Part shown: positions 1-64,000 of the stretch, piece after piece
How positions within the stretch are numbered: position 1 is the first letter of the stretch
How the letters are laid out: the number at the start of each line of letters is the position of its first letter
NCBI GenBank assembly: GCA_963793865.1
Contig: CAWCBP010000004.1
Location: 64,703 to 128,702 of the forward strand
Length of the DNA: 64,000 bases
Source of the DNA: an uncultured delta proteobacterium
Lineage (GTDB): Bacteria > Desulfobacterota > WTBG01
Direction of reading: 5' to 3'
Notes under the pieces: generated by a model
What the model saw: the letters and a program-made list of their open reading frames with translations, nothing else
The model's database searches: none
What the model was told of the DNA's origin: nothing
Position numbers and translations under genes: made by a program

Positions 1-270
1 GCCGAACCGCCTCTCAAATTAAAGGGAGCTGCCGACCACTGGAATTTCCGTGAAGACGATAGTGATTACTACACCCAGCCGGGCAAGCTCTTCCGCCTGA
101 TGAACGCGAAGGGGCAAAAGGCCCTCTTCGGCAACACCGGCCGGGCCATGGGGGATGCCCCGAAGGAAGTCAAGATCCGACACATCGGCAACTGCCTGAA
201 GGCCGATCCCGCCTACGGCAAGGGCGTGGCCGACGCGCTGGGTATCAAGCTGAGCGAAATACCCAAATAA
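1..270 (+). CDS. katA: catalase (C-terminal 89 codons; gene starts left of the window)
   Basis: Frame 1 is open from base 1 to the TAA at 268-270. The translation ...[59 protein letters not shown] matches the conserved C-terminus of clade-3 monofunctional catalases (KADPAYG, FRLM motifs). The minus-strand ORF 19..312 is its shadow. Confidence 0.8.
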
Positions 271-392
271 GGATTTAATCTGAACGCAGCTTATGCGGCC
301 ATGACAGAGCATGGCCCTCCATCATCAACGTCATCCGGCGACTTGATCGCAGTTTAATATATATCAGCCGGACAGCAAAGGGGAGAAGCGCC

Positions 393-1811
393 ATGTTCGT
401 TCAACAGTTTTTTGTCAAGGGCATTGCCCACAGCTCATACCTGCTGGGAGGCGCAAAAACCTGCGCCATCGTTGATCCCCGGCGCGACGTGCAGATATAC
501 CTCGATGCTGCGCAGGAGATGGGGATGCAGATAACCCACATCCTGGAAACTCACCTGCACGCCGACTTCATTTCAGGTCACATTGACCTCGCCGAAAAAA
601 CCGGTGCCGCTATTTATGCTCCCACATCGGCACAGTGCAGCTTCGACCACGTACCGGTTGCCGAAGGTGACACCTTCAGCATCGAGGACATGAGCATAAC
701 CGTGCATGACACCCCCGGTCACACCCCGGAGCACATCAGCTATGTGGTCACGGACCATTCCCGGGGCAGGGAGCCGGCAGCCCTCTTCTGCGGCGACACA
801 CTCTTTGTCGGGGATGTGGGCCGTCCCGACCTTTTCCCGGGCAGGGCACGGGAGCTGGCATCAAAACTCCATGCCAGCCTGCACAAAAAGCTGCTTGTCC
901 TTCCCGATTTTTGCGAGGTCTATCCCGCGCATGGTGCGGGCTCGCTCTGCGGAAGGGCCATGGGCGCGAAGCGAACCAGCACCATCGGGTATGAACGGCT
1001 CTACAACGCCGCGCTGCAGATAAAAAACGAGGAGGAGTTTATAGCGTCACTCACCACGCACATGCCTGCCGCGCCGGACCATTTCAGCAGGTGCAGCGCA
1101 ATCAACGGGAAGGGCCCGTTTCCTGTCAAAGACCTTCCCGAAGCGGTCCCTCTCGCCCCCGCTGCATTCCGGGATAAATTGTCCGGAGATTTGTGCGTGA
1201 TTCTGGACACGCGCGCGTTTGAGGCGTTCGGCGGTCTTCATGTTCCCGGATCATTGCATATTGACTTCAGAGGCAACTTTGCCACCTTTGCAGGCTGGAT
1301 CATGCCTCCCGACAAGGATATCCTGCTGGTATCGGAAACGCCGGGGCAGGTTCAGGAGGCAACGATGTGGCTGAGAAGGGTTGGACTGGACAGGACCGTC
1401 GGGTATCTCAAAGGCGGCATGGCTGAATGGACCAAGGCCGGCTTTGCCACTGCGCATCTGCCCCAGCTCTCCGTGGAGGAGTTGCATACCATGACCACGG
1501 GCAACAGGGCCATGACCCTGGTTGATGTCCGCGCACCGGCTGAATATGCGGGTTACCATGTGGAGAAGGCCATCAACATCCCGGTGCAGGACCTGCGGAC
1601 GCGATACCGGGAACTGGATAAGAATCTTCCCGTTGTGGTGGTGTGCAGCACCGGCATCAGGTCAAGCATCGGGGGGAGCATTCTGAAGATGAAGGGGTTC
1701 TCTGATGTCTTCAGCGTGGCCGGCGGCATGACCGGATACAATGCTGCAGGGTACGCACCCGAATGCCCCGTGTGCGTGATGCCCCATGGTTCTTCGTTTT
1801 TAGGGCGCTAG
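393..1811 (+). CDS. MBL-fold metallo-hydrolase fused to two rhodanese-like domains (persulfide dioxygenase/sulfurtransferase-like, CstB/Blh-type)
   Basis: The N-terminal metallo-beta-lactamase signature THLHADFISGH plus downstream metal-binding His/Asp are present. The C-terminal half has rhodanese-fold motifs including the active-site loop VVVCSTGIRSS. An SD-like GGGGAGAAG precedes the ATG. Confidence 0.75.
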   Translation: MFVQQFFVKGIAHSSYLLGGAKTCAIVDPRRDVQIYLDAAQEMGMQITHILETHLHADFISGHIDLAEKTGAAIYAPTSAQCSFDHVPVAEGDTFSIEDMSITVHDTPGHTPEHISYVVTDHSRGREPAALFCGDTLFVGDVGRPDLFPGRARELASKLHASLHKKLLVLPDFCEVYPAHGAGSLCGRAMGAKRTSTIGYERLYNAALQIKNEEEFIASLTTHMPAAPDHFSRCSAINGKGPFPVKDLPEAVPLAPAAFRDKLSGDLCVILDTRAFEAFGGLHVPGSLHIDFRGNFATFAGWIMPPDKDILLVSETPGQVQEATMWLRRVGLDRTVGYLKGGMAEWTKAGFATAHLPQLSVEELHTMTTGNRAMTLVDVRAPAEYAGYHVEKAINIPVQDLRTRYRELDKNLPVVVVCSTGIRSSIGGSILKMKGFSDVFSVAGGMTGYNAAGYAPECPVCVMPHGSSFLGR

Positions 1812-1836
1812 ATTATTTCGCGGCCGGAGGCCGCTC

Positions 1837-3195
1837 CTACCAATCCAGCTTCACCGACGGGTAGCGGGAAAGCTTTTCTTTGACCAGCTCTTTGATCTCC
1901 TCCATTCTCCCCCGGGTTTTGGCCTCGAAGCGCAACACCAGGATGGGCTGGGTGTTTGAGGCCCTGATCAACGCCCAGCCGTCCTCAAAGCGTATGCGGA
2001 TGCCGTCAATGTCGATCGTTTGATACTGCCGGCCGAACTGTTTGACGAGGTCTTTGACGATGCCGAACTTTTCCTCCTCCGTGCACTCGGCCCTGATTTC
2101 AGGGGTCGACCAGTAAAAAGGAAGGGCGCGGACCAGCGCGCTCAGCGGCCGCTCCGCGTTTGAGAGCAGCTGCAGCAGGCGGCAGGACGCGAATATCCCG
2201 TCATCAAAACCGAAATAGTCATCCATGAAATAAAAGTGGCCGCTCATCTCTCCGCCCACCGGCGCGTGAACCTCTTTCATCTTGGCCTGGATGTTGGGAT
2301 AGCCGGTCTTCCACATCACCGGGGTTCCCCCGGCCCGGGTAATAGTCTCTATCAGCGCCTCGGAACATTTGACATCAAAGACCACCGGCGCCGGATTACG
2401 CGCCAACACCTCAGCGGCGAAAAGAGAGAGGAGCTGGTCCCCGCGCACAATCGCCCCCTGCTCATCAACCGCCCCCAGCCGGTCCGCGTCTCCATCGTAG
2501 GCGACTCCCGCGTCCGCCCCCGCCTCCCGTACCCGCGCGCTCAGCTCAGCCACGTTTTCATCCACCGTGGGATCAGGCAGATGGTGAGGAAAGGCGCCAT
2601 CAGGCTCGCAGTACAGTTCGACCAGGTCACAGCCCAGCTCCTTGAGCAGGCGCGCCGCCAGCGGTCCCGCCGTTCCGTTTCCCGCGTCGGCCACCACCTT
2701 CAGACGGCGCTTCAGGCGTATTCTCGCCTTGATGGCAGCGAGGTACTCATCGACAATCCCCCGCGCCTCGCTGCTTCCTGTGCCGGCCGCATACCTTCCG
2801 GACTCAATAATCGATGCTATCTTTTGAATTTCCTCCCCGAACACCGCCGTTTCCCCCAGGCGCATTTTAAAGCCGTTATACCGGGGGGGGTTGTGGCTCG
2901 CGGTGACCATGATGCCGCCATCGGCTTTGTAATGCATCACCGAAAAGTAAAAGGCGGGCGTGGGAAGCTGGCCGACATCATAGACCCGGCACCCGGTTGA
3001 GAGCAGGCCTTCCATTACTGCACCCTGCAGCTCGCGTGAGCTCAGCCGGTTATCCCTGCCAAGCGCAACCGAGTGTCCGCCCCTCTCTTTGAGGTAGGTG
3101 CCGAATCCCCTGCCGATGCGCACGGCATCTTCACCGGTGAGGGTTTCACCCACCTCACCCCTGATATCGTATTCCCTGAAGATCTCCCTATCCAC
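1837..3195 (-). CDS. phosphomannomutase/phosphoglucomutase (alpha-D-phosphohexomutase family)
   Basis: Active-site phosphoserine loop TASHNPPRYNGFK; sugar-binding EMSGH; N-terminal IFREYDIRG. The start is moved to the GTG at 3195, preceded by AGGAGG, which gives about 453 aa. The longest ORF extends to 3270. Confidence 0.85.
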   Translation of the reverse strand: MDREIFREYDIRGEVGETLTGEDAVRIGRGFGTYLKERGGHSVALGRDNRLSSRELQGAVMEGLLSTGCRVYDVGQLPTPAFYFSVMHYKADGGIMVTASHNPPRYNGFKMRLGETAVFGEEIQKIASIIESGRYAAGTGSSEARGIVDEYLAAIKARIRLKRRLKVVADAGNGTAGPLAARLLKELGCDLVELYCEPDGAFPHHLPDPTVDENVAELSARVREAGADAGVAYDGDADRLGAVDEQGAIVRGDQLLSLFAAEVLARNPAPVVFDVKCSEALIETITRAGGTPVMWKTGYPNIQAKMKEVHAPVGGEMSGHFYFMDDYFGFDDGIFASCRLLQLLSNAERPLSALVRALPFYWSTPEIRAECTEEEKFGIVKDLVKQFGRQYQTIDIDGIRIRFEDGWALIRASNTQPILVLRFEAKTRGRMEEIKELVKEKLSRYPSVKLDW

Positions 3196-3232
3196 GCCAG
3201 TCCTCCTCGTTATTGCCGGATTAATTTTCTCC

Positions 3233-4327
3233 TTACTGCTTTTCCCCGTCTCCCTTCGACAGCTCGGCAAAGTAAGAGCGCACTGCCTGGTACACAGCCT
3301 GAGCCTCTTTCCATGACTTTACATCCTCATCCCCGGGCACTTTTTTACACCTCCGCTCTCCGAAGCTCACCGCCACCGCGGGCATGCCGGTATGCACAAT
3401 GAGAAAATCAGTGCTTTCACCCAGGGACACACGGCTGCAGGAAAACCCGTCGGAGATCTCCTTCCTGAGCAAACCGGCAAGCAGCTTTCCTTTACTGCTG
3501 TTGTAATAGTAGGCTATCCCGGACCGTTTCGCGTGGTCAAGGGAAATGACCAGGTCAGCAGACACCTCCTCTGATTGTAAAACCTTCTCCGCGGCCCCGG
3601 GTGAAGTTTCATCCCTTCGGGTCAGCACGACACCGGCGCCGGCAAACCTGAGCAGCTCTCCTATGTGAAGCGCCAGCTTGAGATTGTCGGCGAACCGCTG
3701 CCGGTCGCGGGAATCGCCGATCACGGGCTCTTCATTTGCCCCGCGGGGATCGAGCATGATGACCTTTCCCCGGAGCAGCCCCCCATCCACCGGCCGGAGC
3801 GTCACCTCCTCTTTCTGAACCAGCCCCGCTCCTCCCCCCTTGAGCATACCCATGACCGGCCGGTAACCATCCCGCTGAACGGTAAAGGGAATGCCGGCGG
3901 CATCAGACTGAAACAAGCAGTACCCAAGGCGATCGGTTTCGCAATATCGCTCCTTCCCCCATGCCACTTGGGCATGCTCGACCGGACTGCCCGCGGGATC
4001 GTGAATATATATCTCTGCCTGACCCCACGCCGGTGAAGCAAACCTCCCCTGATACGAAGCTGACACGGTTCCGCACGCCGCCGTCACCAGCACGCTGCCC
4101 GGATGAACATCCGCCTCGAAATGGGTAACTGCCACTCCCTCCCGGGTCGGCACCACCGTCTCCACCAGCCTGCCCGCTGAAACAGACAAGCTGACCGGCG
4201 TGCCGTCAGCCACCGGGTTGCGGTTGTCATCCAGAACCAGCGCCGTTACCCTGCACCGTGAGCTGCCGTCAGGAGGAATGATTTCAGGGAAAATGCCGCC
4301 TTCTATGCTTGCGGGCGGACGCGACAT
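3233..4327 (-). CDS. Amidase_3-like protein with N-terminal Ig-like (Big) domain; first zinc-ligand His replaced, so possibly non-catalytic
   Basis: The C-terminal half aligns to the Amidase_3 fold of the upstream gene, but the DPGHGG motif reads DPRGAN. The SLDHAK and LGEST motifs are retained. Confidence 0.55.
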   Translation of the reverse strand: MSRPPASIEGGIFPEIIPPDGSSRCRVTALVLDDNRNPVADGTPVSLSVSAGRLVETVVPTREGVAVTHFEADVHPGSVLVTAACGTVSASYQGRFASPAWGQAEIYIHDPAGSPVEHAQVAWGKERYCETDRLGYCLFQSDAAGIPFTVQRDGYRPVMGMLKGGGAGLVQKEEVTLRPVDGGLLRGKVIMLDPRGANEEPVIGDSRDRQRFADNLKLALHIGELLRFAGAGVVLTRRDETSPGAAEKVLQSEEVSADLVISLDHAKRSGIAYYYNSSKGKLLAGLLRKEISDGFSCSRVSLGESTDFLIVHTGMPAVAVSFGERRCKKVPGDEDVKSWKEAQAVYQAVRSYFAELSKGDGEKQ

Positions 4328-5397
4328 GGTAAACTCCGCTCTGCCGGGCCGGGCGCTGTTCCCCCCAGATTCCGTGCCTCCAATCTGATGGAATGTGTGC
4401 CGCCGGCAAGAGGCTTCTCCGGCACATAACGCACCAGACCTGCCTCCGCCTCATAGCGGTGGCTGACCGGCTTCCCGTCAAGGTACAGCTTGATGGATGA
4501 GATATCGATGCCTGTCCCGTGCTTATCATCAGCGACCCCGGCAACCACCTCGGGCCTCGCGTCTTCAACCACAACCCCCGAAGGTGAAATGCCGCTCACG
4601 GAGGGAATGCCCCGCGCGCAGTAGTCACGTATACCCGCGAAATATGCCTCGGCTTCCATTTTGAGATAGCCGTGGAGGTGGAGCCTTTTCTCGTTTTCCC
4701 GGTGGGTGAGATAGGATGCCTCACCCAGAATTGCCGTGCATTCGGTTTTTCTCAGCACGCTGAAATTTCCGGGAAGCACCCGGGCATTCGGCGCGTTAAG
4801 GCCCTCTCTCATGCGCTCCATGACGCAGGTTGCCAGCTCTCTCGAGGGGTCAGCCGGGGAAAGCTGATAGAAAATGGCGAGGTCATTTTTTCGCTGGTCA
4901 TGAATATTGGAATTGTGATGGATGCTGATAAAAAGGTCGGCGGCGTTGCTGCCGATCCTGCTTCTGGCCAGCAGGTCATCAGGTAAACCTTTGGACGTGC
5001 CGCGGGCAACCGCCGTGTCGGCAGTGCGCGTCATAACCGGATGAGCCCCGGCGTTATAAAGCATGCCCCAGAGGTAGAGGGCCACACCCAGATTTACCTC
5101 CGATTCCTTCATCCCCAGTGTTCCCACCGCTCCCCCGAACTGACCCCCGTGCCCCGGGTCTATGACAATGACCTTATCCCTCAAGGCGGCGGTATCGAGT
5201 TCTGCCGCCTGGAAGGGGGAGGGCGGTATCTCCGGCAGCGAGGTGCAGGACGAGATAAGCATCAGGAACACCGCGGCCAGGAACAAATCTATCAGGAGAT
5301 TTATCCGCCCGATGCGTTTTGATCTCCTGTTGCTGCCCGGTGCGTGCCTTTTACAATGCGCCATTGTCGCTAAGGGAATGGGCACAATCCTGCTCAC
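4303..5397 (-). CDS. N-acetylmuramoyl-L-alanine amidase (Amidase_3, AmiC-like) lipoprotein
   Basis: IDPGHGGQFGGAVGTLGMKESEV...ADLFISIHHNS...ILGEASYL is a canonical Amidase_3 zinc site. The N-terminal signal with LISSC lipobox is followed by a C-terminal Ig-like domain. It overlaps the downstream paralog by 25 bp. An alternative start lies at 5364. Confidence 0.8.
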   Translation of the reverse strand: MSRIVPIPLATMAHCKRHAPGSNRRSKRIGRINLLIDLFLAAVFLMLISSCTSLPEIPPSPFQAAELDTAALRDKVIVIDPGHGGQFGGAVGTLGMKESEVNLGVALYLWGMLYNAGAHPVMTRTADTAVARGTSKGLPDDLLARSRIGSNAADLFISIHHNSNIHDQRKNDLAIFYQLSPADPSRELATCVMERMREGLNAPNARVLPGNFSVLRKTECTAILGEASYLTHRENEKRLHLHGYLKMEAEAYFAGIRDYCARGIPSVSGISPSGVVVEDARPEVVAGVADDKHGTGIDISSIKLYLDGKPVSHRYEAEAGLVRYVPEKPLAGGTHSIRLEARNLGGTAPGPAERSLPCRVRPQA

Positions 5398-5544
5398 AGT
5401 TTTTCCACGGGTAAGGTGACTCCAGCCTGCATGATCATATCACAAAAGCCCTGACCGGGGCATCCGGAATGTTGACCGCAGCGCCGTATATATAATAAGG
5501 TTGCAATTATCCTGGTTATTAGCTATAGTAACAGCCGGGTAGCA

Positions 5545-7860
5545 TTGTATAAACTCCAGTTAAAACGAGCACTTGTTGATAACCCCCGCACAGGATATGT
5601 AGAGGAGTTCCATCTTGTGAAATTTCCTGAATTTCATAAGCCGAAGGCATCGTCGATACTGCAGGAAAAAACCCGGCGCAAGCGGGAATTATTCATTATC
5701 ATTGCCGTCGTGCTCTCCATTGTCGTCCTCACCCTCTTGCAGGCATCCATTACCGCTTCCGAAAGCCAGCTGCCCACGACCAAAAACATCCTCATTTACG
5801 GTCTCATCAATATTAATATAACCCTCCTGCTGCTGCTCATTTTTCTGGTGGTGCGCAATGTCGTCAAGCTTGTCTTCGAGCGCAGGCGGGGCATCCTCGG
5901 CGCAAAGCTGCGGACCCGGTTAATAGCGGCATTTGTCGGCCTGTCCATCGTTCCCTCCGTCCTCCTCTTCTGGGTCGCCGCGGAATTTATAACCGCCACC
6001 GTAGAAAGGTGGTTCAGCTCCCAGGTGGAATACTCCCTGTCGCAATCACTCGAGGTCGCCGAGGTATATTACCAGAATACCACTGATAACGCCATGCACT
6101 ATGCCCGGCAAATCAGCAGGATCATTACCAGGGACAGGCTTTTAAGCGAGGCCAATCTCAAGCAGCTCCAGGATTTCATCAATCAGAAGCAGGAAGAATA
6201 CAACCTCGGGGTGGTTGAGGTCTTCTCCTCAACCCTGGAGGAACTGGTAAAGTCCATGAATCCCGGCGTGCCGGTAAAGGGCTTTGTCGGTTCCGATTCA
6301 GCGCTTGTGCAAAAAGGTTTGGAGGGAAAGGAGATTACCAAAATCCAGCCGGCAGGTTCAGGTGATCTCATCAGGGGAGTGGCGCCCATCTACTCCAGCT
6401 GGAAAAAGGACGAGGTGGTCGGGACGCTGGTGGTCAACTACTATGTACCCAAAAGTCTCGTTTCCAAGATGTCCACCATTTCCTACGCCTTCAGGGAGTA
6501 CAAGCAGCAGGAGCTGCTGAAGAATCCCATAAAAACGGCGAACCTGATGATTCTGGCCATTGTCACCCTGCTGATTATCTTCTCCGCCACCTGGTTCGGC
6601 TTTTTTCTTTCCAAGGGACTTACGGGACCTATCCAGCAGCTGGCTGAGGCGACCAACCGCATCACCCAGGGTGACCTGGATTTCACCATAGAAACGGGCA
6701 CTGATGATGAAATGGGAAGCCTGGTTACCTCCTTTAACAAGATGACCGCGGACCTGAAAGCGAGCAAAATCAAAATTGAACAGGCCACCCATGATCTGCA
6801 GGAAAGCAATCTGGAACTGGAGCGCCGGCGGCGGTACACGGAAACCATCCTTACCAACGTCGCGGCAGGAGTGGTCGCCATCGACGAAAGGGGCCTCATA
6901 ACCAGCATAAACAAATCCGCTGAAAATCTCCTCAGGACCACTGCCGGGGTGTCCCTCTCCAAACCCTACGAAGAGGCATTTGCCCAGGAGCAGGTTCAGG
7001 CTGTGCGGCAGCTGGTCAGGGACATACTCTCCTCGGGGAGGAACTCCTTCGACCAGCAGATCAGGCTCAACTTTCCCGACGACAGCATCGAGCTGCTGGT
7101 AAGCGGAACCATGCTGCACGATGACCAGGAAAACTATCTGGGACTGGTTCTGGTGTTCGAAGACATAACCCACATCCAGAAGGCGCAGCGGGCGGCGGCA
7201 TGGCGGGAGGTGGCGCGCAGAATTGCCCATGAAATCAAAAATCCCCTGACCCCCATTCAGCTCTCCGCGCAGCGCCTGAGGAAAAAGTACATGGACCGGT
7301 TCGAGGCCGACGGGAAAATCTTCGATGAATGCACCCGGATCATCATTGACCAGACGGAAGAGATCAAAAACCTGGTCAGCGAATTTTCAAACTTTGCCCG
7401 GATGCCCGCGACCACGCCGCAGCCCAACGATCTCACCGAGGTAATCAATGAGGCAGTCGCCCTTTTTACCGCCTCGCTGAAAGACATATCCATAACGGTG
7501 ATAGAAAAGAGCAAGCCGCCCGTCTTCAGCCTCGACAAGGACCAGATGAAGCGGGCGATCATAAACATCATCGACAATGCCATTGATGCCATGAGCGGCA
7601 AGGGAAGCATCGTCATTGAAATATCCCATGACCAGATATTCAACATTGCCCGGATCGAGATAGCCGACACCGGCTGCGGCATACCCCACGGCACGCGGGA
7701 AAAGCTCTTCGAGCCCTACTTTTCCACCAAAAAGTCAAATATGGGCCTCGGCCTGTCAATCGTGAGCACCATCATTTCCGATCACAACGGCTACATCAGG
7801 GTCAGGGACAATGATCCCCGGGGAACCAAATTTATTATCGAGCTGCCGGTCAGGATGTAA
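5545..7860 (+). CDS. ntrY: sensor histidine kinase, NtrY-like (TM-HAMP-PAS-HisKA-HATPase)
   Basis: N-terminal TM helices, HAMP, PAS, the H-box HEIKNPLTPIQLSAQRL, and N/G1/G2 ATP-binding boxes (DNAIDAM, DTGCGIP, GLGLSIV). The annotated start codon is TTG, so the true start is uncertain. A -35 TTGCAA / -10 TATAGT sits upstream near 5485-5525. Confidence 0.8.
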   Translation: MYKLQLKRALVDNPRTGYVEEFHLVKFPEFHKPKASSILQEKTRRKRELFIIIAVVLSIVVLTLLQASITASESQLPTTKNILIYGLININITLLLLLIFLVVRNVVKLVFERRRGILGAKLRTRLIAAFVGLSIVPSVLLFWVAAEFITATVERWFSSQVEYSLSQSLEVAEVYYQNTTDNAMHYARQISRIITRDRLLSEANLKQLQDFINQKQEEYNLGVVEVFSSTLEELVKSMNPGVPVKGFVGSDSALVQKGLEGKEITKIQPAGSGDLIRGVAPIYSSWKKDEVVGTLVVNYYVPKSLVSKMSTISYAFREYKQQELLKNPIKTANLMILAIVTLLIIFSATWFGFFLSKGLTGPIQQLAEATNRITQGDLDFTIETGTDDEMGSLVTSFNKMTADLKASKIKIEQATHDLQESNLELERRRRYTETILTNVAAGVVAIDERGLITSINKSAENLLRTTAGVSLSKPYEEAFAQEQVQAVRQLVRDILSSGRNSFDQQIRLNFPDDSIELLVSGTMLHDDQENYLGLVLVFEDITHIQKAQRAAAWREVARRIAHEIKNPLTPIQLSAQRLRKKYMDRFEADGKIFDECTRIIIDQTEEIKNLVSEFSNFARMPATTPQPNDLTEVINEAVALFTASLKDISITVIEKSKPPVFSLDKDQMKRAIINIIDNAIDAMSGKGSIVIEISHDQIFNIARIEIADTGCGIPHGTREKLFEPYFSTKKSNMGLGLSIVSTIISDHNGYIRVRDNDPRGTKFIIELPVRM

Positions 7861-7869
7861 GGAGAGGTA

Positions 7870-9222
7870 ATGAAACGAGTGAAGCTGCTGATTGTCGATG
7901 ACGAAGAAAAGATCCTTCAAACCATGAAGGGAAGCCTGGAAGATGAGGATTATGAAGTGCTCACCGCCAAGGACGGGCAGGAGGCCATGGAGAAAGTCCG
8001 CTCGGAAAATCCCGAACTGGTTTTTCTTGACATCTGGCTCCCGGGGATGGACGGCATGGAAACCCTCAAGGCCATCAAGGAATATGACCAGAACCTCGAC
8101 GTGGTGATCATGACCGGACACGGGACCATGAATACCGCCATCCAGGCCATCAAGCTCGGTGCCTTTGACTTTCTGGAAAAACCACTTTCCCTGGACTCCA
8201 TCTTCTCCGTCATTCACAGCGCCCTGGAACAAAAAAGGGGCAGGGCCGAGGAGGCGGAGCCGGCGATTGAGGAGCCGGACGATTTCATCGGTGAAAGCCT
8301 TTCCATCATGCAGATCAAGAAGGAGATAAAGAAGCTTGCCAAAACCGGGAAAAACCTCTTCATCACCGGGGAGAGCGGAACGGGAAAGGAGTTTGCGGCC
8401 CGGCTCATTCACCACGAGAGCCCGCGGAGAAAAAACCCCTTTATCAAATTCAGCTGCACCATCTATTCCCCCGAAGAAATGAGCCACAATCTTTTCGGGA
8501 CGGCGGCGCATGCATCCAGGAAAAACCTGGTTCGAAAAGCCGGCGAGCTGGAGCGGGCGGCAAAGGGGACCCTGTTTCTGGACACCATCGAGGAAATGCC
8601 TCTTTCCATCCAGGAAGAGTTGGCGGAGGCGCTCAAGAAGAAAAAAAACAAGGGGGGCGGCAAACAGGACAAGGCAAATGAGCCGAGAATCCTGGCATCG
8701 TCGAATGACGATCCGGCCTTAATGGTCAAAGAGGGCAAGTTGAACCAGGAGCTTTACGGGCTGCTGGCGGAGGGCACCATCATGCTGCCTCCCCTGCGGG
8801 AGCGAAAGGATGATATCCTGAAGATCTTTACCTTCTTCATGGAGGGATTCTCGCAGAAACACGGCCGGAAGATAAAAGAGCTGGATGAAGACGCGCAGGA
8901 AGCGCTGATGAACTACCACTGGCCGGGCAACAGCAAGGAGCTCAAAAATTTTGCCGAGCGGCTGGTAACATCCGTGGTGACCACCGCCAAAATCGGCCTG
9001 GAAAGCCTGCCCCTTTCCATGCGGGGAGAGCTCGCCGCTTCAAAAACGCGCGCCTTCGACAAATACACTTCCATGAAGGAGGCGGAAAATGCCTGGAAAA
9101 AGGAGTTTCTCATCTTCCACCTGAAGAAGCACAACGTCGACATTCCCGCAACCGCGCGGAGCCTCGGCATGCGCCAGGACACGCTGAGGCGCCATATAGA
9201 CACCTTCGGCATCAAGCTGATG
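7870..9222 (+). CDS. ntrX: sigma-54-dependent response regulator (NtrX/NtrC family: REC + AAA+ sigma-54 activator + Fis-type HTH); no stop codon, reads in-frame into lpxC
   Basis: Receiver LLIVDDEE...DIWLPGMDG; the AAA+ Walker A motif GESGTGKE; a GAFDF-like motif; and a C-terminal HTH ATARSLGMRQDTLRRHIDTFGI. It is 451 aa, a typical NtrC-family length, but the ORF continues without a stop into the next gene. Confidence 0.75.
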
Positions 9223-10083
9223 CCCGGCAAAAAAACCGCGGCGGGTCCCCGCCAGAGAACGCTCAAGAAAAGCGTGGTCTTAAGCGGTGAGGGGCTTCAT
9301 TCAGGGATGAAATCGGGGCTGATACTGTCTCCCCTTCCGCCCAACAGCGGGATCGTGTTCGGCAACATCACTACCAGCGATACCGTGCCCGCCCACCTTG
9401 ACTTCGTGGAATCCACCGACTACGCCACCTCCCTGAAGAGCGGGCAGGCGTATGCCCGGACCATCGAACACTTCATGGCGGTGCTCCATGCCTACCACAT
9501 CAGCAACCTTCAGGTCAAAATCAGCGGCGAAATCCCCATCATGGACGGCTCGGCGCTTGAATTCTGCCAGCTTATCGAGGAGGCGGGCATCGATGAGCAG
9601 GACGCCCCCCTCGAGGAAATCGTCATCGAGGAGAAATATGTGGTCGGCGACCCCTCGCCGGACTCCAAGTACATTTCCATAGAGCCGCACCCCTCCTTCA
9701 CCGTCAAATACCTGCTCAACTACCCCAGCCCGGTGGGCAAACAGGAATTCTCCTTCACCTTAAAGGACGCTCAATCCTTTAAGGACCTCATCGCACCGGC
9801 ACGCACCTTCGGCTTCCTCAAGGATATTGGTGAGCTGCAGAAGCGGGGTTTGGCCAGCGGGGGAAAGCTGCTCAACTGTATTCTCATCGATGATGAAAAG
9901 GTGGTGAACACTGAGCTGCGCTTCCCGGAAGAGTTTGCCCGCCACAAAATCCTTGATCTCATGGGCGACTTTTACCTGCTGGGCAAACCCATACGCGGCC
10001 TGGTGACCGCCCAGATGACCGGCCACACGGACAACAGCGAGCTCTTAAAAAAGATACGTGACAGCCTCGGCGCCTTCTGGTAA
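9223..10083 (+). CDS. lpxC: UDP-3-O-acyl-N-acetylglucosamine deacetylase
   Basis: MPGKKTAAGPRQRTLKKSVVLSGEGLHSGMK...EHFMAVL...IPIMDGSA...ARTFGF..GGKLLNCILIDD...HKILDLMGDFYLLG aligns along its full length to LpxC (about 287 aa). It sits in the same frame as ntrX with no intervening stop. Confidence 0.8.
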   Translation, partial: PGKKTAAGPRQRTLKKSVVLSGEGLHSGMKSGLILSPLPPNSGIVFGNITTSDTVPAHLDFVESTDYATSLKSGQAYARTIEHFMAVLHAYHISNLQVKISGEIPIMDGSALEFCQLIEEAGIDEQDAPLEEIVIEEKYVVGDPSPDSKYISIEPHPSFTVKYLLNYPSPVGKQEFSFTLKDAQSFKDLIAPARTFGFLKDIGELQKRGLASGGKLLNCILIDDEKVVNTELRFPEEFARHKILDLMGDFYLLGKPIRGLVTAQMTGHTDNSELLKKIRDSLGAFW

Positions 10084-10173
10084 AAGGGTGCGGGGCGGTT
10101 CACAATGATACCGATCCTTGAAGGGCGGCCTTCAAGGATTTTCCATGCCACAACGATGCGGACAGGAGGAACC

Positions 10174-11828
10174 ATGGCGGGCATAAAGGAAGAGACAGAA
10201 CGCTGGGAACAAACCATCGTTAAAAAGTCCCTGCAGAAATTCCCCGAGCGCAAGGAGCAGTTCCGCACCACCTCGGGGATCACCATGAAGCGGCTGCATA
10301 CGCCTGCGGATATCGATGATGCAGACTATGTCACCGAGCTGGGGTTTCCGGGCGAATATCCCTTCACCCGGGGGGTACAGCCCACCATGTACCGGGGCAG
10401 GTACTGGACCATGCGCCAGTACTCCGGTTTCGGTACCGCCGAGGACACCAACAGGCGCTACAAGTATCTCCTGGATCAGGGACAGACGGGCTTGAGCGTT
10501 GCCTTTGATCTGCCCACCCAGATCGGATACGACTCGGACCACCCCCTGAGCACGGGGGAGGTGGGCAAGTGCGGCGTGGCCATCGACTCCCTCGGGGACA
10601 TGGAGATCCTCTTCGACGGCATACCCCTGAACAAGGTGAGCACCTCCATGACCATCAACTCCACCGCAGCCACCCTGCTGGCCATGTACATGGTGGTGGC
10701 TGAAAAACAGGGGGTTTCCCCGGCAGAGCTCCGCGGCACCATCCAGAACGACATTCTGAAGGAATACATCGCCCGGGGAACCTACATCTACCCGCCGCAG
10801 CCGTCCATGAGAATCGTCACCGACATATTCGCCTTCTGCAAGGATCATCTCCCCCAGTGGAACAGCATCAGCATCAGCGGGTACCACATCCGGGAGGCCG
10901 GCTCATCGGCGGTCCAGGAAGTGGCCTTTACCCTGGCCGACGGCATCGCTTACGTGGACGCGGCCATCCGGGCGGGCCTGGATGTTGACGAGTTTGCCCA
11001 GCGGCTTTCCTTCTTTTTCAACTGCCACAACAATTTTTTCGAGGAGATCGCCAAGTTCCGCGCCGCGCGCCGGCTCTGGGCCCGCATCATGAAGGAGCGC
11101 TTTAACGCCAAAAAGCCCGCATCCTGCATGCTTCGCTTTCACACCCAGACCGCGGGCTGCACCCTCACCGCCCAGCAGCCGCGCAGCAACGTGGTCCGGG
11201 TCGCCTACCAGGCACTGGCCGCGGTGCTGGGCGGAACCCAGTCCCTGCACACCAACTCCTTCGATGAGGCGTTCTGCCTGCCCACGGAAGAGGCCGTCAG
11301 CCTGGCCCTGAGGACGCAGCAGATCGCGGCCTATGAAACCGAGGTGGCCGACAGCATCGATCCGCTCGGCGGCTCCTACCTGGTGGAGTCCCTGACCAAC
11401 GACATCGAGCGGGAATCAAAGGGCTACATCCAGAAGATTGACGCCATGGGCGGGATGATCAGGGCCATCGAAGAGGGATACGTGCAGAAGGAAATCGCAA
11501 ACAGCGCCTACATCTACCAGAAAGAGGTGGAAAGCAAAAAGCGCATCATCGTGGGGATGAACCAGTTCACCACCGACGACCCCTTTTCTGCAAGCTGCTC
11601 AAGGTCAGCACCGAGGTTGAAAACCTGCAAACAAGCAAGCTCAAGAAGCTGAAGGCGGATCGCGGGATGGTGCCCGGGCAAGCAGAGGCGCTCGGCGCCC
11701 TGAAAGCAGGCCGCCGAAGGAACCGCCAATCTCATGCCGCCGGTGGTTGATGCGGTCAGGGCCTATGCGACCCTGGGCGAGATCGCGGACGTGCTGCGGG
11801 GCGTGTTCGGGGAGTATCGCGAGCGCTG
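10174..11828 (+). CDS. methylmalonyl-CoA mutase family, catalytic (substrate-binding TIM barrel) subunit without B12-binding domain; two frameshifts near the 3' end
   Basis: [60 protein letters not shown] is an MCM signature. The ATG at 10174 follows AGGAGGAACC. After residue ~470 the conserved C-terminal sequence ([23 protein letters not shown]... then [37 protein letters not shown]) continues in the other two frames, at about 11580 and about 11690. Confidence 0.7.
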
Positions 11829-12066
11829 AGGAAGGTTTTTTAGGATCCTGCTGGTAGTGTTTGGCCGTTTTTCCCTATTCGCGGATTAACATGTAGTCGC
11901 AGGCTTAAGCCTGCGTTCAAATAAAGGAGGGCGTTTAATTCTGCGCGAAGCAAGGAAGTCAATGCACAAAGAAAACGCAAGCTGAAGCTTGCGGCTACCT
12001 GGCGCCGGTACCCTTCAATTCGTCCAGGGCTAGAACATCATAGGCGGAGCTGTTGGACGCACTTTG

Positions 12067-13162
12067 CTACTGGCTGAACTTGAAGTGGAGCATGTCCCCG
12101 TCACGGACGGTATACTCTTTTCCCTCCAGGCGCAGGTGACCTTCCTCCCGGGCCGCTGAAAGGGAGCCCGCTTTCACAAAGTCATCATAGGACACCACCT
12201 CGGCCTTGATGAAGCCGTGCTCCATATCGGAATGGATTTTTCCGGCGGCCTGCGGCGCTTTGGTCCCCCTGGCCACGGTCCACGCCCGCAGCTCCGTGCC
12301 CACGGTGGTATAAAAGGTAATCAGGTTGAGCACGCCGTAGCCGGCCTTAACCAGCTGCTCCAGGCCCGATTCCGCGAGTCCCATGTCCGCCATAAATTCC
12401 TTCCGCTCCTCCTCGCTCTCAAGCAGCGCGATCTCGGCCTCAAGGTCACCGCAAATGACAACGAACCCCGCCTGTTCCCGCCGCGCCCTTTCTTCCACCG
12501 CTGCCGAGCGGCTCCTCTGCCCGGAGGTCCTCCTCGTCCACATTTGCCACATACAGGAGCGGCTTGGCGGTCAGGAGGGAGAGCTCGTGCAGGACATGAA
12601 GCTCCTGCCCGTCCCACTCCATGGTTCGCACCGTCCTCCCCTGCTCCAGGCCCGACTGCGCCTTGCGGTACACGGCCATTTCCTCCTCCGCTTTTTTATC
12701 CCCGACCCGCAGGAGCTTCCCCGCTTTTTCCATCCGCTTTTCCACCGTCTGCAGATCGGCCAGCATCAGTTCCGTGGCAACAATCTCCATGTCCCGCCCC
12801 GGATCAAGATCCCCGTAAAGGTGAGAAACATCATGTTTTTTAAAGCAGCGGACCACGTGGGCGATGGCATCCACCGCGCGGATGTGCCCCAAAAACTGGT
12901 TTCCCAGCCCTTCCCCCCGGCTGGCGCCTTTGACTAGGCCGGCAATATCCACAAATTCAATGGTGGTCGGGGTAACCGCGGGCGGCTTGATCATCGCCGC
13001 GATGGTCTGCAACCGCCGGTCCGGGACGGCAACCGTCCCCTTGTTGCAGTCGATGGTGCAGAAGGGATAGCTGGAGGCGGGCACCTGCGCCGAGGCCAGG
13101 GCGTTGAAAATCGTCGATTTGCCCACATTGGGCAATCCTACAATGCCGCAGGTGAAACCCAT
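12067..13162 (-). CDS. ychF: ribosome-binding ATPase YchF (Obg-family GTPase); one frameshift around 12446-12552
   Basis: The N-terminus MGFTCGIVGLPNVGKSTIFNAL (P-loop) and the C-terminal TGS domain ...KIHSDMEHGFIKAEVVSYDDF... lie in two overlapping ORFs (12446..13162 and 12067..12552) that together span 365 codons. Confidence 0.8.
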
Positions 13163-13354
13163 GCGTCAGGCTCCCCGGAGTTTTAAAACCTATTAATAGT
13201 ATGGTACACAATCACTCTTCAGGTGACAAGTCAAATGATTATCTGAAGCACAGGATGCCCGGCTCAAACCTTAAAACTCCTGCCGGAACAGAAGAGGGGT
13301 GTGACCGTCACCCTCACCATGCGCCCGAAAAATGAGCTTTCGGCAAAATTTTTA

Positions 13355-13382
13355 TTGCTATATTTCCCCGCCGTACTATAAT
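13355..13382 (+). promoter_or_regulatory. sigma-70-type promoter for hup (-35 TTGCTA, 16-nt spacer, -10 TATAAT)
   Basis: TTGCTA at 13355-13360 and TATAAT at 13377-13382. The SD GGAGGGAG and the ATG at 13447 follow. Confidence 0.55.
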
Positions 13383-13446
13383 GGGCGCGCAAGATTGGGT
13401 CGCGTTCATAAACAAAACCAACTAACAAAGATGGAGGGAGTACGGT

Positions 13447-13749
13447 ATGGCAACCAAGACAAAACCCATGACCAAGGCACAGCTGGTAACGGAGCTTTCC
13501 GAAAAGCTGGGCGCCAAAAAGAGCGACGTCAATGGATTCCTTGACACGCTTATCAATGTCGCCTATGGGGAAACAAAGAAGAAGGGTGTATTTACCATGC
13601 CCGGCATGGGCAAGCTGGTCCTGGTGAAACGGAAGGCCCGCAAAGGAAGAAACCCCGCGACCGGCGAAGAGATCCAGATCAAGGCCAAAACGGTGGTGAA
13701 GTTCCGCGTGGCCAAGGCCTGCAAAGACGCTATCCTTCCGTCCAAATAG
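13447..13749 (+). CDS. hup: HU family DNA-binding protein
   Basis: The protein is 100 aa. MTKAQLVTELSEKLG...NGFLDTLINVAYGETKKKGVFTMPGMGKLVLVKRKARKGRNPATGEEIQIKAK is the HU/IHF fold including the arm. Confidence 0.9.
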   Translation: MATKTKPMTKAQLVTELSEKLGAKKSDVNGFLDTLINVAYGETKKKGVFTMPGMGKLVLVKRKARKGRNPATGEEIQIKAKTVVKFRVAKACKDAILPSK

Positions 13750-13780
13750 CTTCTGCGCATCAGGGACATTGAATACGCAG

Positions 13781-13813
13781 CCCGGTACCCCGCATCGGTA
13801 CCGGGTTTTTTTA
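13781..13813 (+). terminator. rho-independent terminator after hup
   Basis: Hairpin CCCGGTACC-ccgcatc-GGTACCGGG followed by TTTTTTT. Confidence 0.8.
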
Positions 13814-14054
13814 TGTGTTTGAGACAGGAATGAAATTAGCGCGTGATAGTATGCGGCCTGCCCCGGCAATAAGATGCCTTACTTCTTCATCATGCCTGAT
13901 GAGGTCATCTTGACAGTACCCCTGCAACCCTATATAATCTCACTCGTCATAGAATACATATGGAAACGCTTAACCGCGCCGTTGCACCGGAAGGTCCATA
14001 AGCCCGCCGCTGGTCAAGAGCATTGCGCTGCGCACAATAAGAGGATCAGCACCT

Positions 14055-14267
14055 ATGGATAACATACCAAGGCTCAATAAGAATGTCATTACCGTCACTT
14101 CATTACATGATATTGAGGAAGAAAAACAATATTGGTTATCGAAGGGATCACTGAACGGATTGAAGCAATTGAATTGCAGAGAAGGATGGTTTATGGAAAA
14201 GATCGAGTTGCATCAAGACTTCAAAGACTTCTTGAGACTGCTGAACTCATACAACGTTGAGCTGTGA
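14055..14267 (+). pseudogene. short ORF/gene fragment inside a low-GC insert (13.87-14.30 kb); resembles the N-terminus of a larger protein
   Basis: The 70-aa ORF ends ...FKDFLRLLNSYNVEL*. Local GC is clearly lower than the flanks. No recognisable complete domain. Confidence 0.25.
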
Positions 14268-14304
14268 CTGATTATCGTACTTTTTCCACCAGAAGGAGTA
14301 ATGT

Positions 14305-15399
14305 ATGGCCAAGGCAAAAGTAGCAATCCTGAGAACAAAACCGGAAACGGTAGTGAAGGATTACCAGCGTCTCTGCGAGCTTGCGGGACTGAAAAGCGCC
14401 CTCGATCCATCCGCCAAAACCATTTTGAAGGACAACATCACCTGGCACAATGTCTTCCCCGGCGTGAACACCACCCCCTGGCAGCTTGAAGGCACCATTG
14501 AAAGTCTCAAGGCGGCAGGCCTCAACGACCTGGTCACCGTCCACAACCACACCGTTGTCACCATACCGGAAAAGGGGGAGCAGGATTTAAAGTTCAAGCC
14601 CATCTATGAACGGTACAAGATCCCGGTGCTCTTTAACTTCAAAGAATCGGACATGCGCTGGGTAGAATACAAGCCGAAGTTCAAGACACTGGCGCTGCAC
14701 AAGATTTTCCCGGAGGGGATACGCATCCCGGATTATTTTCAGGGCAAAAACATTGTGCATATGCCCACGGTAAAAACCCACTCCTACACCACCTACACCG
14801 GGGCGCTTAAGAATGCCTTCGGGGGCCTCCTCAACTACCATCGCCATTATACCCACACCTGGATCCATGAAACCCTGGTCGACCTGCTTGCCATCGGCAG
14901 GGAGATTCATACCGGCATGTTTGCCACCATGGACGGGACCACCGTGGGCTCAGGTCCGGGGCCGCGCACCGTAGTACCCCACGACCGGGGAATCATCCTG
15001 GCATCGGCTGACCAGGTGGCCATTGATTCGGTAGCCGCGCGGATGATGGGATTCGGGTGGAAGGATCTGCCCTGCATCTACCTGGCCCATCAGCATGGCC
15101 TTGGCATAGGAGACCCGGCGGAGATCGAGATTGTCGGTGATACGGATGCGGCCGGGGAAAACTGGAACTTTAAGGTAGGGGTCAATCTGGCAACCGGGGT
15201 GGGGAGAATATTCTGGTTTGACACGCCCCTGAAGCACCTTCAGAAGCTGTTTTTTCAAACATTTATCGTTAATATTTTCATCTTTGCCTCGGAGTTTTAC
15301 CACGATTCAATCTGGTACCGGTTCAAAGGGATGCCGGTTGTCCGGAAATGGGAAACAGAGTCACCGTGGGGACAGCTGTTCGCCCGGTATCCCAAGTAG
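14305..15399 (+). CDS. DUF362 domain-containing protein
   Basis: HMPTVKTHSYTTYTGALKNAFGGLL...MDGTTVGSGPGP matches the DUF362 family. GAAGGAG lies 6 nt upstream of the ATG. Confidence 0.65.
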   Translation: MAKAKVAILRTKPETVVKDYQRLCELAGLKSALDPSAKTILKDNITWHNVFPGVNTTPWQLEGTIESLKAAGLNDLVTVHNHTVVTIPEKGEQDLKFKPIYERYKIPVLFNFKESDMRWVEYKPKFKTLALHKIFPEGIRIPDYFQGKNIVHMPTVKTHSYTTYTGALKNAFGGLLNYHRHYTHTWIHETLVDLLAIGREIHTGMFATMDGTTVGSGPGPRTVVPHDRGIILASADQVAIDSVAARMMGFGWKDLPCIYLAHQHGLGIGDPAEIEIVGDTDAAGENWNFKVGVNLATGVGRIFWFDTPLKHLQKLFFQTFIVNIFIFASEFYHDSIWYRFKGMPVVRKWETESPWGQLFARYPK

Positions 15400-15420
15400 G
15401 CTTTTCCCCCTCGTTTAAAC

Positions 15421-15481
15421 CTGGACCAATTTAGGGTCACCCCCCCCTGTGATTGCCCGATCATTCAGGGCAGGCACGGGG
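15421..15481. repeat. REP-like palindromic element (copy A), 3' of RAYT
   Basis: TAGGGTCACCCCCCCCTGTGATTGCCCGATCATTCAGGGCAGGCACGGGGGCCTACCCCTACC. The core GGGCAGGCACGGGGGCCTGCCC is palindromic. Near-identical copies lie at 15743-15803 and 16088-16148. Confidence 0.8.
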
Positions 15482-15489
15482 GCCTACCC

Positions 15490-16083
15490 CTACCATATGT
15501 GCTCTTGTTTCATAGCATTCATGTTCTCAGGATTATCCTGATCCAATTCCCATTGCAATGGATTATTGAGGATGTACTCGCGTGCACGGTTTAACTCTTC
15601 TTCCCTGCGGATAACATGTTCGTAGTAATTGCGCTGCCACAATTTCCCTGAATAACGGGGCCATTTCAATTGTTTCACACCATCTGAATACCGTTTGATG
15701 GTCATGGTTTTAAAGCTTTGTACCAAGTCCGGTAATCCCTTTGTAGGGGCAACCCCCCGTGGTTGCCCATTATGCGCAGGGCAGGCACGGGGGCCTGCCC
15801 CTACCAAGACAATGATTCCATGCACATGATTAGGCATCACAACAAATGCATCTGTTTCTACCCCCTGATAATGTGATGACAATTCTTCCCAGATCACCTG
15901 AACCATCCCTCCAGCAGTATTTAAAAGCATCTGTCCTTTAATAACTTCACCAAACAAACATTGCCTATTCTGTGTGCACAGGGTTATAAAATACGCTCCC
16001 GACTGGGCGTAATCGTATCCGCTTAACCTTATTGAACGGCGTCTATTTCCTGGCCGGGTGTTTATGATTATGTCCTGTATCAT
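15490..16083 (-). mobile_element. REP-associated tyrosine transposase (RAYT, IS200/IS605 TnpA_REP-like) carrying an in-frame internal REP copy
   Basis: HUH motif NHVHGII, catalytic-Tyr region WQRNYYEHVIRREEELNRAREYILNNPLQWE. Residues VGAGPRACPAHNGQPRGVAPTKG are the translation of a REP copy (15743-15803) lying inside the ORF. Confidence 0.8.
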
Positions 16084-16087
16084 CTTG

Positions 16088-16148
16088 TAGGGTCACCCCC
16101 CCTGTGATTGCCCGATCATTCAGGGCAGGCTCAGGGGCCTGCTCCTGC
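16088..16148. repeat. REP-like palindromic element (copy C), immediately 5' of RAYT start
   Basis: Same roughly 60-bp sequence as copy A, with 2-3 substitutions. Confidence 0.8.
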
Positions 16149-16149
16149 A

Positions 16150-16243
16150 TCAAATACCCCCTTTTCCACGCCATTCATATGATCCGCGGTGTCCTCATGC
16201 AACGCCCATCGCAATGGACAATTGTAGGACCGGCCGGCCATCC
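16150..16243 (-). pseudogene. remnant of a second RAYT (C-terminal 30 codons only)
   Basis: The minus-strand translation NCPLRWALHEDTADHMNGVEKG parallels the intact RAYT C-terminus NNPLQWELDQDNPENMNAMKQE. At the DNA level, ccatcgcaatgg matches ccattgcaatgg. Confidence 0.6.
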
Positions 16244-17173
16244 CTACTTCATCTCCACGGTGACAGGAACAGGGGCCGAAGCAACATCGCTCAATACTGT
16301 CAGTGCTTCTTTGTTCTTTTGAAGCGTGCCGCTGAAAAATGCCGCCAGGGTACCGCCGGTAAGGGCGCGCATGCCGTCGCGGTCTTCACCGCCCGGGCAA
16401 GCCGGTGAAAAGTCCTCTTCATCGATCATATCCGCATGACCCAGTTCGGTAGCTGTGACCAGCCAGGAAGGACTGGGGTTGGCTTCGTAGAAATGGCGGG
16501 GCCCGATTTCCTCCGGGGCACAGGCCAGAAATCCCCCCACGACAATCGGCCCTAAACCGGTTCCCAGGACGTACGTCGGTATGTTAAAGGTCAGGGGTCC
16601 TGTTATTGCCAGGGTCTGCCCGAAGATTTCAAGTGCGTCCACCGGATCCACTCCCGCCAGCGCATCTATCTTTCTCGGAACTTCAAGGGCCATCCGGTAC
16701 GCTGTCTGCCCTCCGCGCGAATGACCCGCCAGGCCGAGCAGCCTCATATCAGCACTGACCGGAACAACCGCTTGCAGGTTCTTCTCGAGCCAGCGTATGA
16801 TCTCCACCCCCAGAGCTGCCTCCTCCTCGGGCGAGGGTGCTAATGACCCGTCCCCGGGAGGGTACATCTGCGGCGCAACAACAACAAACCCATGGCTGGC
16901 AAGATGGGTCATGATCGTTTCATATCCCTTGATGGATGCCGTAAAACCATGCTGAAACATGACCACCGGGTATCTTCCGCAGGCTGTCGGCGAATAGATA
17001 TCCATCTCCACCGGCGCATCATCGCCGGAAAGGGAAATCACCTCCACGGAAAGCGCTCCCGGTTCATAAAAGTCACCCGGGCTGACATAGAGGTCAAACT
17101 GACAGCAGCTCATGAGCGCGATTATGGTTCCTGCTACGATTACCATTATTTTGCACGGCCTGTATTTCCTCAT
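16244..17173 (-). CDS. alpha/beta-hydrolase lipoprotein (esterase/lipase; dienelactone-hydrolase or PAF-acetylhydrolase-like)
   Basis: Signal peptide with ALMSC lipobox; nucleophile elbow GHSRGG; 309 aa. Confidence 0.7.
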   Translation of the reverse strand: MRKYRPCKIMVIVAGTIIALMSCCQFDLYVSPGDFYEPGALSVEVISLSGDDAPVEMDIYSPTACGRYPVVMFQHGFTASIKGYETIMTHLASHGFVVVAPQMYPPGDGSLAPSPEEEAALGVEIIRWLEKNLQAVVPVSADMRLLGLAGHSRGGQTAYRMALEVPRKIDALAGVDPVDALEIFGQTLAITGPLTFNIPTYVLGTGLGPIVVGGFLACAPEEIGPRHFYEANPSPSWLVTATELGHADMIDEEDFSPACPGGEDRDGMRALTGGTLAAFFSGTLQKNKEALTVLSDVASAPVPVTVEMK

Positions 17174-17557
17174 ATAAACCTCCCCCGGCGTAAATTTTTA
17201 CTATTGATTAGAAAATAAACTACATGGAGGGACGCGCTCCGTCGCGTCCGAATAATACATGCGGCCATGACAGAGCATGGCCCTCCATCATCAATGGTCA
17301 TCCTGCGACTTGATCGCAGGATCCAATAAAATATAATAATACCAATTAAAAATTTAATGCAACCTTTTAATGCCCCAGACAAGGCGCGTGCAGCGGCAAG
17401 ATAGCGTTTGACATAATGAGACAGAATGCTACTGTATTTAACTATCAGCATCCGGTAAAGCATTGCCATGCACGCGCTCGCAGGGACGTTCAGCGCAAGG
17501 GAATGATCCGCGCACCCCGTCTCTGTTCCGGGCACACATACTGAAAAGGGAGGTCGC

Positions 17558-18491
17558 AATGATTCTCATCACCGGCGCCGCAGGCCACATCGGGAAAAGA
17601 ATGGTGGACAGATTTATCAAAAAGGGCATTACTGCATGGGCATCGACTGCGTCGGCAGCGGTCGGTTTCCGGAAAAGATCGTGCGTGCCATGGATATCAG
17701 AGATCCCTCCCTGGGGTCATTGATTGAGAAGAACGGCATTGACTCCATAATCCATCTCGCCTTTTGCACCAAGGCGACGAATTGACGACCGGGCACGCGA
17801 TTCCATCGACCTGGACGGATCCCAAAACATCGCCGACTGCGCGGTGCGGCACGGGGTGCGGAACATCGTTTTCGCGAGCAGCGGAAGGGTATACGGGGAC
17901 CGGAGAAAGCCCGGGGGATTGTATGACCGCTGCGGGAATTACCTTAACCCGGCGGATGATCGCTATGCCCGGAACAAGATAAAGGCTGAATCCCTGTTCT
18001 TCAAGGCGGGGGATGAGCACGGGATCAGTGTTGCCGTGCTCCGCCTGGCCATCGTCTGCTGGAGTGGCGGGGGAGCAGGCATGGGTGACATGCTCAAGGC
18101 AACCGCGAGAAGCGGACGCTTCATCACCCTGGGGAAGCACAACCCCCCGATCCAGCTGGTGCACGTGGATGACGTAACCGATGCCTGCTTCAATGCCATC
18201 GGGAAAAGCGGCATATTCGATATCGGCTCCGAGCAGACCATGCCGCTCCGGGAGATGTTCAGCGAAGCCGCCCGGCTTGGAGGGAAAACACCCTCCCCCC
18301 TTAAACTCCCTGAGGGACTTACCCTGGGCCTGGTGGGCCTTCTCTGGCGCATCGGCCTCTGCCCCGTTCCGCCCCTCTATCTTAAAATGTTCGGCTACGA
18401 CATCACCAGGGACATCTCGCCAACAGCCGCCCTGCTGGGCCGGCCGCACTATTCCATGAGCTCCATACTCAGGGAAATCGTTGCAGGCTGA
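17558..18491 (+). pseudogene. NAD-dependent epimerase/dehydratase, disrupted by at least two frameshifts
   Basis: The N-terminus MILITGAAGHIGKRMVDRF (Rossmann GxxGxxG) is at 17558. The C-terminal two-thirds (ORF 17844..18491, ...NIVFASSGRVYGD...) is in another frame, and the middle segment is in a third frame with stops. Confidence 0.65.
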
Positions 18492-18710
18492 TCTGCTCCA
18501 TCCAGCACCCGGCAGGGTGCGGAGGGACGCTCACACTGATTATCGGAGTTAAAGCAACCGATAGCGCCATCATATCGGCATACCGCTTCCTATTACCCCT
18601 GACATCATGACACAGGCCTGTCGATGGGATTATTCCTCCAACCTCCTTCTCCCGTTTATTTTGCGGACGATAAAAAGGATGTGCGCACGGGACCGCGTCT
18701 TCCTGATATT

Positions 18711-18726
18711 TGGTACACAAATTGCT
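18711..18726 (+). promoter_or_regulatory. candidate sigma-54 (-24/-12) promoter upstream of the kamA operon
   Basis: TGGTACacaaaTTGCT has exact GG-N10-GC spacing of the TGGCAC-N5-TTGCW consensus. It lies 58 nt upstream of the ATG at 18784. The window also encodes a sigma-54 activator. Confidence 0.45.
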
Positions 18727-18783
18727 TCACACTTCAGCGGGCATATATACACGCTGGATGCACTTTCACCTGTGGAGACATGC

Positions 18784-20055
18784 ATGGAATCACACACAAG
18801 ATCGCTGGCCCGATGCAACCGTCACAAGAAATCCTATCTATTGGAGGAGGCAGACAGTCCGGATGACAAGCCCCCCAGTCATAGCAGGCTTACCGTCCCG
18901 CAGATGTTCCGCGGCGTTACTGCTTCACAGTGGAACGACTGGCGGTGGCAGTTTCGGAATCGCATCACCACCGTTGATCAGCTTAACCGCTACCTCCCGC
19001 TGACCGCGGATGAAAAGGCGGCCCTTGCGCTTACCATTGCAACCTACCCCATGGCCATAACCCCCTATTATTTTTCCCTCATTTCCGGCGATGATCCCGA
19101 CGATCCCATCAGGCTTCAGGCAGTCCCCCGCGTGGAAGAGATCGCGCTCAGCCAGTACGGGCAGGAGGACCCCCTGGCTGAAAATGAGGATGCCGTCGTC
19201 CCCGGCCTGGTGCACCGCTATCCCGACCGCTGCCTGATGGTTCTGACCAACATCTGCCCCATGCTCTGCCGGCACTGCACGCGCAAGTGGGCGTGGAAAA
19301 GCGGGGCCTGGGTGCGCACGCAGCAGGAGGTCCAGCGCATGCTGGGCTACGTTCGCTCAAACACCTCCATCAGAGATGTGATCATATCCGGGGGTGACGT
19401 GCTGAGCCTCTCCACCCGGAGGCTTGAATCGATCATCGCCCAGCTGCGCTCCATCCCGCACCTGGAGATCATCCGCATCGGCACGCGCTACCCGGTGGTG
19501 CTCCCCCAGCGCATCGATGAAGCCCTCTGCTCCATGCTGGCCGGGTACGGGCCCATCTGGGTCAACACCCATTTTAATCATCCCCGGGAACTCACGGCGG
19601 AGGCGGCAGCGGCCTGCGACCGCCTGCTGCGGAGCGGCATCCCGCTTAACAACCAGTCGGTTCTGCTGAAGGGCGTCAACGACACGGCGGAAATTCAGCG
19701 TGCGCTCTGCCAGGGGCTCCTGCGCATCAAAGTCAGGCCCTACTACCTTTTTCAGACCGATGATGTGGAGGGGACGGAGCACCTGCGCGTCCCCATCGAA
19801 ACCGGCATCGCCATCATGGACGCCCTGCGCGGCCACACCTCGGGTCTTGCCGTACCGCAGTTCGTTGTCGACCTGCCGGGCGGAGGGGGAAAGGTGCCGC
19901 TTCAGCCCGATTACCTGCTGGAGCAGCATGAAGAGGAATTCGTGTTCCGCAACTACGAGGGCCGGGTCTACCGCTGCAGAAATCCCCGAAGGCAGAAGGA
20001 GCCCGGCAGGGTCCCGTTAACCGTCATGCACAAGCCGCATACAACCCTCATGTAA
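18784..20055 (+). CDS. kamA: lysine 2,3-aminomutase family radical SAM protein (KamA/AblA-like)
   Basis: Cluster motif CPMLCRHCTRKW (CxxxCxxC of the KamA type), N-terminal WNDWRWQFRNRITTVDQL, and a PLP-region GGD motif. The longest ORF starts at 18607; the start is set at the ATG at 18784. Confidence 0.8.
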   Translation: MESHTRSLARCNRHKKSYLLEEADSPDDKPPSHSRLTVPQMFRGVTASQWNDWRWQFRNRITTVDQLNRYLPLTADEKAALALTIATYPMAITPYYFSLISGDDPDDPIRLQAVPRVEEIALSQYGQEDPLAENEDAVVPGLVHRYPDRCLMVLTNICPMLCRHCTRKWAWKSGAWVRTQQEVQRMLGYVRSNTSIRDVIISGGDVLSLSTRRLESIIAQLRSIPHLEIIRIGTRYPVVLPQRIDEALCSMLAGYGPIWVNTHFNHPRELTAEAAAACDRLLRSGIPLNNQSVLLKGVNDTAEIQRALCQGLLRIKVRPYYLFQTDDVEGTEHLRVPIETGIAIMDALRGHTSGLAVPQFVVDLPGGGGKVPLQPDYLLEQHEEEFVFRNYEGRVYRCRNPRRQKEPGRVPLTVMHKPHTTLM

Positions 20056-20081
20056 CTGCACAGCTCAAGGTGCGCATTTAA

Positions 20082-21092
20082 ATGATACTGGGCCTGGCAT
20101 ACGATCTGAAAAGCGATATCCTCCCCGGTGAGGCCGATCCCGATGACGCGCTGGAGGAGTACGATTCGGCCGAAACCGTGGACTCCATAGCCGAAGCGCT
20201 TGTCTCGCTGAAGCACACGGTGGTTCGCCTGGGGGGCGGAAAATCCTTTCTCACCTCGGTCCTCAGCCAGCGGGTGGACATGGTCTTCAACATCTCTGAA
20301 GGACGGGGCAATTACCGGAGCAGGGAGGTGCAGGTGCCGGCGGTCCTGGAGATGCTCGACATCCCCTACGTCGGCTCTGACCCGGCATGCCTTGCCGTCT
20401 GCCTGGACAAGCCCCTGGCAAAACACCTGGCGGCATCGGCCGGCATTCCGACGCCCCGATGGCGTTTAATAGCCGACCGGAAGGCACTTGACAGCAGCCC
20501 GTCCGGCTTCACCTTTCCCGCTTTTGTCAAACCCGCCTGGGAGGGATCCAGCAAAGGCATCGGCAAAACCTCCAGGGTGACCGGGTTCCCGGAGATGGAG
20601 CGTGAAGTCATCCGGCTGCTCACCCTGTACCGTCAGCCGGTCCTGGTGGAGGAATTTATTCAGGGAAGAGAGCTTACCGTGGGCATCGTCGGTACCCCGC
20701 CCCGGGTCATGGGCATTATGGAAGTGATTCCCCGCCGGGGGACTGACCCCGACTTTTTTTACTCCATAGACATCAAGCGCGACTGGCGGCGCCAGGTGCG
20801 CTACCAATGCCCCGCTGATTTGTCCGCCGGACTGGAGGAACGTATTGTCGCCCACAGCCTGAAGCTGTTTAAAATCCTGGGGTGCAGGGACATGGCCCGC
20901 ATTGATTTCCGCCTCGACCCGCAGGGACAGCCGTATTTTATTGAGGCCAATCCCCTGCCCGGGCTCAAGCCGGGCCACGGCGACTATCCCCTGATCGCCC
21001 GGCACCGGGGTATTGACTATCGTACACTCATCGGGTCCATCATTGACAGCGCCATCAGCCGGCAGCAACCATGCGCACGGATGTCTGCATAG
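20082..21092 (+). CDS. ATP-grasp ligase, D-alanine--D-alanine ligase-like
   Basis: Ddl-type N-domain followed by an ATP-grasp fold (...GRELTVGIVG..., FIEANPLPGL). 336 aa. Its end overlaps the start of the next gene. Confidence 0.7.
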   Translation: MILGLAYDLKSDILPGEADPDDALEEYDSAETVDSIAEALVSLKHTVVRLGGGKSFLTSVLSQRVDMVFNISEGRGNYRSREVQVPAVLEMLDIPYVGSDPACLAVCLDKPLAKHLAASAGIPTPRWRLIADRKALDSSPSGFTFPAFVKPAWEGSSKGIGKTSRVTGFPEMEREVIRLLTLYRQPVLVEEFIQGRELTVGIVGTPPRVMGIMEVIPRRGTDPDFFYSIDIKRDWRRQVRYQCPADLSAGLEERIVAHSLKLFKILGCRDMARIDFRLDPQGQPYFIEANPLPGLKPGHGDYPLIARHRGIDYRTLIGSIIDSAISRQQPCARMSA

Positions 21093-22114
21093 TATATAAT
21101 GAGCCCTTGCCCGGCGCGTTCGAGGCCGCGGGCGAAAGCACCGCGGTTGCCAGCGTGCTTGACGCGGTGAGCGCCGTGGCCGAGGCCCTTCGCTCAAGGG
21201 GATACTCCTATTATCTGCTTCCCATCAAACCGGGCGGGTGCAGCGACATGCTCCGGCGCCTGGCCCGGCTGAACCCCGGGATAATTTTCAACCTCTTTGA
21301 GGGCTTTGACCGGGACCCCGACAGCGAGGGAAGGGTTGCCCGCCTGCTCGAGGAAACCGGCATTGCCGTCACTGGCGCACCGTCGGGCGCCCTCACCGAC
21401 TGCATCAACAAGGTGAAGACCAAGTCACGCCTGCGCAGCCTCGGCCTGCCGACTGCCGACTGGCAGCTTTACCAACCCTGTGCCGCCATGCAGCTGCCGG
21501 CACCTGCGCTTCCCTTCCCCTGTGTTGTCAAGCCGCTGGAGACGGACGCAAGCCACGGGTTAACCGAGCGGAGCCTGGTCGGCAACCTTCATGAAATGCG
21601 TGAACAGGTTGAGCTGGTGCACGCCCGCTACGGGCAGGCGGCGCTGGTGGAGGAATTCCTCCCCGGCCGCGAGTTTAACATCCTGGTCATGGGTCCGCCC
21701 CTGCGCCTCTTCTCCGTCGCCGAGATCTGCTACAGCCTGCCCGCAGGCAAACCGCAGCTGCTCACCTACGCATCCAAGTGGGAAGAGGATGATGAATACT
21801 ATGCCGCAACCCGGGTGCAGTGCCCCGCTCAGCTGTCTGATGCCGATGCCCGTGCGATTGAAAACCTGGCCGCCCGCACCTTTGTCGAGCTGGTCGGGAG
21901 GGGTTACGCGCGGATCGACATGCGCGCAGACAGCTCGGGTGAGATTAACATACTGGAAATAAACCCCAATCCTGACATTGGCCCGGCAAGCGGCGCCAAG
22001 AGGGAAGCAGAGGCGTCCGGCATGAGCTATGACGACTTCCTCTGTAATATCATGGCACAGGCCCGGTCCGGACGGGATTCCGCCGCCCCCGGCGCCTGTG
22101 CATACCTGTCCTGA
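21071..22114 (+). CDS. ATP-grasp ligase, D-alanine--D-alanine ligase-like (second paralog)
   Basis: VCIVYNEP..., KTKSRLRSLGLPTADW, GREFNILVMG, ILEINPNPD give the same architecture as the preceding gene. Confidence 0.7.
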   Translation: MRTDVCIVYNEPLPGAFEAAGESTAVASVLDAVSAVAEALRSRGYSYYLLPIKPGGCSDMLRRLARLNPGIIFNLFEGFDRDPDSEGRVARLLEETGIAVTGAPSGALTDCINKVKTKSRLRSLGLPTADWQLYQPCAAMQLPAPALPFPCVVKPLETDASHGLTERSLVGNLHEMREQVELVHARYGQAALVEEFLPGREFNILVMGPPLRLFSVAEICYSLPAGKPQLLTYASKWEEDDEYYAATRVQCPAQLSDADARAIENLAARTFVELVGRGYARIDMRADSSGEINILEINPNPDIGPASGAKREAEASGMSYDDFLCNIMAQARSGRDSAAPGACAYLS

Positions 22115-22123
22115 TGACATCCC

Positions 22124-22666
22124 ATGCAGAAAACAACCGACCCGCCGGCACCTTCGCCGCTTCAACCCCCTCAGTCCGTACCGCCCGCATATCTCCGTGA
22201 AATGAGGGCCGACGACAAGGAGCCGCTGCTCGCCATCCTGCGCGCGACGCGGGAGTTCAAGGCCTCGGAGGTGCCGGTTGCCGAAGAGCTGCTCACCGCG
22301 TTTCTTGAGGGGCCGCTGACTTCGGGATATTATGTCTGGGTGGCGGTGGAGGAAGGCTCATCGGTCAGGAGGGGATATGTATGCTTCGGGCCGACTCCCC
22401 TCACCGAGGGGACCTGGGACATTTACTGGATCGTGGTGGACAACGCCTTCCGCGGCACCGGCATCGGCAGGGCGCTCCTGCGCCATGCCGAGCAGGAGAT
22501 TCGAAACGCGGGAGGAAGGATGATCCTGATTGAAACCTCGTCAAAGGAAGAGTACCGCGGTACGCACCGGTTTTACGAGGAAATGGGATACCGTCAGGTC
22601 GGGTTCATCGCCGATTTCTACACGCCGGGCGACGGAAAGATAACCCTGCAGAAACTGCTGCGGTAG
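22124..22666 (+). CDS. GNAT family N-acetyltransferase
   Basis: Acetyl-CoA binding motif A, IVVDNAFRGTGIGRALLRHAE. About 180 aa. It is last in the same-strand cluster. Confidence 0.75.
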   Translation: MQKTTDPPAPSPLQPPQSVPPAYLREMRADDKEPLLAILRATREFKASEVPVAEELLTAFLEGPLTSGYYVWVAVEEGSSVRRGYVCFGPTPLTEGTWDIYWIVVDNAFRGTGIGRALLRHAEQEIRNAGGRMILIETSSKEEYRGTHRFYEEMGYRQVGFIADFYTPGDGKITLQKLLR

Positions 22667-22774
22667 AACAGTGCATCATTCATTACCACATGCCGATGGT
22701 TCTTCTCATCCTCTCACGTGTCATTCTGAACCCTTTACGGATATTTTCTCCTAACCCTCCTCGGTTTTATTACC

Positions 22775-22960
22775 GATACAATTATAGTAAACAAGTTTAA
22801 AAAATTGACTTTTGAATGTCATTGCGAGCATCAGCGAAGCAATCTCATCAGATTGCCGCGTCGCTTGCGCTCCCTGGCCGGCAAGAGTTTCTAAACCGCA
22901 TCAGTTATGCGGGCAGGCCTCGCAATGACTACTTTATTTTGTCGTTTACTATACTTATGA
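22775..22960. repeat. MITE-like element with terminal inverted repeats ATTATAGTAAACAAG / GTCGTTTACTATA and internal hairpin GTCATTGCGAG...CTCGCAATGAC
   Basis: The inverted repeats were read directly from the sequence. The internal GCGAAGCAATCTCAT is shared with the element at 52.5 kb. Confidence 0.5.
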
Positions 22961-22985
22961 AGAACAAGACAAGGAGGACAAGAAA

Positions 22986-24759
22986 ATGACTGGTAAGAGG
23001 ACTTATTTCATGAAGACCGCGCTTGTTATAATAATTATGGTAAGCCTGACGGCAGCACTCTCATGTAAAAGAAAAATCTCCTGCAACCCGGATGAAGGGT
23101 CGGTGTGTCCCTCGGGAACTGTCTGCAAAGCCGTGGCAGCCAATAAGGGCCAGTGTCTTTACACCTGCGAACCCGGTGATGACAACCCCTGCGTCCTGAA
23201 AAACGAGGTGTGCCTGCGCTATGCCGACGACACCTATGCCTGCACGCCCCGATGCACTCCCGGCGTCATAAATACCTGTCCGGCCGATTGGGTATGCGTT
23301 CCGGTGATGGGTGATGAGCACGTGTGCCGGCCGGAGTGCGACCTGAGCACCAATCTCTGCGAAGACAACGAGGTCTGCCAGCCGCTGCCCGACGACACGG
23401 CCGCCTGCATGGCCCAGTGCGACCCGCAGGGGTCTGATTGCGGTGAGAACCAGGTATGCGAGCTGAGAACCGACGGTCTGTATGCCTGTTACGAGCCCGT
23501 GTACATAAGAGGGACCATTTTTGATTCCGCCTCGGAAAGCCCGGTAGAAGGCGCTCATGTCATCGCCATAGACAAAACCGGGGCGGCCGCGACCGATGTC
23601 GCGGTAACCGACGGCGAGGGAGCGTATGAACTCCAGGTCCCGGTGGTGAGAAATCCCGACGGCACCCTCGACGAAGGGACATTCACCCTGCGCGCTTCAG
23701 CGGCTGATTACCTCCCCTTCCCTCATGGCATCAGGCCGGCCATACCCGTTGATGCAGCGACGGCATCACAGGATGAAGGTGAATGGGTTCTGGAAAATGC
23801 CGCAACCGAAATCGCCCTGATAGCCCTTCCCCCGGAAAAGAGGGGACAGGGTAGCATCGCGGGAAACATCGTAACCGATGAAGACGATGTCAGCGCGGGA
23901 GGAGTGATGGTTGTGCTTGAAGGCGCAACGCAGGATCAAACAATTGGCTTCAGCGACAAAAGCGGTGCCTATACCCTCTTCAACGTACCCGAAGGCAGCT
24001 GGGAGATTCACGGGTACAAGGCATTTTTGCAGCTTACTCCGGTGGCGGTGACGCTGGCCGCGGGAGAGGACAGGACCGGGGCGGATCTCATTTCCAATGA
24101 CAAACCCTACGGGACGGTCAGTGGGTCAATTAATATAGTCAACGCGCCGGGTGGTTCAGTCACCAGCGTGGTGCTGGTTCCGGAGTCAACCTTCAACGAT
24201 ACCTTCGTGAAAGGAGAGGTGCCTCCCGGCTTGCGCGCGCCGGCGCCTCCGGAGGAACCATCAATAACAGGAGCATTTACCATCGAAGGGGTTCCCGACG
24301 GTCGATACGTGGTGCTTGCCGCCTTCGAGAATGACATTCTGGTGCGCGATCCGGATTCTCAAATTGCGGGCACAGAAATTCTCCACCTGCAGGTGCCCGA
24401 CAGGCACCAACTACAGCATCGACATAGCAGACTCTTTCAAAGTCACTGAGGCCCTGGTAATTGTTTCGCCGGGCGCCGGCGAGCCGGAACTCATAACCGG
24501 TACCCCCGATTTTGTATGGAGGGATGATTCAAGTGAAACCAGGTACGAACTGGTAGTGTATAATGCTTTTGGCGATGAGGTGTGGAGGAATGACAATGTG
24601 CCCAAGGTCACAGGATCGGAAACTGTAACGGTTACCTATGCGGGAAGCCCTTTGCAGCCGGGCATGTATTACCAGTTCAGAGTAAAAAGCTGGCGGGACA
24701 CCGGTCCCATCTCCCAGACCGAAGATCTGCTGGGTGTTTTCTACACCGCGGCAGAGTAG
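22986..24759 (+). CDS. Cys-rich secreted lipoprotein with carboxypeptidase-regulatory-like beta domains; frameshift near 24395
   Basis: Signal peptide with lipobox-like AALSC. N-terminal repeated C-x-P-x-x-x-C modules (CNPDEGSVCPSGTVCK, CEPGDDNPCVLKNEVC...). ORFs 22986..24449 and 24316..24759 are two frames of one gene. AAGGAGG lies upstream of the start. Confidence 0.6.
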
Positions 24760-24910
24760 GCGAGCCGGAAAAGGTGAAAAATACGTAGGGGCGACCGGCC
24801 GGTCGCCCCTACATGTTCAGATACGGAGGGACGCTCTCCGTCCCATCCGATTATTGTACGCGGCCATGACGGAACATGGCCCTCCACGTGACATATTCGC
24901 GCCATCTGCG

Positions 24911-25348
24911 CTATCCCAGCAGCACCACGCCGCCGACAATCAGTATCACCCCGATGCACTTTTGCAGGGTTATCTGCTCTCCCAGCAGGAGCAGCGAAAA
25001 CAGGAAGGCAAAGAGCGGGTAGGAACCCACGATGGGCACGACCCGGGAGGCCTCACAATATTTCATGGCGTTGAAATACGACCACATGCCCAGCAGCCCG
25101 GCCACAATGCCGCTCATGACAAGAAAGCCGACCGTTCGGGCATCCGCCCGGATAATCTCCGTATGCACATTGGTGAAGAGCATGATCAGGATCAGGATGA
25201 TGGTGGCAGAAACTGTTCTGATGGTGAGCCCCGCCAGGGGGCTGATGTTGATCAGCCCCAGTTTTTCAAACACGGGTGCGATCCCCCACAGGATTGCCGC
25301 CAGAAGGGCGTAGATCAAACCTGACCTGTTCATTACCGCTGCTCCCAA
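24911..25348 (-). CDS. EamA-domain small DMT-family transporter
   Basis: 145 aa with 4-5 TM helices and an EamA-type sequence. Confidence 0.6.
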   Translation of the reverse strand: MGAAVMNRSGLIYALLAAILWGIAPVFEKLGLINISPLAGLTIRTVSATIILILIMLFTNVHTEIIRADARTVGFLVMSGIVAGLLGMWSYFNAMKYCEASRVVPIVGSYPLFAFLFSLLLLGEQITLQKCIGVILIVGGVVLLG

Positions 25349-25380
25349 CAGAGAAGGCAGCTGTTTGCCGCCTGTAAATT

Positions 25381-25543
25381 ATTAGAAGGTTGTTGAAAAA
25401 GAAGTTTTCCTCAGGCTGTTCAAAAACATCGAGATGCAAGGCACGCGAAATCCTGAGGAATGAGGCGTACATACGAGTACGCTGCAATGACGAAGGATGA
25501 GTGTAACGCAGCAGATGGGTGTTTTTCAACAGCCTGTTAGTGC
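25381..25543. repeat. MITE-like element, TIR CACTAACAGGTTGTTGAAAAA (second copy at 49834-49932)
   Basis: AGGTTGTTGAAAAA ... TTTTTCAACAGCCTGTTAGTG form about 20-bp terminal inverted repeats. The right TIR abuts the yqeY stop codon. Confidence 0.6.
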
Positions 25544-25986
25544 GCCTTCTCCAGCTCTTCCCTTACAATCCTGCTCATATCACCGCCTGACGCCTTGCCC
25601 GATAACTTCTTTGACAGGATCCCCATGACCTTTCCCAGGCCTTTAAGGTCGGCAGCGCCGGTTTCGGCAATAACCGCCCGCGCCTCCGTCCGGATTTCAT
25701 CGTCGGTGAGCTGTGCGGGCATATAGGCCCTGATGATGACTGTTTCTTCCCGCTCCTTCTGCGCGGCATCTTTTCTATTCACCGCCTCAAATTGGGTGGC
25801 GGCATCCTCGCGCTTCTTGATCATGCTGAAAAAAACCTTCACCGCCGCGTCCTCGGTAATGGGATCTCCCTTTTCCTTCTCTTTATAAACCAGCTCGGCG
25901 AGCATCATCCTCAGGGTGGAAACCTTCAGTTCCTGCTTCTCCTTCATTGCCGCCGTCAGGTCCTTCCTGATTTTTTCCTTTATCAT
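25537..25986 (-). CDS. yqeY: GatB/YqeY domain-containing protein
   Basis: 149 aa; ...LRMMLAELVYKEKEKG...DDEIRTEARAVIAETGAADLKGLGKVMGIL. Confidence 0.8.
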   Translation of the reverse strand: MIKEKIRKDLTAAMKEKQELKVSTLRMMLAELVYKEKEKGDPITEDAAVKVFFSMIKKREDAATQFEAVNRKDAAQKEREETVIIRAYMPAQLTDDEIRTEARAVIAETGAADLKGLGKVMGILSKKLSGKASGGDMSRIVREELEKAH

Positions 25987-26029
25987 GGCACTCCTTTTTT
26001 AACCCCTCAGCAGTCGTTGGCGCGAGCGC

Positions 26030-26485
26030 TCATTCCACTTTCGGCGCATCAGCAGAAGCCGTCTCGGGTGCAGGGGGTGGAGGGGGTACAGGTGCGGGGG
26101 CAGCGGCCGCGGGGGCTGCCTCCTTCCCGACTTTTTTGGCTGCGGCGATTACCTCTGCCTTCTCTTTTCCGACTTTTCTGCTTTGCCGCTTCAGCACCTT
26201 GATCTTCTTTCGCAGCCGGTTCGTCTCTTTTCTGCTTTTGGACTTCCGCCCCTCCGCCTTTTCCTTCCTCAGCGTCTTGATCTTTTTCTTGAGGCCGGCC
26301 GCATCGACGTCCTTCTTCTTTCTGGGTTTCTTTTTCCTGATCTCGATAGGTTCTCCCCGGGCATCGGCGATGGCCTTGATGAGATCTTCCTTCTTCATGG
26401 CGCTGACACCTTCAATGCTGGTGTACTTTTTTGCCTCTTCCCTCAATTTGGTCACCGTCATCCTGGTCAAATCTTTCTCTTCCAT
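26030..26485 (-). CDS. Lys/Ala-rich histone-H1-like protein with Rho-N-terminal-like helix
   Basis: The N-terminus LTRMTVTKLREEAKKYTSIEGVSAMKKEDLIKAIADA is Rho_N-like. A KKK/AKK-rich tail and a poly-Pro/Ala C-terminus follow. Confidence 0.6.
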   Translation of the reverse strand: MEEKDLTRMTVTKLREEAKKYTSIEGVSAMKKEDLIKAIADARGEPIEIRKKKPRKKKDVDAAGLKKKIKTLRKEKAEGRKSKSRKETNRLRKKIKVLKRQSRKVGKEKAEVIAAAKKVGKEAAPAAAAPAPVPPPPPAPETASADAPKVE

Positions 26486-26770
26486 TCAGCCCTCCTGTGA
26501 GTGTAGTGAAATCAATTGTCTCAATCCTGGTTGAAACCATTTAAAATGACTCTTCATAAATCCGAAGCACGAAATCCTAAATCCGAAACAAATTCAAATG
26601 ATCAAAATTCAAAAAAGGCAGTCTGTGGTCCACAGCCCACAGTCGATAGCAGAGACAAAAAGAAACCCTGCTGTTGTTCTTCGTGTTCTTCGTAATTCTT
26701 TCTTCGTGGGCTTCGTGGTTGCGGTTTGGAACATTTGGTGTTTGGATTTGGGATTTCCCTGTAAGGGTTA

Positions 26771-29296
26771 TTATAGCAAAGAAACCGGATCCACATCCAC
26801 AGAAAACGCCACTCCGCTTCCCTTTATCATCTCCGGCGCCCGGCTTATCAGCCGCGAGGCGAAGCCGCGAAGCAGGGTCAGGGAAGATCCCTTCACCGCC
26901 ATCTGGAAGCGGTATTTTCCCTTTATCTTTTCCCACGGGGCGGCAGCGGGCCCCAGCAGCTCGATGCCGTCACGGAACCTGCCTTCCTTGCGCAGCAGCG
27001 AGTGGGCCAGCGCTCCCAGGCGATCGGAAAAGTCGGCCGTTTTCTTCCTGCTTGCCCCTTCCATCCTGAAGTTGATGAGCCTGCTGAAGGGCGGATAATT
27101 GAGTTCTTTTCTGAATTTTACTTCCTCCTCGTAAAACAGGGAATAGGCCTGCTTCCTGGACGCCTCAATGCTGTAGTGCCGGGGATTAAAAGTCTGGATA
27201 ATCACCTCTCCGGCGATATCGCCCCTTCCCGCCCGCCCTGCAACCTGGGTGAGCAGCTGAAAGGTTCTTTCGCCCGCGCGGAAGTCGGGAAAGTTCAGGG
27301 ACGAATCGGCGGACACGACGCCCACCAGGGTGATGCCGGGCAGGTCATGCCCCTTGGCAATCATCTGGGTTCCTATAAGAATGCCGGCGGCGCTGGCGCT
27401 GAAGCGATTGAGCACGCTCCTATGTCCCCATTTGCCCCGCGTGGTATCGCGGTCCATGCGCTCCACCCGCGACTGGGGCAATAAAGCCTTTACCTCGTCC
27501 TCGAGCCGCTCCGTGCCCCGCCCCATGAGATTAAGACGAATGCCGCCGCAGCCGGGACAGGTATCCGGCGCGGCAATGGCATAACCGCAATAGTGACACT
27601 GCAGCTTTTTAATCCGCTGGTGGTGAATAAGGGATACGCTGCAATTGGGGCAGCCGAAGACATGGCCGCATTCCCTGCAGATGATGCAGGGGGCAAAGCC
27701 CCGGCGGTTGAGGAAGAGCAGGCTTTGCTGGTTCTGCCGGACCCGGTCCGCCAGGGTTTCTTTCAGCCTGCGGGAAAGCTCCCGGGCGGTTTCAGGGTGC
27801 TGCAGCCTCTCCTGCTTCATATCAACGATTTCGATGCTGGGCAGCGGCCTGCCTTCCACGCGCCTGGTCAGTTCCAACAGGGTAAGCTTTCCGGTCCGCG
27901 CGTTGAAATAGGACTCCACCGATGGTGTGGCCGAACCCAGGATGACCACGGCATGGTCCATCCGCCCCCTCACCAGGGCCAGGTCGCGCGCGTTGTACCT
28001 GAGTTTCTCCTCCTGCTTATAGGAGGTGTCGTGCTCCTCATCGACAACAATAATGCCGGGACGGGTAAAGGGCGCGAAGATGGCGGAACGGGTGCCGATG
28101 GCGACTTTCACCAGGCCCTTTTTAATCCGCCTCCATCCGTCATACCGCTCACCGGGGGACAGCCTGCTGTGCAGCACGGTAATGGCATCACCAAAGCGGG
28201 ACTGGAATCGGCCCACCAGCTGGGGGGTTAGGGAAATTTCCGGGACCAGAACCAGCGCCTCCCTGCCCTGCTTCAGCACATCTTCGACGGAGGCCAGGTA
28301 AACCTCTGTTTTCCCGCTTCCCGTAACACCATGGAGCAGAAACGGTGCGTACGCCCCTGAGGCAATCGCCTCCCTGATGCGGGTAAGAACCTTTTGCTGC
28401 TCAGGTGTCGGGGCCCGCCTTTCTTCGCACACCACCGTCTCCCCGCTTAAAGGATCGCGGTAGACCTCCCGCATCTCAAAGCCGACACAGCCCTTTTTTG
28501 CAAGGCCGCTGAGAAGGGGTGCGCATGGCCCGAATTTTTTATTTATCAATGCCAGGGGAATGATACCCGCCGGTTCAAGGAAGCGCAGCAGAGAAACCTG
28601 CCGGGGGGCTTTTTTCCCCCATACCTCCAGGAGCTCGGGGGCTTTGAGAACCTGACACCCCTTTTCTTCAAGCCGTATCCACTTCTCTTTTTTTATCGCG
28701 ACCGGTTTGCGTCCCTCCTGCATTTCCCGTCGGACCAGCCCCTCACGATCAAGCTGCGCCAGCACGCTCTGCAGCGCGTCACCCCCCGCAATCTTTTGCA
28801 GGGCCTTCAAGGAAATTCCTTGTTTCTCCCTCAGAGCTTTGAGCACGTTCCCGGCAGGACTGTCATCCCCGGCAGGCGGGCCGTTCTTCCCTTTTTCTGT
28901 CAGGGAGATCACCTGCCTGCTGGTGACATCGATGCTGGCGGGAAGGGCGGTTTTAATCACTCCCCCGAGGGGGGAAAAATAGTAGTCGCTGATCCACCGG
29001 TAAAAGGCGAGATGATGGGAGGTAAACAGCGGCTGGTCGTCCAGGACCTCAATAACGTCCTTGATCTCAAGCCCTTCAGGCTTGGCGTCACTGCCGACCA
29101 CATACCCCGTCACCTTTCGCTTGCCCAAAGGTACGAGGACCCGTTTTCCCACTTCTATGCCGGACCTGAGACCCTCCGGAACGCGGTAGGAGAGCAGCTT
29201 GGCGAGGGGTATGCCCAATGCCACTTCTATAAAAAAGTCTTCCCGTTCACTATTCATCCCTGACGACTTCGCGCAACCACTGCTTGAATCGATCAC
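26771..29296 (-). CDS. priA: primosomal protein N' (replication restart helicase PriA)
   Basis: 841 aa. Walker A GVTGSGKT; DEEH box; the Zn-ribbon pairs CRECGHVFGCPNC and CHYCGY...CPGCG; and helicase C motifs. Confidence 0.9.
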   Translation of the reverse strand: MIDSSSGCAKSSGMNSEREDFFIEVALGIPLAKLLSYRVPEGLRSGIEVGKRVLVPLGKRKVTGYVVGSDAKPEGLEIKDVIEVLDDQPLFTSHHLAFYRWISDYYFSPLGGVIKTALPASIDVTSRQVISLTEKGKNGPPAGDDSPAGNVLKALREKQGISLKALQKIAGGDALQSVLAQLDREGLVRREMQEGRKPVAIKKEKWIRLEEKGCQVLKAPELLEVWGKKAPRQVSLLRFLEPAGIIPLALINKKFGPCAPLLSGLAKKGCVGFEMREVYRDPLSGETVVCEERRAPTPEQQKVLTRIREAIASGAYAPFLLHGVTGSGKTEVYLASVEDVLKQGREALVLVPEISLTPQLVGRFQSRFGDAITVLHSRLSPGERYDGWRRIKKGLVKVAIGTRSAIFAPFTRPGIIVVDEEHDTSYKQEEKLRYNARDLALVRGRMDHAVVILGSATPSVESYFNARTGKLTLLELTRRVEGRPLPSIEIVDMKQERLQHPETARELSRRLKETLADRVRQNQQSLLFLNRRGFAPCIICRECGHVFGCPNCSVSLIHHQRIKKLQCHYCGYAIAAPDTCPGCGGIRLNLMGRGTERLEDEVKALLPQSRVERMDRDTTRGKWGHRSVLNRFSASAAGILIGTQMIAKGHDLPGITLVGVVSADSSLNFPDFRAGERTFQLLTQVAGRAGRGDIAGEVIIQTFNPRHYSIEASRKQAYSLFYEEEVKFRKELNYPPFSRLINFRMEGASRKKTADFSDRLGALAHSLLRKEGRFRDGIELLGPAAAPWEKIKGKYRFQMAVKGSSLTLLRGFASRLISRAPEMIKGSGVAFSVDVDPVSLL

Positions 29297-30122
29297 GTAA
29301 CTCCGGCCTTTTCAGGGCGTAACCGACAGTAGCCTGGACATACCCCAGCTTGTCGCCGACGTCATACCGGGTACCCGAGAACTGATAGCCCAGCACCCTT
29401 CCCCGCCGGCTTAACTCCGCCAGGCCTTCCGCCAGCTGAATTTCTCCGTCCGCGCTCGGTCGGAGCTGCCTCAGGACAGGAAACATCTCAGGGGGTAGAA
29501 TGTAGCGGCCAATGATGGCAAGGTTTGAAGGCGCCTTTCCCCGGGGGGGCTTTTCTACAATGCGCCTGACCAGGTAGAGCTTGTCCTCAACGCGCTCACC
29601 TTCAACGATCCCGTAGAGATGCGTGTCTTCTTCGGGAACTTCCCGCAGCGCGATCACCGCCGCCGATTGATGGCGCTCATAGACATCGAGAAGCTGACGG
29701 GTGACCGGCACCTCCGCGTCAATCATGTCGTCGGGGTACAGAACGGCAACAGCCTCTCCTTCCGCAACAGGCGCCGCGCACAATACCGCGTCACCCGTGC
29801 CCAGCTGCTGCTTCTGCCTCACCGCGATGATGTTGACCATCCGGGAGATTTCCCTGACGGTGGCGAGCAGCTCTTTTTTGCCTTTTCTTTCGAGGATGTC
29901 CTCCAGCTCCCCTTGGATGTCGAAATGGTCCTCGATGCATCCCTTGCCCTTGCCGGTAACCAGGATTATCTCCTTAAGCCTGGACGCGACAGCCTCTTCA
30001 ACAATATACTGGATTCCCGGCCTGTCCACGACGGGCAGCATCTCCTTGGGAATCGCCTTGCTCGCGGGCAACAGCCGCGTTCCCCATCCCGCGGCAGGAA
30101 TAATGGCCTTTTTAACGATCAC
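29250..30122 (-). CDS. galU: UTP--glucose-1-phosphate uridylyltransferase
   Basis: MIVKKAIIPAAGWGTRLLPASKAIPKEMLPVVDRP is the canonical GalU N-terminus. 290 aa. Confidence 0.9.
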   Translation of the reverse strand: MIVKKAIIPAAGWGTRLLPASKAIPKEMLPVVDRPGIQYIVEEAVASRLKEIILVTGKGKGCIEDHFDIQGELEDILERKGKKELLATVREISRMVNIIAVRQKQQLGTGDAVLCAAPVAEGEAVAVLYPDDMIDAEVPVTRQLLDVYERHQSAAVIALREVPEEDTHLYGIVEGERVEDKLYLVRRIVEKPPRGKAPSNLAIIGRYILPPEMFPVLRQLRPSADGEIQLAEGLAELSRRGRVLGYQFSGTRYDVGDKLGYVQATVGYALKRPELRDRFKQWLREVVRDE

Positions 30123-30378
30123 TATTAAGACCCCTTTTATAAATTCGAGAACAAAGAAATCATTTGCGGTTTATCAGGCGAAATCCGAAATACGAAACAA
30201 ATCAAAAATTCAATTTTCAAATGACCAAAACATCAGGTGTCAAAGAAACGCTATTCAATTGAATAAAAAGACGAACGTTGAACATTCAACATCCAACTTT
30301 GAATGAACAAGATTTCTTCTCGTTGGATGTTGGACGTTAACATTCTCACTCATGACCACTTCTTTACATCCAACTAAG

Positions 30379-31299
30379 TCATTCACCCTCTTCCGGTTGC
30401 TCTCCCTCAACTTCCTTTGCGGTCAGCGTCAGGGTTATCGGCTGAACAGACTGCGCCCCTTCGGGGTCAATGGCGATAACCTCGAAATTGTAGGTGCCCC
30501 CCTGCTGCTGATCACTGATCTGCCACCTGACCAGTCCTGAATCGGAATCAATGGTCATGCCTTCAGGGGCCGAAGAAAGACTGAATTTCACCTCATCTTC
30601 ATCGGGATCCTCGGCAGTGACCGTGTATTCGTATGAAGAAACTTCCATGGTCTCCCCGGCCGGATTGGAGGTGATAAGAGGAGCGCTGTTGAGAATAACC
30701 GCTTCGCTGGAATAGTATGAAACTTCGGGCGACTCACCATCGCTGACACGCGCCTGACAGCCGATTCTGTCGCCCTTTTTGAAATAGTCAGTTGACAGCG
30801 TCGATCCTGTCGCTCCCGGAATGTCCTCCTTGCCCTTTTTCCACTGGTAGGATGTCCTGACATACTCGCCGTCGGCATCAAACACATCCAAAAGCGCCGT
30901 CAATTCATCCTTGGAGTGTGCCGGCATCGGCTCGACAGTGAATGACCTGAGAACAGGAGGGCTGTTTGCAATGATTACCGGCTTGGACGGAACCGGCTTG
31001 CCTTTCATCTCATTGACATAAGGAGTTACCTCAACCGTAATGGTATCTCCTTTTTGAAAGTTGTCCTGCTTAAGGGTGCTCTCCGTTTCCCCCATGATCT
31101 CTTTTCCGTTTTTCATCCAGCGGTAACTCACATCCGCCGTTTCCGCCTGATCAAACTTCACCACCGTCTCCAGCAGGCTGCTTTTGGAAGGATTCTCAGG
31201 CAGTATTTCAACCGAACTGATGGCAGGAACCGTCACCGTATCAGCACTTTTCCCTTCTCCTCCTTTGTGCCGCATGAAGTAACCACGACCAGCATACAT
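30379..31299 (-). CDS. secreted protein with three tandem Ig-like beta-sandwich repeats
   Basis: Three repeats of about 90 aa carry Y(R/Q)W(M/K)KNG.EI.G.T.STL...FQKGD.I..EV. The N-terminus is hydrophobic. Confidence 0.5.
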   Translation of the reverse strand: MYAGRGYFMRHKGGEGKSADTVTVPAISSVEILPENPSKSSLLETVVKFDQAETADVSYRWMKNGKEIMGETESTLKQDNFQKGDTITVEVTPYVNEMKGKPVPSKPVIIANSPPVLRSFTVEPMPAHSKDELTALLDVFDADGEYVRTSYQWKKGKEDIPGATGSTLSTDYFKKGDRIGCQARVSDGESPEVSYYSSEAVILNSAPLITSNPAGETMEVSSYEYTVTAEDPDEDEVKFSLSSAPEGMTIDSDSGLVRWQISDQQQGGTYNFEVIAIDPEGAQSVQPITLTLTAKEVEGEQPEEGE

Positions 31300-31889
31300 C
31301 CCAAGACAACCAGTCTGTACCAGCCCAAACTAGTCCGCTTCATCTTTTGATCCCTCCCCCGTGCCCTTTCGGGGCGCCATCAATCATGATAATGTAATTC
31401 TATAGACATGTCATTCTGCGGCTCGACCGCAGAATCCAGTTTGAATTTTTTATTGGATCCTGCGATCAAGTCGCAGGATGACCCGGCACTTTGAACAGAA
31501 GAAAGATTTCTCGCTCACGCTCGAAATGACATGGGGGAGGCATCAAAATAATACGGTAGGAGCGGCTTCAGCCGCGAAACCTATCCTTTCCCGCTGCCTT
31601 TCGAAGGAGCTTTCAACCTTAATCCTCTTCCGCCCTCCCGGTCATTTCGAAGAAGCGAAGCGACTGAGAAATCTTATTCTATGTTCGCGTTAAACAACGA
31701 GATTGCCGCACTCAATTTGGTCTCTCGCAATGACCATAAAATATCGCCATTTTCATGCATCATAGTGCAAATAGCTTTTTTGTCAAGCAATCAATTATCG
31801 CAGATAATCGCGTTTTCCCCGCAAAAAAGATCCCTCAGCAGAGGCTCTGCTGAGGGGTCCCCCTCCTTATTAAAGGTTAGTGAAAGATA

Positions 31890-34800
31890 CTAATTCGGGT
31901 AGCTGCACCAATCGGGTTCTGCGCATGTAGGAGACTCAGGACAGGGATTCTGTATGCTGTTCCTGCCAAAGTCCGCCTTGAACCTGCTTGCATCAGTCCC
32001 ATCCACATCTGCGTCGCAATCAAAATCGCCGCGGCAGGGATTGAAGCTATTACAGGGAAAATTAAACTGGCCTCTACCAAAATAGAGTTTGAAGATGGAT
32101 GCATCCGAACCGTCGACATCTGCATCACAGTTAAAGTTTCCTTCACATTCGCAGGCATCACCCACTGTATTACCTCCGGGCGGAAGGTTGTCTTCCTGTC
32201 CGGGATTGTAATTTATGGGACAGTTGTCACACCCATCTCCAAAGCCATCGCCATCCGCCTCCGCCTGATCTGCATTAGCAACAGTGGGGCAGTTATCGAT
32301 GTCACCGCAAACGGTATCACCATCAACGTCGTTGTTGGGATCATTTGGACAGATGTCGTCGAAATCGCATGTTCCATCCCCATCCGTGTCACCGCCGCCT
32401 GCGGTAATACAGACGCCGCTCTGGCATTGATCAGGAATGGAGCAGGTGTCACCATCGTTGCAGATGGTTCCGTCGGGCAGCGGATCGGCTGCACAGGTTC
32501 CGGCAGGTTCTTCACAGACACCGGTATTGCACTGGTCGGTCAGGGAGGAGCAGTCCACCGTCAACCCTGCCTGACACATCTCAGTCAAGAGGTTGCAGGT
32601 CTCGGTACCGTTGCACGCAAGGCCGTCATCGCAGTCCGCGTCATCGCCGCAATTTACGCAGGGCGGCACGGACGTCGCCCAGGGCGTGTAGTCAACGTTA
32701 CCGGAAACCGCATCGCAACCGGCGGCTCCAGGTCCACTCACGCAGCCCCACCAGTTGTTTTCAGCAGTTAATGTTGCAGCCAACTGATTATTAACACCCG
32801 GCGTGTTTCCGTCTATGCTATTGTTTTCAATTAAAATTGTACCTGGCCAGCCATTATCCATATAAATACCATCTGACGCGTTGTTTTTAATCGCATTACA
32901 TTGAATGGAAACATCCTTGGGTCCGTAGGTTCCATTCACTGTCAACGCAGCATCAGCAATGGACTGAATATCAATACCCCACAAATTATTTTCAATAATA
33001 TTGTTTTCAACTACTATTGTTCTGGCATCAACAATCCAGATCGCATCATTGGTTGCATTATCATGGATGTAATTGTTTTTCACCTCAAGGGCTCCGGTAC
33101 CTGCAGTAATGGATTGCAGCACGATGCCGGAACACTTGGTATTAGTTACCTCATTATTTTCAATTAACAGCCCCGAATAATCCAGGTGGGCCGTTAAATC
33201 AGGGCCAGGAAAGCCCTCTGACTCATATCCGACATAAATACCGAATCCCCAATAGCCCGGCTGGATATTTGATACTTTGCAATTAGTGATGTGAATATTC
33301 TGCAAGTTATCCAGCGGTTTGGGGTCATATCCGCATACCATACCGTCCTGGGTGAAATTGGTTACATCAATATTGTTAAATGTAACGTTGCCCGATTTGA
33401 TTTTAACGCCGGTTGTCCATGTCGGCACCAGACCGGTTCCATCGAGCACTGCCCCGTCGCACCCGGTAGCCGTCAGCGCCTTGGGAATGATTACCTGTTC
33501 CGGGTAGGTGCCGGCGGCAACATATACCGTACCACCCGGCACCACTGCATCTACACCGAGCTGGATGTATTTGAAAGACTCGTTAAAGTTACCTCGTGCC
33601 GGATGCGCTGCGATGACCGTGCTGTCATCGTTTACAAAGATGTGGCTGCGGTTGCCCTCCGCTGTTCCATCTGCTGCGCGCCGGTCCAGCACAAAGGCGT
33701 CATTGTTGGCAACCGAAAGTGCCAGCACACTCTGTTGGTAATCCGGGTCAAAGAGTGCACCGCCCGTATTCCAAACAATGTCCCATTCGTTGTGGGTGGC
33801 TTCGAAGCTGGGACATTCACCGTGGGTCCCATATTGTTCCCCAGGAGTTGTTACTCATCGTCCTGTTATCGGCATCCGCCTGATTATTGGTATAGTTCAT
33901 TATCCCGCCCTTGGTGTCGTAAATTGTGTTGTTGCTGATGGTGACAGTATTGTTATACTGGACCACCACACCATTGCGGGTGTTGTAAATTGTATTGCCG
34001 GTGATGCTGATGCCGGTGGCGGCACCGGAACCGACACAGATGGCGATTCCGCCCCAAGTGCTCATGGCTCCCGACTGGGCAGGTACATAGATTGTATTAT
34101 CCGTAATCGCAATTCCAGAAAGGCCCAGGTTGACGGGCACCCGTATCAGGGAGTACACCAGTTCATTAAATGCCGGCAGGGGTGCCGGGGGAGGATACGG
34201 GGGCATTGCACTGTGTGTAATCTCCAGATCCTGCAGGGTTACATTATTTGCCCTGATCTCGAAGACCGAGACGGCGGCAGTGGTGCCCTGTACAATGGCT
34301 CCCCCGCCGGAAGGTCCTAAGATGGTGACCGGCTTATTCACAATTATAGTTGCTGCAACATTGTATGTTCCCGCTGCCACATTAATTATAGTGGCATCTG
34401 CACCATAAACAACGGTACGGCCCCAGAGCGCCTCAGCGGTAATTTCGTTGTTTTCTCCGCTGCCTATATAGTTTTCCCAGCCGCCCGTTCCCAGTTGTAC
34501 GCTTCCCATGTAGTCTGCTGCTCCCTGTATCTCAACTATATAACCGTCACGGTCAACCTCATTCAGGGCCATTATGGCATAGGCGGTTTCCTGGATAGTT
34601 TCATCGCCGTCGTTTGGAATTACGTAGTTTGAGTTCCAGGCAAAGCCACCCCCGGCTATCTGGTAGCCGGCAAGAATCGCCGCCAAATCACTTAAGCTGC
34701 CGGCTGCCGCATGCTCACCTGCAGTCGGGTCAAACTCCTCACCCACCAATGCAAGTGCATATACAGCTCCGGCAAGTCCTATGACATCATAGTATGCATC

Positions 34801-35556
34801 ACCATCAAGTTCATCAATCTCTCCCTTGACACCGGCAATCCACTCGGCGGTGCCGGCTCCTGCGGAGGCCGCACCAACCAGGCCCATGGCTACATCCCAG
34901 GCTGCTAAATTTGCTATGCCCTGATTAAAACGGTCATCACGGATCTTCTGTACATAGCTCGCCGTGCTATAGAGTACGCCTAAGTTTAGTCTGTCATACG
35001 TGCCGGCGGCCAGAGGTCCATAGAAATAGGTATTGACGTGGTCAGTGTAAGTGGTTCCCCCGAATATCTGGTCAAGCTTAGCTGCCAGATATCCGTCCGA
35101 AGGTGAGAAATTGTAAACCTTTGTTAAAAGGAAAGTACCTGCATCCTGCAGGGCTGCAAGATGATCAGGATCTGCCGTGTGTGAATAGGCCTGGGCAAGA
35201 CCCATGGCGATGGGACCAACTGTATTGGTGGGACTTGCGGAAGCGGGATTACCATCATTAAGCGGCCAGTCCCATCCTCCATCATTGTTCTGCAAAGCAG
35301 CAAGCCTGTCGGCACCGCTCTGCATTGAGGTATCAATTGCGACGCTCGCGTCAATGGCGGCCTGAATGGTTGAATAGCAACCACCTGTTCCGCCGGTATT
35401 AACGCACAACGTTTCCGCACTTGCGGCTCCCAGTCCCAAAGGGATGAGCACTGCCGTAATGACCACAGAAGAAAATATTGATGTAAGCTTTTTCATTCTT
35501 CCCCTCCATCGTGAATAGGTTTTAAAGCAAAGCTTCGTTGAAAATAATCTTCTCAC
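31890..35556 (-). CDS. large secreted protein: signal peptide, alpha/alpha-toroid-like region, two right-handed beta-helix (NosD/pectate-lyase-like) segments, thrombospondin type-3 Ca-binding repeats, Cys-rich modules and C-terminal dockerin-like repeat pair; frameshift near 33730-33830
   Basis: ORFs 33817..35556 (MKKLTSIFSSVVITAVLIPLGLGAASA signal, NNTIYD beta-helix turns) and 31890..33728 (IENN/VENN beta-helix repeats; TSP3 DTDGDGTCDFDDICPNDPNNDVDGD...DGDGFGDGCDNCP; terminal CDADVDGSDASIFKLYFGR and CDADVDGTDASRFKADFGR) are contiguous in different frames. Confidence 0.65.
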
Positions 35557-36108
35557 TGCATCAAGTCCGTTGCCTCACCCCCTTTCGTGAAATCGTTGCT
35601 CAGTAAAATTTAAAACCTTCTTTAAAATGAAAAACCCTTTCATCTATGTTTAATGCATGAAAAAGGGTTAAATAAAAATAAGCTGCCCTGGGAATGGCAT
35701 ATGAAGTCATGGTAGTCGACACAGGAATGCCATTCACGTACGGGCAGCGGAAGGCTACAGGATTAAAACTAAAATTTCTCAGACTTACGCTCCTATAGTT
35801 TCAACTCTGAAATTTAATCTGCACAAGAATTATTATACTTTTAATACTATCCCTGGGCAGGTATGGATCGGAAACAATAGCAAATAACATATTGCATATA
35901 CATATACCTAAAGGCCATATTGTTTTTATCTTTTTTTTCATATTTTGTATATAGGCAGAAATCTGATTTACCCATTCGAAATTCCTGATTTTTTGCTTCG
36001 AAAAACCTTAGATGCTGCTTCGAATATTCTTATAAATAATTAATCAAATAACCTCAAAAATACAAAAAATGCATATGTATATAATTGGTTCGGAAAACTT
36101 GTAATTAC

Positions 36109-36151
36109 CCACAAAAAAAAGACCCATCAGCAAAGGTTTTGCCGATGGGTC
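36109..36151 (-). terminator. rho-independent terminator of the giant Cys-rich gene
   Basis: Minus strand reads TAAGGAGGGGA-CCCATCGGCAAAACCTTTGCTGATGGG-TCTTTTTTTT. Confidence 0.7.
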
Positions 36152-36199
36152 CCCTCCTTATCAAATATTAATTTGCTATTGAATTAACCCGGAGATGGA

Positions 36200-39100
36200 T
36201 CAGTATATCTCCCCGAACAGGCAATAATCACAGCAGTTCATTCTGCCCAGGGCTTTATCAATCATCACCAGCACATCAAAGATGTCTATGTCATTATCGC
36301 TCTCACAGTTCGGGGTACCGGATGGATTTCCGCAATAGGGAGGCAAACCATTGGGCACATCCCCGTTACCAATCTGGCAGTCAGTAGCCGTCTGGAGATT
36401 CAGGATAATATCAACCGCTTCAAGGATATCAAACAGGTCCACTATGCCGTCGCCGCAGCAGGTCGGAGCACCGCAGGTCCCGCCGATGCAGTCCTGGGGA
36501 TAAATATCACCGCAGGTGGTGAAGCAGACCTCGCCCGGGCTTTCGCAAACGCACAGATCCTCGTTATACTGATCTGAAATCTTGCTGGCAACCGGACAAA
36601 GATCAACGCAGGCGTCCTCGCCACAGGTATCCTGCTCAGGCCCTGCTGAATAGACTATCCGGGCAACGGTTCCTCTTCCCTGTGTAATAATGGCCGACGG
36701 ATCGGTCGAGTACAGGACTATCCTGCAGCACCCGTCTGCCTGCTCATTAGCTGAGCAGCTGAAATCGAGGGCGCGGTCAGGATCAACCACACACTGGGTG
36801 CATACCAGGTTGTCCTCCCCGCCTGCGCACTCACAGATATCCGTGACCATCGCCCGTATACTATGTTCCGGGTTAATGAGATTCAGATCAACCAGCCCCG
36901 ACTCGCTGTTGGGCTGCATGTTGGTGTCGCCAATATCCACAATCACCTTGCCGATGTCGATTTCTACACTATCAGTACCCCATTCGCAGGTGTCGGTTAC
37001 CGTTATTTCGTATTGCGCAATTTTATCAAGCTGCTGGCAGGAATCGTCAATGGTCAACCTCCAGCAGCAGTTATCGATCTGGTCAATGCTTAAGAATGGT
37101 TCTGCCGGATCGATTGACCACGCCAGGCACGACGGATCGAACGGGTCGCAGTCAGAGCAGACAGTAAAATCGATGACATCATTACATGTGGCGGCAAGTC
37201 CGCGCCTTCCCGGCCGGTTGTATGCGGGATCATTAATCTCTTCACCGGGGCACGTCCTGCCCCGGGCAATTTCAATACCGCACACACAGCCCGGAATCTT
37301 GGTTCCAACACACGTACCGGCAACGCAGACATCGTCTTTGGTACAGGAGTCGGCATCATTGCAGGGTAGTGTATTGTTGGGATTGCTGCAGCCCACTCCT
37401 ACTGTGCATATGTCGCCAGTGCAAACATTATTGTCGGAACAGAGTGTATTGTCAGGCGTTCCGTTACAGGTACCGTCTGAGCAGGTGTCGTTCTGGGTGC
37501 AGGCCAGCGTATCATCGCAGGGCAGAGTGTTGTTAGGATGGGAGCATGTTCCGGAACCGTTGCAGACGTCATTGGTGCAGACGTTGCCATCGTCATCGGT
37601 ACAGGTGGTACCGTTAGCGGTATAGCAGTTATCTGCGGATTCGTTACAAGTGTTGTTGCAATCAGGCCCGCTGCTGCAGGGATCGCCGGCATGGACTGAG
37701 CAACTCCCTACGCCGCAGGTATCGGTACCGTTGCAGTATAAGCCGTCATCGCAGGCGGTACCGTCAGGAGGATAGCAGTTGTCGGCAGTCTCGTTGCATG
37801 TATTGTTGCAGGCCGGCCCGCCAATGCAGGGGTCGCCGGCATGCACTGAGCAACTCCCGCCGCTGCAGGTATCGGTACCATTGCAGTATACGCTGTCATC
37901 GCAGGGCAGAGTGTTGTTAGAATGGGAGCAGGTTCCGGAGCCGTCGCAGACATCGTTGGTGCAGACGTTGCCGTCATCGGTACAGGAGGTGCCGCTTGAG
38001 GTGGAGCAGTTATCTGCGGATTCGTTGCAGGTATTGTTGCAATCAGGCCCGCTGCTGCAGGGATCGCCGGCATGGACTGAGCAACTCCCGCCGCTGCAGG
38101 TATCGGTACCATTGCAGTATAAGCCGTCAGTGCAGGCGGTGCCGTTAGGGGGATAGCAGTTGTCGGCAGCCTCGTTGCAGGTGTTGTTGCAGATGGGCCC
38201 GCCGCTGCAGGGGTCCCCGGCATGAACAGAACAACTCCCGCCGCTGCAGGTATCCGTACCAGTGCAGTACAAGCCGTCATTGCAGGATGCGGTGTTGTTG
38301 GTATGCACGCAGCCGGTCGAGATATTACAGCTGTCAGTTAGTGCAGATGTTGCTGTCATCACAATTTGGTGCCGCTCCTCCAACGCATGTCCCGCCTGAA
38401 CAGGTGTCACTGGTGGTGCAGGCGTTTCCGTCATTGCAGGATGCGGTGTTGTTGGTATGCACGCAGCCGGTCGAGATATTGCAGCTGTCGTTGGTGCAGA
38501 CGTTGCTGTCATCACAATTTGGTGCCGCTCCTCCAACGCATGTCCCGCCTGAACAGGTGTCACTGGTGGTGCAGGCGTTTCCGTCATTGCAGGATGCGGT
38601 GTTGTTGGTATGCACGCAGCCGGTCGAGATATTGCAGCTATCGTTGGTGCAGACGTTGCTGTCATCACAGCTCAGTGCCGCTCCTCCAACGCATGTCCCG
38701 CCTGAACAGGTGTCACTGGTGGTGCAGGCGTTTCCGTCGCTGCAGGATGCGGTGTTGTTGGTATGCACGCAGCCGGTCGAGATATTGCAGCTATCGTTGG
38801 TACAGACGTTGCTGTCATCACAGCTCAGTGCCGCTCCTCCAACGCATGTCCCGCCTGAACAGGTGTCACTGGTGGTGCAGGCGTTTCCGTCATTGCAGGA
38901 TGCGGTGTTGTTGGTATGCACGCAGCCGGTCGAGATATTGCAGCTGTCGTTGGTGCAGATGTTGCTGTCATCACAATTTGGTGCCGCTCCTCCAACGCAT
39001 GTCCCGCCTGAACAGGTGTCACTGGTGGTGCAGGCGTTTCCGTCATTGCAGGATGCGGTGTTGTTGGTATGCACGCAGCCGGTCGAGATATTGCAGTTGT

Positions 39101-41069
39101 CGTTGGTGCAGACGTTGCTGTCATCACAATTTGGTGCCGCTCCTCCAACGCATGTCCCGCCTGAACAGGTGTCACTGGTGGTGCAGGCGTTTCCGTCATT
39201 GCAGGATGCGGTGTTGTTGGTATGCACGCAGCCGGTCGAGATATTGCAGCTGTCGTTGGTGCAGACGTTGCTGTCATCACAATTCGGTGCCGCTCCTCCA
39301 ACGCATGTCCCGCCTGAACAGGTGTCACTGGTGGTGCAGGCGTTTCCGTCATTGCAGGATGCGGTGTTGTTGGTATGCACGCAGCCGGTCGAGATATTGC
39401 AGCTATCGTTGGTGCAGACGTTGCTGTCATCACAATTTAGTGCCGCTCCTCCAACGCATGTCCCGCCTGAACAGGTGTCACTGGTGGTGCAGGCGTTTCC
39501 GTCATTGCAGGATGCGGTGTTGTTGGTATGCACGCAGCCGGTCGAGATATTGCAGCTATCGTTGGTGCAGACGTTGCTGTCATCACAATTAGGTGCCGCT
39601 CCTCCAACGCATGTCCCGCCTGAACAGGTGTCACTGGTGGTGCAGGCGTTTCCGTCATTGCAGGATGCGGTGTTGTTGGTATGCACGCAGCCGGTCGAGA
39701 TATTGCAGCTGTCGTTGGTGCAGGCGTTGCTGTCATCACAGCTCAGTGCCGCACCACCAACGCATGTCCCGCCTGAACAGGTGTCACTGGTGGTGCAGGC
39801 GTTTCCGTCATTGCAGGATGCGGTGTTGTTGGTATGCACGCAGCCGGTCGAGATATTGCAGCTATCGTTGGTGCAGATGTTGCTATCATCACAGCTCAGT
39901 GCCGCTCCACCAACGCATGTCCCGCCTGAACAGGTGTCACTGGTGGTGCAGGCGTTTCCGTCATTGCAGGATGCGGTGTTGTTGGTATGGGTGCACGTTC
40001 CGGAGCCGTCGCAGAGATCGTCGGTGCAGACATTGCCATCATCGGCGCAGGATGTCCCGCTTGTGGTGTAGCAGTTATCTCCGGATTCGTTACAGGTGTT
40101 GTTGCACTCAGAGCCACCAGTGCAGGGGTCTCCAGAGTGCACACAGCTCCCTCCGCTGCAGGTGTCGGCGCCGTTGCAGTATAAGCCGTCATCACAGGAA
40201 TACCCATCCTCTCTCGGGGTGGAAACGCACTGACCAGTTCTGGTGCTGCATACACCGACGCTGCAGGCATCATCCAGGTCTGAACAGTCGACATTCTGGC
40301 AAATATTAGGATCGGTTGCAGTGGTGACACAATCTGACGGGTCAGAATTCGGCTGCTCCGAGGCAATAGCACAGGAATCGGAAATTGGCACACAATCACT
40401 GTCTACGCCACAACTAGCTCCGCTTACGGCACACATGTTATTTTCGCAACGCTCGCCATACACGATGTCATCTATTTCTATCAGGCATTTGACGAACGCA
40501 TCTTCAGTAGTACAGTCTGTCCCAAAACAAGTGTGTGTAATACCATAGGGATCAGCATCTTCTCCTGATGGTTCGCTTCCGCCCACATTTACATAACAAA
40601 TGGAAGTAAATGCTTCAATTTCAACGCTATTAGTACACCTATCATACCTATCATCGTTACACTGGAAAAATCTCGGGCTGAAAGAGCTCTGAGTCGCCGG
40701 AGGACCACCCTCAACGGTCACACAGAGTGCATAGTTCGCGTATGTGTCAAAGTCCGAATCGAAAAGTATACAGCTATTACCCGTGTTAGCACCAGACCAT
40801 CTTGTGTCATCAAAGTTGAACGTCACAGTCAGTTCAAACTGATTCTCACCCGGTCCCACACAGTACTCGGTTACGTCCTTTTGACCCGGTTCGTCATCCA
40901 TCCCTTGCAGGTCTACGCTACAGACCTGCGCCGCTACCGGCAAAACATCGATGGATGAGTAGCCCAAAACGATTGCAAACGTGAAGATCAGTAGTATGAG
41001 AAAGCTTTTTGTTTCTTTCCCGATGATTATTGATGATGAACGTTTTCCCGCTACTTTTCTCAATATCAA
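36200..41069 (-). CDS. giant secreted Cys-rich repeat protein (about 1620 aa) with about 11 tandem 50-aa repeats and a C-terminal dockerin-like domain; one 1-bp frameshift near 38340
   Basis: N-terminal TM/signal sequence. Repeats are CDDSNVCTNDSCNISTGCVHTNNTASCNDGNACTTSDTCSGGTCVGGAAPN. The downstream modules are diverged (CNGTDTCSGGSCSVHAGDPC...). The terminal region GDGIVDLFDILEAVDIIL...SDNDIDIFDVLVMIDKALG resembles paired dockerin Ca-binding segments. ORFs 38334..41069 and 36200..38668 are joined by removing one inserted T in the last repeat. Confidence 0.7.
38340..39960. repeat. tandem array of about 11 near-identical 150-bp coding repeats (in-frame, inside the giant Cys-rich gene)
   Basis: Copies show more than 95 % nucleotide identity with scattered point differences (AALS/AAPN/AALN variants). 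Every alternative-frame ORF in the six-frame track across this span is repeat shadow. Confidence 0.9.
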
Positions 41070-41309
41070 AATACCCCCATCCTTTGCTCTATACTACCAT
41101 AAGTAACGAGATCCTGGAAAAAGAGCAAAGAGTCAAAAAATGGTAAATTATTAAATCTAGTATTAAATATACTATGAAATACTATGAATGGTTTCCCACG
41201 AATTTTACTAAATTTTTCCTTTTTGTCAATAGGAAAAACCCTGATTTTTGGCTTCGAAAACCCTTAGTTTTTCTCCAGCAAAAATTGATGAGCACTATTG
41301 AGTATCCTC

Positions 41310-41343
41310 AAAAAGACCCCTCGGCAAGGGTTTTGCCGAGGGG
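41310..41343 (-). terminator. orphan hairpin terminator module (same TAAGGAGGGGA-hairpin-T-run unit as at 36.1 kb)
   Basis: An 11-bp perfect stem CCCCTCGGCAA/TTGCCGAGGGG with a T5 run on the minus strand. There is no ORF of 60 aa or more upstream of it on that strand. Confidence 0.55.
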
Positions 41344-41687
41344 TTCCCCTCCTTATTTCGTGTTTTTTATCATTAGATTATAAAATTTATATTCTATCTG
41401 CTCTTCTCGACCACTAAGAAAAAAGGCTAATAACAAACGAAAACGATTTCATTTATAAATGACTTTAGCTTATTTGTCTATAGGCAAAACCCTGATTTTT
41501 TGCTTCGAAAACCCTGATTTTTTGCTTCGAAAAACCTTAGTTAAAATAGCGAAAGCTATCTATGGACATAAAAGCAAAACTTTCATCAAGTTTTATAATC
41601 AGTTACCGATAACAGTATGCGGGTAGACTCTACCTGTTATATAATTATAGATAGTAAAAAGCTCAGAAGCAGGTTAGGAAAACTTCT

Positions 41688-44102
41688 ATGGAAGGCATAT
41701 CAAAAAAACAGCTCATGGAAGAAATAGATGAGCTGCGCCGTCAGGTGGCTGAGCTGCAGGGGGAAAAAGAGCGACTCAAGCAGTGGAAAACGGAAGAAGA
41801 GCGCAAATGGGACCGCTACCGCCTCATAAACGAAAACACCAGTGATCTTATTGCCGTCACCACCTTCAGCCTGAACCCCACGTACACTTACGTAAGCCCA
41901 TCCCATAAACAGGTTTTGGGTTATGACCCTGAAGAGCTGATGGGAAAACAGGGTATTGATTTTGTGCACCCGGACGATAAAAAAAGACTGCTCCCGTTAC
42001 TGCAAAAATATATCACCCTCAAGGCATCGAAATTACTGGGCTTCAAAAATCGTGAACTGTCAGAACTGCTGGATTACCGGGTCAGAGACAAGTCCGGAAA
42101 TTGGCATTTTCTGGAGAGCACCGTTAACATGATCAACGATGAGCTCCTCTTCATTTCACGGGACATAACCAGGCAAAAAGAGAAAATAGAATCAATCAAG
42201 CTGGCCTATGCCGAACTGATGCAGATATTTAATAACATCGTCGAAGGGGTGCGTGTCATCGATAAGGACTACAATGTGCTCCTGGTCAACAAAACCTTCG
42301 CCAACCTGGCCGGCATGAGCGAGGAGGAAATGGCCGGGAAAAAGTGCTTCGAGGTATTCAGCTGTTCCCTCTGCCACACCCCCGACTGCTTTTTAAACCG
42401 AATTCTCGGGGGTGAAGCTCATATTGCCCTCGACACAGAGATCCATCGCAAAGACAACCGCACCATACCCTGCGCGGTCACCGCAACACCCTTCCAGGGC
42501 AGCGCCAACGAGCCCATGGGCATTGTCGAAAATTTCCGGGACATAACCCAGAGGAAGCAGTCGGAAAGGGAACTGCGGGAGGCCAATGAATTTTTAGAGC
42601 AGGTCATTGAAAACAGCAAGGATGGAATACTGATTGTAGATACCGGGGGCAACATAATTGCCTGCAACACTGCCCTGGCGCAGATGAGCGGGTTCAGCAA
42701 GGAAGAGCTGATGGGCAAACATGCGTCCATGCTGGTCATCGAGGATAAGGAAATGAGGAAAACGATCCTGGAAAAGACGGCGGAGCTCTTTGAAAAAGGG
42801 TTTGCCACCTATGAACCGACCTTCAAGTCAAAAGAGGGAAAAAACATCGAGGCCGAGTGCCTGTCCTCAATGGTATGGAACGCTGAAGGAGAGTATATTG
42901 CCGGTGTATCGATCATACGGGACATCACCGAAAGAAAGCAAATGGAACGTCACATCATCCAGTCCGAGAAAATCAAATCGCTGGAGGAGCTGGCCGGGGG
43001 AGTGGCCCACAACTTCAATAATATTCTTGCCGCCATCCTGGGAAGGGCCCAGCTTCTGATGATGAAATTCACCGACCAGCCGCACGCGCAGGAAAGAAGG
43101 AAGGCGATGCTGGAGCTGAAGAAGAGCCTTGAGGTAATCGAGCAGGCCGCCCTGGAAGGAGCCCGCACGGTGAAGCAGATCCAGGACTTTTCACGCAAGC
43201 GGGAGGAAACCAACTTTACCAGGGTCGACCTCAATGAAATTATAGATCAGGGCCTGGAACTCACCCGCGCCCGATGGAAAGACGAGGCACAGTTAAAGGA
43301 CATCACCATCACCATCAAAAAAGATTTCTCCCCGATTCCTCCCGTAGAGGGGAATGTCTCCGAGCTCAGGGAACTTTTCACCAATCTTGTCAACAATGCC
43401 TTTGATGCCATGCCCGGGGGCGGTGAACTGAGCTTGAAGACCTTCAGCGAAAATGGACAGGCGGTTATTAAAGTGGAGGATACAGGAGCCGGCATTCCCG
43501 AAGACATCCGGGACAGGATCTTTGATCCGTTTTTCACCACCAAGGGCGTCCAGGCAACAGGGCTCGGGCTGAGCGCCTCTTACGGGATTATCAGCCGGCA
43601 TGGCGGAACCATTGCGCTGGATGGCCTGCAGGGAAGAGGATCATCTTTTACCATCAGGTTTCCGGTTGCAGGAAAACCGGTCGAAGAGCACAAGACGCAG
43701 TCTGTACCCGGAACAATGAAAAAAGCGTCCATTCTGGTGATTGAAGATGAGGATGATTTGCGCAACCTGCTCACCGACATCCTGAAAATGGAGGGCCATG
43801 AGGTTGAAGCGGCGGCAAACGGCCGGGAAGGAATCGCGTCATTTGTCAACCGGCACTTTGACCTGGTTTTCACCGACCTGGGCATGCCCGAAATGTCCGG
43901 CTGGCAGGTGGCCAAGGAGATAAAGAAACTGGATGACAGGACGCCGGTCGCGCTTATAACCGGCTGGCACATCCAATTAAATGACGCGGAGAAGAAGGAA
44001 AAAGGGGTTGACTTGATCATCAACAAGCCGTTCAAGGTGGAAGAAATTTTCAAGCTGGTTGAAGAAGGCCTGAAGATCAAAGACTCCTATAACGGAACCT
44101 GA
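41688..44102 (+). CDS. hybrid sensor histidine kinase/response regulator with multiple PAS domains
   Basis: 804 aa: a coiled-coil N-terminus, three PAS modules, HisKA with HNFNNILAAILGRAQLL, HATPase (DTGAGIP, GLGLSASY), and a C-terminal receiver (LVIEDEDDL...DLVFTDLGMPEMSG). Confidence 0.85.
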   Translation: MEGISKKQLMEEIDELRRQVAELQGEKERLKQWKTEEERKWDRYRLINENTSDLIAVTTFSLNPTYTYVSPSHKQVLGYDPEELMGKQGIDFVHPDDKKRLLPLLQKYITLKASKLLGFKNRELSELLDYRVRDKSGNWHFLESTVNMINDELLFISRDITRQKEKIESIKLAYAELMQIFNNIVEGVRVIDKDYNVLLVNKTFANLAGMSEEEMAGKKCFEVFSCSLCHTPDCFLNRILGGEAHIALDTEIHRKDNRTIPCAVTATPFQGSANEPMGIVENFRDITQRKQSERELREANEFLEQVIENSKDGILIVDTGGNIIACNTALAQMSGFSKEELMGKHASMLVIEDKEMRKTILEKTAELFEKGFATYEPTFKSKEGKNIEAECLSSMVWNAEGEYIAGVSIIRDITERKQMERHIIQSEKIKSLEELAGGVAHNFNNILAAILGRAQLLMMKFTDQPHAQERRKAMLELKKSLEVIEQAALEGARTVKQIQDFSRKREETNFTRVDLNEIIDQGLELTRARWKDEAQLKDITITIKKDFSPIPPVEGNVSELRELFTNLVNNAFDAMPGGGELSLKTFSENGQAVIKVEDTGAGIPEDIRDRIFDPFFTTKGVQATGLGLSASYGIISRHGGTIALDGLQGRGSSFTIRFPVAGKPVEEHKTQSVPGTMKKASILVIEDEDDLRNLLTDILKMEGHEVEAAANGREGIASFVNRHFDLVFTDLGMPEMSGWQVAKEIKKLDDRTPVALITGWHIQLNDAEKKEKGVDLIINKPFKVEEIFKLVEEGLKIKDSYNGT

Positions 44103-44332
44103 GAACACCCGCCTTTCCCCCTTCCCTTTAGAATCCCCTTCATGCAAGCCTGCGGGTTTCTCTCTCAGACCTTTATAGAAATGGTAGGAGCGGCTTTAGC
44201 CGCGAATATTTTTCACCTTTAGATTATTGCCCTCCTTATCAAACAGCCCTCGAAAAGGTCTTGCCTTTCCCGTATACTGGTGATACATAATAGAATAAAT
44301 TTCTATTTGGAATTGTTGCCAAATGTTGCCAT

Positions 44333-44409
44333 GCGCCCATAGCTCAGCTGGATAGAGCGGCAGACTACGAATCTGTAGGTCGGGGGTTCGAATCCCTCTG
44401 GGCGTACCA
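44333..44409 (+). tRNA. tRNA-Arg (anticodon ACG)
   Basis: Cloverleaf: acceptor GCGCCCA/TGGGCGT, D-arm GCTCAGCTGGATAGAGC, anticodon stem GCAGA/TCTGT with loop CTACGAA, T-arm GGGGGTTCGAATCCCTC, and a 3' CCA. Confidence 0.9.
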
Positions 44410-44483
44410 GAAAAATCAAGCACCTGCAAAAGCTGTAGGTGCTTGTTTACGATTGACCTTCCGTTTCTCAACTGACAAAGCTT

Positions 44484-45662
44484 CTATTCCGCTATCAACC
44501 TCTGAATGTGGCGCCAGGACAGGATCTGTGCATCAGATCGCTGCTGGGAATCGTCACCGCCATAAACAACATGGCTTCGAATAGTTCGTTTCCGGGTTTT
44601 CCCCTCCATCTGATCAGAGAAGCGCTTGAGGTTCTTGAAAAAGTCCCCGTTAATCGTAGCCCCTGATTTTATCTCGACGGCAGCAAGTGTATCGCCGTGC
44701 TCGATAAGCAGATCAATTTCCGGTCCCCGGGCTTCCCGATAGTGAAAGAGGCCGGGCTGTAAGCCACTGTGCACAAGGGCTTTGTAGGTTTCAGAGATAA
44801 CCCAGCTCTCAAATATGGCTCCGCGCAGGGGGTGGTGGAGCAGCTGTCCCGGTTCGCGAATACCCAGCAGATAACACACCAGTCCGCTGTCAAAGAAATG
44901 CAGCTTGGGTGCTTTGACAAACTGCTTGCGTATGCTGGTATGCCATGACGGAAGCCGATGGATAATGTAACTTGTTTCCAGAACAGAGAGCCAGGCGCGG
45001 ACAGTATTGTGAGATACGCCGGCGTCACTTCCGAGTTTGGATAGATTGATCTCCTGAGCCGTACGCCCTGCACATAATTTGAGGAAGCCGGAGAAGGTTT
45101 GAAGGTCACCGACATTAATAACCTGGCGAACGTCCCGTTGCACATATGTGGCTGTGTAATCCGCCAGCCATTGGCCGGGTGGTATGCCGCGATCGTAAAT
45201 TCTTGGATAGCTTCCCTGCCAGAGCAACCCGTTCAGGGTGGAAGGTGCAGACGGGAAGGCACGCAGTTCTTCAAGGCTCGGTGGCAAAAGCACTAGAATC
45301 CCACAGCGGCCCGCCAATGATTGGGTAATTGATTGAGACAAGCCAAAATGCTGCGAACCGGTCAGTATGAAGCGGCCCGGATCAGGTCGGGCGTCAATAT
45401 CGCTCTGCAGGTAGGTAAGTAATGACGGGACATGTTGTATTTCATCAAAGATGGCGCCATCCACGTACTCGGACAAAAATCCACGAGGGTCACTGGCTGC
45501 AAAATCGCGAATGTCCAGCGCCTCAAGCGAAATATATGGTTTGTCAGGATATGCCATCCGACAAAGGGTAGTCTTACCAGACTGTCTTGGACCGGTAACG
45601 AGGATTGCGGGGTAATAGCCTGTGAGTTCGCGCAATTTTTTTTCAAGGGTTCTTTTAATCAT
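44484..45662 (-). CDS. AAA+ ATPase with DUF4143 C-terminal domain
   Basis: Walker A GPRQSGKTTL; 392 aa with typical DUF4143 organisation. Confidence 0.7.
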   Translation of the reverse strand: MIKRTLEKKLRELTGYYPAILVTGPRQSGKTTLCRMAYPDKPYISLEALDIRDFAASDPRGFLSEYVDGAIFDEIQHVPSLLTYLQSDIDARPDPGRFILTGSQHFGLSQSITQSLAGRCGILVLLPPSLEELRAFPSAPSTLNGLLWQGSYPRIYDRGIPPGQWLADYTATYVQRDVRQVINVGDLQTFSGFLKLCAGRTAQEINLSKLGSDAGVSHNTVRAWLSVLETSYIIHRLPSWHTSIRKQFVKAPKLHFFDSGLVCYLLGIREPGQLLHHPLRGAIFESWVISETYKALVHSGLQPGLFHYREARGPEIDLLIEHGDTLAAVEIKSGATINGDFFKNLKRFSDQMEGKTRKRTIRSHVVYGGDDSQQRSDAQILSWRHIQRLIAE

Positions 45663-45898
45663 ATATTAAGTCTCACATATAATACATAATTTGTCAATTG
45701 AAATTACAAATTATGTATTTTTCGGTAAGCAAGCACTTTTTTGCCGACAAGTGATGTTAATTGAACCATTTGCCCATACGAAACGTATTTAGATTTATAT
45801 AAAATGGCACCCACGAGCATATACACTTTGTTCCGATTGCGAAATAATGATCTTCCTGTTATAGTTTACTTATTTCCCTTTATCATGATGGAGAGGAT

Positions 45899-46792
45899 AT
45901 GAAAAATTTTACGCTTATAGCAGTGCTTGCGTTCATTGTCGGCCTGATGGGCAGCCCCGCACTCGGAGTCGAATACAGCACAGACTTTTTAGAGCCCGGC
46001 AACCCGGGAGGCGTTTCGGGAAGTTTGAAAACCTTTGATGACGGGTGGACGCTTGAAATCGGTAGTACCGTTGATGCGGACATCTGGATTAGCGACCTGC
46101 CGGAGGACATGATAACGGCAGGATTTATCCTCGAGTATGATGAATCAAGGGTATCCATTGCTAATATAGCAGTTTATGACGGTACCCTTCCCGGTCCGTG
46201 GGATGGCGATATGACTACTATTGTCGACGATCCTTCGAAACCGGGCATACTGGCGGTGATTGTAGGGAATTTTTCTTGCATCGATCCCGATGCAAGCAGA
46301 GATATTGCAATCGCCCGGGTTACTTTTGAATGTATATCAACCGAGGATGCCCAGGTCACCGTTAAACCGGTGTCGGATTTCGATACCATAGTAAGCTGCG
46401 AGGGAACAGTATATGATCCCCAAATAGCTCTTCATACCATCACCATATTTCAGGAGGGAACGGGACCGTCAACTACCACCACCTCCCCCTCAACCACGAC
46501 GTCGGCAGTAATCACATCATCAACTACCAGTTCACCGTCAACTACCACAACAACCATCAAGCGATGCCTGTCCGAGTCAATCTACGGCGGATACGCAGAA
46601 GAAACAAAACTTCTACGGCACTTCCGCGACAATGTATTACGCCAAACCGCTGAAGGCCGTGAACTGATAAATCTGTATTACCTGTGGAGCCCTGTCATCG
46701 TGAGCGCAATGGAAGGTAATGATGAGTTGAGGACATGGGTAAAGGAAATGATTGATGATGTATTGCCCGTGATACAAGAGGCAGTGGAATAG
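45899..46792 (+). CDS. secreted cohesin-like domain protein with Ser/Thr-rich linker and conserved C-terminal roughly 70-aa domain
   Basis: Signal peptide MKNFTLIAVLAFIVGLMGSPALG. The cohesin-like strands AGFILEYDESRVSIANIAVYDG and IAIARVTFECISTEDAQVTVKP. A (S/T)-rich linker. A C-terminal domain C-x4-IYG...LLRHFRDNVLRQTAEGRELINLYY... Confidence 0.55.
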   Translation: MKNFTLIAVLAFIVGLMGSPALGVEYSTDFLEPGNPGGVSGSLKTFDDGWTLEIGSTVDADIWISDLPEDMITAGFILEYDESRVSIANIAVYDGTLPGPWDGDMTTIVDDPSKPGILAVIVGNFSCIDPDASRDIAIARVTFECISTEDAQVTVKPVSDFDTIVSCEGTVYDPQIALHTITIFQEGTGPSTTTTSPSTTTSAVITSSTTSSPSTTTTTIKRCLSESIYGGYAEETKLLRHFRDNVLRQTAEGRELINLYYLWSPVIVSAMEGNDELRTWVKEMIDDVLPVIQEAVE

Positions 46793-46926
46793 TCAATCCA
46801 TTTACCCGCCATAACGAGGCGGGACCGCTCCCGACGCACCACGTAAAAGCACCTGCAGTTTATGCAGGTGCTTTTCCTGTTGCCGATGACGTAAAATAAT
46901 TTGTTAATTAACCGACGTGCCCTTGA

Positions 46927-47805
46927 TTACAAGCGGATTTCCCAGCCGTGTTTGCGCCGATAAGCGAACCAATAAACAAAACCGACCATGAACGAACCGC
47001 CCACGATATTACCCAGGGTCACGGGAATGAGATTGACAAAGAAGAAATTATACCAGGTAAGGTTGGGAAAATCAGCCGCTACCTTTCCCGCCAACTGCCA
47101 GGCTTCCGGGGGCATCCATTGCTTGGCTAAAATGGCCCCGGGGATGTAGTACATGTTGGCAACGGAATGCTCAAACCCGCAGGCGACAAATGCGGTGATG
47201 GGGAAAATAATGGAGAGGATTTTGTCGGTGTTGCTTCGGCCGCCCATGCACAGCCACACCGCCAGGCACACAAGCGCGTTGCACATGATGCCCAGGGCAA
47301 ACAGGTCTATAAACGGCTTTCCGCACTTGGCGTTGGAGATGATCATCGCGTTCAGCCATATAATGCCCTTGCCGAACATGTAGCGCCTGCAGAGCAGCAT
47401 GATATATACGGTGCCGATGGCGCCGACAAAATTCCCCAGGTAGACGATTACCCAGTTGCGCAGGAGCTGGCGTACCGTGACCCTGCCGCTGACACAGGCC
47501 ATGACAATGAGGTTGTTGCCGGTAAAGAGTTCGGCCCCCGCCAGGACCACCAGGATCAGGCCGAGACTAAAGGTAAGCCCTCCCAGCAGCCTGCCCATGC
47601 CGAAATAGACATTGCCTTCAGCGCCGGCGGTTACGGTTGTGGAAAAAACGGCCCCCAGTGCGATAAAGGCGCCCGCAAGGATGGCCAGCACAAACAGCGT
47701 CCAAAAATCCATATTGGCCTTGGTGACGCCGACATTCTCCGCCTTCTCGGCGATTTGAGCGGGTGGAAATGCATCCATACTGATTATTGGGTCATTATTG
47801 CTCAT
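46927..47805 (-). CDS. formate/nitrite transporter (FNT family channel)
   Basis: 292 aa with 6 TM helices and FNT signature segments (...LLGGLTFSLGLILVVLAGAELFTGNNL...). Confidence 0.8.
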   Translation of the reverse strand: MSNNDPIISMDAFPPAQIAEKAENVGVTKANMDFWTLFVLAILAGAFIALGAVFSTTVTAGAEGNVYFGMGRLLGGLTFSLGLILVVLAGAELFTGNNLIVMACVSGRVTVRQLLRNWVIVYLGNFVGAIGTVYIMLLCRRYMFGKGIIWLNAMIISNAKCGKPFIDLFALGIMCNALVCLAVWLCMGGRSNTDKILSIIFPITAFVACGFEHSVANMYYIPGAILAKQWMPPEAWQLAGKVAADFPNLTWYNFFFVNLIPVTLGNIVGGSFMVGFVYWFAYRRKHGWEIRL

Positions 47806-47979
47806 GCCTTAAACTCCTCCTTCTTTTTTTCCGCACGCTCAGTGAGGAAAAGGGTTAAGATTACAAACTTCCCGTCAGAAAACATCTCCTGACAGGCAAG
47901 AACATACACACGGCTTCTACCCTGGGGCGAACGCTGCCGGGTGAATAGCCTCCTGCCGGCAGCGAGTTCGCCAACGGTA

Positions 47980-48393
47980 TCATTCCCACCCGATGGGTTG
48001 ATACCCCCTCTCGCTCAGACAGCTATTCACATAATTCATAAAAACCGGGTCGGGATCTTTTATGCGGAAAAGCGCGTGCGTAACGGTTGATGCAGCTCCC
48101 GCCGCCGCTCCGGCTGCCGCCCCCCGTCCCACGTGACCGAACATCGATCCCGCGGCGGCCCCTGCCGCCGCGCCGACCACGCTGTTTTCAACCGTGTTTT
48201 TGGTAATCTCCCTGGCTTTTTGCGACTTCAGGTAGCTGTCGGCCATCAGGCAGCATTCTTCTATGTCCCTGTTCGCCTGTTCAGCACCCACGGTGTTCAG
48301 GTGCCCGTTCGGATAGAGGATGGGGCTCCTGGTCGTGCTGCACCCGCCCGCAATGACAATGCTTACAAAAAAGAACAGTATCGTTTTCTTCAT
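47980..48393 (-). CDS. glycine-zipper outer-membrane lipoprotein (SlyB/17-kDa-antigen-like)
   Basis: Signal with GGCS lipobox; AAGAAAGSMFGHVGRGAAAGAAAGAAS glycine zipper. Confidence 0.65.
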   Translation of the reverse strand: MKKTILFFFVSIVIAGGCSTTRSPILYPNGHLNTVGAEQANRDIEECCLMADSYLKSQKAREITKNTVENSVVGAAAGAAAGSMFGHVGRGAAAGAAAGAASTVTHALFRIKDPDPVFMNYVNSCLSERGYQPIGWE

Positions 48394-48647
48394 AACTGTT
48401 CCTCCGTTCCCCCTCGGGGCATTACCCTATAGCATATAATCATAAACAGGTAAACAAATTTTTCAATCCGGCAGGCACTTATCCCCGGGGTGCATTCCCG
48501 GCAATCATATCCCTCAACATTTCGGCATCTTTTGCCGATAGGCACATACGAGGTGCTGCACGGATTGGCATCTATCGGGAAAGGCAAAACGGGGTTTTTC
48601 TTAAAGGTCGCACATCACACGGATGAACGTCATACGTGAGGAAAAAC

Positions 48648-49322
48648 ATGAAAAAAACAATCTTCAGCCTGTGCATCCTGTTGTACTGGCTTTTCCTGTT
48701 TCCCTCAAGCCCCGCGGGAATTATGCCGGCTGCCGCCGAAGTGGAAATAATAGACCATATGATGACCCGCAATCCACAGTGGAACACCGGCTGCTCAATA
48801 CCGATTCCCGCTGATACCTTCGACCAGACGGACAAGGAAGCGAATTGCTGGTTCTCCTGGAATGAAGCCACGGTAGCGGACGAGATTGCCTGTCAATGGT
48901 ACAAGCCGGACGGCGCACTGTTCACCGAACAGAAAAACCTCACCTCCTATCCGTCAGGCTGCTGGTATTCCAGGATATTGATAAACGGCCATGCCCCGGC
49001 GAAACTGCCGGGTGAATGGCAGGTGAAGGTTTATTTTGCGGGCACCCTGCAATTCACCGAGCACTTTACCCTGCTTGGAGATCCATCCGCGGATGGGTGC
49101 CCCGCGGAACTGATCTATGGTCAAGACTCCGCGGAAACAAACCTGCTGCGATATCTGCGTGATGCGTTCTTGCGTCAAAGCCCTGAAGGCCGGGAGATGA
49201 TCGCGCTCTACTACCGGTACGGTCCGATTATGGCACGTGCGCTTAGAGAGGACGAAGATCTCAGGCAGGACGTGAAAATGATGGCTGACGCGCTGCTGGC
49301 ATGGTTATCTGATTTAATATAA
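48648..49322 (+). CDS. secreted protein sharing the C-terminal roughly 70-aa domain with the 45899..46792 product
   Basis: Signal MKKTIFSLCILLYWLFLFPSSPAG. The C-terminal C-PAELIYG...LLRYLRDAFLRQSPEGREMIALYY... aligns at about 45 % identity with the other copy. GAGGA lies before the ATG at 48648. Confidence 0.55.
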   Translation: MKKTIFSLCILLYWLFLFPSSPAGIMPAAAEVEIIDHMMTRNPQWNTGCSIPIPADTFDQTDKEANCWFSWNEATVADEIACQWYKPDGALFTEQKNLTSYPSGCWYSRILINGHAPAKLPGEWQVKVYFAGTLQFTEHFTLLGDPSADGCPAELIYGQDSAETNLLRYLRDAFLRQSPEGREMIALYYRYGPIMARALREDEDLRQDVKMMADALLAWLSDLI

Positions 49323-49676
49323 GCCGAGCACCATCTGCTCAGCATTATCAAGCACGTCCATCAACTTGATGCCGCACAGAAAATCCTTCTTTCCCTGCTT
49401 CACCCAGCTGACCACACCGTCCACGGTAATGATTGCTTTTCCACCCAGCGCATACATTTTAAGAGAAAGTTTTGAACCCTGCTCCATGGTTTCACGCGCA
49501 TAAAACGCCAGGCCGGTGCCGTTCAGGCTGATGTTAATTACCGTGCACTCCCTCCCCGGCAATTGCTCATTTTTCAAAAAATACCTGGCCTTCACGCTGG
49601 TAGGAATCCTGATGGCTTCTACTCTCCCTTCTATTCTTGCATGTTCCATTGTTCCATGCCCTTTTGTTCTATCCAA
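49314..49676 (-). CDS. PilZ domain protein
   Basis: 120 aa with RxxxR...D/NxSxxG-type c-di-GMP-binding motifs (RIEGR...NISLNGTG). Confidence 0.6.
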   Translation of the reverse strand: MDRTKGHGTMEHARIEGRVEAIRIPTSVKARYFLKNEQLPGRECTVINISLNGTGLAFYARETMEQGSKLSLKMYALGGKAIITVDGVVSWVKQGKKDFLCGIKLMDVLDNAEQMVLGLY

Positions 49677-49833
49677 AGGTTAGACGCACCCGCGGAAGCG
49701 AATGCCCCGCTTCAGCTTTCCACTTCCCGCTGAACAGCAATCTACCCGTTGGTTTCTTGCATCGATATCATTTTTATAGCACAGATAAAATAAAAGCAAT
49801 ATGGTAAAATGAAAAATGAGCCACATTTTTACT

Positions 49834-49932
49834 TTAGCAGGTTGTTGAAAAACGCCCATCTGATTTGCGGCTCAAAGGGGGAGGGGCCTTTGAACAGCCC
49901 TGGAAAACTACTTTTTCAACAACCTGTTAGTG
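49834..49932. repeat. MITE-like element, TIR CTAACAGGTTGTTGAAAAA (short copy of the 25.4-kb element)
   Basis: TTAGCAGGTTGTTGAAAAA ... TTTTTCAACAACCTGTTAGTG. Confidence 0.6.
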
Positions 49933-50018
49933 CCATAGATGAAAGAATGCTCGTCTTTCTCACGGATCCGGTATATACTCTCAACTGAGTAACTGAGCGT
50001 TTACCCGGAGGAAGCGGT

Positions 50019-51398
50019 ATGACAGGGCGATATGATCTGGTTGTAGCAGGTGCAGGACCGGCGGGCATCATGGCCGCGAAGGTTGCGGCCGGGAACGGCC
50101 TGTCGGTTGCGCTGCTTGAAAGAAAGCAAGACATGACTGCCGTCAGGCGGTCCTGCGCAACCATGTTCGCCATTGAAGATGATTACCTGTTCGGTGAGAG
50201 GATGTACTTTAACGCCCGGCAGAAAAAGCTGGTGTTCCCCGTGAACGGCTTCAGCGTGAACTATAAAGGTCCGCATAAAAACTTTTACGGGCAGGTGCTC
50301 TATGCCCCCGACGGTGAAACCTGCATCAGGATGGGCAACTATGAAGAAAACCGCGCCAGGGGAGACGAAGGACGTTTATCAGTAGTCTATGATAAGGAGG
50401 AACTGTTAACGGGCATGCTCACCGAAGCCGCAGACAGCGGGGCTGAAATAATATCCGGCATGAATGTGAACGGGGTGCACAAAAACAAGGAAAGCGTCAC
50501 GGTAACCACCGCCAACGGCCCTGCATTTGAGTCAACCTTTGTCATTGCCGCGGACGGTCTCAACTCAGGCATCGCCGAATGGCTGGGCCTCAACAAAAAA
50601 CGGATATGGTACGGGACCGTCAAAACAATATCTTACGCGGTAACCGGCGTTTCGCTGCCGGCTCCGCTTACCTATAAAATGACCAACATTTTCGAGAAAA
50701 AGTATGGCCTGCCCCTCACTTATGGCATCGTTCCCCGGGCCTCGGGAGATGATACCTTCTGGCTTTTTATCGGCGGTCCCGCAGATGACAGGATAGACTA
50801 CGATGGCGCACTGCGGGATTTCATGCAGGATAGTCCCTTCGCCTCCTGGTTTCCCGGGGCGCGCCTGGGCACGAAACAGTGTGCGGTCCTCAACATACTC
50901 TCTCCCATAGAGGACCCCTTCTGCGACAATGTGCTGGTTATCGGAGACGCCGCGTGGAATTTTGAAGCGGAAATTACCGGCGCCATCATGTGCGGCTGGA
51001 AGTCAGCGCACGCCGTAACCGTTGCGCTGCGGGACAACAGGCCCTCCAGGGAAGGCGTGGCACGGTATCTCACCTGGTGGCGGGAGTCATTTTTGCGCAA
51101 TGATTACCGGGGCTACTTGCGGAGCCTGGCCTTGCTCTATGTTTTCAACGCGGCGGACATTGCTTACGTGTACGGGCTGATCGAGAAGCCGCTTCCCTGC
51201 ACCCTGAACCCTCACAGGCTGCAGGAGCTGATGAATGCCGCCATCGGGGAGAAAATGGGGGTCATACAGAAGCAAAGGCCGGACATTATCGCCAAGTTCC
51301 GGCAGATTGCCACCGATCCCCTGGAGGAACTTTTAAAACCGCTGCGCTGTCTCCCCCCGGTAATAACCGCGGGGTATCTCCAGCAGGGCACTGAATGA
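50019..51398 (+). CDS. FAD-dependent oxidoreductase (geranylgeranyl-reductase family)
   Basis: MTGRYDLVVAGAGPAGIMAAKVAA contains the dinucleotide-binding GxGxxG. 459 aa. Confidence 0.75.
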   Translation: MTGRYDLVVAGAGPAGIMAAKVAAGNGLSVALLERKQDMTAVRRSCATMFAIEDDYLFGERMYFNARQKKLVFPVNGFSVNYKGPHKNFYGQVLYAPDGETCIRMGNYEENRARGDEGRLSVVYDKEELLTGMLTEAADSGAEIISGMNVNGVHKNKESVTVTTANGPAFESTFVIAADGLNSGIAEWLGLNKKRIWYGTVKTISYAVTGVSLPAPLTYKMTNIFEKKYGLPLTYGIVPRASGDDTFWLFIGGPADDRIDYDGALRDFMQDSPFASWFPGARLGTKQCAVLNILSPIEDPFCDNVLVIGDAAWNFEAEITGAIMCGWKSAHAVTVALRDNRPSREGVARYLTWWRESFLRNDYRGYLRSLALLYVFNAADIAYVYGLIEKPLPCTLNPHRLQELMNAAIGEKMGVIQKQRPDIIAKFRQIATDPLEELLKPLRCLPPVITAGYLQQGTE

Positions 51399-51532
51399 CC
51401 ATCCTTCCGGAGCGACCCATGCAGGGGAACCTGCGTAACTATAGATTGACAGGAAAGCATGTTTCTCTTACAATTGCTTCGCAAAGATGGTTTTTCAACT
51501 GTGTTTCACAATATCCTCAAGAAAGGAGATGG

Positions 51533-52388
51533 TATGAAAACGTTCACCTGCAGGCTGTTTATAGTGTTATGTGCGCTTGTCACGCTTTTCTGCAACCTTC
51601 CTGATGCCGGCGCAAAGATTGAATGGTCTATTTTAAAGAACATTCCCCTCGAGGACACCCCCCGCGATATAGCCCTTTCGCGGGAAGGCACCACCGCGTA
51701 TATTCTCTGCAGCAAGAGCGTGCAGGTGTACTCGTTAACCGACAACAAGATTACCGCAACCATTCCACTCACCGGGGAGTTTTCCCAGCTGGCCCTTTCA
51801 CCCGACGGCGAAAAGCTTTTCCTCACCCAGGGCACGGGAAAACAGCTCACCATTATTCAAATTGAGCAGGTGTACGACATTCCCAAGGGCACGTCGCAGG
51901 TCATGGGCAAAGCCGCCGCGCCGGTCACGATTTTCGCCTTCCTGGATTACCAGTGACCCTACTGCAGCAGGATTTATCCTGTACTTGAGCAGTTGCTCAA
52001 GCAGCGTCCCAATGATGTAAACATGGTCATTAAACATTTTCCTCTCCCTATGCACAAATTCGCGGAGAAGGCTTCACTGGCGGCCCTGGCTGCTGCCAGG
52101 CAGAATAAATATCAGGAGCTGAGCGCGGCCCTGATGAGCGATTTCCAGAACTTAAGTGACGAATCCATCAAGAAGCACGCGGAAACAGCCGGGCTGGACA
52201 TGACAAAATTTAACGCCGCGTACAATGATCCGACACTTAAAAAACAGATCGAGGAAGACAAGCAGTTGGGCATGAGCATCAGCGTGAGGGGTGTGCCGGC
52301 AATCTTCCTGAATGGAAAAGCAGTCAAAGACCGCTCGGTCCAGGGACTTAACCAGATGATTGACGAGGCGCTGAAGAAGGCCAAATAA
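51533..52388 (+). CDS. DsbA-like thiol:disulfide oxidoreductase; candidate selenoprotein (in-frame TGA 51954-51956 at the first Cys position of the CxxC motif)
   Basis: Signal peptide MKTFTCRLFIVLCALVTLFC after AAGGAG. Two same-frame ORFs (51459..51956 and 51993..52388) are separated only by the TGA within ...FAFLDYQ-[TGA]-PYCSRIYPVLEQ..., giving a U-P-Y-C thioredoxin-fold active site. Inverted repeats CAGGAT..ATCCTG and CTTGAGC..GCTCAAG lie immediately 3' of the TGA. Confidence 0.65.
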
Positions 52389-52415
52389 CTTTCAGCGTTC
52401 TGCGGAAATACAAAA

Positions 52416-52446
52416 CCCCCTCTCTCCACGGGTAGAGGGGGTTTTT
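52416..52446 (+). terminator. rho-independent terminator after the DsbA-like gene
   Basis: CCCCCTCT-ctccacgggt-AGAGGGGG followed by TTTTT. Confidence 0.75.
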
Positions 52447-52461
52447 ATATCAAAGCTTATA

Positions 52462-52694
52462 TGCGGGCAATGTCTTGTCCAAAAACGAGATTGCCACGCG
52501 GAGTTTATCCTGAGCGAAAAACGAGATTCTTCGCGTTGTTCAGAATGACAAGCGAAGGGCTCGCAACGACAAAATTATGTAATGACGCACCAACAGGGTC
52601 GTTGCGAGGAGCGTAAGCGACGAAGCAATCTCATGTAAAAAGTTTACTAAAATTAAAGGATGATTGTCTTGTTTTGGACAAGACTGATGCGGGC
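52462..52694. repeat. MITE-like element with TIRs GCGGGCAATGTCTTGTCCAAAA / TTTTGGACAAGACTGATGCGGGC and internal hairpins
   Basis: The terminal inverted repeats were read directly from the sequence. The internal hairpin CTCGCAACGAC...GTCGTTGCGAG plus CGAAGCAATCTCAT are shared with the element at 22.8 kb. Confidence 0.5.
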
Positions 52695-52766
52695 TAAGTA
52701 ACACCGGGGTCATACGCGCGCAGGTATTGAATGATGTCTTCCAGCTTTGTCTGCGCCGCGCTTATA

Positions 52767-53315
52767 TCATTCTTTACCCGGGAGGAAGTTTTGGCATACC
52801 CGATCCCCATGATAAAGGTATCTTCGGCAGAAATCCTCCTTTAACCCCCTTATTACTTCGTTCACCTCCTTGATATATTCATCTCTCGGTACCACTATCT
52901 CGGCGACCCGCTTATTTTTCAGCTCGGAAATGCGGACCAGCCACGACCGCACGACCTTGCCGCTGACCCCGCCCCCCTGCCCGGAGGCGGCTATTTTAAC
53001 AGACTGCTGCTGAAGCTTCTCCACCATGTACAATAGCTGTGCCTTATCTTCCTTCAGGCTGTCCCGCTCCTTCGCGGTCAAACGCAATTCTTCCTGAAGC
53101 TCCTTAACCCGGGTGCTCAGTTCCTGATTGGATTCTTTCAACTGCTCTGCAGGATTGTCCGCGCCACCCTGCGCTGATCCGGAAGTGCCGGGCGAAGCCG
53201 GATCTCCGCCCTGTTTATGAACACCGTACAGGACTGCAGCAATAAGCACTGCCAGGCAGGCGCAGATAAGCAGCCGGGCAGAGCGTCTGCTCCACCACGA
53301 ATTCGATGACGGCAT
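52767..53315 (-). CDS. secreted coiled-coil protein (hypothetical)
   Basis: N-terminal TM/signal (LLICACLAVLIAAVLYGV). The heptad-rich segment LKESNQELSTRVKELQEELRLTAKERDSLKEDKAQL. The start is ambiguous and the ORF extends to 53381. Confidence 0.4.
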   Translation of the reverse strand: MPSSNSWWSRRSARLLICACLAVLIAAVLYGVHKQGGDPASPGTSGSAQGGADNPAEQLKESNQELSTRVKELQEELRLTAKERDSLKEDKAQLLYMVEKLQQQSVKIAASGQGGGVSGKVVRSWLVRISELKNKRVAEIVVPRDEYIKEVNEVIRGLKEDFCRRYLYHGDRVCQNFLPGKE

Positions 53316-53344
53316 GGTCAATCGGTACCCCGCATCATGATGCT

Positions 53345-53992
53345 TCACTCGTCCCAGAAAAGGAAATCCGGCACCGGGCAATGCTGCTGAATGGGATATA
53401 TCGCGGCGATGCCCTCCCGGTCATAATCAGATATGATAATGTCCTGGTCCGAACGGAGTTCTCCGTAGTCGAAGAACGGATACATGAGATCGGAGGGATC
53501 ATCGCTGTGACGCAGTCCCAGCGCATGTCCGAGTTCGTGGCGGGCAACGCTGCGCATGCCGGCGCCGCTCATCCTCCGCCCCAGGGCCTCCGCATTAAGT
53601 TGAATCAGCGCGCTTCTCAGGACACACCCGGACTGCCCCACAGTCCTGGTCAGCGTTTGGCCCAGCGGGTAGCGATCGCCGGTTCTTATTATGATTGCCG
53701 CGTCCGCCTTCCTTACATCATCAGCCCAGGTGAGGACGGGGGCATCGTCAATGTCAGCCAGCACATCATTCCAGTCGTTTACCGCGGCCTCGATATCCAG
53801 CACCATCTGCCGGGGCTGCCGTTCCGAATCTTTTATGGCAACCGTTACCTGCGGTTTATTCCAGCCTGCACCGAGGAGATCCAGGGTTGAGGCACGGCCC
53901 ACCCCTCCGCCTGCCACCGCAAGATATAAGGACATGCACAAAATCGCACCTGCTCTGCAAAGACTTCTCATATGCGCCAACTTTCTCCTCAA
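53345..53992 (-). CDS. matrixin-type zinc metalloprotease (M10 family)
   Basis: HELGHALGLRHSDDPSDLMYP (HExxHxxGxxH plus Met-turn) and a signal peptide. Confidence 0.75.
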   Translation of the reverse strand: MRRKLAHMRSLCRAGAILCMSLYLAVAGGGVGRASTLDLLGAGWNKPQVTVAIKDSERQPRQMVLDIEAAVNDWNDVLADIDDAPVLTWADDVRKADAAIIIRTGDRYPLGQTLTRTVGQSGCVLRSALIQLNAEALGRRMSGAGMRSVARHELGHALGLRHSDDPSDLMYPFFDYGELRSDQDIIISDYDREGIAAIYPIQQHCPVPDFLFWDE

Positions 53993-54285
53993 TCAATTCG
54001 AAAACGGGAAGAAGCATGCGGTTTTGGATTGCCGCATCCTCATGCATCACACATCCGGCCGAATGCTCCACACTGCTTCGTGAGCCATCAGCCTTCATCC
54101 TGTGCTTAACTATAGAACATATTATCCCTAAAAAGCAATAGGCAAAGCCCCCCAAGCAGCGGGACGGCATGATCATCCCCGGGCAAGACCGGCGAGAGCT
54201 TCTTCTTTACCCTCTCACGCTTGTATGCTATAAATGCAGCATAGGTATCCCCGTTTGCGGAAGCCGTAAAGAGCATCCTGTGATG

Positions 54286-54597
54286 ACAGAGAAAAGAAGC
54301 CATCCCCGTTTTGTCACTTCGGTGAGAGTTCAGGATGTGGCTACTTTATGCACCGGACTGACAAAAAACATCTCGCCGGGAGGCTGTCTGGTGGAGAACA
54401 CGGAAGGGTTTCATTACCTGCCGGTTAACACGCCCCTGATGCTTAAATTCGACATCCCGGGAGTTGTGGAGAACATAATCATTCAGGGTGAAATAAAGCA
54501 CTGGGGGAAAGAGGGGGAGGCGTTCGGGGTGCAGTTTAAGGAGATTGATAAAAAATCAGCCTACTACATCGGCCGTTTCATGGGCATTTTTCTGTAA
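54286..54597 (+). CDS. PilZ domain protein
   Basis: RSHPRFVTSVRV...KNISPGGCLV gives RxxxR and DxSxxG motifs. The longest ORF starts at 54169; the start is set at the ATG at 54286. Confidence 0.55.
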   Translation, partial: TEKRSHPRFVTSVRVQDVATLCTGLTKNISPGGCLVENTEGFHYLPVNTPLMLKFDIPGVVENIIIQGEIKHWGKEGEAFGVQFKEIDKKSAYYIGRFMGIFL

Positions 54598-54670
54598 TCA
54601 GGAGCAGAGGTGATCCGGGTATTGTCTAAATGCGGGGGCGACCGGCAGGTTGCCCCTCCTTATTTTCGAG

Positions 54671-55057
54671 TCAAAAGGCTTCAAAGAGGACACCTAAAAA
54701 CAGCGCAAGGAACAAGTGATTTACCATGGCCCGGCACGGGGCAGGATCCAGAGTTTCCACACACTGCCGGCCATAATAAATGAACATAAAAGTATTATAT
54801 AACGCAATCCACCCCACCACATCCACGTCCATCACCCGGATACGATCAAAATCCTCTTCCCCGATATATGCTTCATCACTGCGGGAATCATCAGGCAACG
54901 CCATCGGTTCATAAAGCTCTTCAAAAGCAGGGTTGCTTATTGCTCCGCAACAGCAATTCCCACCCTTTTCCAGGGCACCTGCCTGCGAAAACAGAGAGCC
55001 GGACAGGAAGCAACAGACAGTCATTAAAGAAAGAGTGCGGATTCTTTCGGCAGGCAT
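54671..55057 (-). CDS. small exported hypothetical protein with CCC motif and C-terminal hydrophobic helix
   Basis: 128 aa with a signal-like N-terminus and GNCCCGA. No recognisable domain. Confidence 0.3.
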   Translation of the reverse strand: MPAERIRTLSLMTVCCFLSGSLFSQAGALEKGGNCCCGAISNPAFEELYEPMALPDDSRSDEAYIGEEDFDRIRVMDVDVVGWIALYNTFMFIYYGRQCVETLDPAPCRAMVNHLFLALFLGVLFEAF

Positions 55058-55142
55058 AGAACCTCCAAAGATAAGGAAACTGGTTAGCTAAAAGTCTTTC
55101 CCTCGGTGTACCGGCTCAGGCACATGCGCAGAGATACAATGA

Positions 55143-56204
55143 TTACTCTCCCGACAGCGTCTTGTCGACCCTCTCCATGATATCGGGGATGGGCAGCTTG
55201 AACGGGCATTTCTCAATACACAGTCCGCAGGCGACGCAGTCAGCCGCGGTCTTCGCGCCGCGCTCCTTCATCACCTTGTAGATGGCCCGCTTCTGCTCCA
55301 GGCTGATGGTGGAGGTCTTGAGCAAATCAAACTGGCTGAATATGTGTATCCCCTGGGAGCAGGGCAGGCAATATCCGCAGCGGTGGCAGTACTCCTGGCC
55401 GACGGGACGGGCGATTTCCTCCAGCTCTTTCAGCTCCGCGGCGGAAAGCGGTACATAGCTGTGCCCGGGCTGGATATTCTGCTTTAATTCCTCCATGGTC
55501 TTCATTCCCGGAATTATGATGTCCACATCATAGTTCATGATCCAGCGGATACACAGGTCCGCGCGCTGGGTGAGCTGGCCTCCTCCCAGGGGCTTCATGG
55601 CAATGGTGCCTATATCGTGCTCTTTGCAGTAGGGTATGACCTCCTTCAGGTATTCCTGCTCAATAACGGTAAAGGGAAATTCGGCCACATCAAAGCGGTC
55701 CGTCTTGAGGGCCTTCATGAGCACTTTGGGATTGTGGGAGGCAACCAGCACATAATCGAGCTTGCCCTGCTCACGCGCTTCTTCAACGGCGGCAAGCCCT
55801 CCCTCGCGGGAAGTAAGCAGGTCCAGCTTCTCATCTATGTCCACGTGCGCCAGGTGAAAGAGGTCAATCTTCTCCCGGCCGGTCCCCTTGAAGATGAGAT
55901 CCAGCGCCTTGTCAATGGCGCGGGCCACGTCATCCTTTTTGGCGAACATGGTTTTTATGCCCACATACAGGTCGTTTCTTCTCTTCTTGAGCACCGGGCC
56001 GAGCTTGTTCCGGGTATCCTCGTACACCACCGCGGGCACAAACTGGTTTCCCGCCTCATCGCAGTCGATATAATTGATCCCCTCGTCAAGCGCCGCCTCA
56101 ATCAGGGCGGTGGCCTCTTTAATCTCTTTGAAAAAAAGTGCCAGCCCGCCGTAGGATATGACCGACAGCTCCAGATTTGTCCTGCCCAGACGCTTGTATC
56201 GCAT
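55143..56204 (-). CDS. aldo/keto reductase with C-terminal 4Fe-4S ferredoxin-type cluster motifs
   Basis: N-terminal AKR fold (MRYKRLGRTNLELSVISYGG). C-terminal CHRCGYCLPC ... CVACGLCIEKCP. Confidence 0.7.
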   Translation of the reverse strand: MRYKRLGRTNLELSVISYGGLALFFKEIKEATALIEAALDEGINYIDCDEAGNQFVPAVVYEDTRNKLGPVLKKRRNDLYVGIKTMFAKKDDVARAIDKALDLIFKGTGREKIDLFHLAHVDIDEKLDLLTSREGGLAAVEEAREQGKLDYVLVASHNPKVLMKALKTDRFDVAEFPFTVIEQEYLKEVIPYCKEHDIGTIAMKPLGGGQLTQRADLCIRWIMNYDVDIIIPGMKTMEELKQNIQPGHSYVPLSAAELKELEEIARPVGQEYCHRCGYCLPCSQGIHIFSQFDLLKTSTISLEQKRAIYKVMKERGAKTAADCVACGLCIEKCPFKLPIPDIMERVDKTLSGE

Positions 56205-56475
56205 TGACCATTACCTCCTTACTTTTATGTGCCGCGCACGCAAACGTTTTCAAGCTTTTTATATAAAATTGCGGCCGGCACTGTCAAGCCATTTGCGGCA
56301 AACATGATTCTTGCTTCCAATGGACTTTACCCCGCACGCCGTTGTGTGGTATAGGAAAGGCACAGCGCTCAGAAAACGCCGCCGGTAAGGCACAACAGGA
56401 TACGGGAAGATGTCGGAAAATTTCGGGGCTGTCGGGTACATGCCAAGAGGTTAAATCCACAAAAAGGAGAGCCGT

Positions 56476-57024
56476 ATGTCAAAAATCAAACAACCCACAA
56501 TACCTTCATTTGTTCTGTCATCGTTTAAGCAATTCGGGGTGAAGATAAAACACTTTAACTCGCCGGCTGCCTTTGAAAAAGTGCTTATGCAGTTTATCAC
56601 CAGGAACAATGTGCTTCACCTCAGCACCTGCAGAAACAACATCACCAGAACCACCCCCATAGAATACCGTCCGGATGGATTTACCTTTTACATGCTTTCC
56701 GAGGGGGGAAGCAAGTTCAACAACCTGAAGGTCAATAAAACGGTCTCATTTTCCATTGCGGAGCCGTATTATCCTGACAAGGATTATTGGGGGGGCAAGG
56801 GATTGCAGGCGTGGGGAAAGGCAAAGGTCTATGGCCGGAAGGATAATCCCCGCCGCTTTGAAACCGCCCTGAAGAAGATGCGCGTCTATGAGTCACTCAA
56901 GAAAATGGGGCAAACGCAGCTTCCCGCGAACTTCAACATCCGGGTTATAGAAATTACCCCGGACCGGATGAAGTACAGGAATGTGCGCGAAGGGGTGTAT
57001 AACGTCACCTGGGAAAGGAAGTGA
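56476..57024 (+). CDS. pyridoxamine 5'-phosphate oxidase-like FMN-binding split-barrel protein
   Basis: 182 aa. ...FITRNNVLHLSTCRNNITRTTPIEYRPDGFTFYMLSEGGSKFNNL.. matches the PNPOx-like family pattern. Confidence 0.5.
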   Translation: MSKIKQPTIPSFVLSSFKQFGVKIKHFNSPAAFEKVLMQFITRNNVLHLSTCRNNITRTTPIEYRPDGFTFYMLSEGGSKFNNLKVNKTVSFSIAEPYYPDKDYWGGKGLQAWGKAKVYGRKDNPRRFETALKKMRVYESLKKMGQTQLPANFNIRVIEITPDRMKYRNVREGVYNVTWERK

Positions 57025-57069
57025 AACCGGCATGGCCTGCAGCAAGGGTGACGAAGGGAATGTGCGCGG

Positions 57070-57279
57070 TTATATGCTGGCCATCCCAACCACCCACACT
57101 AATATCGCAATCGCTCCGGATAATATGCATGCCACTTGCAGTGCTTTCTTTCTGCTCAGCTGTTCGTACGGCAGGACAATCTTTTTCTGAGCCGCTAATG
57201 AATGCAGCAGGTAACTCGCTGCAACGAACGTCCCGTAGGCCAGGAGCCACAGGATAATAACAAATAAAGCAATATGCAT
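57070..57279 (-). CDS. small two-TM membrane protein (hypothetical)
   Basis: 69 aa and strongly hydrophobic; low confidence that it is real. Confidence 0.25.
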   Translation of the reverse strand: MHIALFVIILWLLAYGTFVAASYLLHSLAAQKKIVLPYEQLSRKKALQVACILSGAIAILVWVVGMASI

Positions 57280-57589
57280 CGTTTCCTCCGTTTCTTTTTA
57301 AGGCGCATTAACCTCTCAAACAATCCGCTTGCCCCTCATCAACACCCGCACCACTTTACCCCTGCACATATGGGTCAGGGGTTGTCACGCTTGCCGATTT
57401 CCCCATGCAGATAGCATTGCATTGTAATTCAACCATGAAATGCTTATTTTTTCAACAAAAAAACCCTCGACCATGCGGCCGGGGGGGCTGTTTGAGAAAG
57501 GGGAGGCGTAGAATCCAGTCCCTCTTATTATGGATGATGTCTTTCCGTGCTCTCGTAATGGAAAGAGGGGACGTAGGTGAATAGACAAC

Positions 57590-58630
57590 TTACAGATAAT
57601 TTTTTATCTCAGGGAGTTCCTTCGAGTTTGCACTTCTATTCACTGCGGACGTCGTCATCCCCAGATACCGCGCTACTTCTGCTCCATAATAGTTGAGCTT
57701 CTTCACCGCCAGCTGACACAATATCCTGCGTGCTCGTACCGCTGCCGCGCTCCTGCTCCCTCCTCTCAAAACTTTCTCTTCCACACCTTCGCGATTCGCT
57801 ATTTCCTGGGCCAATGAATCGAGATCCCTTCCTTTTAAAGACAAGCGCAATGTCTCCTTCTCTTTTCCCTCGGCCTCACGTAACAGTCCGCTCACAAAAT
57901 CACTGCTCCCCAGTATACGGTCATCATGGACGATCTGCATCCCTTTCCGCCTCAGCGATACTACCTGCGACCAGCCCCCCAGGCTGCGTATCAATCCCCC
58001 TCCTACTAATTCAGGCCGTCTTCCCTGACCTACCCCTTCTCTTACAAATTCTTCATATTTCATAACCGCAGTTTTCCTCCTACTGCCAAAATAGCCAAGT
58101 ACCGTTTCCACATCCTGCCATTCCCGTTTTACATTTCCCAGCAGTGCTGCATGTCCTGTCCATACATACCGGCTCAGCTCGCCCATCCCTTTTACCACGC
58201 CGGCTCGCAATGGATTAAGATGGATGTATCGGGTGAGCTCTAAAAGATAAGGATCGTCTTCACAGATGATTGACTTGTATCTGTTTTGAAAAAGATGGCC
58301 ATAGCGTTTGTGCCGGCGATTAAAATTGACCACATAGCCGGTCAATAGCTTCTTCATACTATACGACAGCGATTGCCGGCATGTCCGTATCAACAGGTGG
58401 AAGTGGTTTTCCATCAATGCAAAGGCATATACTTTCCATGCTTTTTCCTGGCACAACAGGGCTACCCGGTTGAGAAAGTCTTTCCGATCGTCCTTGTGTC
58501 TGAATATGGCTGTTTTTTCTATCCCCCGGCCCATCACATGATGGAGCGTTCCGGGGGCATCAAGTCGTGCTTGTCGCGGCATACGGCCTCTCTGTTCCCT
58601 TTCAAATACCCTGTCAAGATAATTATGCAC
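57590..58630 (-). mobile_element. Y1 (HUH) transposase-like protein, IS200-like N-domain with DnaA-type C-terminal HTH
   Basis: The sequence ...ENHFHLLIRT (HuH motif) with an upstream LDAPGTLHHVMGRG. The C-terminus is RRILCQLAVKKLNYYGAEVARYLGMTTSAVNRS. 346 aa. Confidence 0.65.
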
Positions 58631-58671
58631 CTATTCACCTACGTCCCCCCATTTTTCCTATTTGACAATGG

Positions 58672-60507
58672 TTAGCGTAATGTGTCGATCAACTTGGATA
58701 ATTGGGGATTAACCTTACCACCCTGTTTTAATGCTTCATCATAGTGCATAAGTGCCCGATCATAATCTTTCTTTGAGTAGTAGGCAACGGCCAGATTGCT
58801 ATGTGCATTCGCATTATTGGCGTTGATGGCTAATGATCGTTTTATTGCCGCAATCGCACTTTCCACATCGCCCTTCATGAAGTAAGCACTGCCAAGGTTG
58901 TTATATGCCTTAGCGTTGCCTGGATTAATAGCCACAGCCTGCTTAAAAGCTGCGATTGCTTCATTAAGCCTTTCCTGCATGACGTAAATTTTACCCAGAT
59001 TATTATATGCCTTGTCGTAATTCGGCTGTAACTGGACTGTTCGCTTGAACTCAAATATTGCTTCGTCATACTTGCCGTTTTGCATGTACGCATTTCCGAG
59101 ATTATAATGCACCAGCGGATCACTTGCTGGAAAAGGAAACATAGTAACAACGCTGGTCCAAAGGTTCTCAGAATCTCGCCAGACGGGTATTTGTTGTCGG
59201 GTCGCCTGCATGAGTAGATAAATGTAGAAGGCAGGTATAAGTATAAGAGGCGTTATAATACCCTTGTGTAATCTAACGTACTTTCTGAGCAAAATCCAAA
59301 ACATACCTGTTCCCATCATCACAAAAACAGAGATGGTGGGTAGATAAGTATAACGGTCTGCAGCTGACTGACCGCCGACCTGTATGATTCCCAGAACCGG
59401 GGATAGTGTTACAACATAATAGGCCCATGCAATGAGCAGGAGATAATTTTTCTTTTTTGCCATCCAGAGTGACAAGCAGGTTATGGCTGCTATGATCAGG
59501 AAAGAAAATACATAGTGAAAATCAAGCCAGTGGGTGTGTTTGGGAAAGGGGTAAAATGGTACCAGATTGATTGGTACGATCGTTTTCTCAACGTAGAAAA
59601 GTAGAGACCTCAACGCGTTGAGTATCCTTGCATCGGCAGGCATCTCTTGCAGATTGCGGATGGCTCTTCCATAATTTTGGGCAGTGATGGTTATGAAACC
59701 AGACACTATGCTGAAAAGAAAAAGGGGCGTTTTCTCCAGCAGCGGCCTCCCTTTTTCCCGCGGTGCGTTTCCGAATCTAGAAAGTGGGTATAAATCCAAG
59801 AGAAGCAATACGACAGGCAAGGTTATGGCCATTGGCTTTGATGCCAGGGCGAGCAGGAAAAAAGCGGTGGTGCAGGCAAACCATACCCATCGGTTTGGTG
59901 CTGATAGTGGAGAATTGTAATAGAGATACGAGAGCACACTACAAAGAAAGAAAAAGGCGCATAGGAGATCTTTGCGCTCTGCCACCCATGCCACTGACTC
60001 CACCCTTAATGGATGAAGGGAAAAAAGGAGGGCCGTAATGGCTCCGGAAAGCAGACAAGAGCTGATCGGGGCATGTGATGACATTTGTCGGCTATCACTG
60101 GTTTTCCCTTCCTCCGCTACCAAAATAAGTTTTATCGTTAAAAAAAACACAAGCAGGCAGTTCAAAGCGTGCAAGATAATGCTGCTTAAATGATGGCCCG
60201 AAGGTTTTACCCCAAAGAGGTCATAGTCAACAGCGTGACTGATCCAGGTAAGCGGATGCCAGTTGCCCTGATAAAAGGTGCCGCACATTGCAGCCAGGGT
60301 ATGGAGATCTAATGAACGGATAAGTTGATTCTCAGTGATATATTGTATGTCATCCCAAACAAAGCCATTTTTAAGTGATGGCATGAAAGTAACCAGCGTC
60401 AGCACAAAAATGAAGAGAGCGACCGTACCTGCCAGAAGTACAAGCCGCCCTTTGCGTGAGGAATGGTCATCAATATGTGTTTGTTCAGTCATATGGATTG
60501 GTATCAA
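58672..60507 (-). CDS. TMTC-like polytopic membrane protein (DUF1736/GT39-like) with C-terminal TPR repeats
   Basis: N-terminal NGFVWDDIQYITENQLIRS and about 10 TM helices. The C-terminus carries 5 or more TPR units (NLGNAYMQNGKYDEAIFEFKRTVQLQPNYDKAYNNLG...). Confidence 0.7.
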   Translation of the reverse strand: MIPIHMTEQTHIDDHSSRKGRLVLLAGTVALFIFVLTLVTFMPSLKNGFVWDDIQYITENQLIRSLDLHTLAAMCGTFYQGNWHPLTWISHAVDYDLFGVKPSGHHLSSIILHALNCLLVFFLTIKLILVAEEGKTSDSRQMSSHAPISSCLLSGAITALLFSLHPLRVESVAWVAERKDLLCAFFFLCSVLSYLYYNSPLSAPNRWVWFACTTAFFLLALASKPMAITLPVVLLLLDLYPLSRFGNAPREKGRPLLEKTPLFLFSIVSGFITITAQNYGRAIRNLQEMPADARILNALRSLLFYVEKTIVPINLVPFYPFPKHTHWLDFHYVFSFLIIAAITCLSLWMAKKKNYLLLIAWAYYVVTLSPVLGIIQVGGQSAADRYTYLPTISVFVMMGTGMFWILLRKYVRLHKGIITPLILIPAFYIYLLMQATRQQIPVWRDSENLWTSVVTMFPFPASDPLVHYNLGNAYMQNGKYDEAIFEFKRTVQLQPNYDKAYNNLGKIYVMQERLNEAIAAFKQAVAINPGNAKAYNNLGSAYFMKGDVESAIAAIKRSLAINANNANAHSNLAVAYYSKKDYDRALMHYDEALKQGGKVNPQLSKLIDTLR

Positions 60508-60699
60508 TATTAAATAACGAGAGACGGGACAATTGATTTGCCCTCATTTTATGTACCACCTTTTATGTTAAGGGTCTAGGGCATTTTTCCGCCCAAGAAA
60601 CATAGACAATGATTCATCCATCCTCACAAAAAACAGCCCCTGCCTACCAGTGGGCAAGGGGGCTTTGCTAACAGAATAACCTTCAGAGAAAACAGCAGG

Positions 60700-61199
60700 A
60701 TCAAAAAGAAGAGAGGTCCGGGTCAAAAGGAGTTACCGGCGTGGCAAGTTTAACCTACCCAAGAACGGAAAGACACGCAAGGTGGACATGTCGGATCAGT
60801 TGACTGATATGCTGAAAGGACTAATGCCATCACAGTAAAAAAGAGGCACTTAAAAGCGGTACAGGTGAGTTACCTGATCTGATATTTAAGCAGGGCGGGG
60901 AGATAATGGAACAGAATTTTGTCAGAAAGATACACAAGCGGATTTTGAGGAAATCTGGGTTACGTCAGATTCGCCTCCACGACCTTCGTCACACCTATGC
61001 TTCACTCCTTCTCTCTAAAGGAGAGAGTCCTGTCTACGTAAAAGAGCAGTTAGGTCATCATTCGATCCAGATGACCGTGGATATTTGCGGTCACCTGATC
61101 CCCAGTTCAAACAGGCAGGCAGTAAACAAACTGGATGACCTATCTGCACCCCAGGTACACCCGGATTATAATAAGAGTAGTCAAGTGATTGAAAAATAG
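60700..61199 (+). pseudogene. degraded tyrosine-recombinase (phage-type integrase) gene; only middle and C-terminal catalytic fragments remain
   Basis: Fragment ...PKNGKTRKVDMSDQLTDMLKGL...* is followed by ORF 60906..61199 containing LHDLRHTYASLLLSKGESPVYVKEQLGHHSIQMTVDICGHL (the R..HxxR..Y catalytic box). Its 3' end abuts the 3' end of tRNA-Leu. Confidence 0.7.
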
Positions 61200-61204
61200 G
61201 AAGG

Positions 61205-61289
61205 TGGTGCCGAAGGCGGGACTCGAACCCGCACGGGTCTCCCCGCCACCCCCTCAAGATGGTGTGTCTGCCAGTTCCACCACTTCGGC
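61205..61289 (-). tRNA. tRNA-Leu (anticodon GAG), class II with long variable arm
   Basis: Reverse complement GCCGAAGTGGTGGAACTGGCAGACACACCATCTTGAGGGGGTGGCGGGGAGACCCGTGCGGGTTCGAGTCCCGCCTTCGGCACCA. Anticodon stem CCATC/GGTGG, loop TTGAGGG, T-loop TTCGAGT. Confidence 0.85.
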
Positions 61290-61332
61290 ACGGCTGAGGT
61301 AATCTGCGGTATGCTGCTTATATAAGACTCTA

Positions 61333-61728
61333 TCAGTTTTGCGGCGGCTGACTTTCCGGAACGGCCGGACCAGCCGCGTTGCCCGGTTCCGCCGCCGGGG
61401 CTACAGGGGCTGCCTGGACAGGCGCCTGCTCCGGGGTCTGCGGGACAGCGCTTTCGGCCGCCTGCTGCTCCACCTTTTTTTCCATTATGGTCGGCACGGG
61501 GGCCCGGCCGATGAGGTAGCACAGCATCAGCGTGGTTATCATAAAGAGAACGGCAACCGCGGTGGTCATCTTGCTCAAAAAGCCGGCCGGTCCGCTGCTG
61601 CCGAATACCGTTTGCGTGGAGCCTCCGAAAGCGGCGCCCATTTCCGCCCCCTTGCCTGTCTGAAGCAGCACCACCATGATCAGAACCACGCAGATGATTA
61701 TGTGCAAAACAGTGATAAATACAAACAT
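61333..61728 (-). CDS. secG: preprotein translocase subunit SecG
   Basis: MFVFITVLHIIICVVLIMVVLLQTGKGAEMGAAFGGS...VFGSSG is the canonical SecG. Confidence 0.85.
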   Translation of the reverse strand: MFVFITVLHIIICVVLIMVVLLQTGKGAEMGAAFGGSTQTVFGSSGPAGFLSKMTTAVAVLFMITTLMLCYLIGRAPVPTIMEKKVEQQAAESAVPQTPEQAPVQAAPVAPAAEPGNAAGPAVPESQPPQN

Positions 61729-61770
61729 GATTGATCCATCCTTTCTTCTGAAATCATGACCGCGGCGCGA

Positions 61771-62532
61771 TTACGACTTGAACCGCGCGATCCGCGCGAA
61801 ATCCTCCGCCTTTAAGCTCGCCCCCCCCACCAGTGCCCCGTCAATGTCAGCCTGCGCCATGAGCTGGTCGATATTGTCGGGCTTCACGCTCCCGCCGTAG
61901 AGTATCCGCATCCTGTCCGCGATCTCCCGGCTGAATAATTGGGCAATGAGCCTGCGTATGAAACCATGCACTTCCTGGGCCTGCTCCGGCGTGGCGGTTT
62001 TGCCGGTCCCGATGGCCCACACCGGCTCGTAGGCAATGATCACCCTCCCGATCTCATCCAGGGACAAATCGATCAGCCCGGACCTGATCTGCCGCTCAAT
62101 AATGCTGAAGGTTTTATCAGCCTCCCGCTCCGCCAGCGTCTCACCGATGCAGACAATGGGGACAAGGGAAACCTTGAGCGCCGATTTAAGCCTTCTGTTC
62201 ACCGTTTCATCAGTTTCATGAAAGAACTGCCGCCTCTCGGAGTGCCCGATAATGACATAGGCGCATCCCGCATCCTTGATCATGGCCGGGGCTATCTCAC
62301 CGGTAAACGCGCCTTTTTCCTCCCAGAACAGGTTCTGCGCGGCCAGGGCCATGGGACCGCTTTTCAGCACAGCGGCCACGGCCGTAAGGGCGGTAAACGG
62401 GGGAGCGACCACCACGTCCACCCCGGAGAGATCAGAAAGCATGCCGTTGAGCCGGGAAACCAGCTCAACACTCTCGGCACAGGTGTTATGCATTTTCCAG
62501 TTGCCGGCTATGAAAGGACGCCTCATCACCAT
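61771..62532 (-). CDS. tpiA: triose-phosphate isomerase
   Basis: RRPFIAGNWKMHNT; IIGHSERR; AYEPVWAIGTGKTAT. The start is set at the ATG at 62532, after AAGGA. Confidence 0.9.
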   Translation of the reverse strand: MVMRRPFIAGNWKMHNTCAESVELVSRLNGMLSDLSGVDVVVAPPFTALTAVAAVLKSGPMALAAQNLFWEEKGAFTGEIAPAMIKDAGCAYVIIGHSERRQFFHETDETVNRRLKSALKVSLVPIVCIGETLAEREADKTFSIIERQIRSGLIDLSLDEIGRVIIAYEPVWAIGTGKTATPEQAQEVHGFIRRLIAQLFSREIADRMRILYGGSVKPDNIDQLMAQADIDGALVGGASLKAEDFARIARFKS

Positions 62533-62730
62533 ATCCTTATCTTCACCATGAATGAACATCGCCGGTTAACTCACCGGCGGGGTGCATATTATCGACAGGT
62601 AGTGAAAAAGTCAAGATAAAACCTTCTCGGCAGCCATTTCGCCAGGGGATTGCTTCGTCGTCCCGGCGGGACTCCTCGCAACGACTGCTTGGTTTTGCTT
62701 TTCCTATATATTTATTTCCGGGACGTAACC

Positions 62731-63765
62731 TTATCCGAAGAAAAGCTCGGCAACCTTATATAAGTCCGGGTTGATTGTCTTATTGCCGGCGGCCACTTCC
62801 TTCAGGTCAATGGCTTCAATGCTGGTACCACGCAGACAGGCCATTTTGCCGAATTCCTTGTTTGCCAGCATATCCACCGCCTTCACCCCGAAGCGCGTGG
62901 CCAGCACCCGGTCGAACGCGGTGGGCGTGCCCCCTCTCTGCACATACCCCAGGGTGGTAACCCGGGTTTCGATTCCGGTGAGCTCCTCCAGCTTCCTGCC
63001 GATGATATTGCCTATGCCCCCCAGGAGCGCGTGCCCGAATTCATCGGTCTTTTCCTCCTGGACCACCACGCCGCTGTCGTGATTGAGCTCCACCCCCTCC
63101 GCCACCACGATGATGCTGAAGGTCTTGCCGCGCTTGCGGCGCTGCTTGAGCAATTCGGCCACCTCTTCAATCCTGAACGGCACTTCGGGAATGAGGATGC
63201 AGTCGGCGCCGCCGGCAATGCCGGCGACGGTGGCAATCCACCCGGTGTGCCTCCCCATGACCTCGACCACCATGACCCGGTGATGGGATTCCGCCGTGGT
63301 GTGCAGCCGGTCGATGGCCTCGGTAACGATGCTGACCGCGGTATCGAACCCGAAGGTATAATCGGTGCAGGGAAGGTCATTGTCGATGGTTTTAGGAACG
63401 CCCACCACCGGAATGCCCATTTCATGCAGCCGGCTCGCAACGCCCAGGGTATCCTCGCCGCCCACGCAGATAAAGCCCTCTATGCCGTAGCGCTTGATGT
63501 TGTTGAGCATCTTCTGCAGCGTTTCCTCGGCCTTAAAGGGGTTGGTCCGGGAGGTGCCCAGGATGGTCCCCCCGCGGGGCAGTATTCCGGTGACGGAAAA
63601 AAGGGTAAGCGGCTCCACCTGACCTTTGATCAGGCCGGCCCACCCCTCCCTGATGCCGATCACCTCAAATTTGTATGTATCAATGGCCCGTTTCACCACT
63701 GCCCGTATGACCGCATTAAGCCCGGGACAGTCGCCGCCGCCGGTAAGAATGCCGATTCTTTTCAT
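62731..63765 (-). CDS. pfkA: 6-phosphofructokinase (PfkA family)
   Basis: MKRIGILTGGGDCPGLNAVIRAVV; GGDGS-equivalent ICVGGEDTLGVA; MGRHTGWIA. Confidence 0.85.
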   Translation of the reverse strand: MKRIGILTGGGDCPGLNAVIRAVVKRAIDTYKFEVIGIREGWAGLIKGQVEPLTLFSVTGILPRGGTILGTSRTNPFKAEETLQKMLNNIKRYGIEGFICVGGEDTLGVASRLHEMGIPVVGVPKTIDNDLPCTDYTFGFDTAVSIVTEAIDRLHTTAESHHRVMVVEVMGRHTGWIATVAGIAGGADCILIPEVPFRIEEVAELLKQRRKRGKTFSIIVVAEGVELNHDSGVVVQEEKTDEFGHALLGGIGNIIGRKLEELTGIETRVTTLGYVQRGGTPTAFDRVLATRFGVKAVDMLANKEFGKMACLRGTSIEAIDLKEVAAGNKTINPDLYKVAELFFG

Positions 63766-64000
63766 AACCCGCCTCTCGTTCCTAATTTAAAGCGTCGTGT
63801 CTCTCTTCGTGCTCTTCTTCTTTTTCCTTCGTGCGCTTCGTGGTTGCCGTTTCCGGCTTCGATATTCGAATTTCGGATTTGCAGCCGCTGCTGCATCGTA
63901 TGGTATACCCGGCCCGTCAATAATTCAAGCAGTAAAATGGACACTGCCGCGCGGTGAATTTAACCTTGACTTGTCTTTTGCAGAATTTTATATAATGATT

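Follow-up and report, generated by a model that had tools for sequence, protein, structure and literature searches.

Lipid A biosynthesis is committed, and usually rate-controlled, at the step catalyzed by LpxC, which is also a major antibiotic target. How LpxC activity is adjusted to the synthesis of peptidoglycan and phospholipids has been described in detail for only a few Proteobacteria, in which FtsH/LapB/YejM, Lon and MurA are involved. In the window analyzed here (the whole 64 kb stretch of DNA under study), an NtrX-like regulator and LpxC share one open reading frame directly behind the gene for an NtrY-type sensor histidine kinase. This arrangement raises the question of whether the two are truly made as a single polypeptide and, if so, what a response regulator might do when it is joined to a lipid A enzyme. 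A published description of an LpxC–response regulator fusion, or of LpxC as an output domain, was not found in the literature searched, in which the fusion appears to be undescribed; the database labels of such proteins read simply 'LpxC' or 'NtrX'.

The features of the locus are collected in Table 1. The original prediction that the regulator runs in-frame into LpxC was borne out by a stop-free reading frame containing the Pfam domains of both halves (on the regulator side Response_reg, Sigma54_activat at residues 140–301 and AAA_lid_14 at residues 310–391). At the junction, the codons GGC ATC AAG CTG are followed by ATG CCC GGC AAA AAA ACC, with zero stop codons between Leu450 (9217–9219) and the ATG at 9220. 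The regulator part comprises 450 residues and not 451, as had been counted, the Met being residue 451 of the whole protein; the A7 run, formerly placed at 9233–9239, lies at 9229–9235 and encodes Lys-Lys.

Table 1. Coordinates of the fusion gene, its domains and the neighbouring features in the window.
Feature	Position	Strand	Basis
glmM-like phosphohexomutase gene, divergent	1837–3270	−	Pfam
Two Amidase_3 genes, divergent	4303–5397 and 3233–4327	−	Pfam
NtrY-type sensor histidine kinase gene, putative cognate partner	5545–7860	+	Pfam NtrY_N, HAMP, PAS, HisKA, HATPase_c
Shine–Dalgarno sequence of the fusion gene, GGAGAGG	7861–7867	+	Read from the sequence
NtrX-like–LpxC fusion gene, 737 residues (REC, AAA+, lid, HTH, linker, LpxC)	7870–10083	+	ORF list, domain scans, homologues
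REC domain, residues 7–115, phospho-acceptor Asp54	7888–8214	+	Pfam Response_reg, E = 7.4e-32
Degenerate AAA+ domain and lid, residues 140–391	8287–9042	+	Pfam Sigma54_activat, AAA_lid_14
Fis-type HTH, residues 402–450	9073–9219	+	NCBIfam NtrX model, Brucella NtrX 5m7n, AF2
Inter-domain linker MPGKKTAAGPR, residues 451–461, with Met451 and the A7 run	9220–9252	+	Alignment, pLDDT
Full-length LpxC deacetylase domain, residues 462–737	9253–10080	+	Pfam, TIGR00325, Foldseek

Separate ntrX and lpxC genes could have been falsely joined by an indel that arose in sequencing or assembly, such as one in the A7 run, an alternative that had been raised together with the fusion itself. Frameshift-type breaks do occur within 3 kb downstream in the window, in ychF and in the methylmalonyl-CoA mutase gene, and in two related loci from long-read MAGs, L007 and L008, the ORF of the fusion gene is interrupted at other places. 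However, both of these broken ORFs still hold the HTH and LpxC in one frame, and the junction was in frame, with no stop codon, in all 114 full-length homologues of the long form (49–97% identity; from NCBI, JGI, ENA and Logan), the set to which the residue counts for long forms given below also refer. The linker of about 11 residues is basic and variable in sequence (23% mean identity) but nearly constant in length, its variation of 0–3 residues always consisting of whole codons. The Lys-Lys encoded by the A7 run is kept in close homologues, namely those of the window's lineage and a group with 64–72% identity, and the remaining homologues are mostly basic at this place. Furthermore, exactly the same 737-residue protein is encoded in an independent assembly, that of run ERR10755943 in Logan; its DNA differs from that of the window at two of 2805 positions and is identical at the junction and in the A7 run. 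The conservation of the junction and this independent assembly rule out the indel artefact, to which we assign a practically negligible probability. What the window encodes is a real single polypeptide, conserved in evolution, in which the regulator is joined to LpxC.

Such a gene might still yield NtrX and LpxC as separate proteins, either by internal initiation at the ATG at 9220 or by cleavage of the linker. In the window this ATG lies exactly at the domain boundary, where it had been taken as the start of LpxC, and the basic linker is predicted to be disordered (pLDDT below 50 for residues 452–457 in AF2). However, Met451 is replaced in homologues by Leu, Gln, Ile, Ala, Phe, Arg or Ser, and is Leu even in the 97% identical homologue P0001, whereas the conserved LpxC core begins at a QRTLK motif 11 residues further on. 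Inspection of the sequence upstream of the ATG revealed neither a Shine–Dalgarno sequence nor a promoter-like site, unlike the strong Shine–Dalgarno sequence in front of the fusion gene. For these two reasons an internal start at this position was ruled out and the ATG is best read as a coincidence, and we regard the production of two separate proteins by either route as very unlikely.

The LpxC domain of the fusion is complete and appears to be catalytically competent, judging from profile matches, active-site residues and the predicted fold. It matches Pfam PF03331 over residues 462–729 (model positions 1–266 of 268, E = 4.6e-81, 272.7 bits against a cut-off of 27) and reaches 250.7 bits, with a cut-off of 187.25, on the NCBIfam lpxC model TIGR00325, on which a short form consisting of REC and LpxC (L012) scores 246 bits. 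The motifs TIEH (E533, H534), RHKILDLMGD (H692, K693, D696) and TGH (H719) are present, and we take the corresponding residues of E. coli LpxC to be the zinc ligands H79, H238 and D242 and the catalytic E78 and H265, together with T191 and K239. The equivalents of all seven are invariant in the 114 long forms; in the 61 short forms aligned, the six motif residues are likewise invariant and T646 is Thr in 60 and Ser in one. The two-domain LpxC fold is intact in the AF2 model, the LpxC part of which was matched by Foldseek to LpxC from Pseudomonas aeruginosa, E. coli and Aquifex aeolicus with target TM scores of 0.83–0.92 and r.m.s.d. values of 2.2–2.4 Å. The fused enzyme stops immediately past its last helix, with no C-terminal tail or degron. 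A second lpxC gene was not found within the 64 kb window. Two REC–LpxC copies (L018 and L023) are carried by a 2.07 Mb MAG chromosome, CP070774.1. Should genomes with the fusion also contain a standalone lpxC of the canonical kind, the fused copy might be a specialized or accessory paralogue.

Sensor domains derived from enzymes are often found fused to transcription factors, and the HTH is only about 11 residues away from LpxC, which makes it conceivable that the LpxC domain serves as a sensor, binding the precursor or product of lipid A synthesis and exerting feedback on DNA binding by the NtrX part. Against this stand the invariance of the catalytic and zinc-binding residues in long and short forms, the score of the domain, which exceeds the curated cut-off for an lpxC equivalog, and the lack, in most members of the family, of any DNA-binding domain to regulate. 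A sensory role for LpxC therefore seems highly improbable.

On the regulator side, the receiver is well preserved. D10, D11, D54 and K104 are invariant in the long forms, T82 is Thr in 110 and Ser in four of them, the pocket around the phospho-acceptor is likewise conserved in the 61 short forms and an aromatic position is found at F101 in both; the acidic pocket, the phospho-acceptor Asp, the switch Thr/Ser and the Lys expected of a response regulator are thus all present. The AAA+ domain is in a different state. Of the 114 sequences, 113 retain the Walker A motif GxxGxGK, but only 73 have the Walker B Asp, and the residue after it is Ala, Ser or Thr, never a conserved Glu; the intact pair of Walker motifs that characterizes bacterial enhancer-binding proteins is lacking. 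Alignment showed no GAFTGA-like motif in the window or in any of the 114 homologues; the corresponding loop region reads NLFGTAAHASRKNLVRKAG in the window, is rich in indels among homologues and has a pLDDT below 50. The regulator had been described as a σ54 activator, a description that does not hold: without the GAFTGA motif and the Walker B Glu, the regulator half is, on sequence grounds, not a working activator of this type.

The resemblance of this half is instead to NtrX. The best NCBIfam match is the NtrX model NF051870 (positions 3–452 of 452), with 336 bits against an equivalog cut-off of 600, and for the HTH the NCBIfam NtrX model was aligned up to position 448 of 452. Brucella NtrX (5m7n/5m7o/5m7p) can be aligned end to end, over residues 5–448 with E = 9.8e-73 for 5m7n, and AF2 places the HTH helices at residues 402–420, 425–432 and 436–445. 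The succession of REC, AAA+ lacking GAFTGA and Fis-type HTH, in a gene directly downstream of ntrY, is that of NtrX, in which GAFTGA is also absent (bioRxiv 10.1101/2023.06.06.543975); unlike NtrX, the window regulator is covalently joined to LpxC and its Walker B motif is also degenerate. The sequence comparisons accordingly describe the regulator half as NtrX-like and not as a certified NtrX equivalog.

A fusion of this kind had been expected to be unprecedented, but the architecture proved to be widespread in public data. The long form occurs in at least 120 independent protein clusters at 90% identity (720–768 residues, 49–97% identical, 99–100% query coverage), all of which carry PF00072, PF00158 and PF03331, and the REC–LpxC short form occurs in at least 120 clusters, all at least 73% identical to one single query. 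The hosts belong to Thermodesulfobacteriota, Binatia and Nitrospinota and to Aminicenantes-type MAGs; all of the sequences come from MAGs or metagenomes and a cultured carrier was not identified. Conservation along the protein is uneven, with mean identities of 70% for REC and 68% for LpxC against 42% for AAA+, the least conserved domain aside from the linker, and 47% for the HTH. Reduced architectures comprise REC–AAA–lid–LpxC (seven), REC–HTH–LpxC (two) and REC–LpxC (67), that is to say, the HTH, the AAA+ domain or both have been lost repeatedly while REC and LpxC were always spared. To judge from these alignments, the REC and LpxC ends are what selection keeps. REC–LpxC is abundant in Candidatus Binatia, Syntrophobacterales and Aminicenantes, and is mostly still found beside an NtrY-type kinase.

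In the tree of LpxC domains, the fused domains form one clade, separate from standalone LpxC, and the short and intermediate forms are nested among the long forms. With midpoint rooting of this neighbour-joining tree the short forms are basal, although the tree does not fix the state at the root. An NtrX–LpxC ancestor is nevertheless favoured because the short-form receiver is of the NtrX type (137 bits on the NtrX model against at most 100 on those of other families), remnants of the NtrC-type post-REC helix survive, the NtrY partner is kept and intermediates exist.

The pattern of domain loss also bears on whether the fusion has any regulatory meaning for the enzyme. It is possible to regard it as real but uncoupled, ensuring co-expression and equal stoichiometry of NtrX and a constitutive LpxC, with phosphorylation affecting DNA binding only. 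The retention of the HTH in the window's lineage, the flexible linker with no predicted inter-domain interface and the known regulation of lpxC transcription by NtrX and DVU2934-type regulators (PMC7240162, PMC3333781) are all in keeping with this. However, REC and LpxC stay joined through the repeated losses of the HTH and the AAA+ domain, and the abundant REC–LpxC form, with no DNA-binding domain, keeps the phospho-acceptor site and mostly an adjacent NtrY-type kinase. For these proteins an uncoupled fusion makes no sense because LpxC is the only output of the receiver, and we consider it unlikely.

The kinase gene itself ends close to the fusion gene, its stop codon lying 9 nt ahead of the ATG, and since the fusion gene follows directly the two are probably co-transcribed. 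A conserved σ70-like promoter block, TTGCAA-17-TATAGT, lies upstream of ntrY at 5501–5529, where no obvious palindrome for a regulator was seen. The importance attached earlier to the adjacency of the kinase gene was justified. In 45 of 64 fused loci, a homologous kinase is encoded directly upstream of the fused gene. The full NtrY architecture was also found in Binatia and Nitrospinota. Some short forms, in Syntrophobacterales and Aminicenantes, lack a kinase gene next to them. A set of 72 loci contributed 839 neighbouring ORFs to an all-against-all clustering, in which the NtrY-type kinase was the only broadly conserved neighbour, and no lipid A gene cluster was found near the fused genes in these loci. 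Other neighbours are specific to lineages: a D-Ala-D-Ala carboxypeptidase with a SPOR domain and an LPG_synthase_TM protein in Binatia, UppS and glycolysis genes in Syntrophobacterales, and glmM and amidases in the window's lineage, in which the divergent amidase/glmM arrangement is kept in the related loci L002, L005 and L008. A functional link of these amidase and glmM genes to the fusion gene is conjectural. Downstream in the window, ychF is split (12446–13162 and 12067–12552) and the reading frame of the methylmalonyl-CoA mutase gene is lost near 11590, whereas related loci have intact copies of both.

From the architecture and its conservation, we infer that LpxC is probably controlled by phosphorylation. 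We think it rather probable that the protein is a response regulator with LpxC as its output, through which the kinase would control the committing step in the synthesis of lipid A post-translationally. The chances are about even that the receiver directly gates LpxC, which would make the fusions an undescribed class of response regulators in several uncultured diderm phyla, including Thermodesulfobacteriota. In the proposed sequence of events, the NtrY-like kinase would sense an envelope, periplasmic or redox cue and phosphorylate Asp54 of REC, and a change in dimer or oligomer state driven by REC would then alter LpxC activity or its access to the lipid substrate. As in NtrX, DNA binding that does not depend on σ54 may be an additional role of the HTH kept in the window's lineage. 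Two AF2 runs (pTM 0.45 and 0.65) gave well folded domains and disordered linkers with no confident REC–LpxC or HTH–LpxC interface, and because of this an allosteric path cannot be named.

Alternatively, the receiver might control the stability of LpxC and not its catalysis, phosphorylation exposing the enzyme to, or hiding it from, an AAA+ protease or unfoldase, in analogy with the control of E. coli LpxC by FtsH/LapB and with receiver-domain adaptors such as RssB. In E. coli the levels of LpxC are controlled by proteolysis, and Lon probably has this role in some alphaproteobacteria (reviewed in PMC12444477). The disordered linkers could act as engagement sites, the fused LpxC has no tail or degron of its own, and a ClpB-like double-AAA+ gene lies directly upstream of REC–LpxC in L048 and L049 (labelled Aminicenantes), where its end overlaps the REC–LpxC start, and in L064 (labelled Clostridia). 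However, the Clp-like neighbour is confined to this one small group and the surroundings of the other loci show no conserved protease gene, and control through stability is rather unlikely.

A receiver acting on LpxC would have well known parallels in the CheB methylesterase, the GGDEF proteins PleD and WspR and the HD-GYP protein RpfG, in which a receiver is likewise combined with an enzyme domain, a flexible linker and a partner histidine kinase. Unlike these, the output of the fusion is a lipid A biosynthetic metallo-amidase and not a signalling enzyme, and the long form keeps a vestigial AAA+ domain and HTH between input and output. To our knowledge, LpxC–FabZ is the one well known natural LpxC fusion. 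The window LpxC matches the LpxC half of its model (NCBIfam NF009667/PRK13188) with 203 bits; however, the partner in LpxC–FabZ is a pathway enzyme at the C-terminus of LpxC, whereas the window protein has a signalling module at the N-terminus and no FabZ. The FtsH/LapB(YciM)/YejM system of E. coli and the activation of LpxC by MurA in P. aeruginosa also control LpxC post-translationally (reviewed in PMC12444477), but through separate proteins and a C-terminal degron, whereas the fused LpxC has no tail and a putative regulator in cis.

Connections between such regulators and lpxC are known from separate proteins. In alphaproteobacteria, where the kinase directly upstream has the same NtrY_N, HAMP, PAS, HisKA and HATPase domains as in the window, NtrYX has functional ties with the cell envelope and with the expression of lpxC, and in Rhodobacter sphaeroides it represses lpxC, the expression of which rose 8.8-fold in the deletion strain, with increased LPS (PMC7240162). 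NtrYX also represses lpxC in Caulobacter (reviewed in PMC12444477). This control is transcriptional and indirect, unlike in the fusion, and the hosts differ, those of the fusion being Thermodesulfobacteriota, Binatia, Nitrospinota and Aminicenantes-type MAGs. Nearer to the window's host, in the same broad group (the former Deltaproteobacteria), Desulfovibrio has an NtrC-family regulator and cognate kinase (DVU2931/DVU2934 and Dde_3000/Dde_3003) with lpxC as the only target, and lpxC is expressed more strongly when the kinase is lost (PMC3333781, PMC4045070). DVU2934 differs from the window regulator in that it has an intact GAFTGA motif and activates a σ54 promoter (PMC4641369, PMC4045070), and in that it is a protein separate from LpxC. 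Likened by description, the Desulfovibrio system suggests a history in which a regulator was joined to the protein encoded by the gene it targets. The rise in lpxC expression that follows loss of the kinase in Rhodobacter and Desulfovibrio suggests, by a weak analogy, that signalling from the kinase probably restrains LpxC in the fusion as well.

If this reading is correct, receiver control would take the place of the proteolytic control of LpxC known from Proteobacteria, or supplement it, and would offer a new and experimentally simple way in which LpxC activity is matched to envelope synthesis. It would also give a mechanistic reason for the connection, so far an indirect one, of NtrYX with the envelope and lpxC in alphaproteobacteria. 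The labels 'LpxC' and 'NtrX' given by annotation pipelines conceal the fused architecture. In evolutionary terms, a transcriptional regulator of lpxC would have been caught evolving by fusion and the subsequent decay of its σ54, AAA+ and HTH machinery, and the series from REC–AAA–HTH–LpxC to REC–LpxC would be a clear natural example of the conversion of a transcription factor into a post-translational regulator.

The NtrX-like regulator and LpxC are encoded in the window by a single ORF of 737 amino acids (see table), as the original prediction had stated. The junction DNA reads ...GGC ATC AAG CTG ATG CCC GGC AAA AAA ACC GCG... and is free of stop codons from Leu450 to the ATG at 9220; the regulator part comprises 450 residues rather than the 451 first counted, and the A7 run lies at 9229-9235 instead of 9233-9239. 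The top NCBIfam match of the N-terminal 448 residues is NtrX (336 bits, below the 600-bit equivalog cut-off), and lpxC TIGR00325 scores 250.7 bits for the fusion protein, above its 187-bit cut-off. The gene is preceded by a strong Shine-Dalgarno sequence, GGAGAGG.

Table. Coordinates of the features discussed (window positions unless a locus or residues are named)
Feature	Position	Strand	Remarks
AT-rich block	5480-5530	+	Upstream of ntrY; conserved in related loci L008 and L002
Sigma-70-like promoter TTGCAA-17-TATAGT	5501-5529		Inside AT-rich block
NtrY-type kinase gene	5545..7860		Upstream of fusion gene; Pfam NtrY_N, HAMP, PAS, HisKA, HATPase_c
Fusion gene	7870..10083	+	737 aa
Response_reg	aa 7-115		Pfam
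Sigma54_activat	aa 140-301		Pfam
AAA_lid_14	aa 310-391		Pfam
LpxC, complete	aa 462-729		Pfam, model positions 1-266/268, E 4.6e-81
Methylmalonyl-CoA mutase gene	10105-11652	+	Directly 3' of fusion gene; frame break near 11590
ychF GTPase gene	12067-13162	-	Two overlapping ORFs
ychF ORF, MMR_HSR1	12446-13162	-	
ychF ORF, YchF-GTPase_C	12067-12552	-	
Radical SAM and ATP-grasp genes	18607-22114	+	
Beta-helix/He_PIG Ig-domain proteins	30379-35556		
Region of Dicty_CTDC ORF	36200-41069	-	
Dicty_CTDC ORF	38334-41069	-	910 aa
IS200-type ORF	57590-58630	-	345 aa
ClpB-like gene, L048	6676-9513		Labelled Aminicenantes
ClpB-like gene, L049	6523-9513		Labelled Aminicenantes
ClpB-like gene, L064	6517-9513		Labelled Clostridia

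An indel in the A7 run had been raised as an alternative to a true fusion, and caution was reasonable because frameshift-type breaks occur just downstream. The ychF gene, whose two ORFs lie in different frames, is intact (364 amino acids) in the related locus L002, and the split is probably a frameshift error or a pseudogene of the window assembly. The methylmalonyl-CoA mutase ORF matches only positions 1-439 of the 512 in its Pfam model, with the conserved C-terminal sequence continuing in another frame, and the gene is intact (550 amino acids) in locus L005; this second frameshift within 3 kb marks the window assembly as indel-prone. However, an error at the fusion junction is refuted by three observations: in an alignment of 114 full-length homologues the HTH-LpxC junction is in frame, without a stop, in every member; the basic linker of about 10-12 residues (23% mean identity) changes in length by whole codons only; and the exact 737-residue protein is encoded in a second, independent assembly (Logan, run ERR10755943), whose DNA differs from the window at two of 2805 positions and is identical at the junction. 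An artefactual origin is thus practically inconceivable. The A7 run codes for Lys-Lys, conserved in close homologues and mostly basic elsewhere, and in the related long-read MAG loci L007 and L008, where the fusion gene is broken at other places, HTH and LpxC still share one frame. Nor is the fusion unprecedented, as had been supposed: in a search of 5.8 billion proteins, the long form filled at least 120 distinct clusters at 90% identity (720-768 amino acids, 49-97% identity, 99-100% query coverage), all with PF00072, PF00158 and PF03331, from NCBI, JGI, ENA and Logan.

The ATG at 9220 had been read as the start of LpxC. Met451 is not conserved, being Leu in the 97% identical homologue P0001 and Gln, Ile, Ala, Phe, Arg or Ser in others; neither a Shine-Dalgarno-like sequence ahead of this ATG nor a promoter-like site upstream of it on the + strand was found; and the conserved core of LpxC starts with QRTLK(K/R)S, matching the N-terminus of canonical standalone LpxC. 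These features indicate that the apparent start codon is a lineage-specific coincidence. Separate products arising through processing or internal initiation find no support in the sequence and are very improbable.

Sequence conservation is highest in the REC (70% mean identity) and LpxC (68%) domains and much lower in the lid (48%), HTH (47%) and AAA+ (42%) regions. The receiver is predicted to be a working phospho-acceptor, with D10, D11, D54 and K104 invariant, Thr or Ser at T82 and an aromatic residue at F101. The equivalents of E. coli LpxC residues E78, H79, T191, H238, K239, D242 and H265 are likewise invariant (114/114), and the modelled LpxC domain superposes on solved LpxC structures with TM scores of 0.83-0.92 and rmsd values of 2.2-2.4 Å. 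In the AAA+ domain Walker A is retained, whereas the GAFTGA loop is absent from all 114 homologues, its region being rich in indels, and the Walker-B Asp is found in only 73 of them, never followed by the catalytic Glu. These losses argue that the protein is not a functional sigma-54 activator, contrary to its initial designation; NtrX, which the regulator part resembles, similarly lacks GAFTGA (bioRxiv 10.1101/2023.06.06.543975). The HTH is present in the lineage of the window, where the alignment reaches the end of Brucella NtrX 5m7n, and is modelled as three helices by AF2.

The AF2 model of the window protein (77-sequence alignment) has a mean pLDDT of 82 and a pTM of 0.45, with low confidence at the linker from HTH to LpxC (452-457), at the former GAFTGA loop (214-221) and at residues 127-131 and 386-394; that of a Binatia short form has a pTM of 0.65, with residues 127-157 disordered. 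Both forms therefore look, in these models, like folded modules on flexible tethers, and no docking interface between domains could be proposed from either.

A scan in which the LpxC portion was searched against one genome from each GTDB species gave 72 loci. Among 236 LpxC-domain proteins read from ORFs around each match, 35 were REC-AAA-lid-HTH-LpxC (Thermodesulfobacteriota MAGs and one labelled Acidobacteriota), seven had lost the HTH (Nitrospinota among them), two had lost AAA+ (REC-HTH-LpxC), 67 were REC-LpxC of about 420-480 amino acids (Ca. Binatia, Syntrophobacterales, Aminicenantes and others) and 109 were standalone LpxC, the rest being partial or broken. The short form is very abundant, mainly in Ca. 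Binatia, and its gene usually follows that of an NtrY-type kinase (loci L012, L014, L052, L060 and many others; proteins P0270-P0389). It retains the REC active site and all LpxC catalytic residues; its REC is matched best by the NtrX model (137 bits, any other family at most 100), and some members still carry the NtrC-type post-REC helix (LxENxRLRE). The best 120 clusters for one Binatia query were all at least 73% identical, contained PF00072 and PF03331 only, and go under the bare name 'LpxC' at NCBI and JGI. When 1.84 billion representatives were scanned in full with HMMER, almost all of the approximately 50 best LpxC-domain matches were N-terminally extended; canonical proteins of 270-320 amino acids appeared at about 43% identity or lower. 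In a neighbor-joining tree the LpxC domains of all the fusions group in a single clade separate from standalone LpxC, with short and intermediate forms nested among long ones, indicating repeated domain loss, with the root polarity left unfixed by this tree. The modules between REC and LpxC have thus been dispensable over evolutionary time. The Syntrophobacterales bin204 MAG chromosome (CP070774.1, 2.07 Mb) carries two paralogous REC-LpxC genes (L018 and L023) about 130 kb apart, neither adjoining an NtrY-type kinase gene and each preceded by a 232-residue coiled-coil membrane protein without a Pfam match.

The ntrYX-lpxC adjacency noted at first was confirmed: the kinase gene ends 9 nt before the fusion gene, and a kinase of this type is the sole broadly conserved neighbour (45 of 64 fused loci), with full NtrY architecture in Binatia and Nitrospinota examples. 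The sigma-70-like site is likely to be the promoter of the operon of ntrY and the fusion gene. Other neighbours are lineage-specific and often envelope-related. The window's lineage has two Amidase_3 genes and one for a glmM-like mutase, all transcribed divergently from ntrY; Binatia loci encode a D-Ala-D-Ala carboxypeptidase that includes a SPOR domain, as well as an LPG_synthase_TM protein, and Syntrophobacterales loci encode UppS. Neither a second lpxC nor a lipid A gene cluster was found within the 64-kb window. In three loci a ClpB-like double-AAA+ protein (945-998 amino acids; AAA, AAA_2, ClpB_D2-small) is encoded directly upstream of REC-LpxC; in L048 and L049 its gene overlaps the start of REC-LpxC. 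The arrangement may point to control that involves an unfoldase or protease.

Elsewhere in the window, the 910-residue ORF holds ten cysteine-rich repeats of Dicty_CTDC, a family named from slime-mould proteins, and adjoins an 821-residue ORF without a Pfam match and the beta-helix/He_PIG proteins; together they resemble an unusual cluster of surface or secreted proteins. Downstream of a lysine-2,3-aminomutase-like radical SAM gene stand two D-Ala-D-Ala-ligase-like ATP-grasp genes in tandem, and the three may serve as a small cassette for modifying amino acids or peptides. The 345-residue ORF, far longer than a typical IS200 transposase, contains an IS200-type Y1 transposase domain and adjoins a 610-residue TPR protein.

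Response regulators with enzymatic outputs are already known, as is transcriptional two-component control of lpxC. A full-text literature search found no description of a receiver or NtrX-like regulator fused to LpxC, a cis arrangement that appears undescribed; a 2025 review of lipid A regulation treats NtrYX only as a transcriptional regulator, and the architecture sits plainly in public databases under generic names. In Desulfovibrio, a dedicated kinase and NtrC-family regulator (DVU2931/DVU2934) have lpxC as their sole target (PMC3333781). By analogy with this pair, in which GAFTGA is intact (PMC4641369), unlike in the window's regulator half, an attractive scenario is that a regulator was joined to the protein encoded by its target gene and its transcription machinery then decayed.

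What the sequences show is one conserved gene that joins an intact receiver with an intact LpxC, located beside an NtrY-type kinase. That the two halves are merely co-expressed without coupling is unlikely, since the REC-LpxC forms have LpxC as their sole output and so contradict it; that LpxC serves as a sensor is highly doubtful, because its catalytic residues are invariant and most members have no DNA-binding domain. We infer that selection has favoured control of LpxC by phosphorylation, acting on its activity, substrate access or stability and probably mediated by shifts in dimer or oligomer state that REC drives. Regulated proteolysis instead of allostery, a variant of this idea that sequence analysis cannot separate from it, is given a small share of the probability. 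DNA binding independent of sigma-54, through the HTH, may be a further function in the lineage of the window. Deletion of ntrYX in R. sphaeroides raises lpxC mRNA 8.8-fold and increases LPS (PMC7240162; review PMC12444477), and lpxC is up-regulated in a D. alaskensis Dde_3000 kinase mutant (PMC4045070); by analogy, kinase signalling may restrain LpxC in the organisms carrying the fusion.

Follow-up and report, generated by a model that had tools for sequence, protein, structure and literature searches.

The RAYT locus in the window (the whole 64-kb stretch of DNA that was analysed) is best explained, at a probability of roughly 0.85, as a subclass-2.4-type REPtron with cognate REPINs at the start codon, at the stop codon and in an in-frame surface loop of its transposase gene, an assignment made by shared features. 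Comparison with related loci showed that REPs residing in this loop are a subfamily-wide trait and that, in any given genome, they behave as part of that genome's REP population.

The RAYT gene and its three REPINs

The RAYT/TnpA_REP gene occupies positions 15490-16083 on the minus strand as an intact, uninterrupted open reading frame of 197 amino acids, and was characterized from the reading frame itself, profile searches, an AlphaFold model and Foldseek. Judged by its sequence, it encodes a Y1 HuH transposase of the RAYT/TnpA_REP kind, with predicted activity, and its naming as a RAYT in an earlier sequence-only reading of this DNA was borne out. Pfam PF01797 (Y1_Tnp) matched with 27.3 bits against a gathering cutoff of 23, in a match confined to the C-terminal half of the protein because the insert described below splits the domain. 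NF047646 (REP_Tyr_transpos) was the top NCBIfam match with 71.1 bits in two stretches; this is below the curated cutoff of 80 for that equivalog of E. coli-type RayT, and the protein is not filed there. The profile of its own family aligned with it end to end (337 bits), and a homologue search returned 7987 homologues. Foldseek with the AlphaFold model (pLDDT 81) retrieved the Y1 transposases ISDra2, IS608 and IS200 TnpA together with 4ER8, at E values of 2.5e-7 to 7.5e-6, and 4ER8 was the sole match of a PDB profile search with the family.

The functional residues expected of such an enzyme were kept, including the HuH motif, those that bind GTAG and the position of the catalytic Tyr. The HuH motif, H86-V-H88, lies inside strand 86-94 of the model, and Y170 (in R-E-Y-I-L-N-N-P) corresponds in the profile alignment to the catalytic Y115 of 4ER8. 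The GTAG contacts of E. coli TnpA_REP, as given in Fig. S11 of PMC6006769, are W94, Q95, W99, E100, H101 and R104; their equivalents here are W149, Q150, Y154, E155, H156 and R159, of which five of six are identical, and all six positions are invariant or nearly so among the aligned homologues. The C-terminus extends 27 residues past Y170, and the C-termini of homologues are unconserved in the alignment. The public gene call (P0002) is only 135 amino acids long, against 197 for the intact reading frame. A promoter and terminator scan gave shuffle-level results.

Three elements of about 62 nt, designated REPINs A, B and C, were found 3' of, within and 5' of the gene, where the sequence-only reading had placed them. 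Each consists of two inverted REP hairpins with GTAG heads, in the manner of a REPIN, with the architecture GTAGGGGCAACCCCCCGTGGTTGCCC, spacer and reverse complement of GTAGGGGCAGGCCCCCGTGCCTGCCC and with 8-bp stems of the form GTAG + GGGC...GCCC, and the full elements can be aligned across about 65 nt. Within the window their core palindrome, GGGCAGGCACGGGGGCCTGCCC, has three occurrences, all at the RAYT locus (positions 15468, 15779 and 16123, with 1, 0 and 3 mismatches, respectively), where 100 shuffles gave a chance expectation of 0. The remaining 63 kb of the window held no further copy of this REP family, which was counted against the best explanation. The copies had also been called near-identical; this was true of A and C (92% identity over 51 nt) and did not hold for B, whose left-hand REP belongs to another variant, so that its identity to A is 69%.

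REPIN A (15431-15493), in the 3' flank, was delimited by repeat search, alignment and folding. Its left REP is degenerate at the head (TTAG) and carries a bulge in the stem, and its right REP (15468-15493, minus strand) equals the right REP of B at 25 of 26 positions, with the stop codon of the RAYT gene being the TAG within the GTAG head of this REP. The element folds weakly (-15.4 kcal/mol, z = -2.3). REPIN C (16087-16148), identified in the same way in the 5' flank, ends 3 nt from the RAYT ATG; its left GTAG head is intact, the right REP, with a GCAG head and 3 mismatches, is degenerate, and its fold has -15 kcal/mol and z = -2.4. The degeneracy of these two flanking REPINs was likewise counted against the best explanation. 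REPIN B (15743-15804), the in-ORF copy, is the only intact REPIN in the window: GTAG is preserved at both ends, the 8-bp stems of its left (15743-15768, plus strand) and right (15779-15804, minus strand) REPs are both perfect, and the whole folds into a single long hairpin (-28 kcal/mol, z = -5.9).

Metagenome scans for the flank-specific REP variant, with a 30-mer and with a gapped 21-mer, returned 0 matches each, and an Rfam search with the hairpin gave just a chance-level miRNA match (E = 0.43). Elsewhere in the window, a double-foot REP was observed at 24785-24812.

The internal copy had been described as lying in frame between the HuH motif and the next helix, and this placement stood. 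REPIN B is translated as V94-GAGPRACPAHNGQPRGVAP-T114, followed by KG, between the HuH motif and the helix that starts at L117. The structure check proposed with the earlier claim pointed to a loop: in the AlphaFold model, residues 95-116 form a coil with a pLDDT of 60-71, between strand 86-94 and helix 117-139. The in-ORF REPIN is translated into a loop of 21-23 amino acids that is predicted to be poorly ordered. The region between HuH and W/Q comprises about 15 residues in E. coli TnpA_REP, compared with about 45 in the family of the window RAYT.

Loop-resident REPs across the subfamily

The sequence-only reading had treated the internal copy as a one-off insertion, which the family comparison overturned. 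A segment of the type VGAGPRACP...GQPQGVAPT was present at the same site in every one of the 29 closest homologues, a set drawn from different phyla. Additionally, motifs outside the loop were used to pick 78 loci in genomes of more than 15 phyla, and GTAG hairpins were found inside the HuH-to-W/Q loop at 66 of them, with 12 lacking an intact internal hairpin; a plus-then-minus arrangement of hairpins occurred at 41 of the loci selected independently of the loop. A search with the N-terminal 92 amino acids alone recovered peptides encoded by GTAGGGG/CCCCTAC after HuH in 115 of 135 representatives. The insert is therefore older than the window's copy of the gene, and REPs within the reading frame of such enzymes had already been published in 2018, as discussed below.

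Comparison of internal and flanking REPs provided evidence that loop copies follow the REP population around them. Internal and flanking REPs of the same locus were identical at a median of 23.5 of 24 positions, with at least 23 at 29 of 46 loci, whereas REPs compared between loci were identical at a median of 14 of 24, with only 3.6% of comparisons reaching at least 23. None of 2000 permutations gave an internal-to-flank identity as high as that observed. The internal GTAG was read in frame 0 in 53 cases and in frame 1 in 8, and never in the frame that would place TAG as a codon (n = 0). Among close homologues the identical REPIN was found in either orientation, the length and sequence of the loop varied widely among relatives, and tandem duplication of the loop REPs was frequent.

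Covariation was also seen in the stems, where both sides had changed at 5 of 8 stem pairs (49 cells), with almost none in slid controls. The hairpins entering this analysis had been pre-selected for at least 6 of 8 complementary pairs, so the accompanying figure of 98.5% paired is inflated. These compensatory changes, together with the tracking of flanking REPs in each genome, indicate that the segment is REP DNA despite its conservation. A comparison with homologues had earlier been put forward as a means of refuting REP origin, on the premise that conservation would speak against it; the alternative turned out to be a false dichotomy, as the segment is both conserved in close homologues and REP DNA. 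Altogether, the tracking of flanks, the presence of both orientations and of all stop-free frames, and a solo REP at the empty site in relatives (described below) suggest continuous turnover in the loop rather than a frozen insertion.

Alternative explanations and the upstream relic

An unlikely reading, though the one that fared best among those set against the REPtron, is that the in-ORF REPIN, instead of being a tolerated passenger, has a function in the REP/RAYT system and is actively maintained, acting in cis as a master copy, as an expression throttle or as an indel-prone on/off switch. If this were true, it might be a protected master copy that co-inherits gene and repeat family and reseeds the flanks, or a site by which the enzyme or the hairpin would hold down expression of the RAYT gene or turn it off through indels. 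Such a role would explain the perfect internal hairpins, their identity to the flanks in each genome, the orientation flips and the fact that B, with its markedly more stable fold than the flanks at about -15 kcal/mol, is the sole intact REPIN. Internal copies that are perfect and flank-identical across many genomes argue for active maintenance or turnover, and the tandem arrays of REPs and the numerous frameshifted representatives suggest that the loop often changes in length. However, a transposase acting on any REP can yield concerted evolution without benefit to the gene, the loci without an intact internal hairpin do without such an element, and Quentin et al. place the loop at the periphery of their model and regard it as probably neutral (PMC6006769). 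The frameshift counts are themselves biased by clustering at 50% identity and inseparable from assembly errors at hairpins; since such clustering over-represents aberrant sequences, the fraction of frameshifted representatives was also rejected as a measure of pseudogenisation.

It appears quite improbable that the RAYT is a dead pseudogene and the nest the decaying remains of an extinct REPtron. The degenerate flanking REPINs, the lack of other family copies within 64 kb and the short public gene call would fit this explanation, but the reading frame is uninterrupted with its HuH motif, GTAG-binding residues and catalytic Tyr position in place, the match to the family profile runs end to end, and the internal REPIN is perfect.

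The sequence-only reading had envisaged a recent, private jump of a REP into the RAYT with the frame kept, in a nest built by serial insertion of RAYT/REP units at one spot. This combined scenario has a low probability. The near-identity of the internal and the REPIN A right-hand REPs speaks for a private jump, which is nonetheless already refuted by the same insert at the same position in the closest homologues and most of the 78 loci. Serial insertion is favoured by a segment of about 70 nt (...SYNCPLRWALHEDTADHMNGVEKG; 16172-16241, minus strand) that adjoins REPIN C in the same order as the resident gene adjoins REPIN A, and that was recognized by DNA alignment and a single BLASTP comparison. 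The claim that it is the remnant of a second RAYT's 3' end gained modest support: it shows 72% identity over 53 nt, contiguous with REPIN C, and the BLASTP comparison gave E = 1e-6, while the family HMM applied to six-frame fragments was not significant for it. The relic is identical to the resident 3' end at 44 of 67 positions (66%) and to the 3' end of a homologue at 46 of 68 (68%). These near-equal distances fit duplication followed by decay as well as serial insertion and thus do not discriminate between the two, nor do they decide for or against a candidate origin of the relic from a different RAYT lineage.

The orthologous site in relatives added to this picture. In relatives whose flanking genes are 95% (DUF362) and 86% (hydrolase) identical to those of the window, the whole unit is missing, and a 56-bp spacer without a RAYT holds one solo REP-like hairpin of the same REP type. 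Another relative carries a 71%-identical RAYT at the opposite end of the same hydrolase gene. The lack of the unit in relatives was counted in favour of the earlier claim of serial insertion, which is one possibility; a tandem duplication, or a replacement, with later deletion may have produced the nest instead. Where the locus meets the neighbouring hydrolase gene, an imperfect GTAG...CTAC palindrome (GTAGGACCGGCCGGCCATCCCTAC; 16224-16247), an uncertain REP found as inverted repeat I10 and by comparison with locus L081, spans that gene's stop codon. It was considered as a degraded double-foot REP; half of it, the portion CCGGCCG...CTAC, is ancestral intergenic spacer sequence common to relatives.

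Finally, it is scarcely credible that the 21-23-aa segment is a conserved functional protein motif and the flanking REPs are immobile debris of broken RAYTs, even though the peptide is almost invariant among the closest homologues, truncated or fused RAYT fragments lie near intact genes (P0121, P0123, P0193) and a RAYT relic is present at the window locus, because elsewhere the peptide is swapped wholesale (AGPRAC, ATPRGC, ADLCVC, APLVGA, GFKPAP, KNFSP) while the DNA keeps the GTAG palindrome with paired changes, loop REPs are read in differing frames and both orientations, and the modelled segment has no secondary structure and low confidence. An origin of the flanks as RAYT-loop debris was likewise rejected: REPIN C adjoins the C-terminal relic rather than loop-flanking coding sequence, and the same hairpins are also seen at distances of kilobases from the nearest RAYT (loci L019, L028, L042, L047 and L068 are examples), as well as in solo form at the orthologous site.

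Relation to known systems and meaning of the locus

REPs within the reading frame of subclass 2.4 TnpA_REP were published by Quentin, Siguier, Chandler and Fichant in 2018 (BMC Genomics 19:475, PMC6006769). The window RAYT shares with this subclass an HuH/Y core that is interrupted between beta3 and alphaC by a hypervariable insertion, where its own coil 95-116 lies; a REP within that insertion, with REPIN B encoding residues 94-114; flanking REPs of the long canonical type, headed 5' by GT[AG]G and with a stem foot of three G-C pairs; double-foot REPs in the same genomes, of which the window has the one noted above; and a loop modelled as peripheral (PMC6006769). Subclass 2.4 is reported as abundant among Cyanobacteria and Bacteroidetes, with scattered occurrences in other groups (PMC6006769), whereas the window copy comes from a Deltaproteobacteria/Thermodesulfobacteriota-like MAG and its relatives span more than 15 phyla. 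The identity of internal and flanking REPs at each locus, the change of orientation among homologues and the avoidance of the TAG frame go beyond the main text of Quentin et al. 2018.

In-frame intragenic dimers of GTAG REPs, encoding 20-30 amino acids and thought to be tolerated in loops or linkers, have also been reported (Di Nocera, De Gregorio and Rocco 2013, BMC Genomics 14:522). REPIN B resembles these as an in-frame REP dimer encoding a loop-type peptide. Those cases, however, are scattered in unrelated genes, often of replication or repair, and mostly at non-conserved sites, while in the present case the REP pair sits in its cognate transposase, at a site conserved throughout the subfamily.

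The fold of the window RAYT is the same as that of E. coli TnpA_REP (Foldseek E = 7.5e-6, TM 0.50-0.59), with the HuH motif, the W-Q...E-H..R contacts (5 of 6) and the Tyr in R-x-Y-I..NP conserved, and in both cases the gene is flanked by GTAG REPs. The E. coli enzyme, also named RayT or YafM and reportedly the subject of work by Messing et al. in 2012 (PDB 4ER8) and by Ton-Hoang et al. in the same year, differs in having no REP inside its gene and bulged REP stems, and its sequence identity with the window RAYT is about 19%. REPINs, which Bertels and Rainey are said to have described in 2011, are two inverted REPs with a short spacer that form one long hairpin and are associated with RAYTs. 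The elements of the locus share this inverted-pair, spacer and hairpin form and the association with a RAYT. Classic REPINs, in contrast, are said to be extragenic and to number tens to hundreds of copies, against three in the window, all at the RAYT and one of them in its reading frame.

In the REPtron explanation that we prefer, one REPIN directly precedes the start codon, a second sits right at the stop codon, and the third is carried in frame by the loop that joins the HuH strand (beta3) to alphaC. By analogy with studied relatives, the enzyme would bind a folded single-stranded REP together with its GTAG tetranucleotide, cut at a CT/CA dinucleotide beside the hairpin via a 5'-phosphotyrosine intermediate and then rejoin the strands, and this cleavage and rejoining could spread or rearrange REPs. 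The earlier suggestion that TTGTAGGG is the target or cleavage site had to be given up, since GTAG is the conserved 5' tetranucleotide of REPs, used for recognition and guiding, and the strand is cut at CT/CA dinucleotides adjacent to the hairpin (Corneloup et al. 2021, PMC8266576). The loop itself would be a tolerated, self-perpetuating landing or conversion site for REPs and not a one-time accident, and whole RAYT/REP units may be gained or lost at REP-bearing intergenic sites.

For annotation, REPs within the reading frame explain why such RAYT genes score below curated thresholds, why gene calls are short (as with the public call here) and why peptides of the VGAGPRACP/GQPQGVAPT type flood metagenomic protein sets. 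The locus is a clean example of a published oddity, a domesticated transposase whose reading frame contains the enzyme's own substrate. The comparative data on flank tracking, orientations, reading frames and the solo REP extend the published description, and the idea of turnover in the loop is experimentally testable.

Intact RAYT gene bracketed and interrupted by its REPs

The genes for a DUF362 protein (14305-15399, plus strand) and a chlorophyllase-like hydrolase (16244-17173, minus strand) are convergent and separated in the window by an 844-bp spacer, whose sole intact ORF is that of the RAYT (197 aa; 15490-16083, minus strand). The protein matched Pfam Y1_Tnp (27.3 bits; cutoff 23), and its top NCBIfam match was REP_Tyr_transpos, which it matched in two stretches at 71.1 bits, short of the 80-bit cutoff. 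The public record, P0002, has only 135 aa and starts at an internal GTG (MIWEELSS...), whereas the 197-aa ORF is uninterrupted and aligns with the family from end to end. In the AlphaFold model (pLDDT 81), the HuH strand (residues 86-94) is followed by coil (the beta3-alphaC loop; pLDDT 60-71) and then by a helix (117-139). Foldseek matches were the ISDra2, IS608 and IS200 transposases and E. coli TnpA_REP (4ER8), the latter also being the sole PDB match of the family profile. W149, Q150, E155, H156 and R159 align with residues that contact GTAG in 4ER8, and Y170 with its catalytic Y115. The gene is intact and, judged by these correspondences, has the catalytic and GTAG-binding residues. Between the HuH strand and the W/Q region, the profile alignment gives about 15 residues in 4ER8 compared with about 45 in the family of the window RAYT.

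The RAYT gene is bracketed and interrupted by its cognate REPs. The palindrome first noticed here has three occurrences in the 64 kb of the window (0-3 mismatches; 0 expected by chance), all of them in the RAYT spacer. In each case it makes up the right-hand half of an element some 62 nt long, with two inverted GTAG-headed hairpins, which reads on the plus strand as GTAGGGGCAACCCCCCGTGGTTGCCC, a 10-nt spacer and the reverse complement of GTAGGGGCAGGCCCCCGTGCCTGCCC; these elements are REPIN-like doublets. Copy A (15431-15493) adjoins the RAYT gene on the 3' side and supplies its stop codon, the TAG of the GTAG head (15490-15493). Copy B (15743-15804) lies within the ORF and is translated as V94...T114, between the HuH strand and the next helix, while copy C (16087-16148) ends 3 nt ahead of the ATG. 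The sequence-only reading had placed REP-like elements 3' of, inside and 5' of the gene, with the internal one read in frame, and was right on both points. Its description of the copies as near-identical holds for A and C (92% identity) but not for B, whose left REP is of another variant, so that its identity to A is only 69%. Folded as single-stranded DNA, B gives one long hairpin (-28 kcal/mol, z = -5.9); the degenerate copies A and C reach about -15 kcal/mol (z about -2.3). The TTGTAGGG boundary, taken earlier for a target site, is instead the REP head, since GTAG is the known recognition/guide tetranucleotide and the cut is made at a neighbouring CT or CA dinucleotide (Corneloup et al. 2021, PMC8266576).

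No further copies of this REP family were found in the remaining 63 kb of the window, and two metagenome scans for the flank-specific variant were empty. A perfect double-foot GTAG REP of another family, GTAGGGGCGACCGGCCGGTCGCCCCTAC (24785-24812; -15 kcal/mol, z = -4.9), separates two convergent ORFs, away from any RAYT; at homologous locus L021, a REP of this type flanks the RAYT. The window contains both kinds described by Quentin 2018 (PMC6006769), the long canonical REPs with three G-C pairs at the foot and the double-foot REPs. A second dispersed repeat is about 65 nt long and has two hairpins and GGAGGG...CCCTCC ends (GGAGGGCCATGyTCyGTCATGGCCGC...GACGGAGmGCGTCCCTCC). It was observed upstream of the hydrolase gene (17230-17286), adjoining the double-foot REP (24818-24885) and as a half copy (295-320). 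Its 26-nt pattern gave three matches with 0 mismatches on 24 specified bases, with 0 expected by chance.

Loop sequence across the family

The internal REP had been interpreted as a copy inserted into its own transposase gene. VGAGPRACP, a variable linker and GQPQGVAPT stand at the same position in all 29 closest homologues (55-74% identical), which include Methylococcus, Acetithermum, Chloroflexota and Deltaproteobacteria. Because that search is biased to shared words, two retests blind to the insert were carried out. Scanning species-representative genomes with the motifs [KR]LWQRNYY and [VI]MPNH[IV]HG only yielded 80 loci in more than 15 phyla; GTAG-headed hairpins lay within the loop at 66 of the 78 loci where it could be delimited, most commonly as one forward and one reverse hairpin (41 loci). 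An exhaustive phmmer search with the N-terminal 92 residues only returned 19,322 representatives; among the best 150 of these, 135 had at least 25 residues past the HuH, and peptides encoded by GTAGGGG or CCCCTAC were present in 115 of the 135. The in-frame copy is a trait of the family rather than an insertion private to the window gene.

The loop sequence is also REP DNA and not a protein motif. Its peptides are unlike between lineages (VGADLCVCP..GEHIGSPL, VGAPLVGAQ..RATTRVAPT, VGAGFKPAPT, VGAKNFSPL, RGGSRTAPT and others), and all versions back-translate to GTAGGGGC...GCCCCTAC. Among 33 distinct 26-nt loop hairpins, five of eight stem pairs vary on both sides (49 cells), with almost none in slid controls; this set was pre-selected for complementarity at 6 or more of 8 pairs, so the argument rests on covariation rather than on percentage paired. 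The GTAG head was read in frame 0 in 53 cases, in frame 1 in 8 and in the TAG-giving frame in none. Among close homologues this same REPIN is found in either orientation with respect to the ORF, with the GCAGGC-type REP first in the window RAYT, L005 and L007, and the GCAACC-type first in L002, L004 and L015; tandem multiplication within loops is common (e.g., L005, L016 and protein P0063). Internal hairpins agreed with REPs less than 1 kb outside the same gene at a median of 23.5/24 (at least 23 at 29 of 46 loci), compared with 14/24 between loci (3.6% at 23 or more), and the observed mean internal-flank identity was matched in 0 of 2000 permutations. Family-wide, loop REPs co-vary with flanking REPs. 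The proposal that conservation in homologues would mark the segment as not REP-derived is inapplicable, the segment being both; altogether, the observation in the sequence-only reading is correct, and its interpretation is correct in part.

In several homologues the ORF continues through the 3' REPs, which adds tails encoded by REPs to the C-terminus (P0007, P0035). Many 50%-identity cluster representatives (P0121-P0270) are out of frame past the in-ORF REP, their AAQLLR peptide being WQRNYY in a shifted frame, and in P0121, P0123 and P0193 a RAYT fragment ending at the loop REP is fused to a second complete N-terminus. The loop may be a hot spot of indels and recombination, or of assembly error.

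History of the locus

In relatives with 95% (DUF362) and 86% (hydrolase) identical DNA, 56 bp separate the two genes, without a RAYT. This spacer holds one REP-like hairpin, TAGAGGCAACCCCCGTGGTTGCGCCTAC, of the type of the left half of copy B (L081 7093-7120; L082 3433-3460; L084 1387-1414), with a degenerate head (ATAG) that contains the DUF362 stop codon. At L085 (3001-3670), a RAYT 71% identical to the window copy carries REPINs of its own, in the ORF and on the 3' side, and likewise takes its TAG stop from a REP (3573-3576). It lies just upstream of where the same hydrolase gene starts, and the window copy lies at that gene's other end (compare window 17173-17300); the contig stops just past the REPIN. 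The RAYT-free relatives with a solo REP, together with the L085 RAYT at the other hydrolase end, suggest that this lineage has gained or lost a RAYT-plus-REPIN unit at intergenic sites that carry REPs.

The claimed remnant of a second RAYT is modestly borne out by about 70 nt upstream of copy C that resemble a RAYT 3' end, with 72% similarity over 53 nt adjoining the REPIN, and by BLASTP (1e-6 in a single comparison), but a family HMM gave no confirmation; compared with the 3' ends of the resident RAYT and of one homologue's RAYT, the relic shows 66-68% identity. The nest may reflect two successive arrivals, or a duplication followed by deletion. A third possibility starts from the relatives' spacer, where a REPtron may have been lost by recombination between REPs, leaving the solo REP. 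An imperfect GTAG...CTAC palindrome (16224-16247) spans the hydrolase stop codon at the relic's edge; it may not be a REP, because it is partly common to the relatives' 56-bp spacer.

Place among known RAYTs and proposed mechanism

TnpA_REP subclass 2.4 is defined by a beta3-alphaC insertion whose length and sequence are hypervariable (Quentin, Siguier, Chandler and Fichant 2018, PMC6006769) and which was modelled as a peripheral extension with likely little effect on activity (Fig. S10 legend therein). The kind is already known, namely subclass 2.4 with in-ORF REPs, and by its shared features the window locus is probably a further member. Our literature search found in-ORF REPs of TnpA_REP treated by no paper besides Quentin 2018; in-frame REP dimers have been described within unrelated genes (Di Nocera et al. 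2013, BMC Genomics 14:522).

The in-ORF REPIN is unlikely to be functional and actively maintained, the alternative being a neutral passenger. By analogy with studied RAYTs, the enzyme would bind a folded single-stranded REP plus GTAG, cut at CT or CA via a phosphotyrosine and then transfer strands. The beta3-alphaC loop may accept any stop-free REP-encoded peptide and, once occupied, would keep drawing whichever REP type is current in the genome, by insertion, conversion or duplication.

Follow-up and report, generated by a model that had tools for sequence, protein, structure and literature searches.

The window (the whole 64-kb stretch of DNA that was analyzed) contains four co-directional genes in the order KamA, AG1, AG2 and GNAT, which its ORF list places 3' of a TGGTAC-N5-TTGCT element. 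The features of the locus are:

18541..18578, forward strand: candidate upstream activator sequence, TATCGG-N11-CCGATA-N9-TATCGG (repeat search, conservation)
18711..18726, forward strand: sigma-54-type -24/-12 promoter element, TGGTACacaaaTTGCT (pattern scan, conservation in loci L006-L009)
18784..20055, forward strand: KamA-family radical-SAM/PLP lysine 2,3-aminomutase, 423 aa (ORF, Pfam, NCBIfam, alignment to 2A5H)
20082..21092, forward strand: AG1, an ATP-grasp ligase of the Ddl fold whose substrate site is remodelled, 336 aa (Dala_Dala_lig_C)
21071..22114, forward strand: AG2, a second ATP-grasp ligase of the Ddl fold that has diverged further, 347 aa (Dala_Dala_lig_C, residue alignment)
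22124..22666, forward strand: small GNAT N-acetyltransferase, 180 aa (Pfam/NCBIfam, relative 2R7H)

The KamA-like ORF spans 18607-20055, and its likely start is the ATG at 18784, which has a GGAGAC ahead of it and is also kept in relatives. KamA and AG1 are separated by 26 nt and AG2 and GNAT by 9 nt, and AG2 is translationally coupled to AG1 through a 22-nt overlap. A search of the window for an intrinsic terminator 3' of GNAT found none. The preliminary description of this DNA had proposed a packed, partly overlapping four-gene operon, a KamA with the motif CxxxCRHCTR and a -24/-12 element in front of it; the first is borne out by these coordinates, the second by the string CPMLCRHCTRK in KamA, and the third by the promoter element listed above and its retention in related loci.

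The promoter sequence, TGGTACACAAATTGCT at 18711-18726, lies 58 nt 5' of the KamA start codon and has its GG and GC doublets 10 nt apart. The pattern TGGYAY-N5-TTGCW matches twice in the 64 kb, with 0.29 matches expected, which is only weakly significant alone because 4 of 100 shuffles also reach two. Conservation adds to this count: an identical or near-identical 16-mer is found upstream of KamA in L006-L009, and in three related species (L007, L008 and L009) the same sequence is retained 5' of the orthologous gene amid intergenic DNA that diverges. Inverted and direct TATCGG/CCGATA repeats are situated ~135-170 nt 5' of the -24 element, and this block (GATTATCGGAG..CAACCGATAGC..CATATCGGCATA) is likewise conserved in L007, L008 and L009 next to diverging intergenic DNA. 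It might function as an upstream activator sequence. In the window no activator gene adjoins the operon, the only one seen being located 9 kb away at 7870-10083 and unlinked. The more divergent clusters of Desulfovibrio have the canonical element TGGCAT-N5-TTGCT at the equivalent place, with a sigma-54 activator gene directly upstream and palindromic upstream sites. Promoter conservation backs the sigma-54 control that had been predicted for the window, and for Desulfovibrio the neighbouring activator gene and the palindromic sites do so too. None of 69 Dehalococcoidia loci has the motif upstream of the cluster, so that this type of regulation is not universal to it; the predicted sigma-54 control is confined to Desulfobacterota. 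The D. vulgaris sigma-54 regulome paper and its supplements mention no aminomutase or Ddl-like target.

KamA consists of a Radical_SAM and a LAM_C domain and exceeds the cut-off of the KamA family model TIGR00238 (327.6 vs. 199.2 bits). Its top-scoring aminomutase model is the AblA equivalog TIGR03820, whose cut-off it does not reach (468.3 vs. 525.4 bits), and the glutamate (437 bits, cut-off 650) and arginine (409 bits, cut-off 600) models follow behind. In the alignment to the solved enzyme 2A5H (E 4e-128), the CPMLCRHC string provides the radical-SAM motif CxxxCxxC at C125/C129/C132, and the carboxylate-binding R134 and the PLP lysine K337 are both kept, as are Asp293 and Asp330 of the lysine pocket. 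These two aspartates reportedly bind the ε-ammonium group of lysine and are said to be replaced by Lys and Asn in glutamate 2,3-aminomutase. All seven residues are invariant in 74 of 74 cluster-linked KamAs, and the aspartate pair is also present in both Desulfovibrio cluster KamAs examined. Pocket residues and model scores rule out a glutamate or arginine 2,3-aminomutase. KamA thus has a lysine-type substrate pocket and is predicted to convert lysine, but a related basic substrate is possible, since the protein scores below the AblA equivalog cut-off.

AG1 and AG2 both match Pfam Dala_Dala_lig_C and share 24-31% identity with Ddl and VanA-type ligases. Their scores against the NCBIfam Ddl model NF002378 (173.9 and 123.5 bits, respectively) are far below its cut-off of 243. 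For the residue comparison, DdlB served as reference, and its residues 58-303 were checked against a PDB alignment. K97, K144, E180, E187, R255, D257, E270 and N272 of DdlB are all kept in 68 AG1 and 69 AG2 sequences, whereas the D-Ala site is replaced: in the same sequences E15 and its GGxSxE motif are absent and H63 is always Glu. The position of Y216 is a gap with a nearby Arg in AG1 and a Trp in AG2, and that of L282 is an invariant Asp (Asp301) in AG1 and Gly in AG2. Relative to DdlB, the changes in AG2 are H63 to E77, S150 to A160, Y216 to W237 and G276 to D302; AG1 has an acidic N-terminal motif. Both enzymes are predicted to be catalytically competent with a remodelled D-Ala site, and any substrate proposed for them is a guess from these residue changes. 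The Ddl-like ATP-grasp pair of the preliminary description is therefore confirmed, and the lost D-Ala-site residues and low scores rule out ordinary Ddl enzymes.

The GNAT matches Acetyltransf_1, _7 and _10 of Pfam (Acetyltransf_7, 54.4 vs. a gathering score of 27; Acetyltransf_1, 48.8 vs. 20.7). Its top NCBIfam match is a weak one to RimI (40 bits, cut-off 86), and the AblB model is absent among its NCBIfam matches at E<=1e-3; judged by these profiles, the window GNAT is not an AblB orthologue. The closest solved relative, 2R7H (E 2e-29), is an unpublished structural-genomics entry from Desulfovibrio G20, titled "putative D-alanine N-acetyltransferase". Grouped at 90% identity, the GNAT forms ~2,000 clusters.

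Patterns for AG1 matched 297 species genomes. Of the 80 species genomes that were fetched, most of them from uncultured Dehalococcoidia, ~75 have the order KamA-AG1-AG2-GNAT. The same order is found in Thermodesulfobacteriota, Desulfovibrio (including more divergent copies in cultured strains) and other metagenomic contigs, and the carriers comprise Dehalococcoidia, sulfate reducers and some Planctomycetota. All-against-all clustering of the ORFs from 86 loci revealed these four genes alone as conserved; in practically all loci the ligases separate KamA from GNAT, and two species (L004/L005 and L048) have an AG2-GNAT fusion. The synteny is far beyond chance. Hence the gene-neighbourhood check proposed earlier finds the order recurring across phyla, and the outcome that would have spoken for ordinary Ddl enzymes in a non-syntenic cluster is contradicted on both counts, by the loss of the D-Ala site and by the conserved order. 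Across the 86 loci the cluster has no exporter, peptidase or precursor-peptide gene as a conserved companion, which fits a cytoplasmic small molecule. A GNAT-like/acetylpolyamine-amidohydrolase (APAH) gene joins the cluster in at least 12 loci (11 Dehalococcoidia, D. mangrovi and L090). Neighbours resembling ArsB/CitMHS, MarC and MarR occur only in 10-20 Dehalococcoidia loci. One Thermoguttaceae contig encodes CxxCxxCC-AG1-AG2-GNAT with KamA not adjacent, and β-lysine may therefore be dispensable for the ligase/GNAT core.

The operon most likely makes an acetylated β-lysine conjugate that goes beyond the AblA/AblB product. More specifically, we assign a probability of roughly 0.6 to an operon under sigma-54 control that makes a cytoplasmic amide derived from β-lysine. 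The analysis shows the gene content, the conserved and remodelled active-site residues, the synteny and the promoter conservation, whereas we infer what AG1 and AG2 act on, where acetylation takes place, the product and its physiological role. In the proposed pathway, KamA would convert L-lysine to β-lysine by a radical-SAM/PLP-dependent 2,3-amino shift, and AG1 and AG2 would then form one amide bond each through an acyl-phosphate. The likely carboxyl donor would be a diamino acid, β-lysine, held by the acidic residues found in place of Ddl's D-Ala1 site. The GNAT would acetylate one of the amines left free, with the ε-amine of a β-lysyl unit as the most plausible site, to yield an N-acetylated β-lysyl di- or tri-amide. 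This product might have a function similar to that of Nε-acetyl-β-lysine and N-acetylglutaminylglutamine amide (NAGGN), both of them compatible solutes. In some genomes an in-cluster APAH-like enzyme could take off the acetyl group again for recycling or deprotection. In the organism studied here, an enhancer-binding protein would activate the -24/-12 promoter from the TATCGG/CCGATA site. Against an osmolyte role stands the fact that many carriers are Dehalococcoidia from freshwater, groundwater or peat, habitats with no obvious need for one.

The acetyl group could also be transient. A protect-ligate-deprotect route, unlikely in our estimation, would yield a free, polycationic product, either a β-lysine oligo-amide or a β-lysyl-polyamine, acting as polyamine surrogate or antimetabolite, with the acetyl serving as a protecting or self-resistance group until its removal by the APAH-like enzyme. 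The latter has an APAH domain (E 1e-66 to solved APAHs); its gene lies inside the L090 operon, between AG2 and GNAT, which could speak against a stable acetylated product, and directly downstream of the cluster in at least 11 other loci. Moreover, Asp301 of AG1 occupies the place where Ddl binds the carboxylate of its second substrate and, with the acidic N-terminal motif, would suit amine-rich substrates. However, most clusters, including that of the window, have no such deacetylase nearby, and a conserved exporter or immunity gene is lacking. The simple synthesis of Nε-acetyl-β-lysine with the ATP-grasp genes as unrelated passengers would be formally satisfied by KamA and a GNAT, and AblA is the best model match of KamA, but we consider it very improbable because the ligases are interposed in nearly all loci, coupled by overlap and sometimes fused to a GNAT that is itself unlike AblB. 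We give equally little credence to a protein modification in which the ATP-grasp enzymes would act on a side chain. EF-P is modified with β-lysine made by the KamA paralogue EpmB, and RimI is the nearest, if weak, match of the GNAT; yet KamA fails the EpmB model (240 bits, cut-off 369), an EpmA-like gene is absent, and the conserved neighbourhood includes no gene for a candidate target protein. Finally, alternative D-Ala-D-X ligases for peptidoglycan remodelling, suggested by the Ddl fold of AG1 and by sequence and fold neighbours that are all Ddl/Van ligases, are largely refuted here by the altered D-Ala-binding residues, the low scores and the gene context, which in the fetched loci always links the ligases with KamA and GNAT and at no locus with mur genes.

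β-Lysine in prokaryotes has so far been associated with lysine fermentation, Nε-acetyl-β-lysine, EF-P modification and NRPS antibiotics. A widely conserved operon in which its formation is combined with two ATP-grasp ligation steps and one acetylation step suggests an unrecognized metabolite in environmentally important anaerobes. A wider proposal, which we offer tentatively and hold to be rather doubtful, is a new class of β-lysine oligo-amides built by a Ddl scaffold repurposed twice for diamino-acid substrates, switched by acetylation (GNAT) and deacetylation (APAH-like enzyme), and serving as polyamine surrogate or stress solute in anaerobes such as Dehalococcoidia and Desulfovibrio. At present the genes carry the erroneous annotations "D-alanine--D-alanine ligase" and "RimI-like", so that the cell-wall gene content looks larger than it is. 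As Desulfovibrio, which can be cultured and is genetically tractable, carries the cluster and a GNAT crystal structure exists, the question is directly testable.

The preliminary description had recognized no described pathway in this gene combination, and indeed no NCBIfam model names the four-gene system and the searchable full-text literature does not describe it, the articles pairing an aminomutase with ATP-grasp enzymes being unrelated. The sole trace of the system is the unpublished GNAT structure 2R7H. The closest parallel is the AblA/AblB pathway by which methanogens, and certain bacteria too, make Nε-acetyl-β-lysine (Pflüger et al., 2003, as cited in PMC3543383). Both systems combine a KamA-family aminomutase with the Asp293/Asp330 pocket and a GNAT in one operon, and a cytoplasmic acetylated β-lysine product is proposed here as well. 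The present cluster differs in the two intervening ligases, in a GNAT of 160-180 aa that lacks an AblB-model match, in a KamA below the AblA cut-off and in its predicted sigma-54 control in Desulfobacterota. From Ddl and VanA the ligases are set apart by the missing GGxSxE (E15), H63 to Glu, the changed Y216, L282 to Asp (AG1) or Gly (AG2), unmet NCBIfam cut-offs and the lack of a cell-wall gene context. NAGGN is reportedly made by Ngg, a bifunctional GNAT and ATP-grasp protein, and AsnO. That system also joins N-acetylation to ATP-grasp peptide-bond formation, sometimes in one polypeptide, and yields an acetylated dipeptide solute, but it has no counterpart of the aminomutase; the operon described here lacks an amidotransferase, its ATP-grasp domains are of the Ddl type, and its rare fusion is ordered ATP-grasp, then GNAT. 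In EpmB/EpmA, the β-lysine that becomes amide-linked to a lysine ε-amine likewise comes from a KamA paralogue, but there the ligase is a LysRS paralogue that acts on a protein. Pyrrolysine synthesis, in which the product of the radical-SAM lysine mutase PylB is coupled by the ATP-grasp ligase PylC (structure 4FFL), shares the logic proposed here, leading from a lysine mutase via an unusual diamino acid to an ATP-grasp amide bond.

The KamA-AG1-AG2-GNAT operon of the window, where AG1 and AG2 denote its two ATP-grasp ligases related to D-alanine-D-alanine ligase (Ddl), belongs to a widely conserved gene cluster. According to the ORF listing and domain scans, its four genes are indeed co-directional and tightly packed or overlapping, as the preliminary description had claimed:

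18541-18578, + strand: upstream TATCGG-N11-CCGATA-N9-TATCGG block
18711-18726, + strand: -24/-12 sigma-54-type element TGGTACACAAATTGCT, upstream of KamA
18607-20055, + strand: ORF of the KamA-family enzyme, motif CPMLCRHCTRK, probable start ATG at 18784
20082-21092, + strand: AG1, ATP-grasp with Ddl C-terminal domain
21071-22114, + strand: AG2, second ATP-grasp with Ddl C-terminal domain, overlapping AG1 by 22 nt
22124-22666, + strand: GNAT, beginning 9 nt past the AG2 stop

The KamA start is preceded by GGAGAC, in a context that is conserved in relatives too, and no intrinsic terminator was found downstream of GNAT. Compared with the closely related locus L006, two flanking genes look broken and would be pseudogenes or assembly errors: an NAD-epimerase gene upstream of the operon (17463-18491) with an in-frame stop near 17721, and a gene for a CarboxypepD_reg-like secreted protein (22986-24759) with a frameshift near 24400-24440. 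L006 itself has apparent frameshifts in KamA and AG2. Farther upstream, a 197-aa ORF (15490-16083, -) with a transposase-like MPNHVHGII motif separates DUF362 and chlorophyllase-like genes that lie only 56 nt apart in L006; it is possibly a small mobile-element insertion.

A protein search with AG1 retrieved relatives in the thousands, with identities around 55%, and contig look-ups in Chloroflexota revealed the order KamA-AG1-AG2(-GNAT). Scanning one genome per species detected an AG1 relative in 297 species, the best 80 of which were nearly all uncultured Dehalococcoidia, together with three Thermodesulfobacteriota MAGs (one, L007, with ~91-94% DNA identity to the window). Tblastn of the four window proteins recovered the same order on a single strand in essentially every sufficiently long locus, so that the operon sought in other genomes is conserved; in two species AG2 and GNAT are fused into a single polypeptide. 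All-against-all clustering of flanking ORFs identified only these four genes as shared family-wide. Searching with the sequence of 2R7H, a solved GNAT from Desulfovibrio G20, led to the arrangement activator-KamA-AG1-AG2-GNAT in the complete genome of Desulfovibrio mangrovi (CP104208.1, region 3,558,300-3,562,300 for the four genes) and a G20-like contig. The window proteins share ~55-65% identity with the Dehalococcoidia versions, compared to 29-46% with Desulfovibrio (KamA 46%, AG1 38%, AG2 29%, GNAT 40%). This closer identity and the elevated G+C content of the operon (0.61-0.63 at 19000-22000, versus 0.50-0.58 in neighbouring genes) hint at lateral transfer between Dehalococcoidia and the window's Thermodesulfobacteriota lineage.

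The proposed sigma-54 promoter element is present in the window, and both it and the TATCGG block are kept in three other species of this lineage. The degenerate -24/-12 pattern occurs twice in the 64 kb versus 0.29 times expected, which taken alone is modest evidence. In the two Desulfovibrio loci, the gap between activator gene and KamA contains canonical sigma-54 elements (TGGCATATCTGTTGCT in one, TGGCATGGCAGTTGCT in the other) and also two GGAAC-N6-GTTCC palindromes. An upstream element of this kind is absent from all 69 Dehalococcoidia copies, so sigma-54 control would apply to the window's lineage but not cluster-wide. This distribution argues for a control that is real and ancient within Desulfobacterota, a lineage-specific regulatory overlay on the cluster. 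No activator gene adjoins the operon in the window; the sole one seen lies 9 kb off (7870-10083, +). This 737-aa ORF, preceded by an NtrY-like histidine kinase gene (5545-7860, +), combines a response-regulator receiver, an AAA+ domain of the sigma-54 activator type, including its lid, and a complete LpxC domain (PF03331, 4.6e-81) in the expected position of the DNA-binding domain; it represents either a genuine activator-LpxC fusion or an assembly error that merged two genes. A second exact TGGTAC-N5-TTGCT (38798-38813, +) falls within the overlapping long ORFs 38287-40071 (+) and 38334-41069 (-). The latter encodes a 911-aa protein with ten Dictyostelium CTDC-type Cys-rich repeats (PF00526, 1.9e-65), beside an 822-aa ORF (36200-38668, -) without a Pfam match.

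The window KamA closely resembles the solved lysine 2,3-aminomutase of Clostridium subterminale (2A5H; E 4e-128). In 2A5H numbering, the three cluster cysteines, the carboxylate-binding Arg134, the ε-ammonium-binding pair Asp293 and Asp330 and the PLP-bearing Lys337 are in place, and all are invariant in 74 KamAs of homologous clusters and the two divergent Desulfovibrio copies. The protein passes the cut-off of the NCBIfam KamA subfamily model; the AblA model ranks top with 468 bits, slightly below its cut-off of 525, ahead of the glutamate (437 vs 650), arginine (409 vs 600) and EpmB (240 vs 369) models. Judging from this lysine-type pocket and model ranking, β-lysine is most likely the KamA product.

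To characterize the ligases, 68 AG1 and 69 AG2 sequences were aligned with E. coli DdlB. All retain the residues for ATP binding and catalysis (K97, K144, E180, E187, R255, D257, E270, N272), from which both are predicted to be active ATP-grasp enzymes. The D-Ala site is altered: the GGxSxE motif with E15 is absent, replaced by an invariant YDLK...ALEEYD in AG1 and a V-Y-N-E type segment in AG2, and H63 is an invariant Glu in both. L282 is an invariant Asp in AG1 and Gly in AG2; Y216 is a gap with an Arg nearby in AG1 and Trp in AG2; S150 and G276 are kept in AG1 and replaced by Ala and Asp, respectively, in AG2. Ddl model scores (AG1 174, AG2 123 bits) lie under cut-offs near 243. Ordinary Ddl with conserved D-Ala residues, which together with a lack of synteny would have contradicted the initial proposal, is thus not what these proteins are; they are two separate, divergent paralogues built on the Ddl scaffold, each with a new and more acidic substrate site. 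The acidic replacements in both would suit a diamino acid as donor.

The sole close solved relative of the window GNAT is 2R7H, a structural-genomics entry labelled 'putative D-alanine N-acetyltransferase', for which a literature search found no paper. A further protein of 580-597 aa, for which NCBIfam has no family, combines an N-terminal domain that weakly resembles GNATs with a C-terminal acetylpolyamine amidohydrolase (APAH) domain (E 1e-66 to solved APAHs). Its gene lies immediately 3' of GNAT in D. mangrovi (L087, 8629-10386) and in the vicinity of the cluster in 11 loci of Dehalococcoidia (for example at 10540-12264 of L067), and in the metagenomic contig L090 it is part of the operon itself (5211-7004), placed between AG2 and GNAT; Desulfovibrio and Dehalococcoidia versions share ~60% identity. 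Two divergent clusters contain a CxxCxxCC protein (PF03692; mutual identity 51%) directly upstream of AG1, in L090 (2671-3195) and the Thermoguttaceae contig L089 (234-737), the latter without adjacent KamA. Some Dehalococcoidia loci also encode a MarR-like regulator, an ArsB/CitMHS permease or a MarC protein. Clustering of flanking ORFs revealed no exporter, peptidase or precursor peptide general across the family.

No NCBIfam model specifically names any of the four proteins, for which the sources use the labels Ddl, RimI-like or ATP-grasp. The enzymes are of known families, unlike the combination and its implied product, and the first impression that this is no described pathway agrees with a literature search that found no description of the cluster. 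Most subscription journals were beyond its reach, so an earlier description there is possible.

A lysine-type aminomutase, two predicted active but re-specified ligases, a small GNAT, tight gene coupling with occasional fusion and an associated acetyl-alkylamine-type deacetylase fit a cytoplasmic small-molecule pathway. Lysine would be converted to β-lysine, two amide bonds would be formed, and N-acetylation would follow; we assign this class of pathway a probability of roughly 0.6 and favour an N-acetylated β-lysyl di- or tri-amide as its product. The APAH association suggests that an alkyl amine, for instance the ε-amine, carries the acetyl group. The main rival, which we consider improbable, is a free polycationic product made by a protect-ligate-deprotect route in which acetylation is transient. 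Plain acetyl-β-lysine synthesis would share the AblA-like aminomutase and the GNAT and is unlikely beside two conserved ligases; protein modification is likewise unlikely, the EpmB model score being below its cut-off, and so is cell-wall ligation, given the altered D-Ala site. The exact product and its role are far less certain than the pathway class; for the N-acetylated β-lysyl amide a solute-like role is favoured, comparable to that of Nε-acetyl-β-lysine and N-acetylglutaminylglutamine amide (NAGGN).

Follow-up and report, generated by a model that had tools for sequence, protein, structure and literature searches.

The window, that is, the whole stretch of 64,000 nucleotides that was analysed, carries a single minus-strand gene at 41069..36200 whose product is 1622 aa long after deletion of an extra T at 38336. 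In the sequence as given, the gene is divided between an upstream ORF at 38334..41069 (-), which encodes 911 aa from a TTG start and has exact limits, and a downstream frame at 36200..38335 (-). When the one base is removed, the translation contains 208 Cys residues (12.8%). The giant secreted, Cys-rich repeat protein of the original prediction is therefore supported as one ORF, and the two Cys motifs given for it, CDDSNVCTNDSC and CNDGNACTTSDTCSGGTC, are both found. The domain order is a signal peptide, a conserved head of about 200 aa, a stretch of some 1000 aa built from 4-Cys CTDC-type repeats and a conserved C-terminal module of 368 aa with predicted Ig-like, cohesin and dockerin folds. 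Judging from the closest relatives of its sequences, the host probably belongs to the Thermodesulfobacteriota.

A putative promoter (TTGACA-16-TAAAAT, 11 of 12 consensus matches) is located at 41202..41229 (-), about 133 nt 5' of the start codon, and the 19-nt motif TTCGAAGCCAAAAATCAGG adjoins it on its 5' side at 41240..41258 (-). Further copies of this motif are present at 41491-41509, 41513-41531 and 35984-36002, so that the window holds four where 0.03 would be expected by chance, all in the two intergenic regions that flank the gene. We infer that the motif is a shared regulatory element. The upstream region gave no Rfam match above threshold.

In the translation, the TTG start is followed by a putative signal peptide or anchor (aa 1-47, 40929..41069 (-)) that consists of a K/R-rich n-region, then FLILLIFTFAIVLGY, then ...PVAAQ. 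The N-terminal head domain (aa 48-248, 40326..40928 (-)) belongs to a family of 28 proteins, in which the motifs D-x-x-G-x-D-D-E-P-G-Q-K-D and P-N-S-D-P-S-D-C are invariant; no sequence match to it was found in Pfam or the PDB. Its relatives have equivalent signal peptides with an A-x-A end immediately before the conserved domain, after which comes an Ig-like domain in some and an S/T linker with an IPTL-CTERM sorting signal in others. At the other end of the gene, the strong terminator that had been predicted is borne out as an intrinsic terminator at 36113..36150 (-) with a 13-bp stem, a 3-nt loop and T8. The hairpin (36150-36122) that precedes T8 has a dG of -29.8 kcal/mol and a z of -6.5. 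It was overlooked by a simple terminator scan.

The Cys-Rich Repeats and the 153-bp Array

The repeats fall into three stretches on the minus strand. Diverged CTDC-type Cys-rich repeats, recognised in the translation, lie 5' of the array (39984..40325); the array itself occupies 38300..39983, as defined by TRF, repeat families and a copy-by-copy table; and older diverged repeats follow (37307..38299), with 50-aa LYCNGTDTC...CNNTCNE units and periods of 381 bp (two copies at 88%) and 150 bp (two copies at 82%). TRF reported the array at 38274-39989 with a period of 153, 11.2 copies, 97% matches and a score of 3157, and 11 units are in register at 39983..38300. The 11 copies of the original prediction thus stand, with a unit of 153 bp and 51 aa instead of 150 bp and 50 aa, each unit being two 4-Cys CTDC-type half-units. 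Any two of copies 1-10 differ at between 1 and 9 of the 153 positions, a pairwise identity of 94-99%. The array is young, near-identical and in frame, as proposed.

Dicty_CTDC (PF00526) is the Pfam family that matches the repeats, in three stretches and with 53.8 bits where the gathering cut-off is 27, the query being the fragment aa 1-464, which includes the diverged upstream repeats and the first two array copies. Two families that had been suggested were not recovered: NCBIfam, the home of Myxo_disulf_rpt (TIGR02232), gave no match at E<=1, nor did DUF4215 (PF13948) at the same threshold. The repeat region has more than 4000 bacterial homologs, most of them with a precomputed PF00526 match, many also with a dockerin (PF00404) and one with a cohesin (PF00963). 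The array has a higher GC content, which is explained by the repeat's own codon content; horizontal transfer as its source was set aside for this reason.

An ortholog, P0001, is 68% identical; it shares both head and tail, and its ORF is uninterrupted. Its arrays are different (165 bp x 2.5 at 94%; 387 bp x 2.2 at 91%), which shows a fast, independent turnover of the stalk. The copy number of our array, the order of its copies or both might be products of assembly and not the true genomic structure. Short reads cannot resolve near-identical 153-bp units over 1.7 kb, and the assembly has indel errors elsewhere. Two scans of the metagenome collection, one for the frameshift junction in both its forms (extra T present or absent) and one for the invariant part of the unit, each gave 0 matches. 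Against this, the ortholog has independently acquired young arrays in the corresponding region, 10 of the 11 copies hold the exact 153-bp register, and the variation among copies is structured and not random noise: the 72 nt at the start of the unit hardly vary, and variant blocks succeed one another along the copies as LS, LS, PN, LN, PN, PN, PN, LS, LS, PN, PN. We consider an assembly product quite improbable. The Cys-rich repeats would form a rigid, disulfide-stapled stalk, the length of which would shift by unequal recombination between the near-identical units; copies could be added or dropped without disturbing the reading frame, since the length of the unit is divisible by 3.

The Frameshift in Copy 11

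The original prediction of a frame-breaking T in the last repeat is correct in substance, and the base lies at 38336 (-) (an A on the + strand), not at 38345. Copy 11 reads ACTAAC-T-GACAGC where the other copies read ACCAACGACAGC, and the shift of frame creates a TGA at 38336-38334. The context, GCACTAAC-T-GACAGC, is neither a homopolymer nor a short repeat, and the sole repeat at the site is the 153-bp unit (3 x 51).

Other genes of the window are affected as well. The ychF gene (12067-13162) is split into two overlapping frames, and in a methylmalonyl-CoA-mutase gene (10105-11829) profile positions 482-512 and 1-439 are in different frames, the three-frame translation pointing to several shifts. 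A neighbouring beta-helix gene is probably also split; P0006 was dropped as a reference for it, being no homolog. Because ychF and the mutase gene are frameshifted, the insertion site lacks a tract prone to slippage and the frame downstream of the extra T is intact and conserved, we take the extra T most likely for an error in sequencing or assembly and not for biology. All 712 codons after the frameshift are open, with 71% identity to P0001, which aligned in a single frame across the equivalent site. The extra T lies outside any homopolymer, the commonest context for long-read indel errors, which runs counter to an artefact.

The same observation speaks for a real frameshift, in which case the gene would have become a pseudogene very recently or be an "off" variant, yielding a 911-aa head-plus-stalk fragment devoid of the cohesin-dockerin module. 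The given sequence does hold the extra T and the TGA, and two more substitutions within 15 nt of the site mean that copy 11 has genuinely diverged. The intact, conserved downstream codons and the presence of at least two frameshifted housekeeping genes elsewhere in the window, which indicate an error-prone assembly, make us regard a real frameshift as unlikely. The phase-variation-like off state that had been raised earlier is unlikely too, since the unit is a multiple of 3, the window's housekeeping genes are frameshifted and the site has no homopolymer or short repeat of a length other than a multiple of 3, so that reversible phase variation would be without a mechanism there. Programmed frameshifting was rejected along with it, there being neither a slippery sequence nor a repeat tract at this position. 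In practice, the many indel errors make any inference from frameshifts in this window unsafe.

The C-Terminal Module and Its Candidate Partner

Immediately upstream of the dockerin-like tail are two further domains that the original prediction had overlooked. The first is an Ig-like beta-sandwich with eight strands (module residues ~10-119, 36950..37279 (-), AlphaFold2 pLDDT 86.4), the limit of which was set by match ranges in an exhaustive search. The second (residues ~120-262, 36521..36949 (-)) is predicted to be a nine-stranded jelly-roll, the fold of cohesins. The tail (residues 263-368, 36203..36520 (-)) is modelled as a duplicated loop-helix pair, as the dockerin fold demands. It has two G-D...D-x-x-[VI]-D-x-F-D segments, each with a helix, and ends in a conserved N-C-C-D-Y-C. 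Its cysteines include C265, C273, C283/284, C310, C325, C334, C358/359 and C362. In terms of the 12-residue F-hand pattern D1-x-[DN]3-x-D5-G-x-x-x-x-x-D12, G0-D1 (G266-D267, G315-D316) and D5...D9...D12 (D286/D290/D293, D337/D341/D344) are conserved in both segments, and between them each loop is split by a Cys-bounded insert of 18-20 residues with low pLDDT. The acidic segments before the helices are GDGIVDLFD and SDNDIDIFD, and not plain DxDxDG loops. The dockerin of the original prediction thus survives as a predicted fold with two acidic segments, its loops being split and PF00404 unmatched. Calcium dependence could have been lost, because the D-x-[DN]-x-D-G start is not contiguous in either Ca-loop.

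The two domains are assigned as cohesin and dockerin from their predicted structures; none of the profile searches (Pfam, NCBIfam, PDB) detected either of them in the module. PF00404 did not match the 115-aa tail even at E<=10, PF00963 matched neither module residues 10-262 nor the 45.9-kb protein described below at that threshold, and a profile of 78 module-family members found no PDB sequence at E<=1. The family comprises 216 cluster representatives among 1.84 billion proteins. Its members carry the module behind unrelated N-termini, and there are other proteins in which the cohesin part or the dockerin part stands by itself; this is the behaviour of an interaction-module system. A single metagenome assembly (GCA_016294925.1) encodes at least three module proteins on three different contigs. 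P0151 is the only member with PF00404, in an extra N-terminal region. The gene neighbourhoods of the members contain ordinary metabolic genes and no conserved partner.

In our window, a candidate partner is encoded at 45899..46792 (+), with a signal peptide, a cohesin-fold domain and, behind a Ser/Thr-rich linker, a C-terminal CFI-box-CTERM domain (NCBIfam NF041770, 55.8 bits against a cut-off of 40, residues 227-288 of 297). The dockerin would attach the stalk protein to a cohesin, which may be that of this CFI-box-CTERM protein, encoded 5 kb away, or that of paralogous module proteins, giving a head-to-tail or network assembly. P0139/P0141-type proteins, which have N-terminal cohesins, are candidates as well. 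The stalk protein's own cohesin would offer a further docking site. The three domains were modelled as one compact body (pTM 0.79), a value that could equally reflect packing of the dockerin on its own cohesin. This compact body, the fact that the three domains usually travel together, the interruption of both F-hand loops and the unmatched PF00404 would also suit a C-terminal helix-loop pair that acts as a structural Ca-binding or disulfide-stabilised cap, without any cohesin bound in trans, the protein being a free secreted adhesin or a metal- or mineral-binding protein by way of its Cys-rich repeats. We find such a cap doubtful, given that proteins with only the dockerin segment or only the cohesin segment exist, as expected of separable partners, and that the CFI-box-CTERM protein with its own cohesin is encoded nearby.

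We favour docking, and think it fairly probable that the gene product is a secreted, disulfide-rich modular surface, matrix or scaffold protein of a diderm bacterium, its location being predicted as well. This degree of confidence covers the explanation as a whole: the secreted stalk protein, its repeat-driven change of length, the cohesin-dockerin docking and the artefactual T. A more speculative extension, to which we give a small chance, is that the Ig-cohesin-split-loop-dockerin unit is self-complementary and that paralogs (a module-only protein, a cohesin-Ig-module protein and the giant stalk protein) polymerise into an extracellular lattice in Thermodesulfobacteriota. CFI-box-CTERM cohesin proteins would tether this lattice, part of the role of calcium would fall to the disulfide-bridged inserts and a covalent Cys clasp, and the rapidly expanding stalk would set the reach of the head.

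Relation to Known Cohesin-Dockerin Systems

Cohesin-dockerin pairing is best known from the cellulosomes of Gram-positive anaerobes. Like cellulosomal adaptor and anchoring scaffoldins with cohesin and dockerin (ScaA/ScaB of Ruminococcus flavefaciens and Acetivibrio cellulolyticus), the stalk protein is secreted and has a cohesin fold with a C-terminal dockerin fold, and a separate cohesin protein, the CFI-box-CTERM one, is encoded near it. In contrast to them, the locus has no carbohydrate-active enzymes or CBMs and belongs to a diderm lineage, neither PF00963 nor PF00404 matches the module at the sequence level, Cys-bounded inserts split both Ca-loops, and the spacer is a disulfide-rich repeat stalk and not a Pro/Thr linker. 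The segments of F-hand dockerins start with G0-D1 (PMC3821032), as do both segments of the stalk-protein tail.

The bacterial PF00526 proteins of Myxococcota, Binatia and "Deltaproteobacteria" MAGs share the 4-Cys C-x-D-x-N-x-C-T-x-D-x-C repeat and are likewise secreted proteins of 1-2 kaa that often have a dockerin-type end, whereas the head, the tail module and the 11-copy array are common only to a few close relatives. The repeat motif also scores above the gathering threshold of the Pfam model, which derives from the CTDC proteins of the Dictyostelium extracellular matrix and spore coat; unlike the stalk protein, these are eukaryotic and without cohesin or dockerin. Cohesin and dockerin modules also occur outside cellulosomes, as in the Archaeoglobus fulgidus cohesin 2xdh and the Clostridium perfringens glycosidase pairs 2vo8 and 2o4e, and Peer et al. 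reportedly surveyed them in 2009. The sequence families of our module are distinct from theirs, and we know of no non-cellulosomal example with a fixed Ig-cohesin-dockerin tri-domain unit or with split, Cys-bridged loops. The locus is best read as a non-cellulosomal cohesin-dockerin system, a variant of those already known.

The predicted cohesin and dockerin folds come together in a small family that Pfam, NCBIfam and PDB profiles miss and that, in sulfate-reducer-type lineages, is joined to N-terminal cargo of widely differing kinds. If the lattice exists, it would be a cohesin-dockerin surface assembly in anaerobic diderm bacteria that is unrelated to cellulose degradation. If the pairing is functional, it would provide an example of diderm anaerobes building extracellular protein assemblies, and protein engineering would gain a new type of dockerin reinforced by disulfides.

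The Cys-rich stalk and its tandem array

The giant gene (41069..36200, minus strand) is read as two abutting ORFs in different frames. The first (38334..41069, minus strand, 911 aa, TTG start) ends in ...CDDSNICTN*, and the second (36200..38668, minus strand), in the frame next to it, carries on as ...DSCNISTGCVHT... Deleting the extra T at 38336 joins them into a single 1622-aa ORF, in which 208 residues (12.8 %) are Cys. Over this length the joined protein (36200-41069) contains 54 N-x-S/T sequons, several of which recur in each repeat unit (HTNNTAS, CNIST, CNNTCNES, CNGTD); they could point to N-glycosylation or may just follow from the repeat composition.

The tandem near-identical array of the original prediction is real, with a unit of 153 bp and not 150 bp. 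Tandem Repeats Finder placed it at 38274-39989 (period 153, 11.2 copies, 97 % matches), and in protein register it consists of 11 units of 51 aa, NNTASCNDGNACTTSDTCSGGTCVGGAA[LP][SN]CDDSN[IVA]CTNDSCNISTGCVHT, each made of two 4-Cys half-units, C-x-D-x-N-x-C-T-x-D-x-C. The unit length is a multiple of 3 (153 = 3 x 51), and units can therefore be gained or lost in frame. Between any two of copies 1-10, 1-9 positions out of 153 differ, and the first 72 nt of the unit hardly vary. The variants of the 11 units fall into blocks along the array (LS, LS, PN, LN, PN, PN, PN, LS, LS, PN, PN), a pattern that suggests duplication of several units at once. Older, more diverged units flank the array (381-bp period x2 at 88 %, 150-bp period x2 at 82 %), which is a typical young surface-protein repeat.

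Neither of the repeat families proposed for this region, Myxo_disulf_rpt and DUF4215, was recovered: no model matched in an NCBIfam search at E<=1, hence no Myxo_disulf_rpt, and DUF4215 was absent from the Pfam matches. The matching family was Dicty_CTDC (PF00526), at 53.8 bits for a threshold of 27. A database search with the giant protein reduced to one repeat copy returned more than 4138 significant proteins, mostly PF00526 proteins of 1-2 kaa from MAGs of Binatia, Myxococcota, 'Deltaproteobacteria' and Planctomycetota, so that the repeat class is a common and ordinary one. A dockerin (PF00404) was found in some of these relatives and a cohesin (PF00963) in one.

The ortholog P0001 (1327 aa, 68 % identity; GCA_016294925.1, locus L001) has the head and the last 368 aa in common with the giant protein, and its ORF is uninterrupted. 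It lacks the 11-copy array and has young arrays of its own (165 bp x2.5 at 94 %, 387 bp x2.2 at 91 %, 231 bp x2.7), so the stalk turns over quickly and independently among near kin, and the two ends, head and tail, are retained.

The frameshift at 38336

The frame-breaking base of the original prediction exists. At this point the eleventh copy has ATCTGCACTAAC-T-GACAGCTGTAAT, against [AG][TC]CTGCACCAACGA[CT]A[GA]CTGCAAT in the ten copies before it, and the extra T makes a TGA. It had been proposed to be either a phase-variable off state or an assembly artefact. A biological switch is unlikely, given the lack of a slippage tract (the local sequence holds no homopolymer or short repeat), the conserved downstream frame and the other broken genes of the window. 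The 712 codons past the frameshift are stop-free and conserved, and the 435 aa spanning it align with P0001 in one segment at 71 % identity. DNA scans of the metagenome collection for the frameshift junction and the repeat unit gave zero matches.

Other genes of the window are broken as well. The ychF gene is in two pieces: 12446-13162, with the MMR_HSR1 GTPase domain, and an overlapping ORF of another frame at 12067-12552, with YchF-GTPase_C (120.9 bits). In the methylmalonyl-CoA-mutase gene (10105-11829), profile positions 482-512 are out of frame with positions 1-439, and a three-frame translation suggests three shifts inside about 250 bp. Directly downstream of the giant gene, a 579-aa ORF with a signal peptide and a 612-aa ORF without one (33817-35556 and 31890-33728, minus strand) are probably the two parts of one secreted beta-helix protein, whose frame is broken at a CCC run near 33820. 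As ychF and the mutase gene show, the local indel error rate of the window is high, and inference from its frameshifts is therefore unsafe. Since several housekeeping pseudogenes within 64 kb of a free-living genome are unlikely, error-prone assembly is the simpler reading, and the extra T is most likely a sequencing or assembly artefact.

At 52767-53992 (minus strand), two consecutive ORFs of 215 and 204 aa share 37 nt, possibly one more frameshift; the 215-aa ORF has a matrixin (Peptidase_M10) domain that runs almost to its C-terminus. A plus-strand ORF of 737 aa (7870-10083) joins, in frame and with no stop between, an NtrC-type regulator (REC, sigma-54 AAA+ and HTH domains) to a complete LpxC domain; this is either a true fusion or a stop codon lost in error-prone assembly.

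The C-terminal module and its dockerin

A word-indexed search with the last 368 aa gave 117 family members; an exhaustive search gave 216 cluster representatives at E<=0.001, 122 of them at E<=1e-10. No Pfam annotation covers the module region in family members. Match ranges of the exhaustive search divide the module into an Ig-like sandwich (residues 1-119), a cohesin (120-262) and a dockerin (263-368), folds assigned from confident models, and some proteins carry solely the cohesin part or solely the dockerin part, at either end.

The module follows only a signal peptide and a Ser/Thr linker in a Thermodesulfobacteriota MAG (L002, 71 % identity), an N-terminal cohesin-like domain and an Ig-like domain in P0141-type proteins (about 630 aa), canonical dockerin repeats in P0151, CTDC repeats in P0199 and the giant protein, and LRR or Kelch domains in P0227 and P0231. 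Of the module proteins encoded by the metagenome assembly GCA_016294925.1, the giant ortholog, P0128 (359 aa, module only) and P0139 (634 aa, cohesin-Ig-module) lie on three different contigs. No conserved partner gene was found beside the module paralogs, whose neighbors are ordinary metabolic genes. In two MAGs (L002, 8518-11903; L004, 8615-11905), the module-only paralogs lie in shared local synteny, with a ~240-aa unannotated protein upstream, a PNPOx-like gene downstream and no adjoining cohesin or dockerin partner.

The two DxDxDG-type segments originally predicted at the C-terminus match a dockerin fold and are only approximate as motifs, D1 and D5 being parted by Cys-bounded inserts. 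The G0-D1 start, which marks the F-hand of dockerins (PMC3821032), is kept in both segments (G266-D267, G315-D316), as is D5-x-x-[VI]-D9-x-F-D12 with its helix (D286/D290/D293, helix 291-301; D337/D341/D344, helix 342-352). The inserts, of 18-20 residues and of low model confidence, are bounded by conserved Cys (C273...C283/284; C325...C334). The models thus support a dockerin fold with distinct, variant loops. Dockerins are described as having an N-to-C 'clasp' (PMC3821032); here, a Cys at -1 (C265) and the invariant N-C-C-D-Y-C at the end of the module could make it covalent. Neither giant proteins with PF00526 nor cohesin/dockerin modules outside cellulosomes are new in kind. What is new is a small family, unseen by sequence models, whose Ig, cohesin and dockerin domains are a fixed unit, the dockerin being split-loop and Cys-bridged.

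Head, flanking sequences and possible partners

The family of the head (residues 48-248) numbers 28 proteins; the motifs D-x-x-G-x-D-D-E-P-G-Q-K-D and P-N-S-D-P-S-D-C are invariant in it, and it has no Pfam or PDB sequence match. Because relatives place it immediately after the signal peptide and before an Ig-like domain, or, as in P0239, before a Ser/Thr linker with an IPTL-CTERM sorting signal (TIGR04174), the head is probably displayed at the surface. The combined downstream protein (31890-35556, minus strand) would join beta-helix domains to two kinds of repeat, CTDC-like Cys-rich and thrombospondin-type-3-like, and would carry two CDADVDG[ST]DAxxFK segments C-terminally, a second tail of Ca-loop type at the locus.

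By sequence match, a promoter-like site TTGACA-16-TAAAAT precedes the giant gene (41229..41202, minus strand), which is followed by a 13-bp hairpin with T8 (36150..36113, minus strand; dG -29.8 kcal/mol, z -6.5). The 19-nt motif TTCGAAGCAAAAAATCAGG has four copies in the window for 0.03 expected by chance (41513-41531, 41491-41509, 41240-41258 and 35984-36002, minus strand), all of them in the two intergenic regions on either side of the giant gene and each immediately 5' of CCTAT(A/T)GACAAA, a -35-like box. The giant gene and the secreted-protein gene that comes next may share it as an operator or UP element. A near-copy of the giant-gene terminator (36113-36150) lies upstream of the gene's own promoter at 41316-41344 (AAGGAGGGGAACCCCTCGGCAAAACCCTTGCCGAGGGGTCTTTTT). 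As a second motif-plus-promoter-like cassette precedes it, 41316-41480 may yield a ~150-nt short transcript or be left over from duplication of a 3' end; this region has no Rfam match.

The cohesin-like assignment of the 45.9-kb protein (45899..46792, plus strand) is good at the fold level, making it a plausible tethered partner for the dockerin of the giant protein. An LpxC gene in the window shows the host to be diderm. The lineage is probably Thermodesulfobacteriota, going solely by the two genome loci with the closest module relatives. The giant protein would be exported and disulfide-bonded, and its CTDC region would be a rigid spacer, made longer or shorter over time by unequal recombination. 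Its dockerin would bind a cohesin, which could be that of the CFI-box-CTERM protein at 45.9 kb or of paralogous module proteins, and such pairing could build a surface-attached or extracellular network of module proteins.
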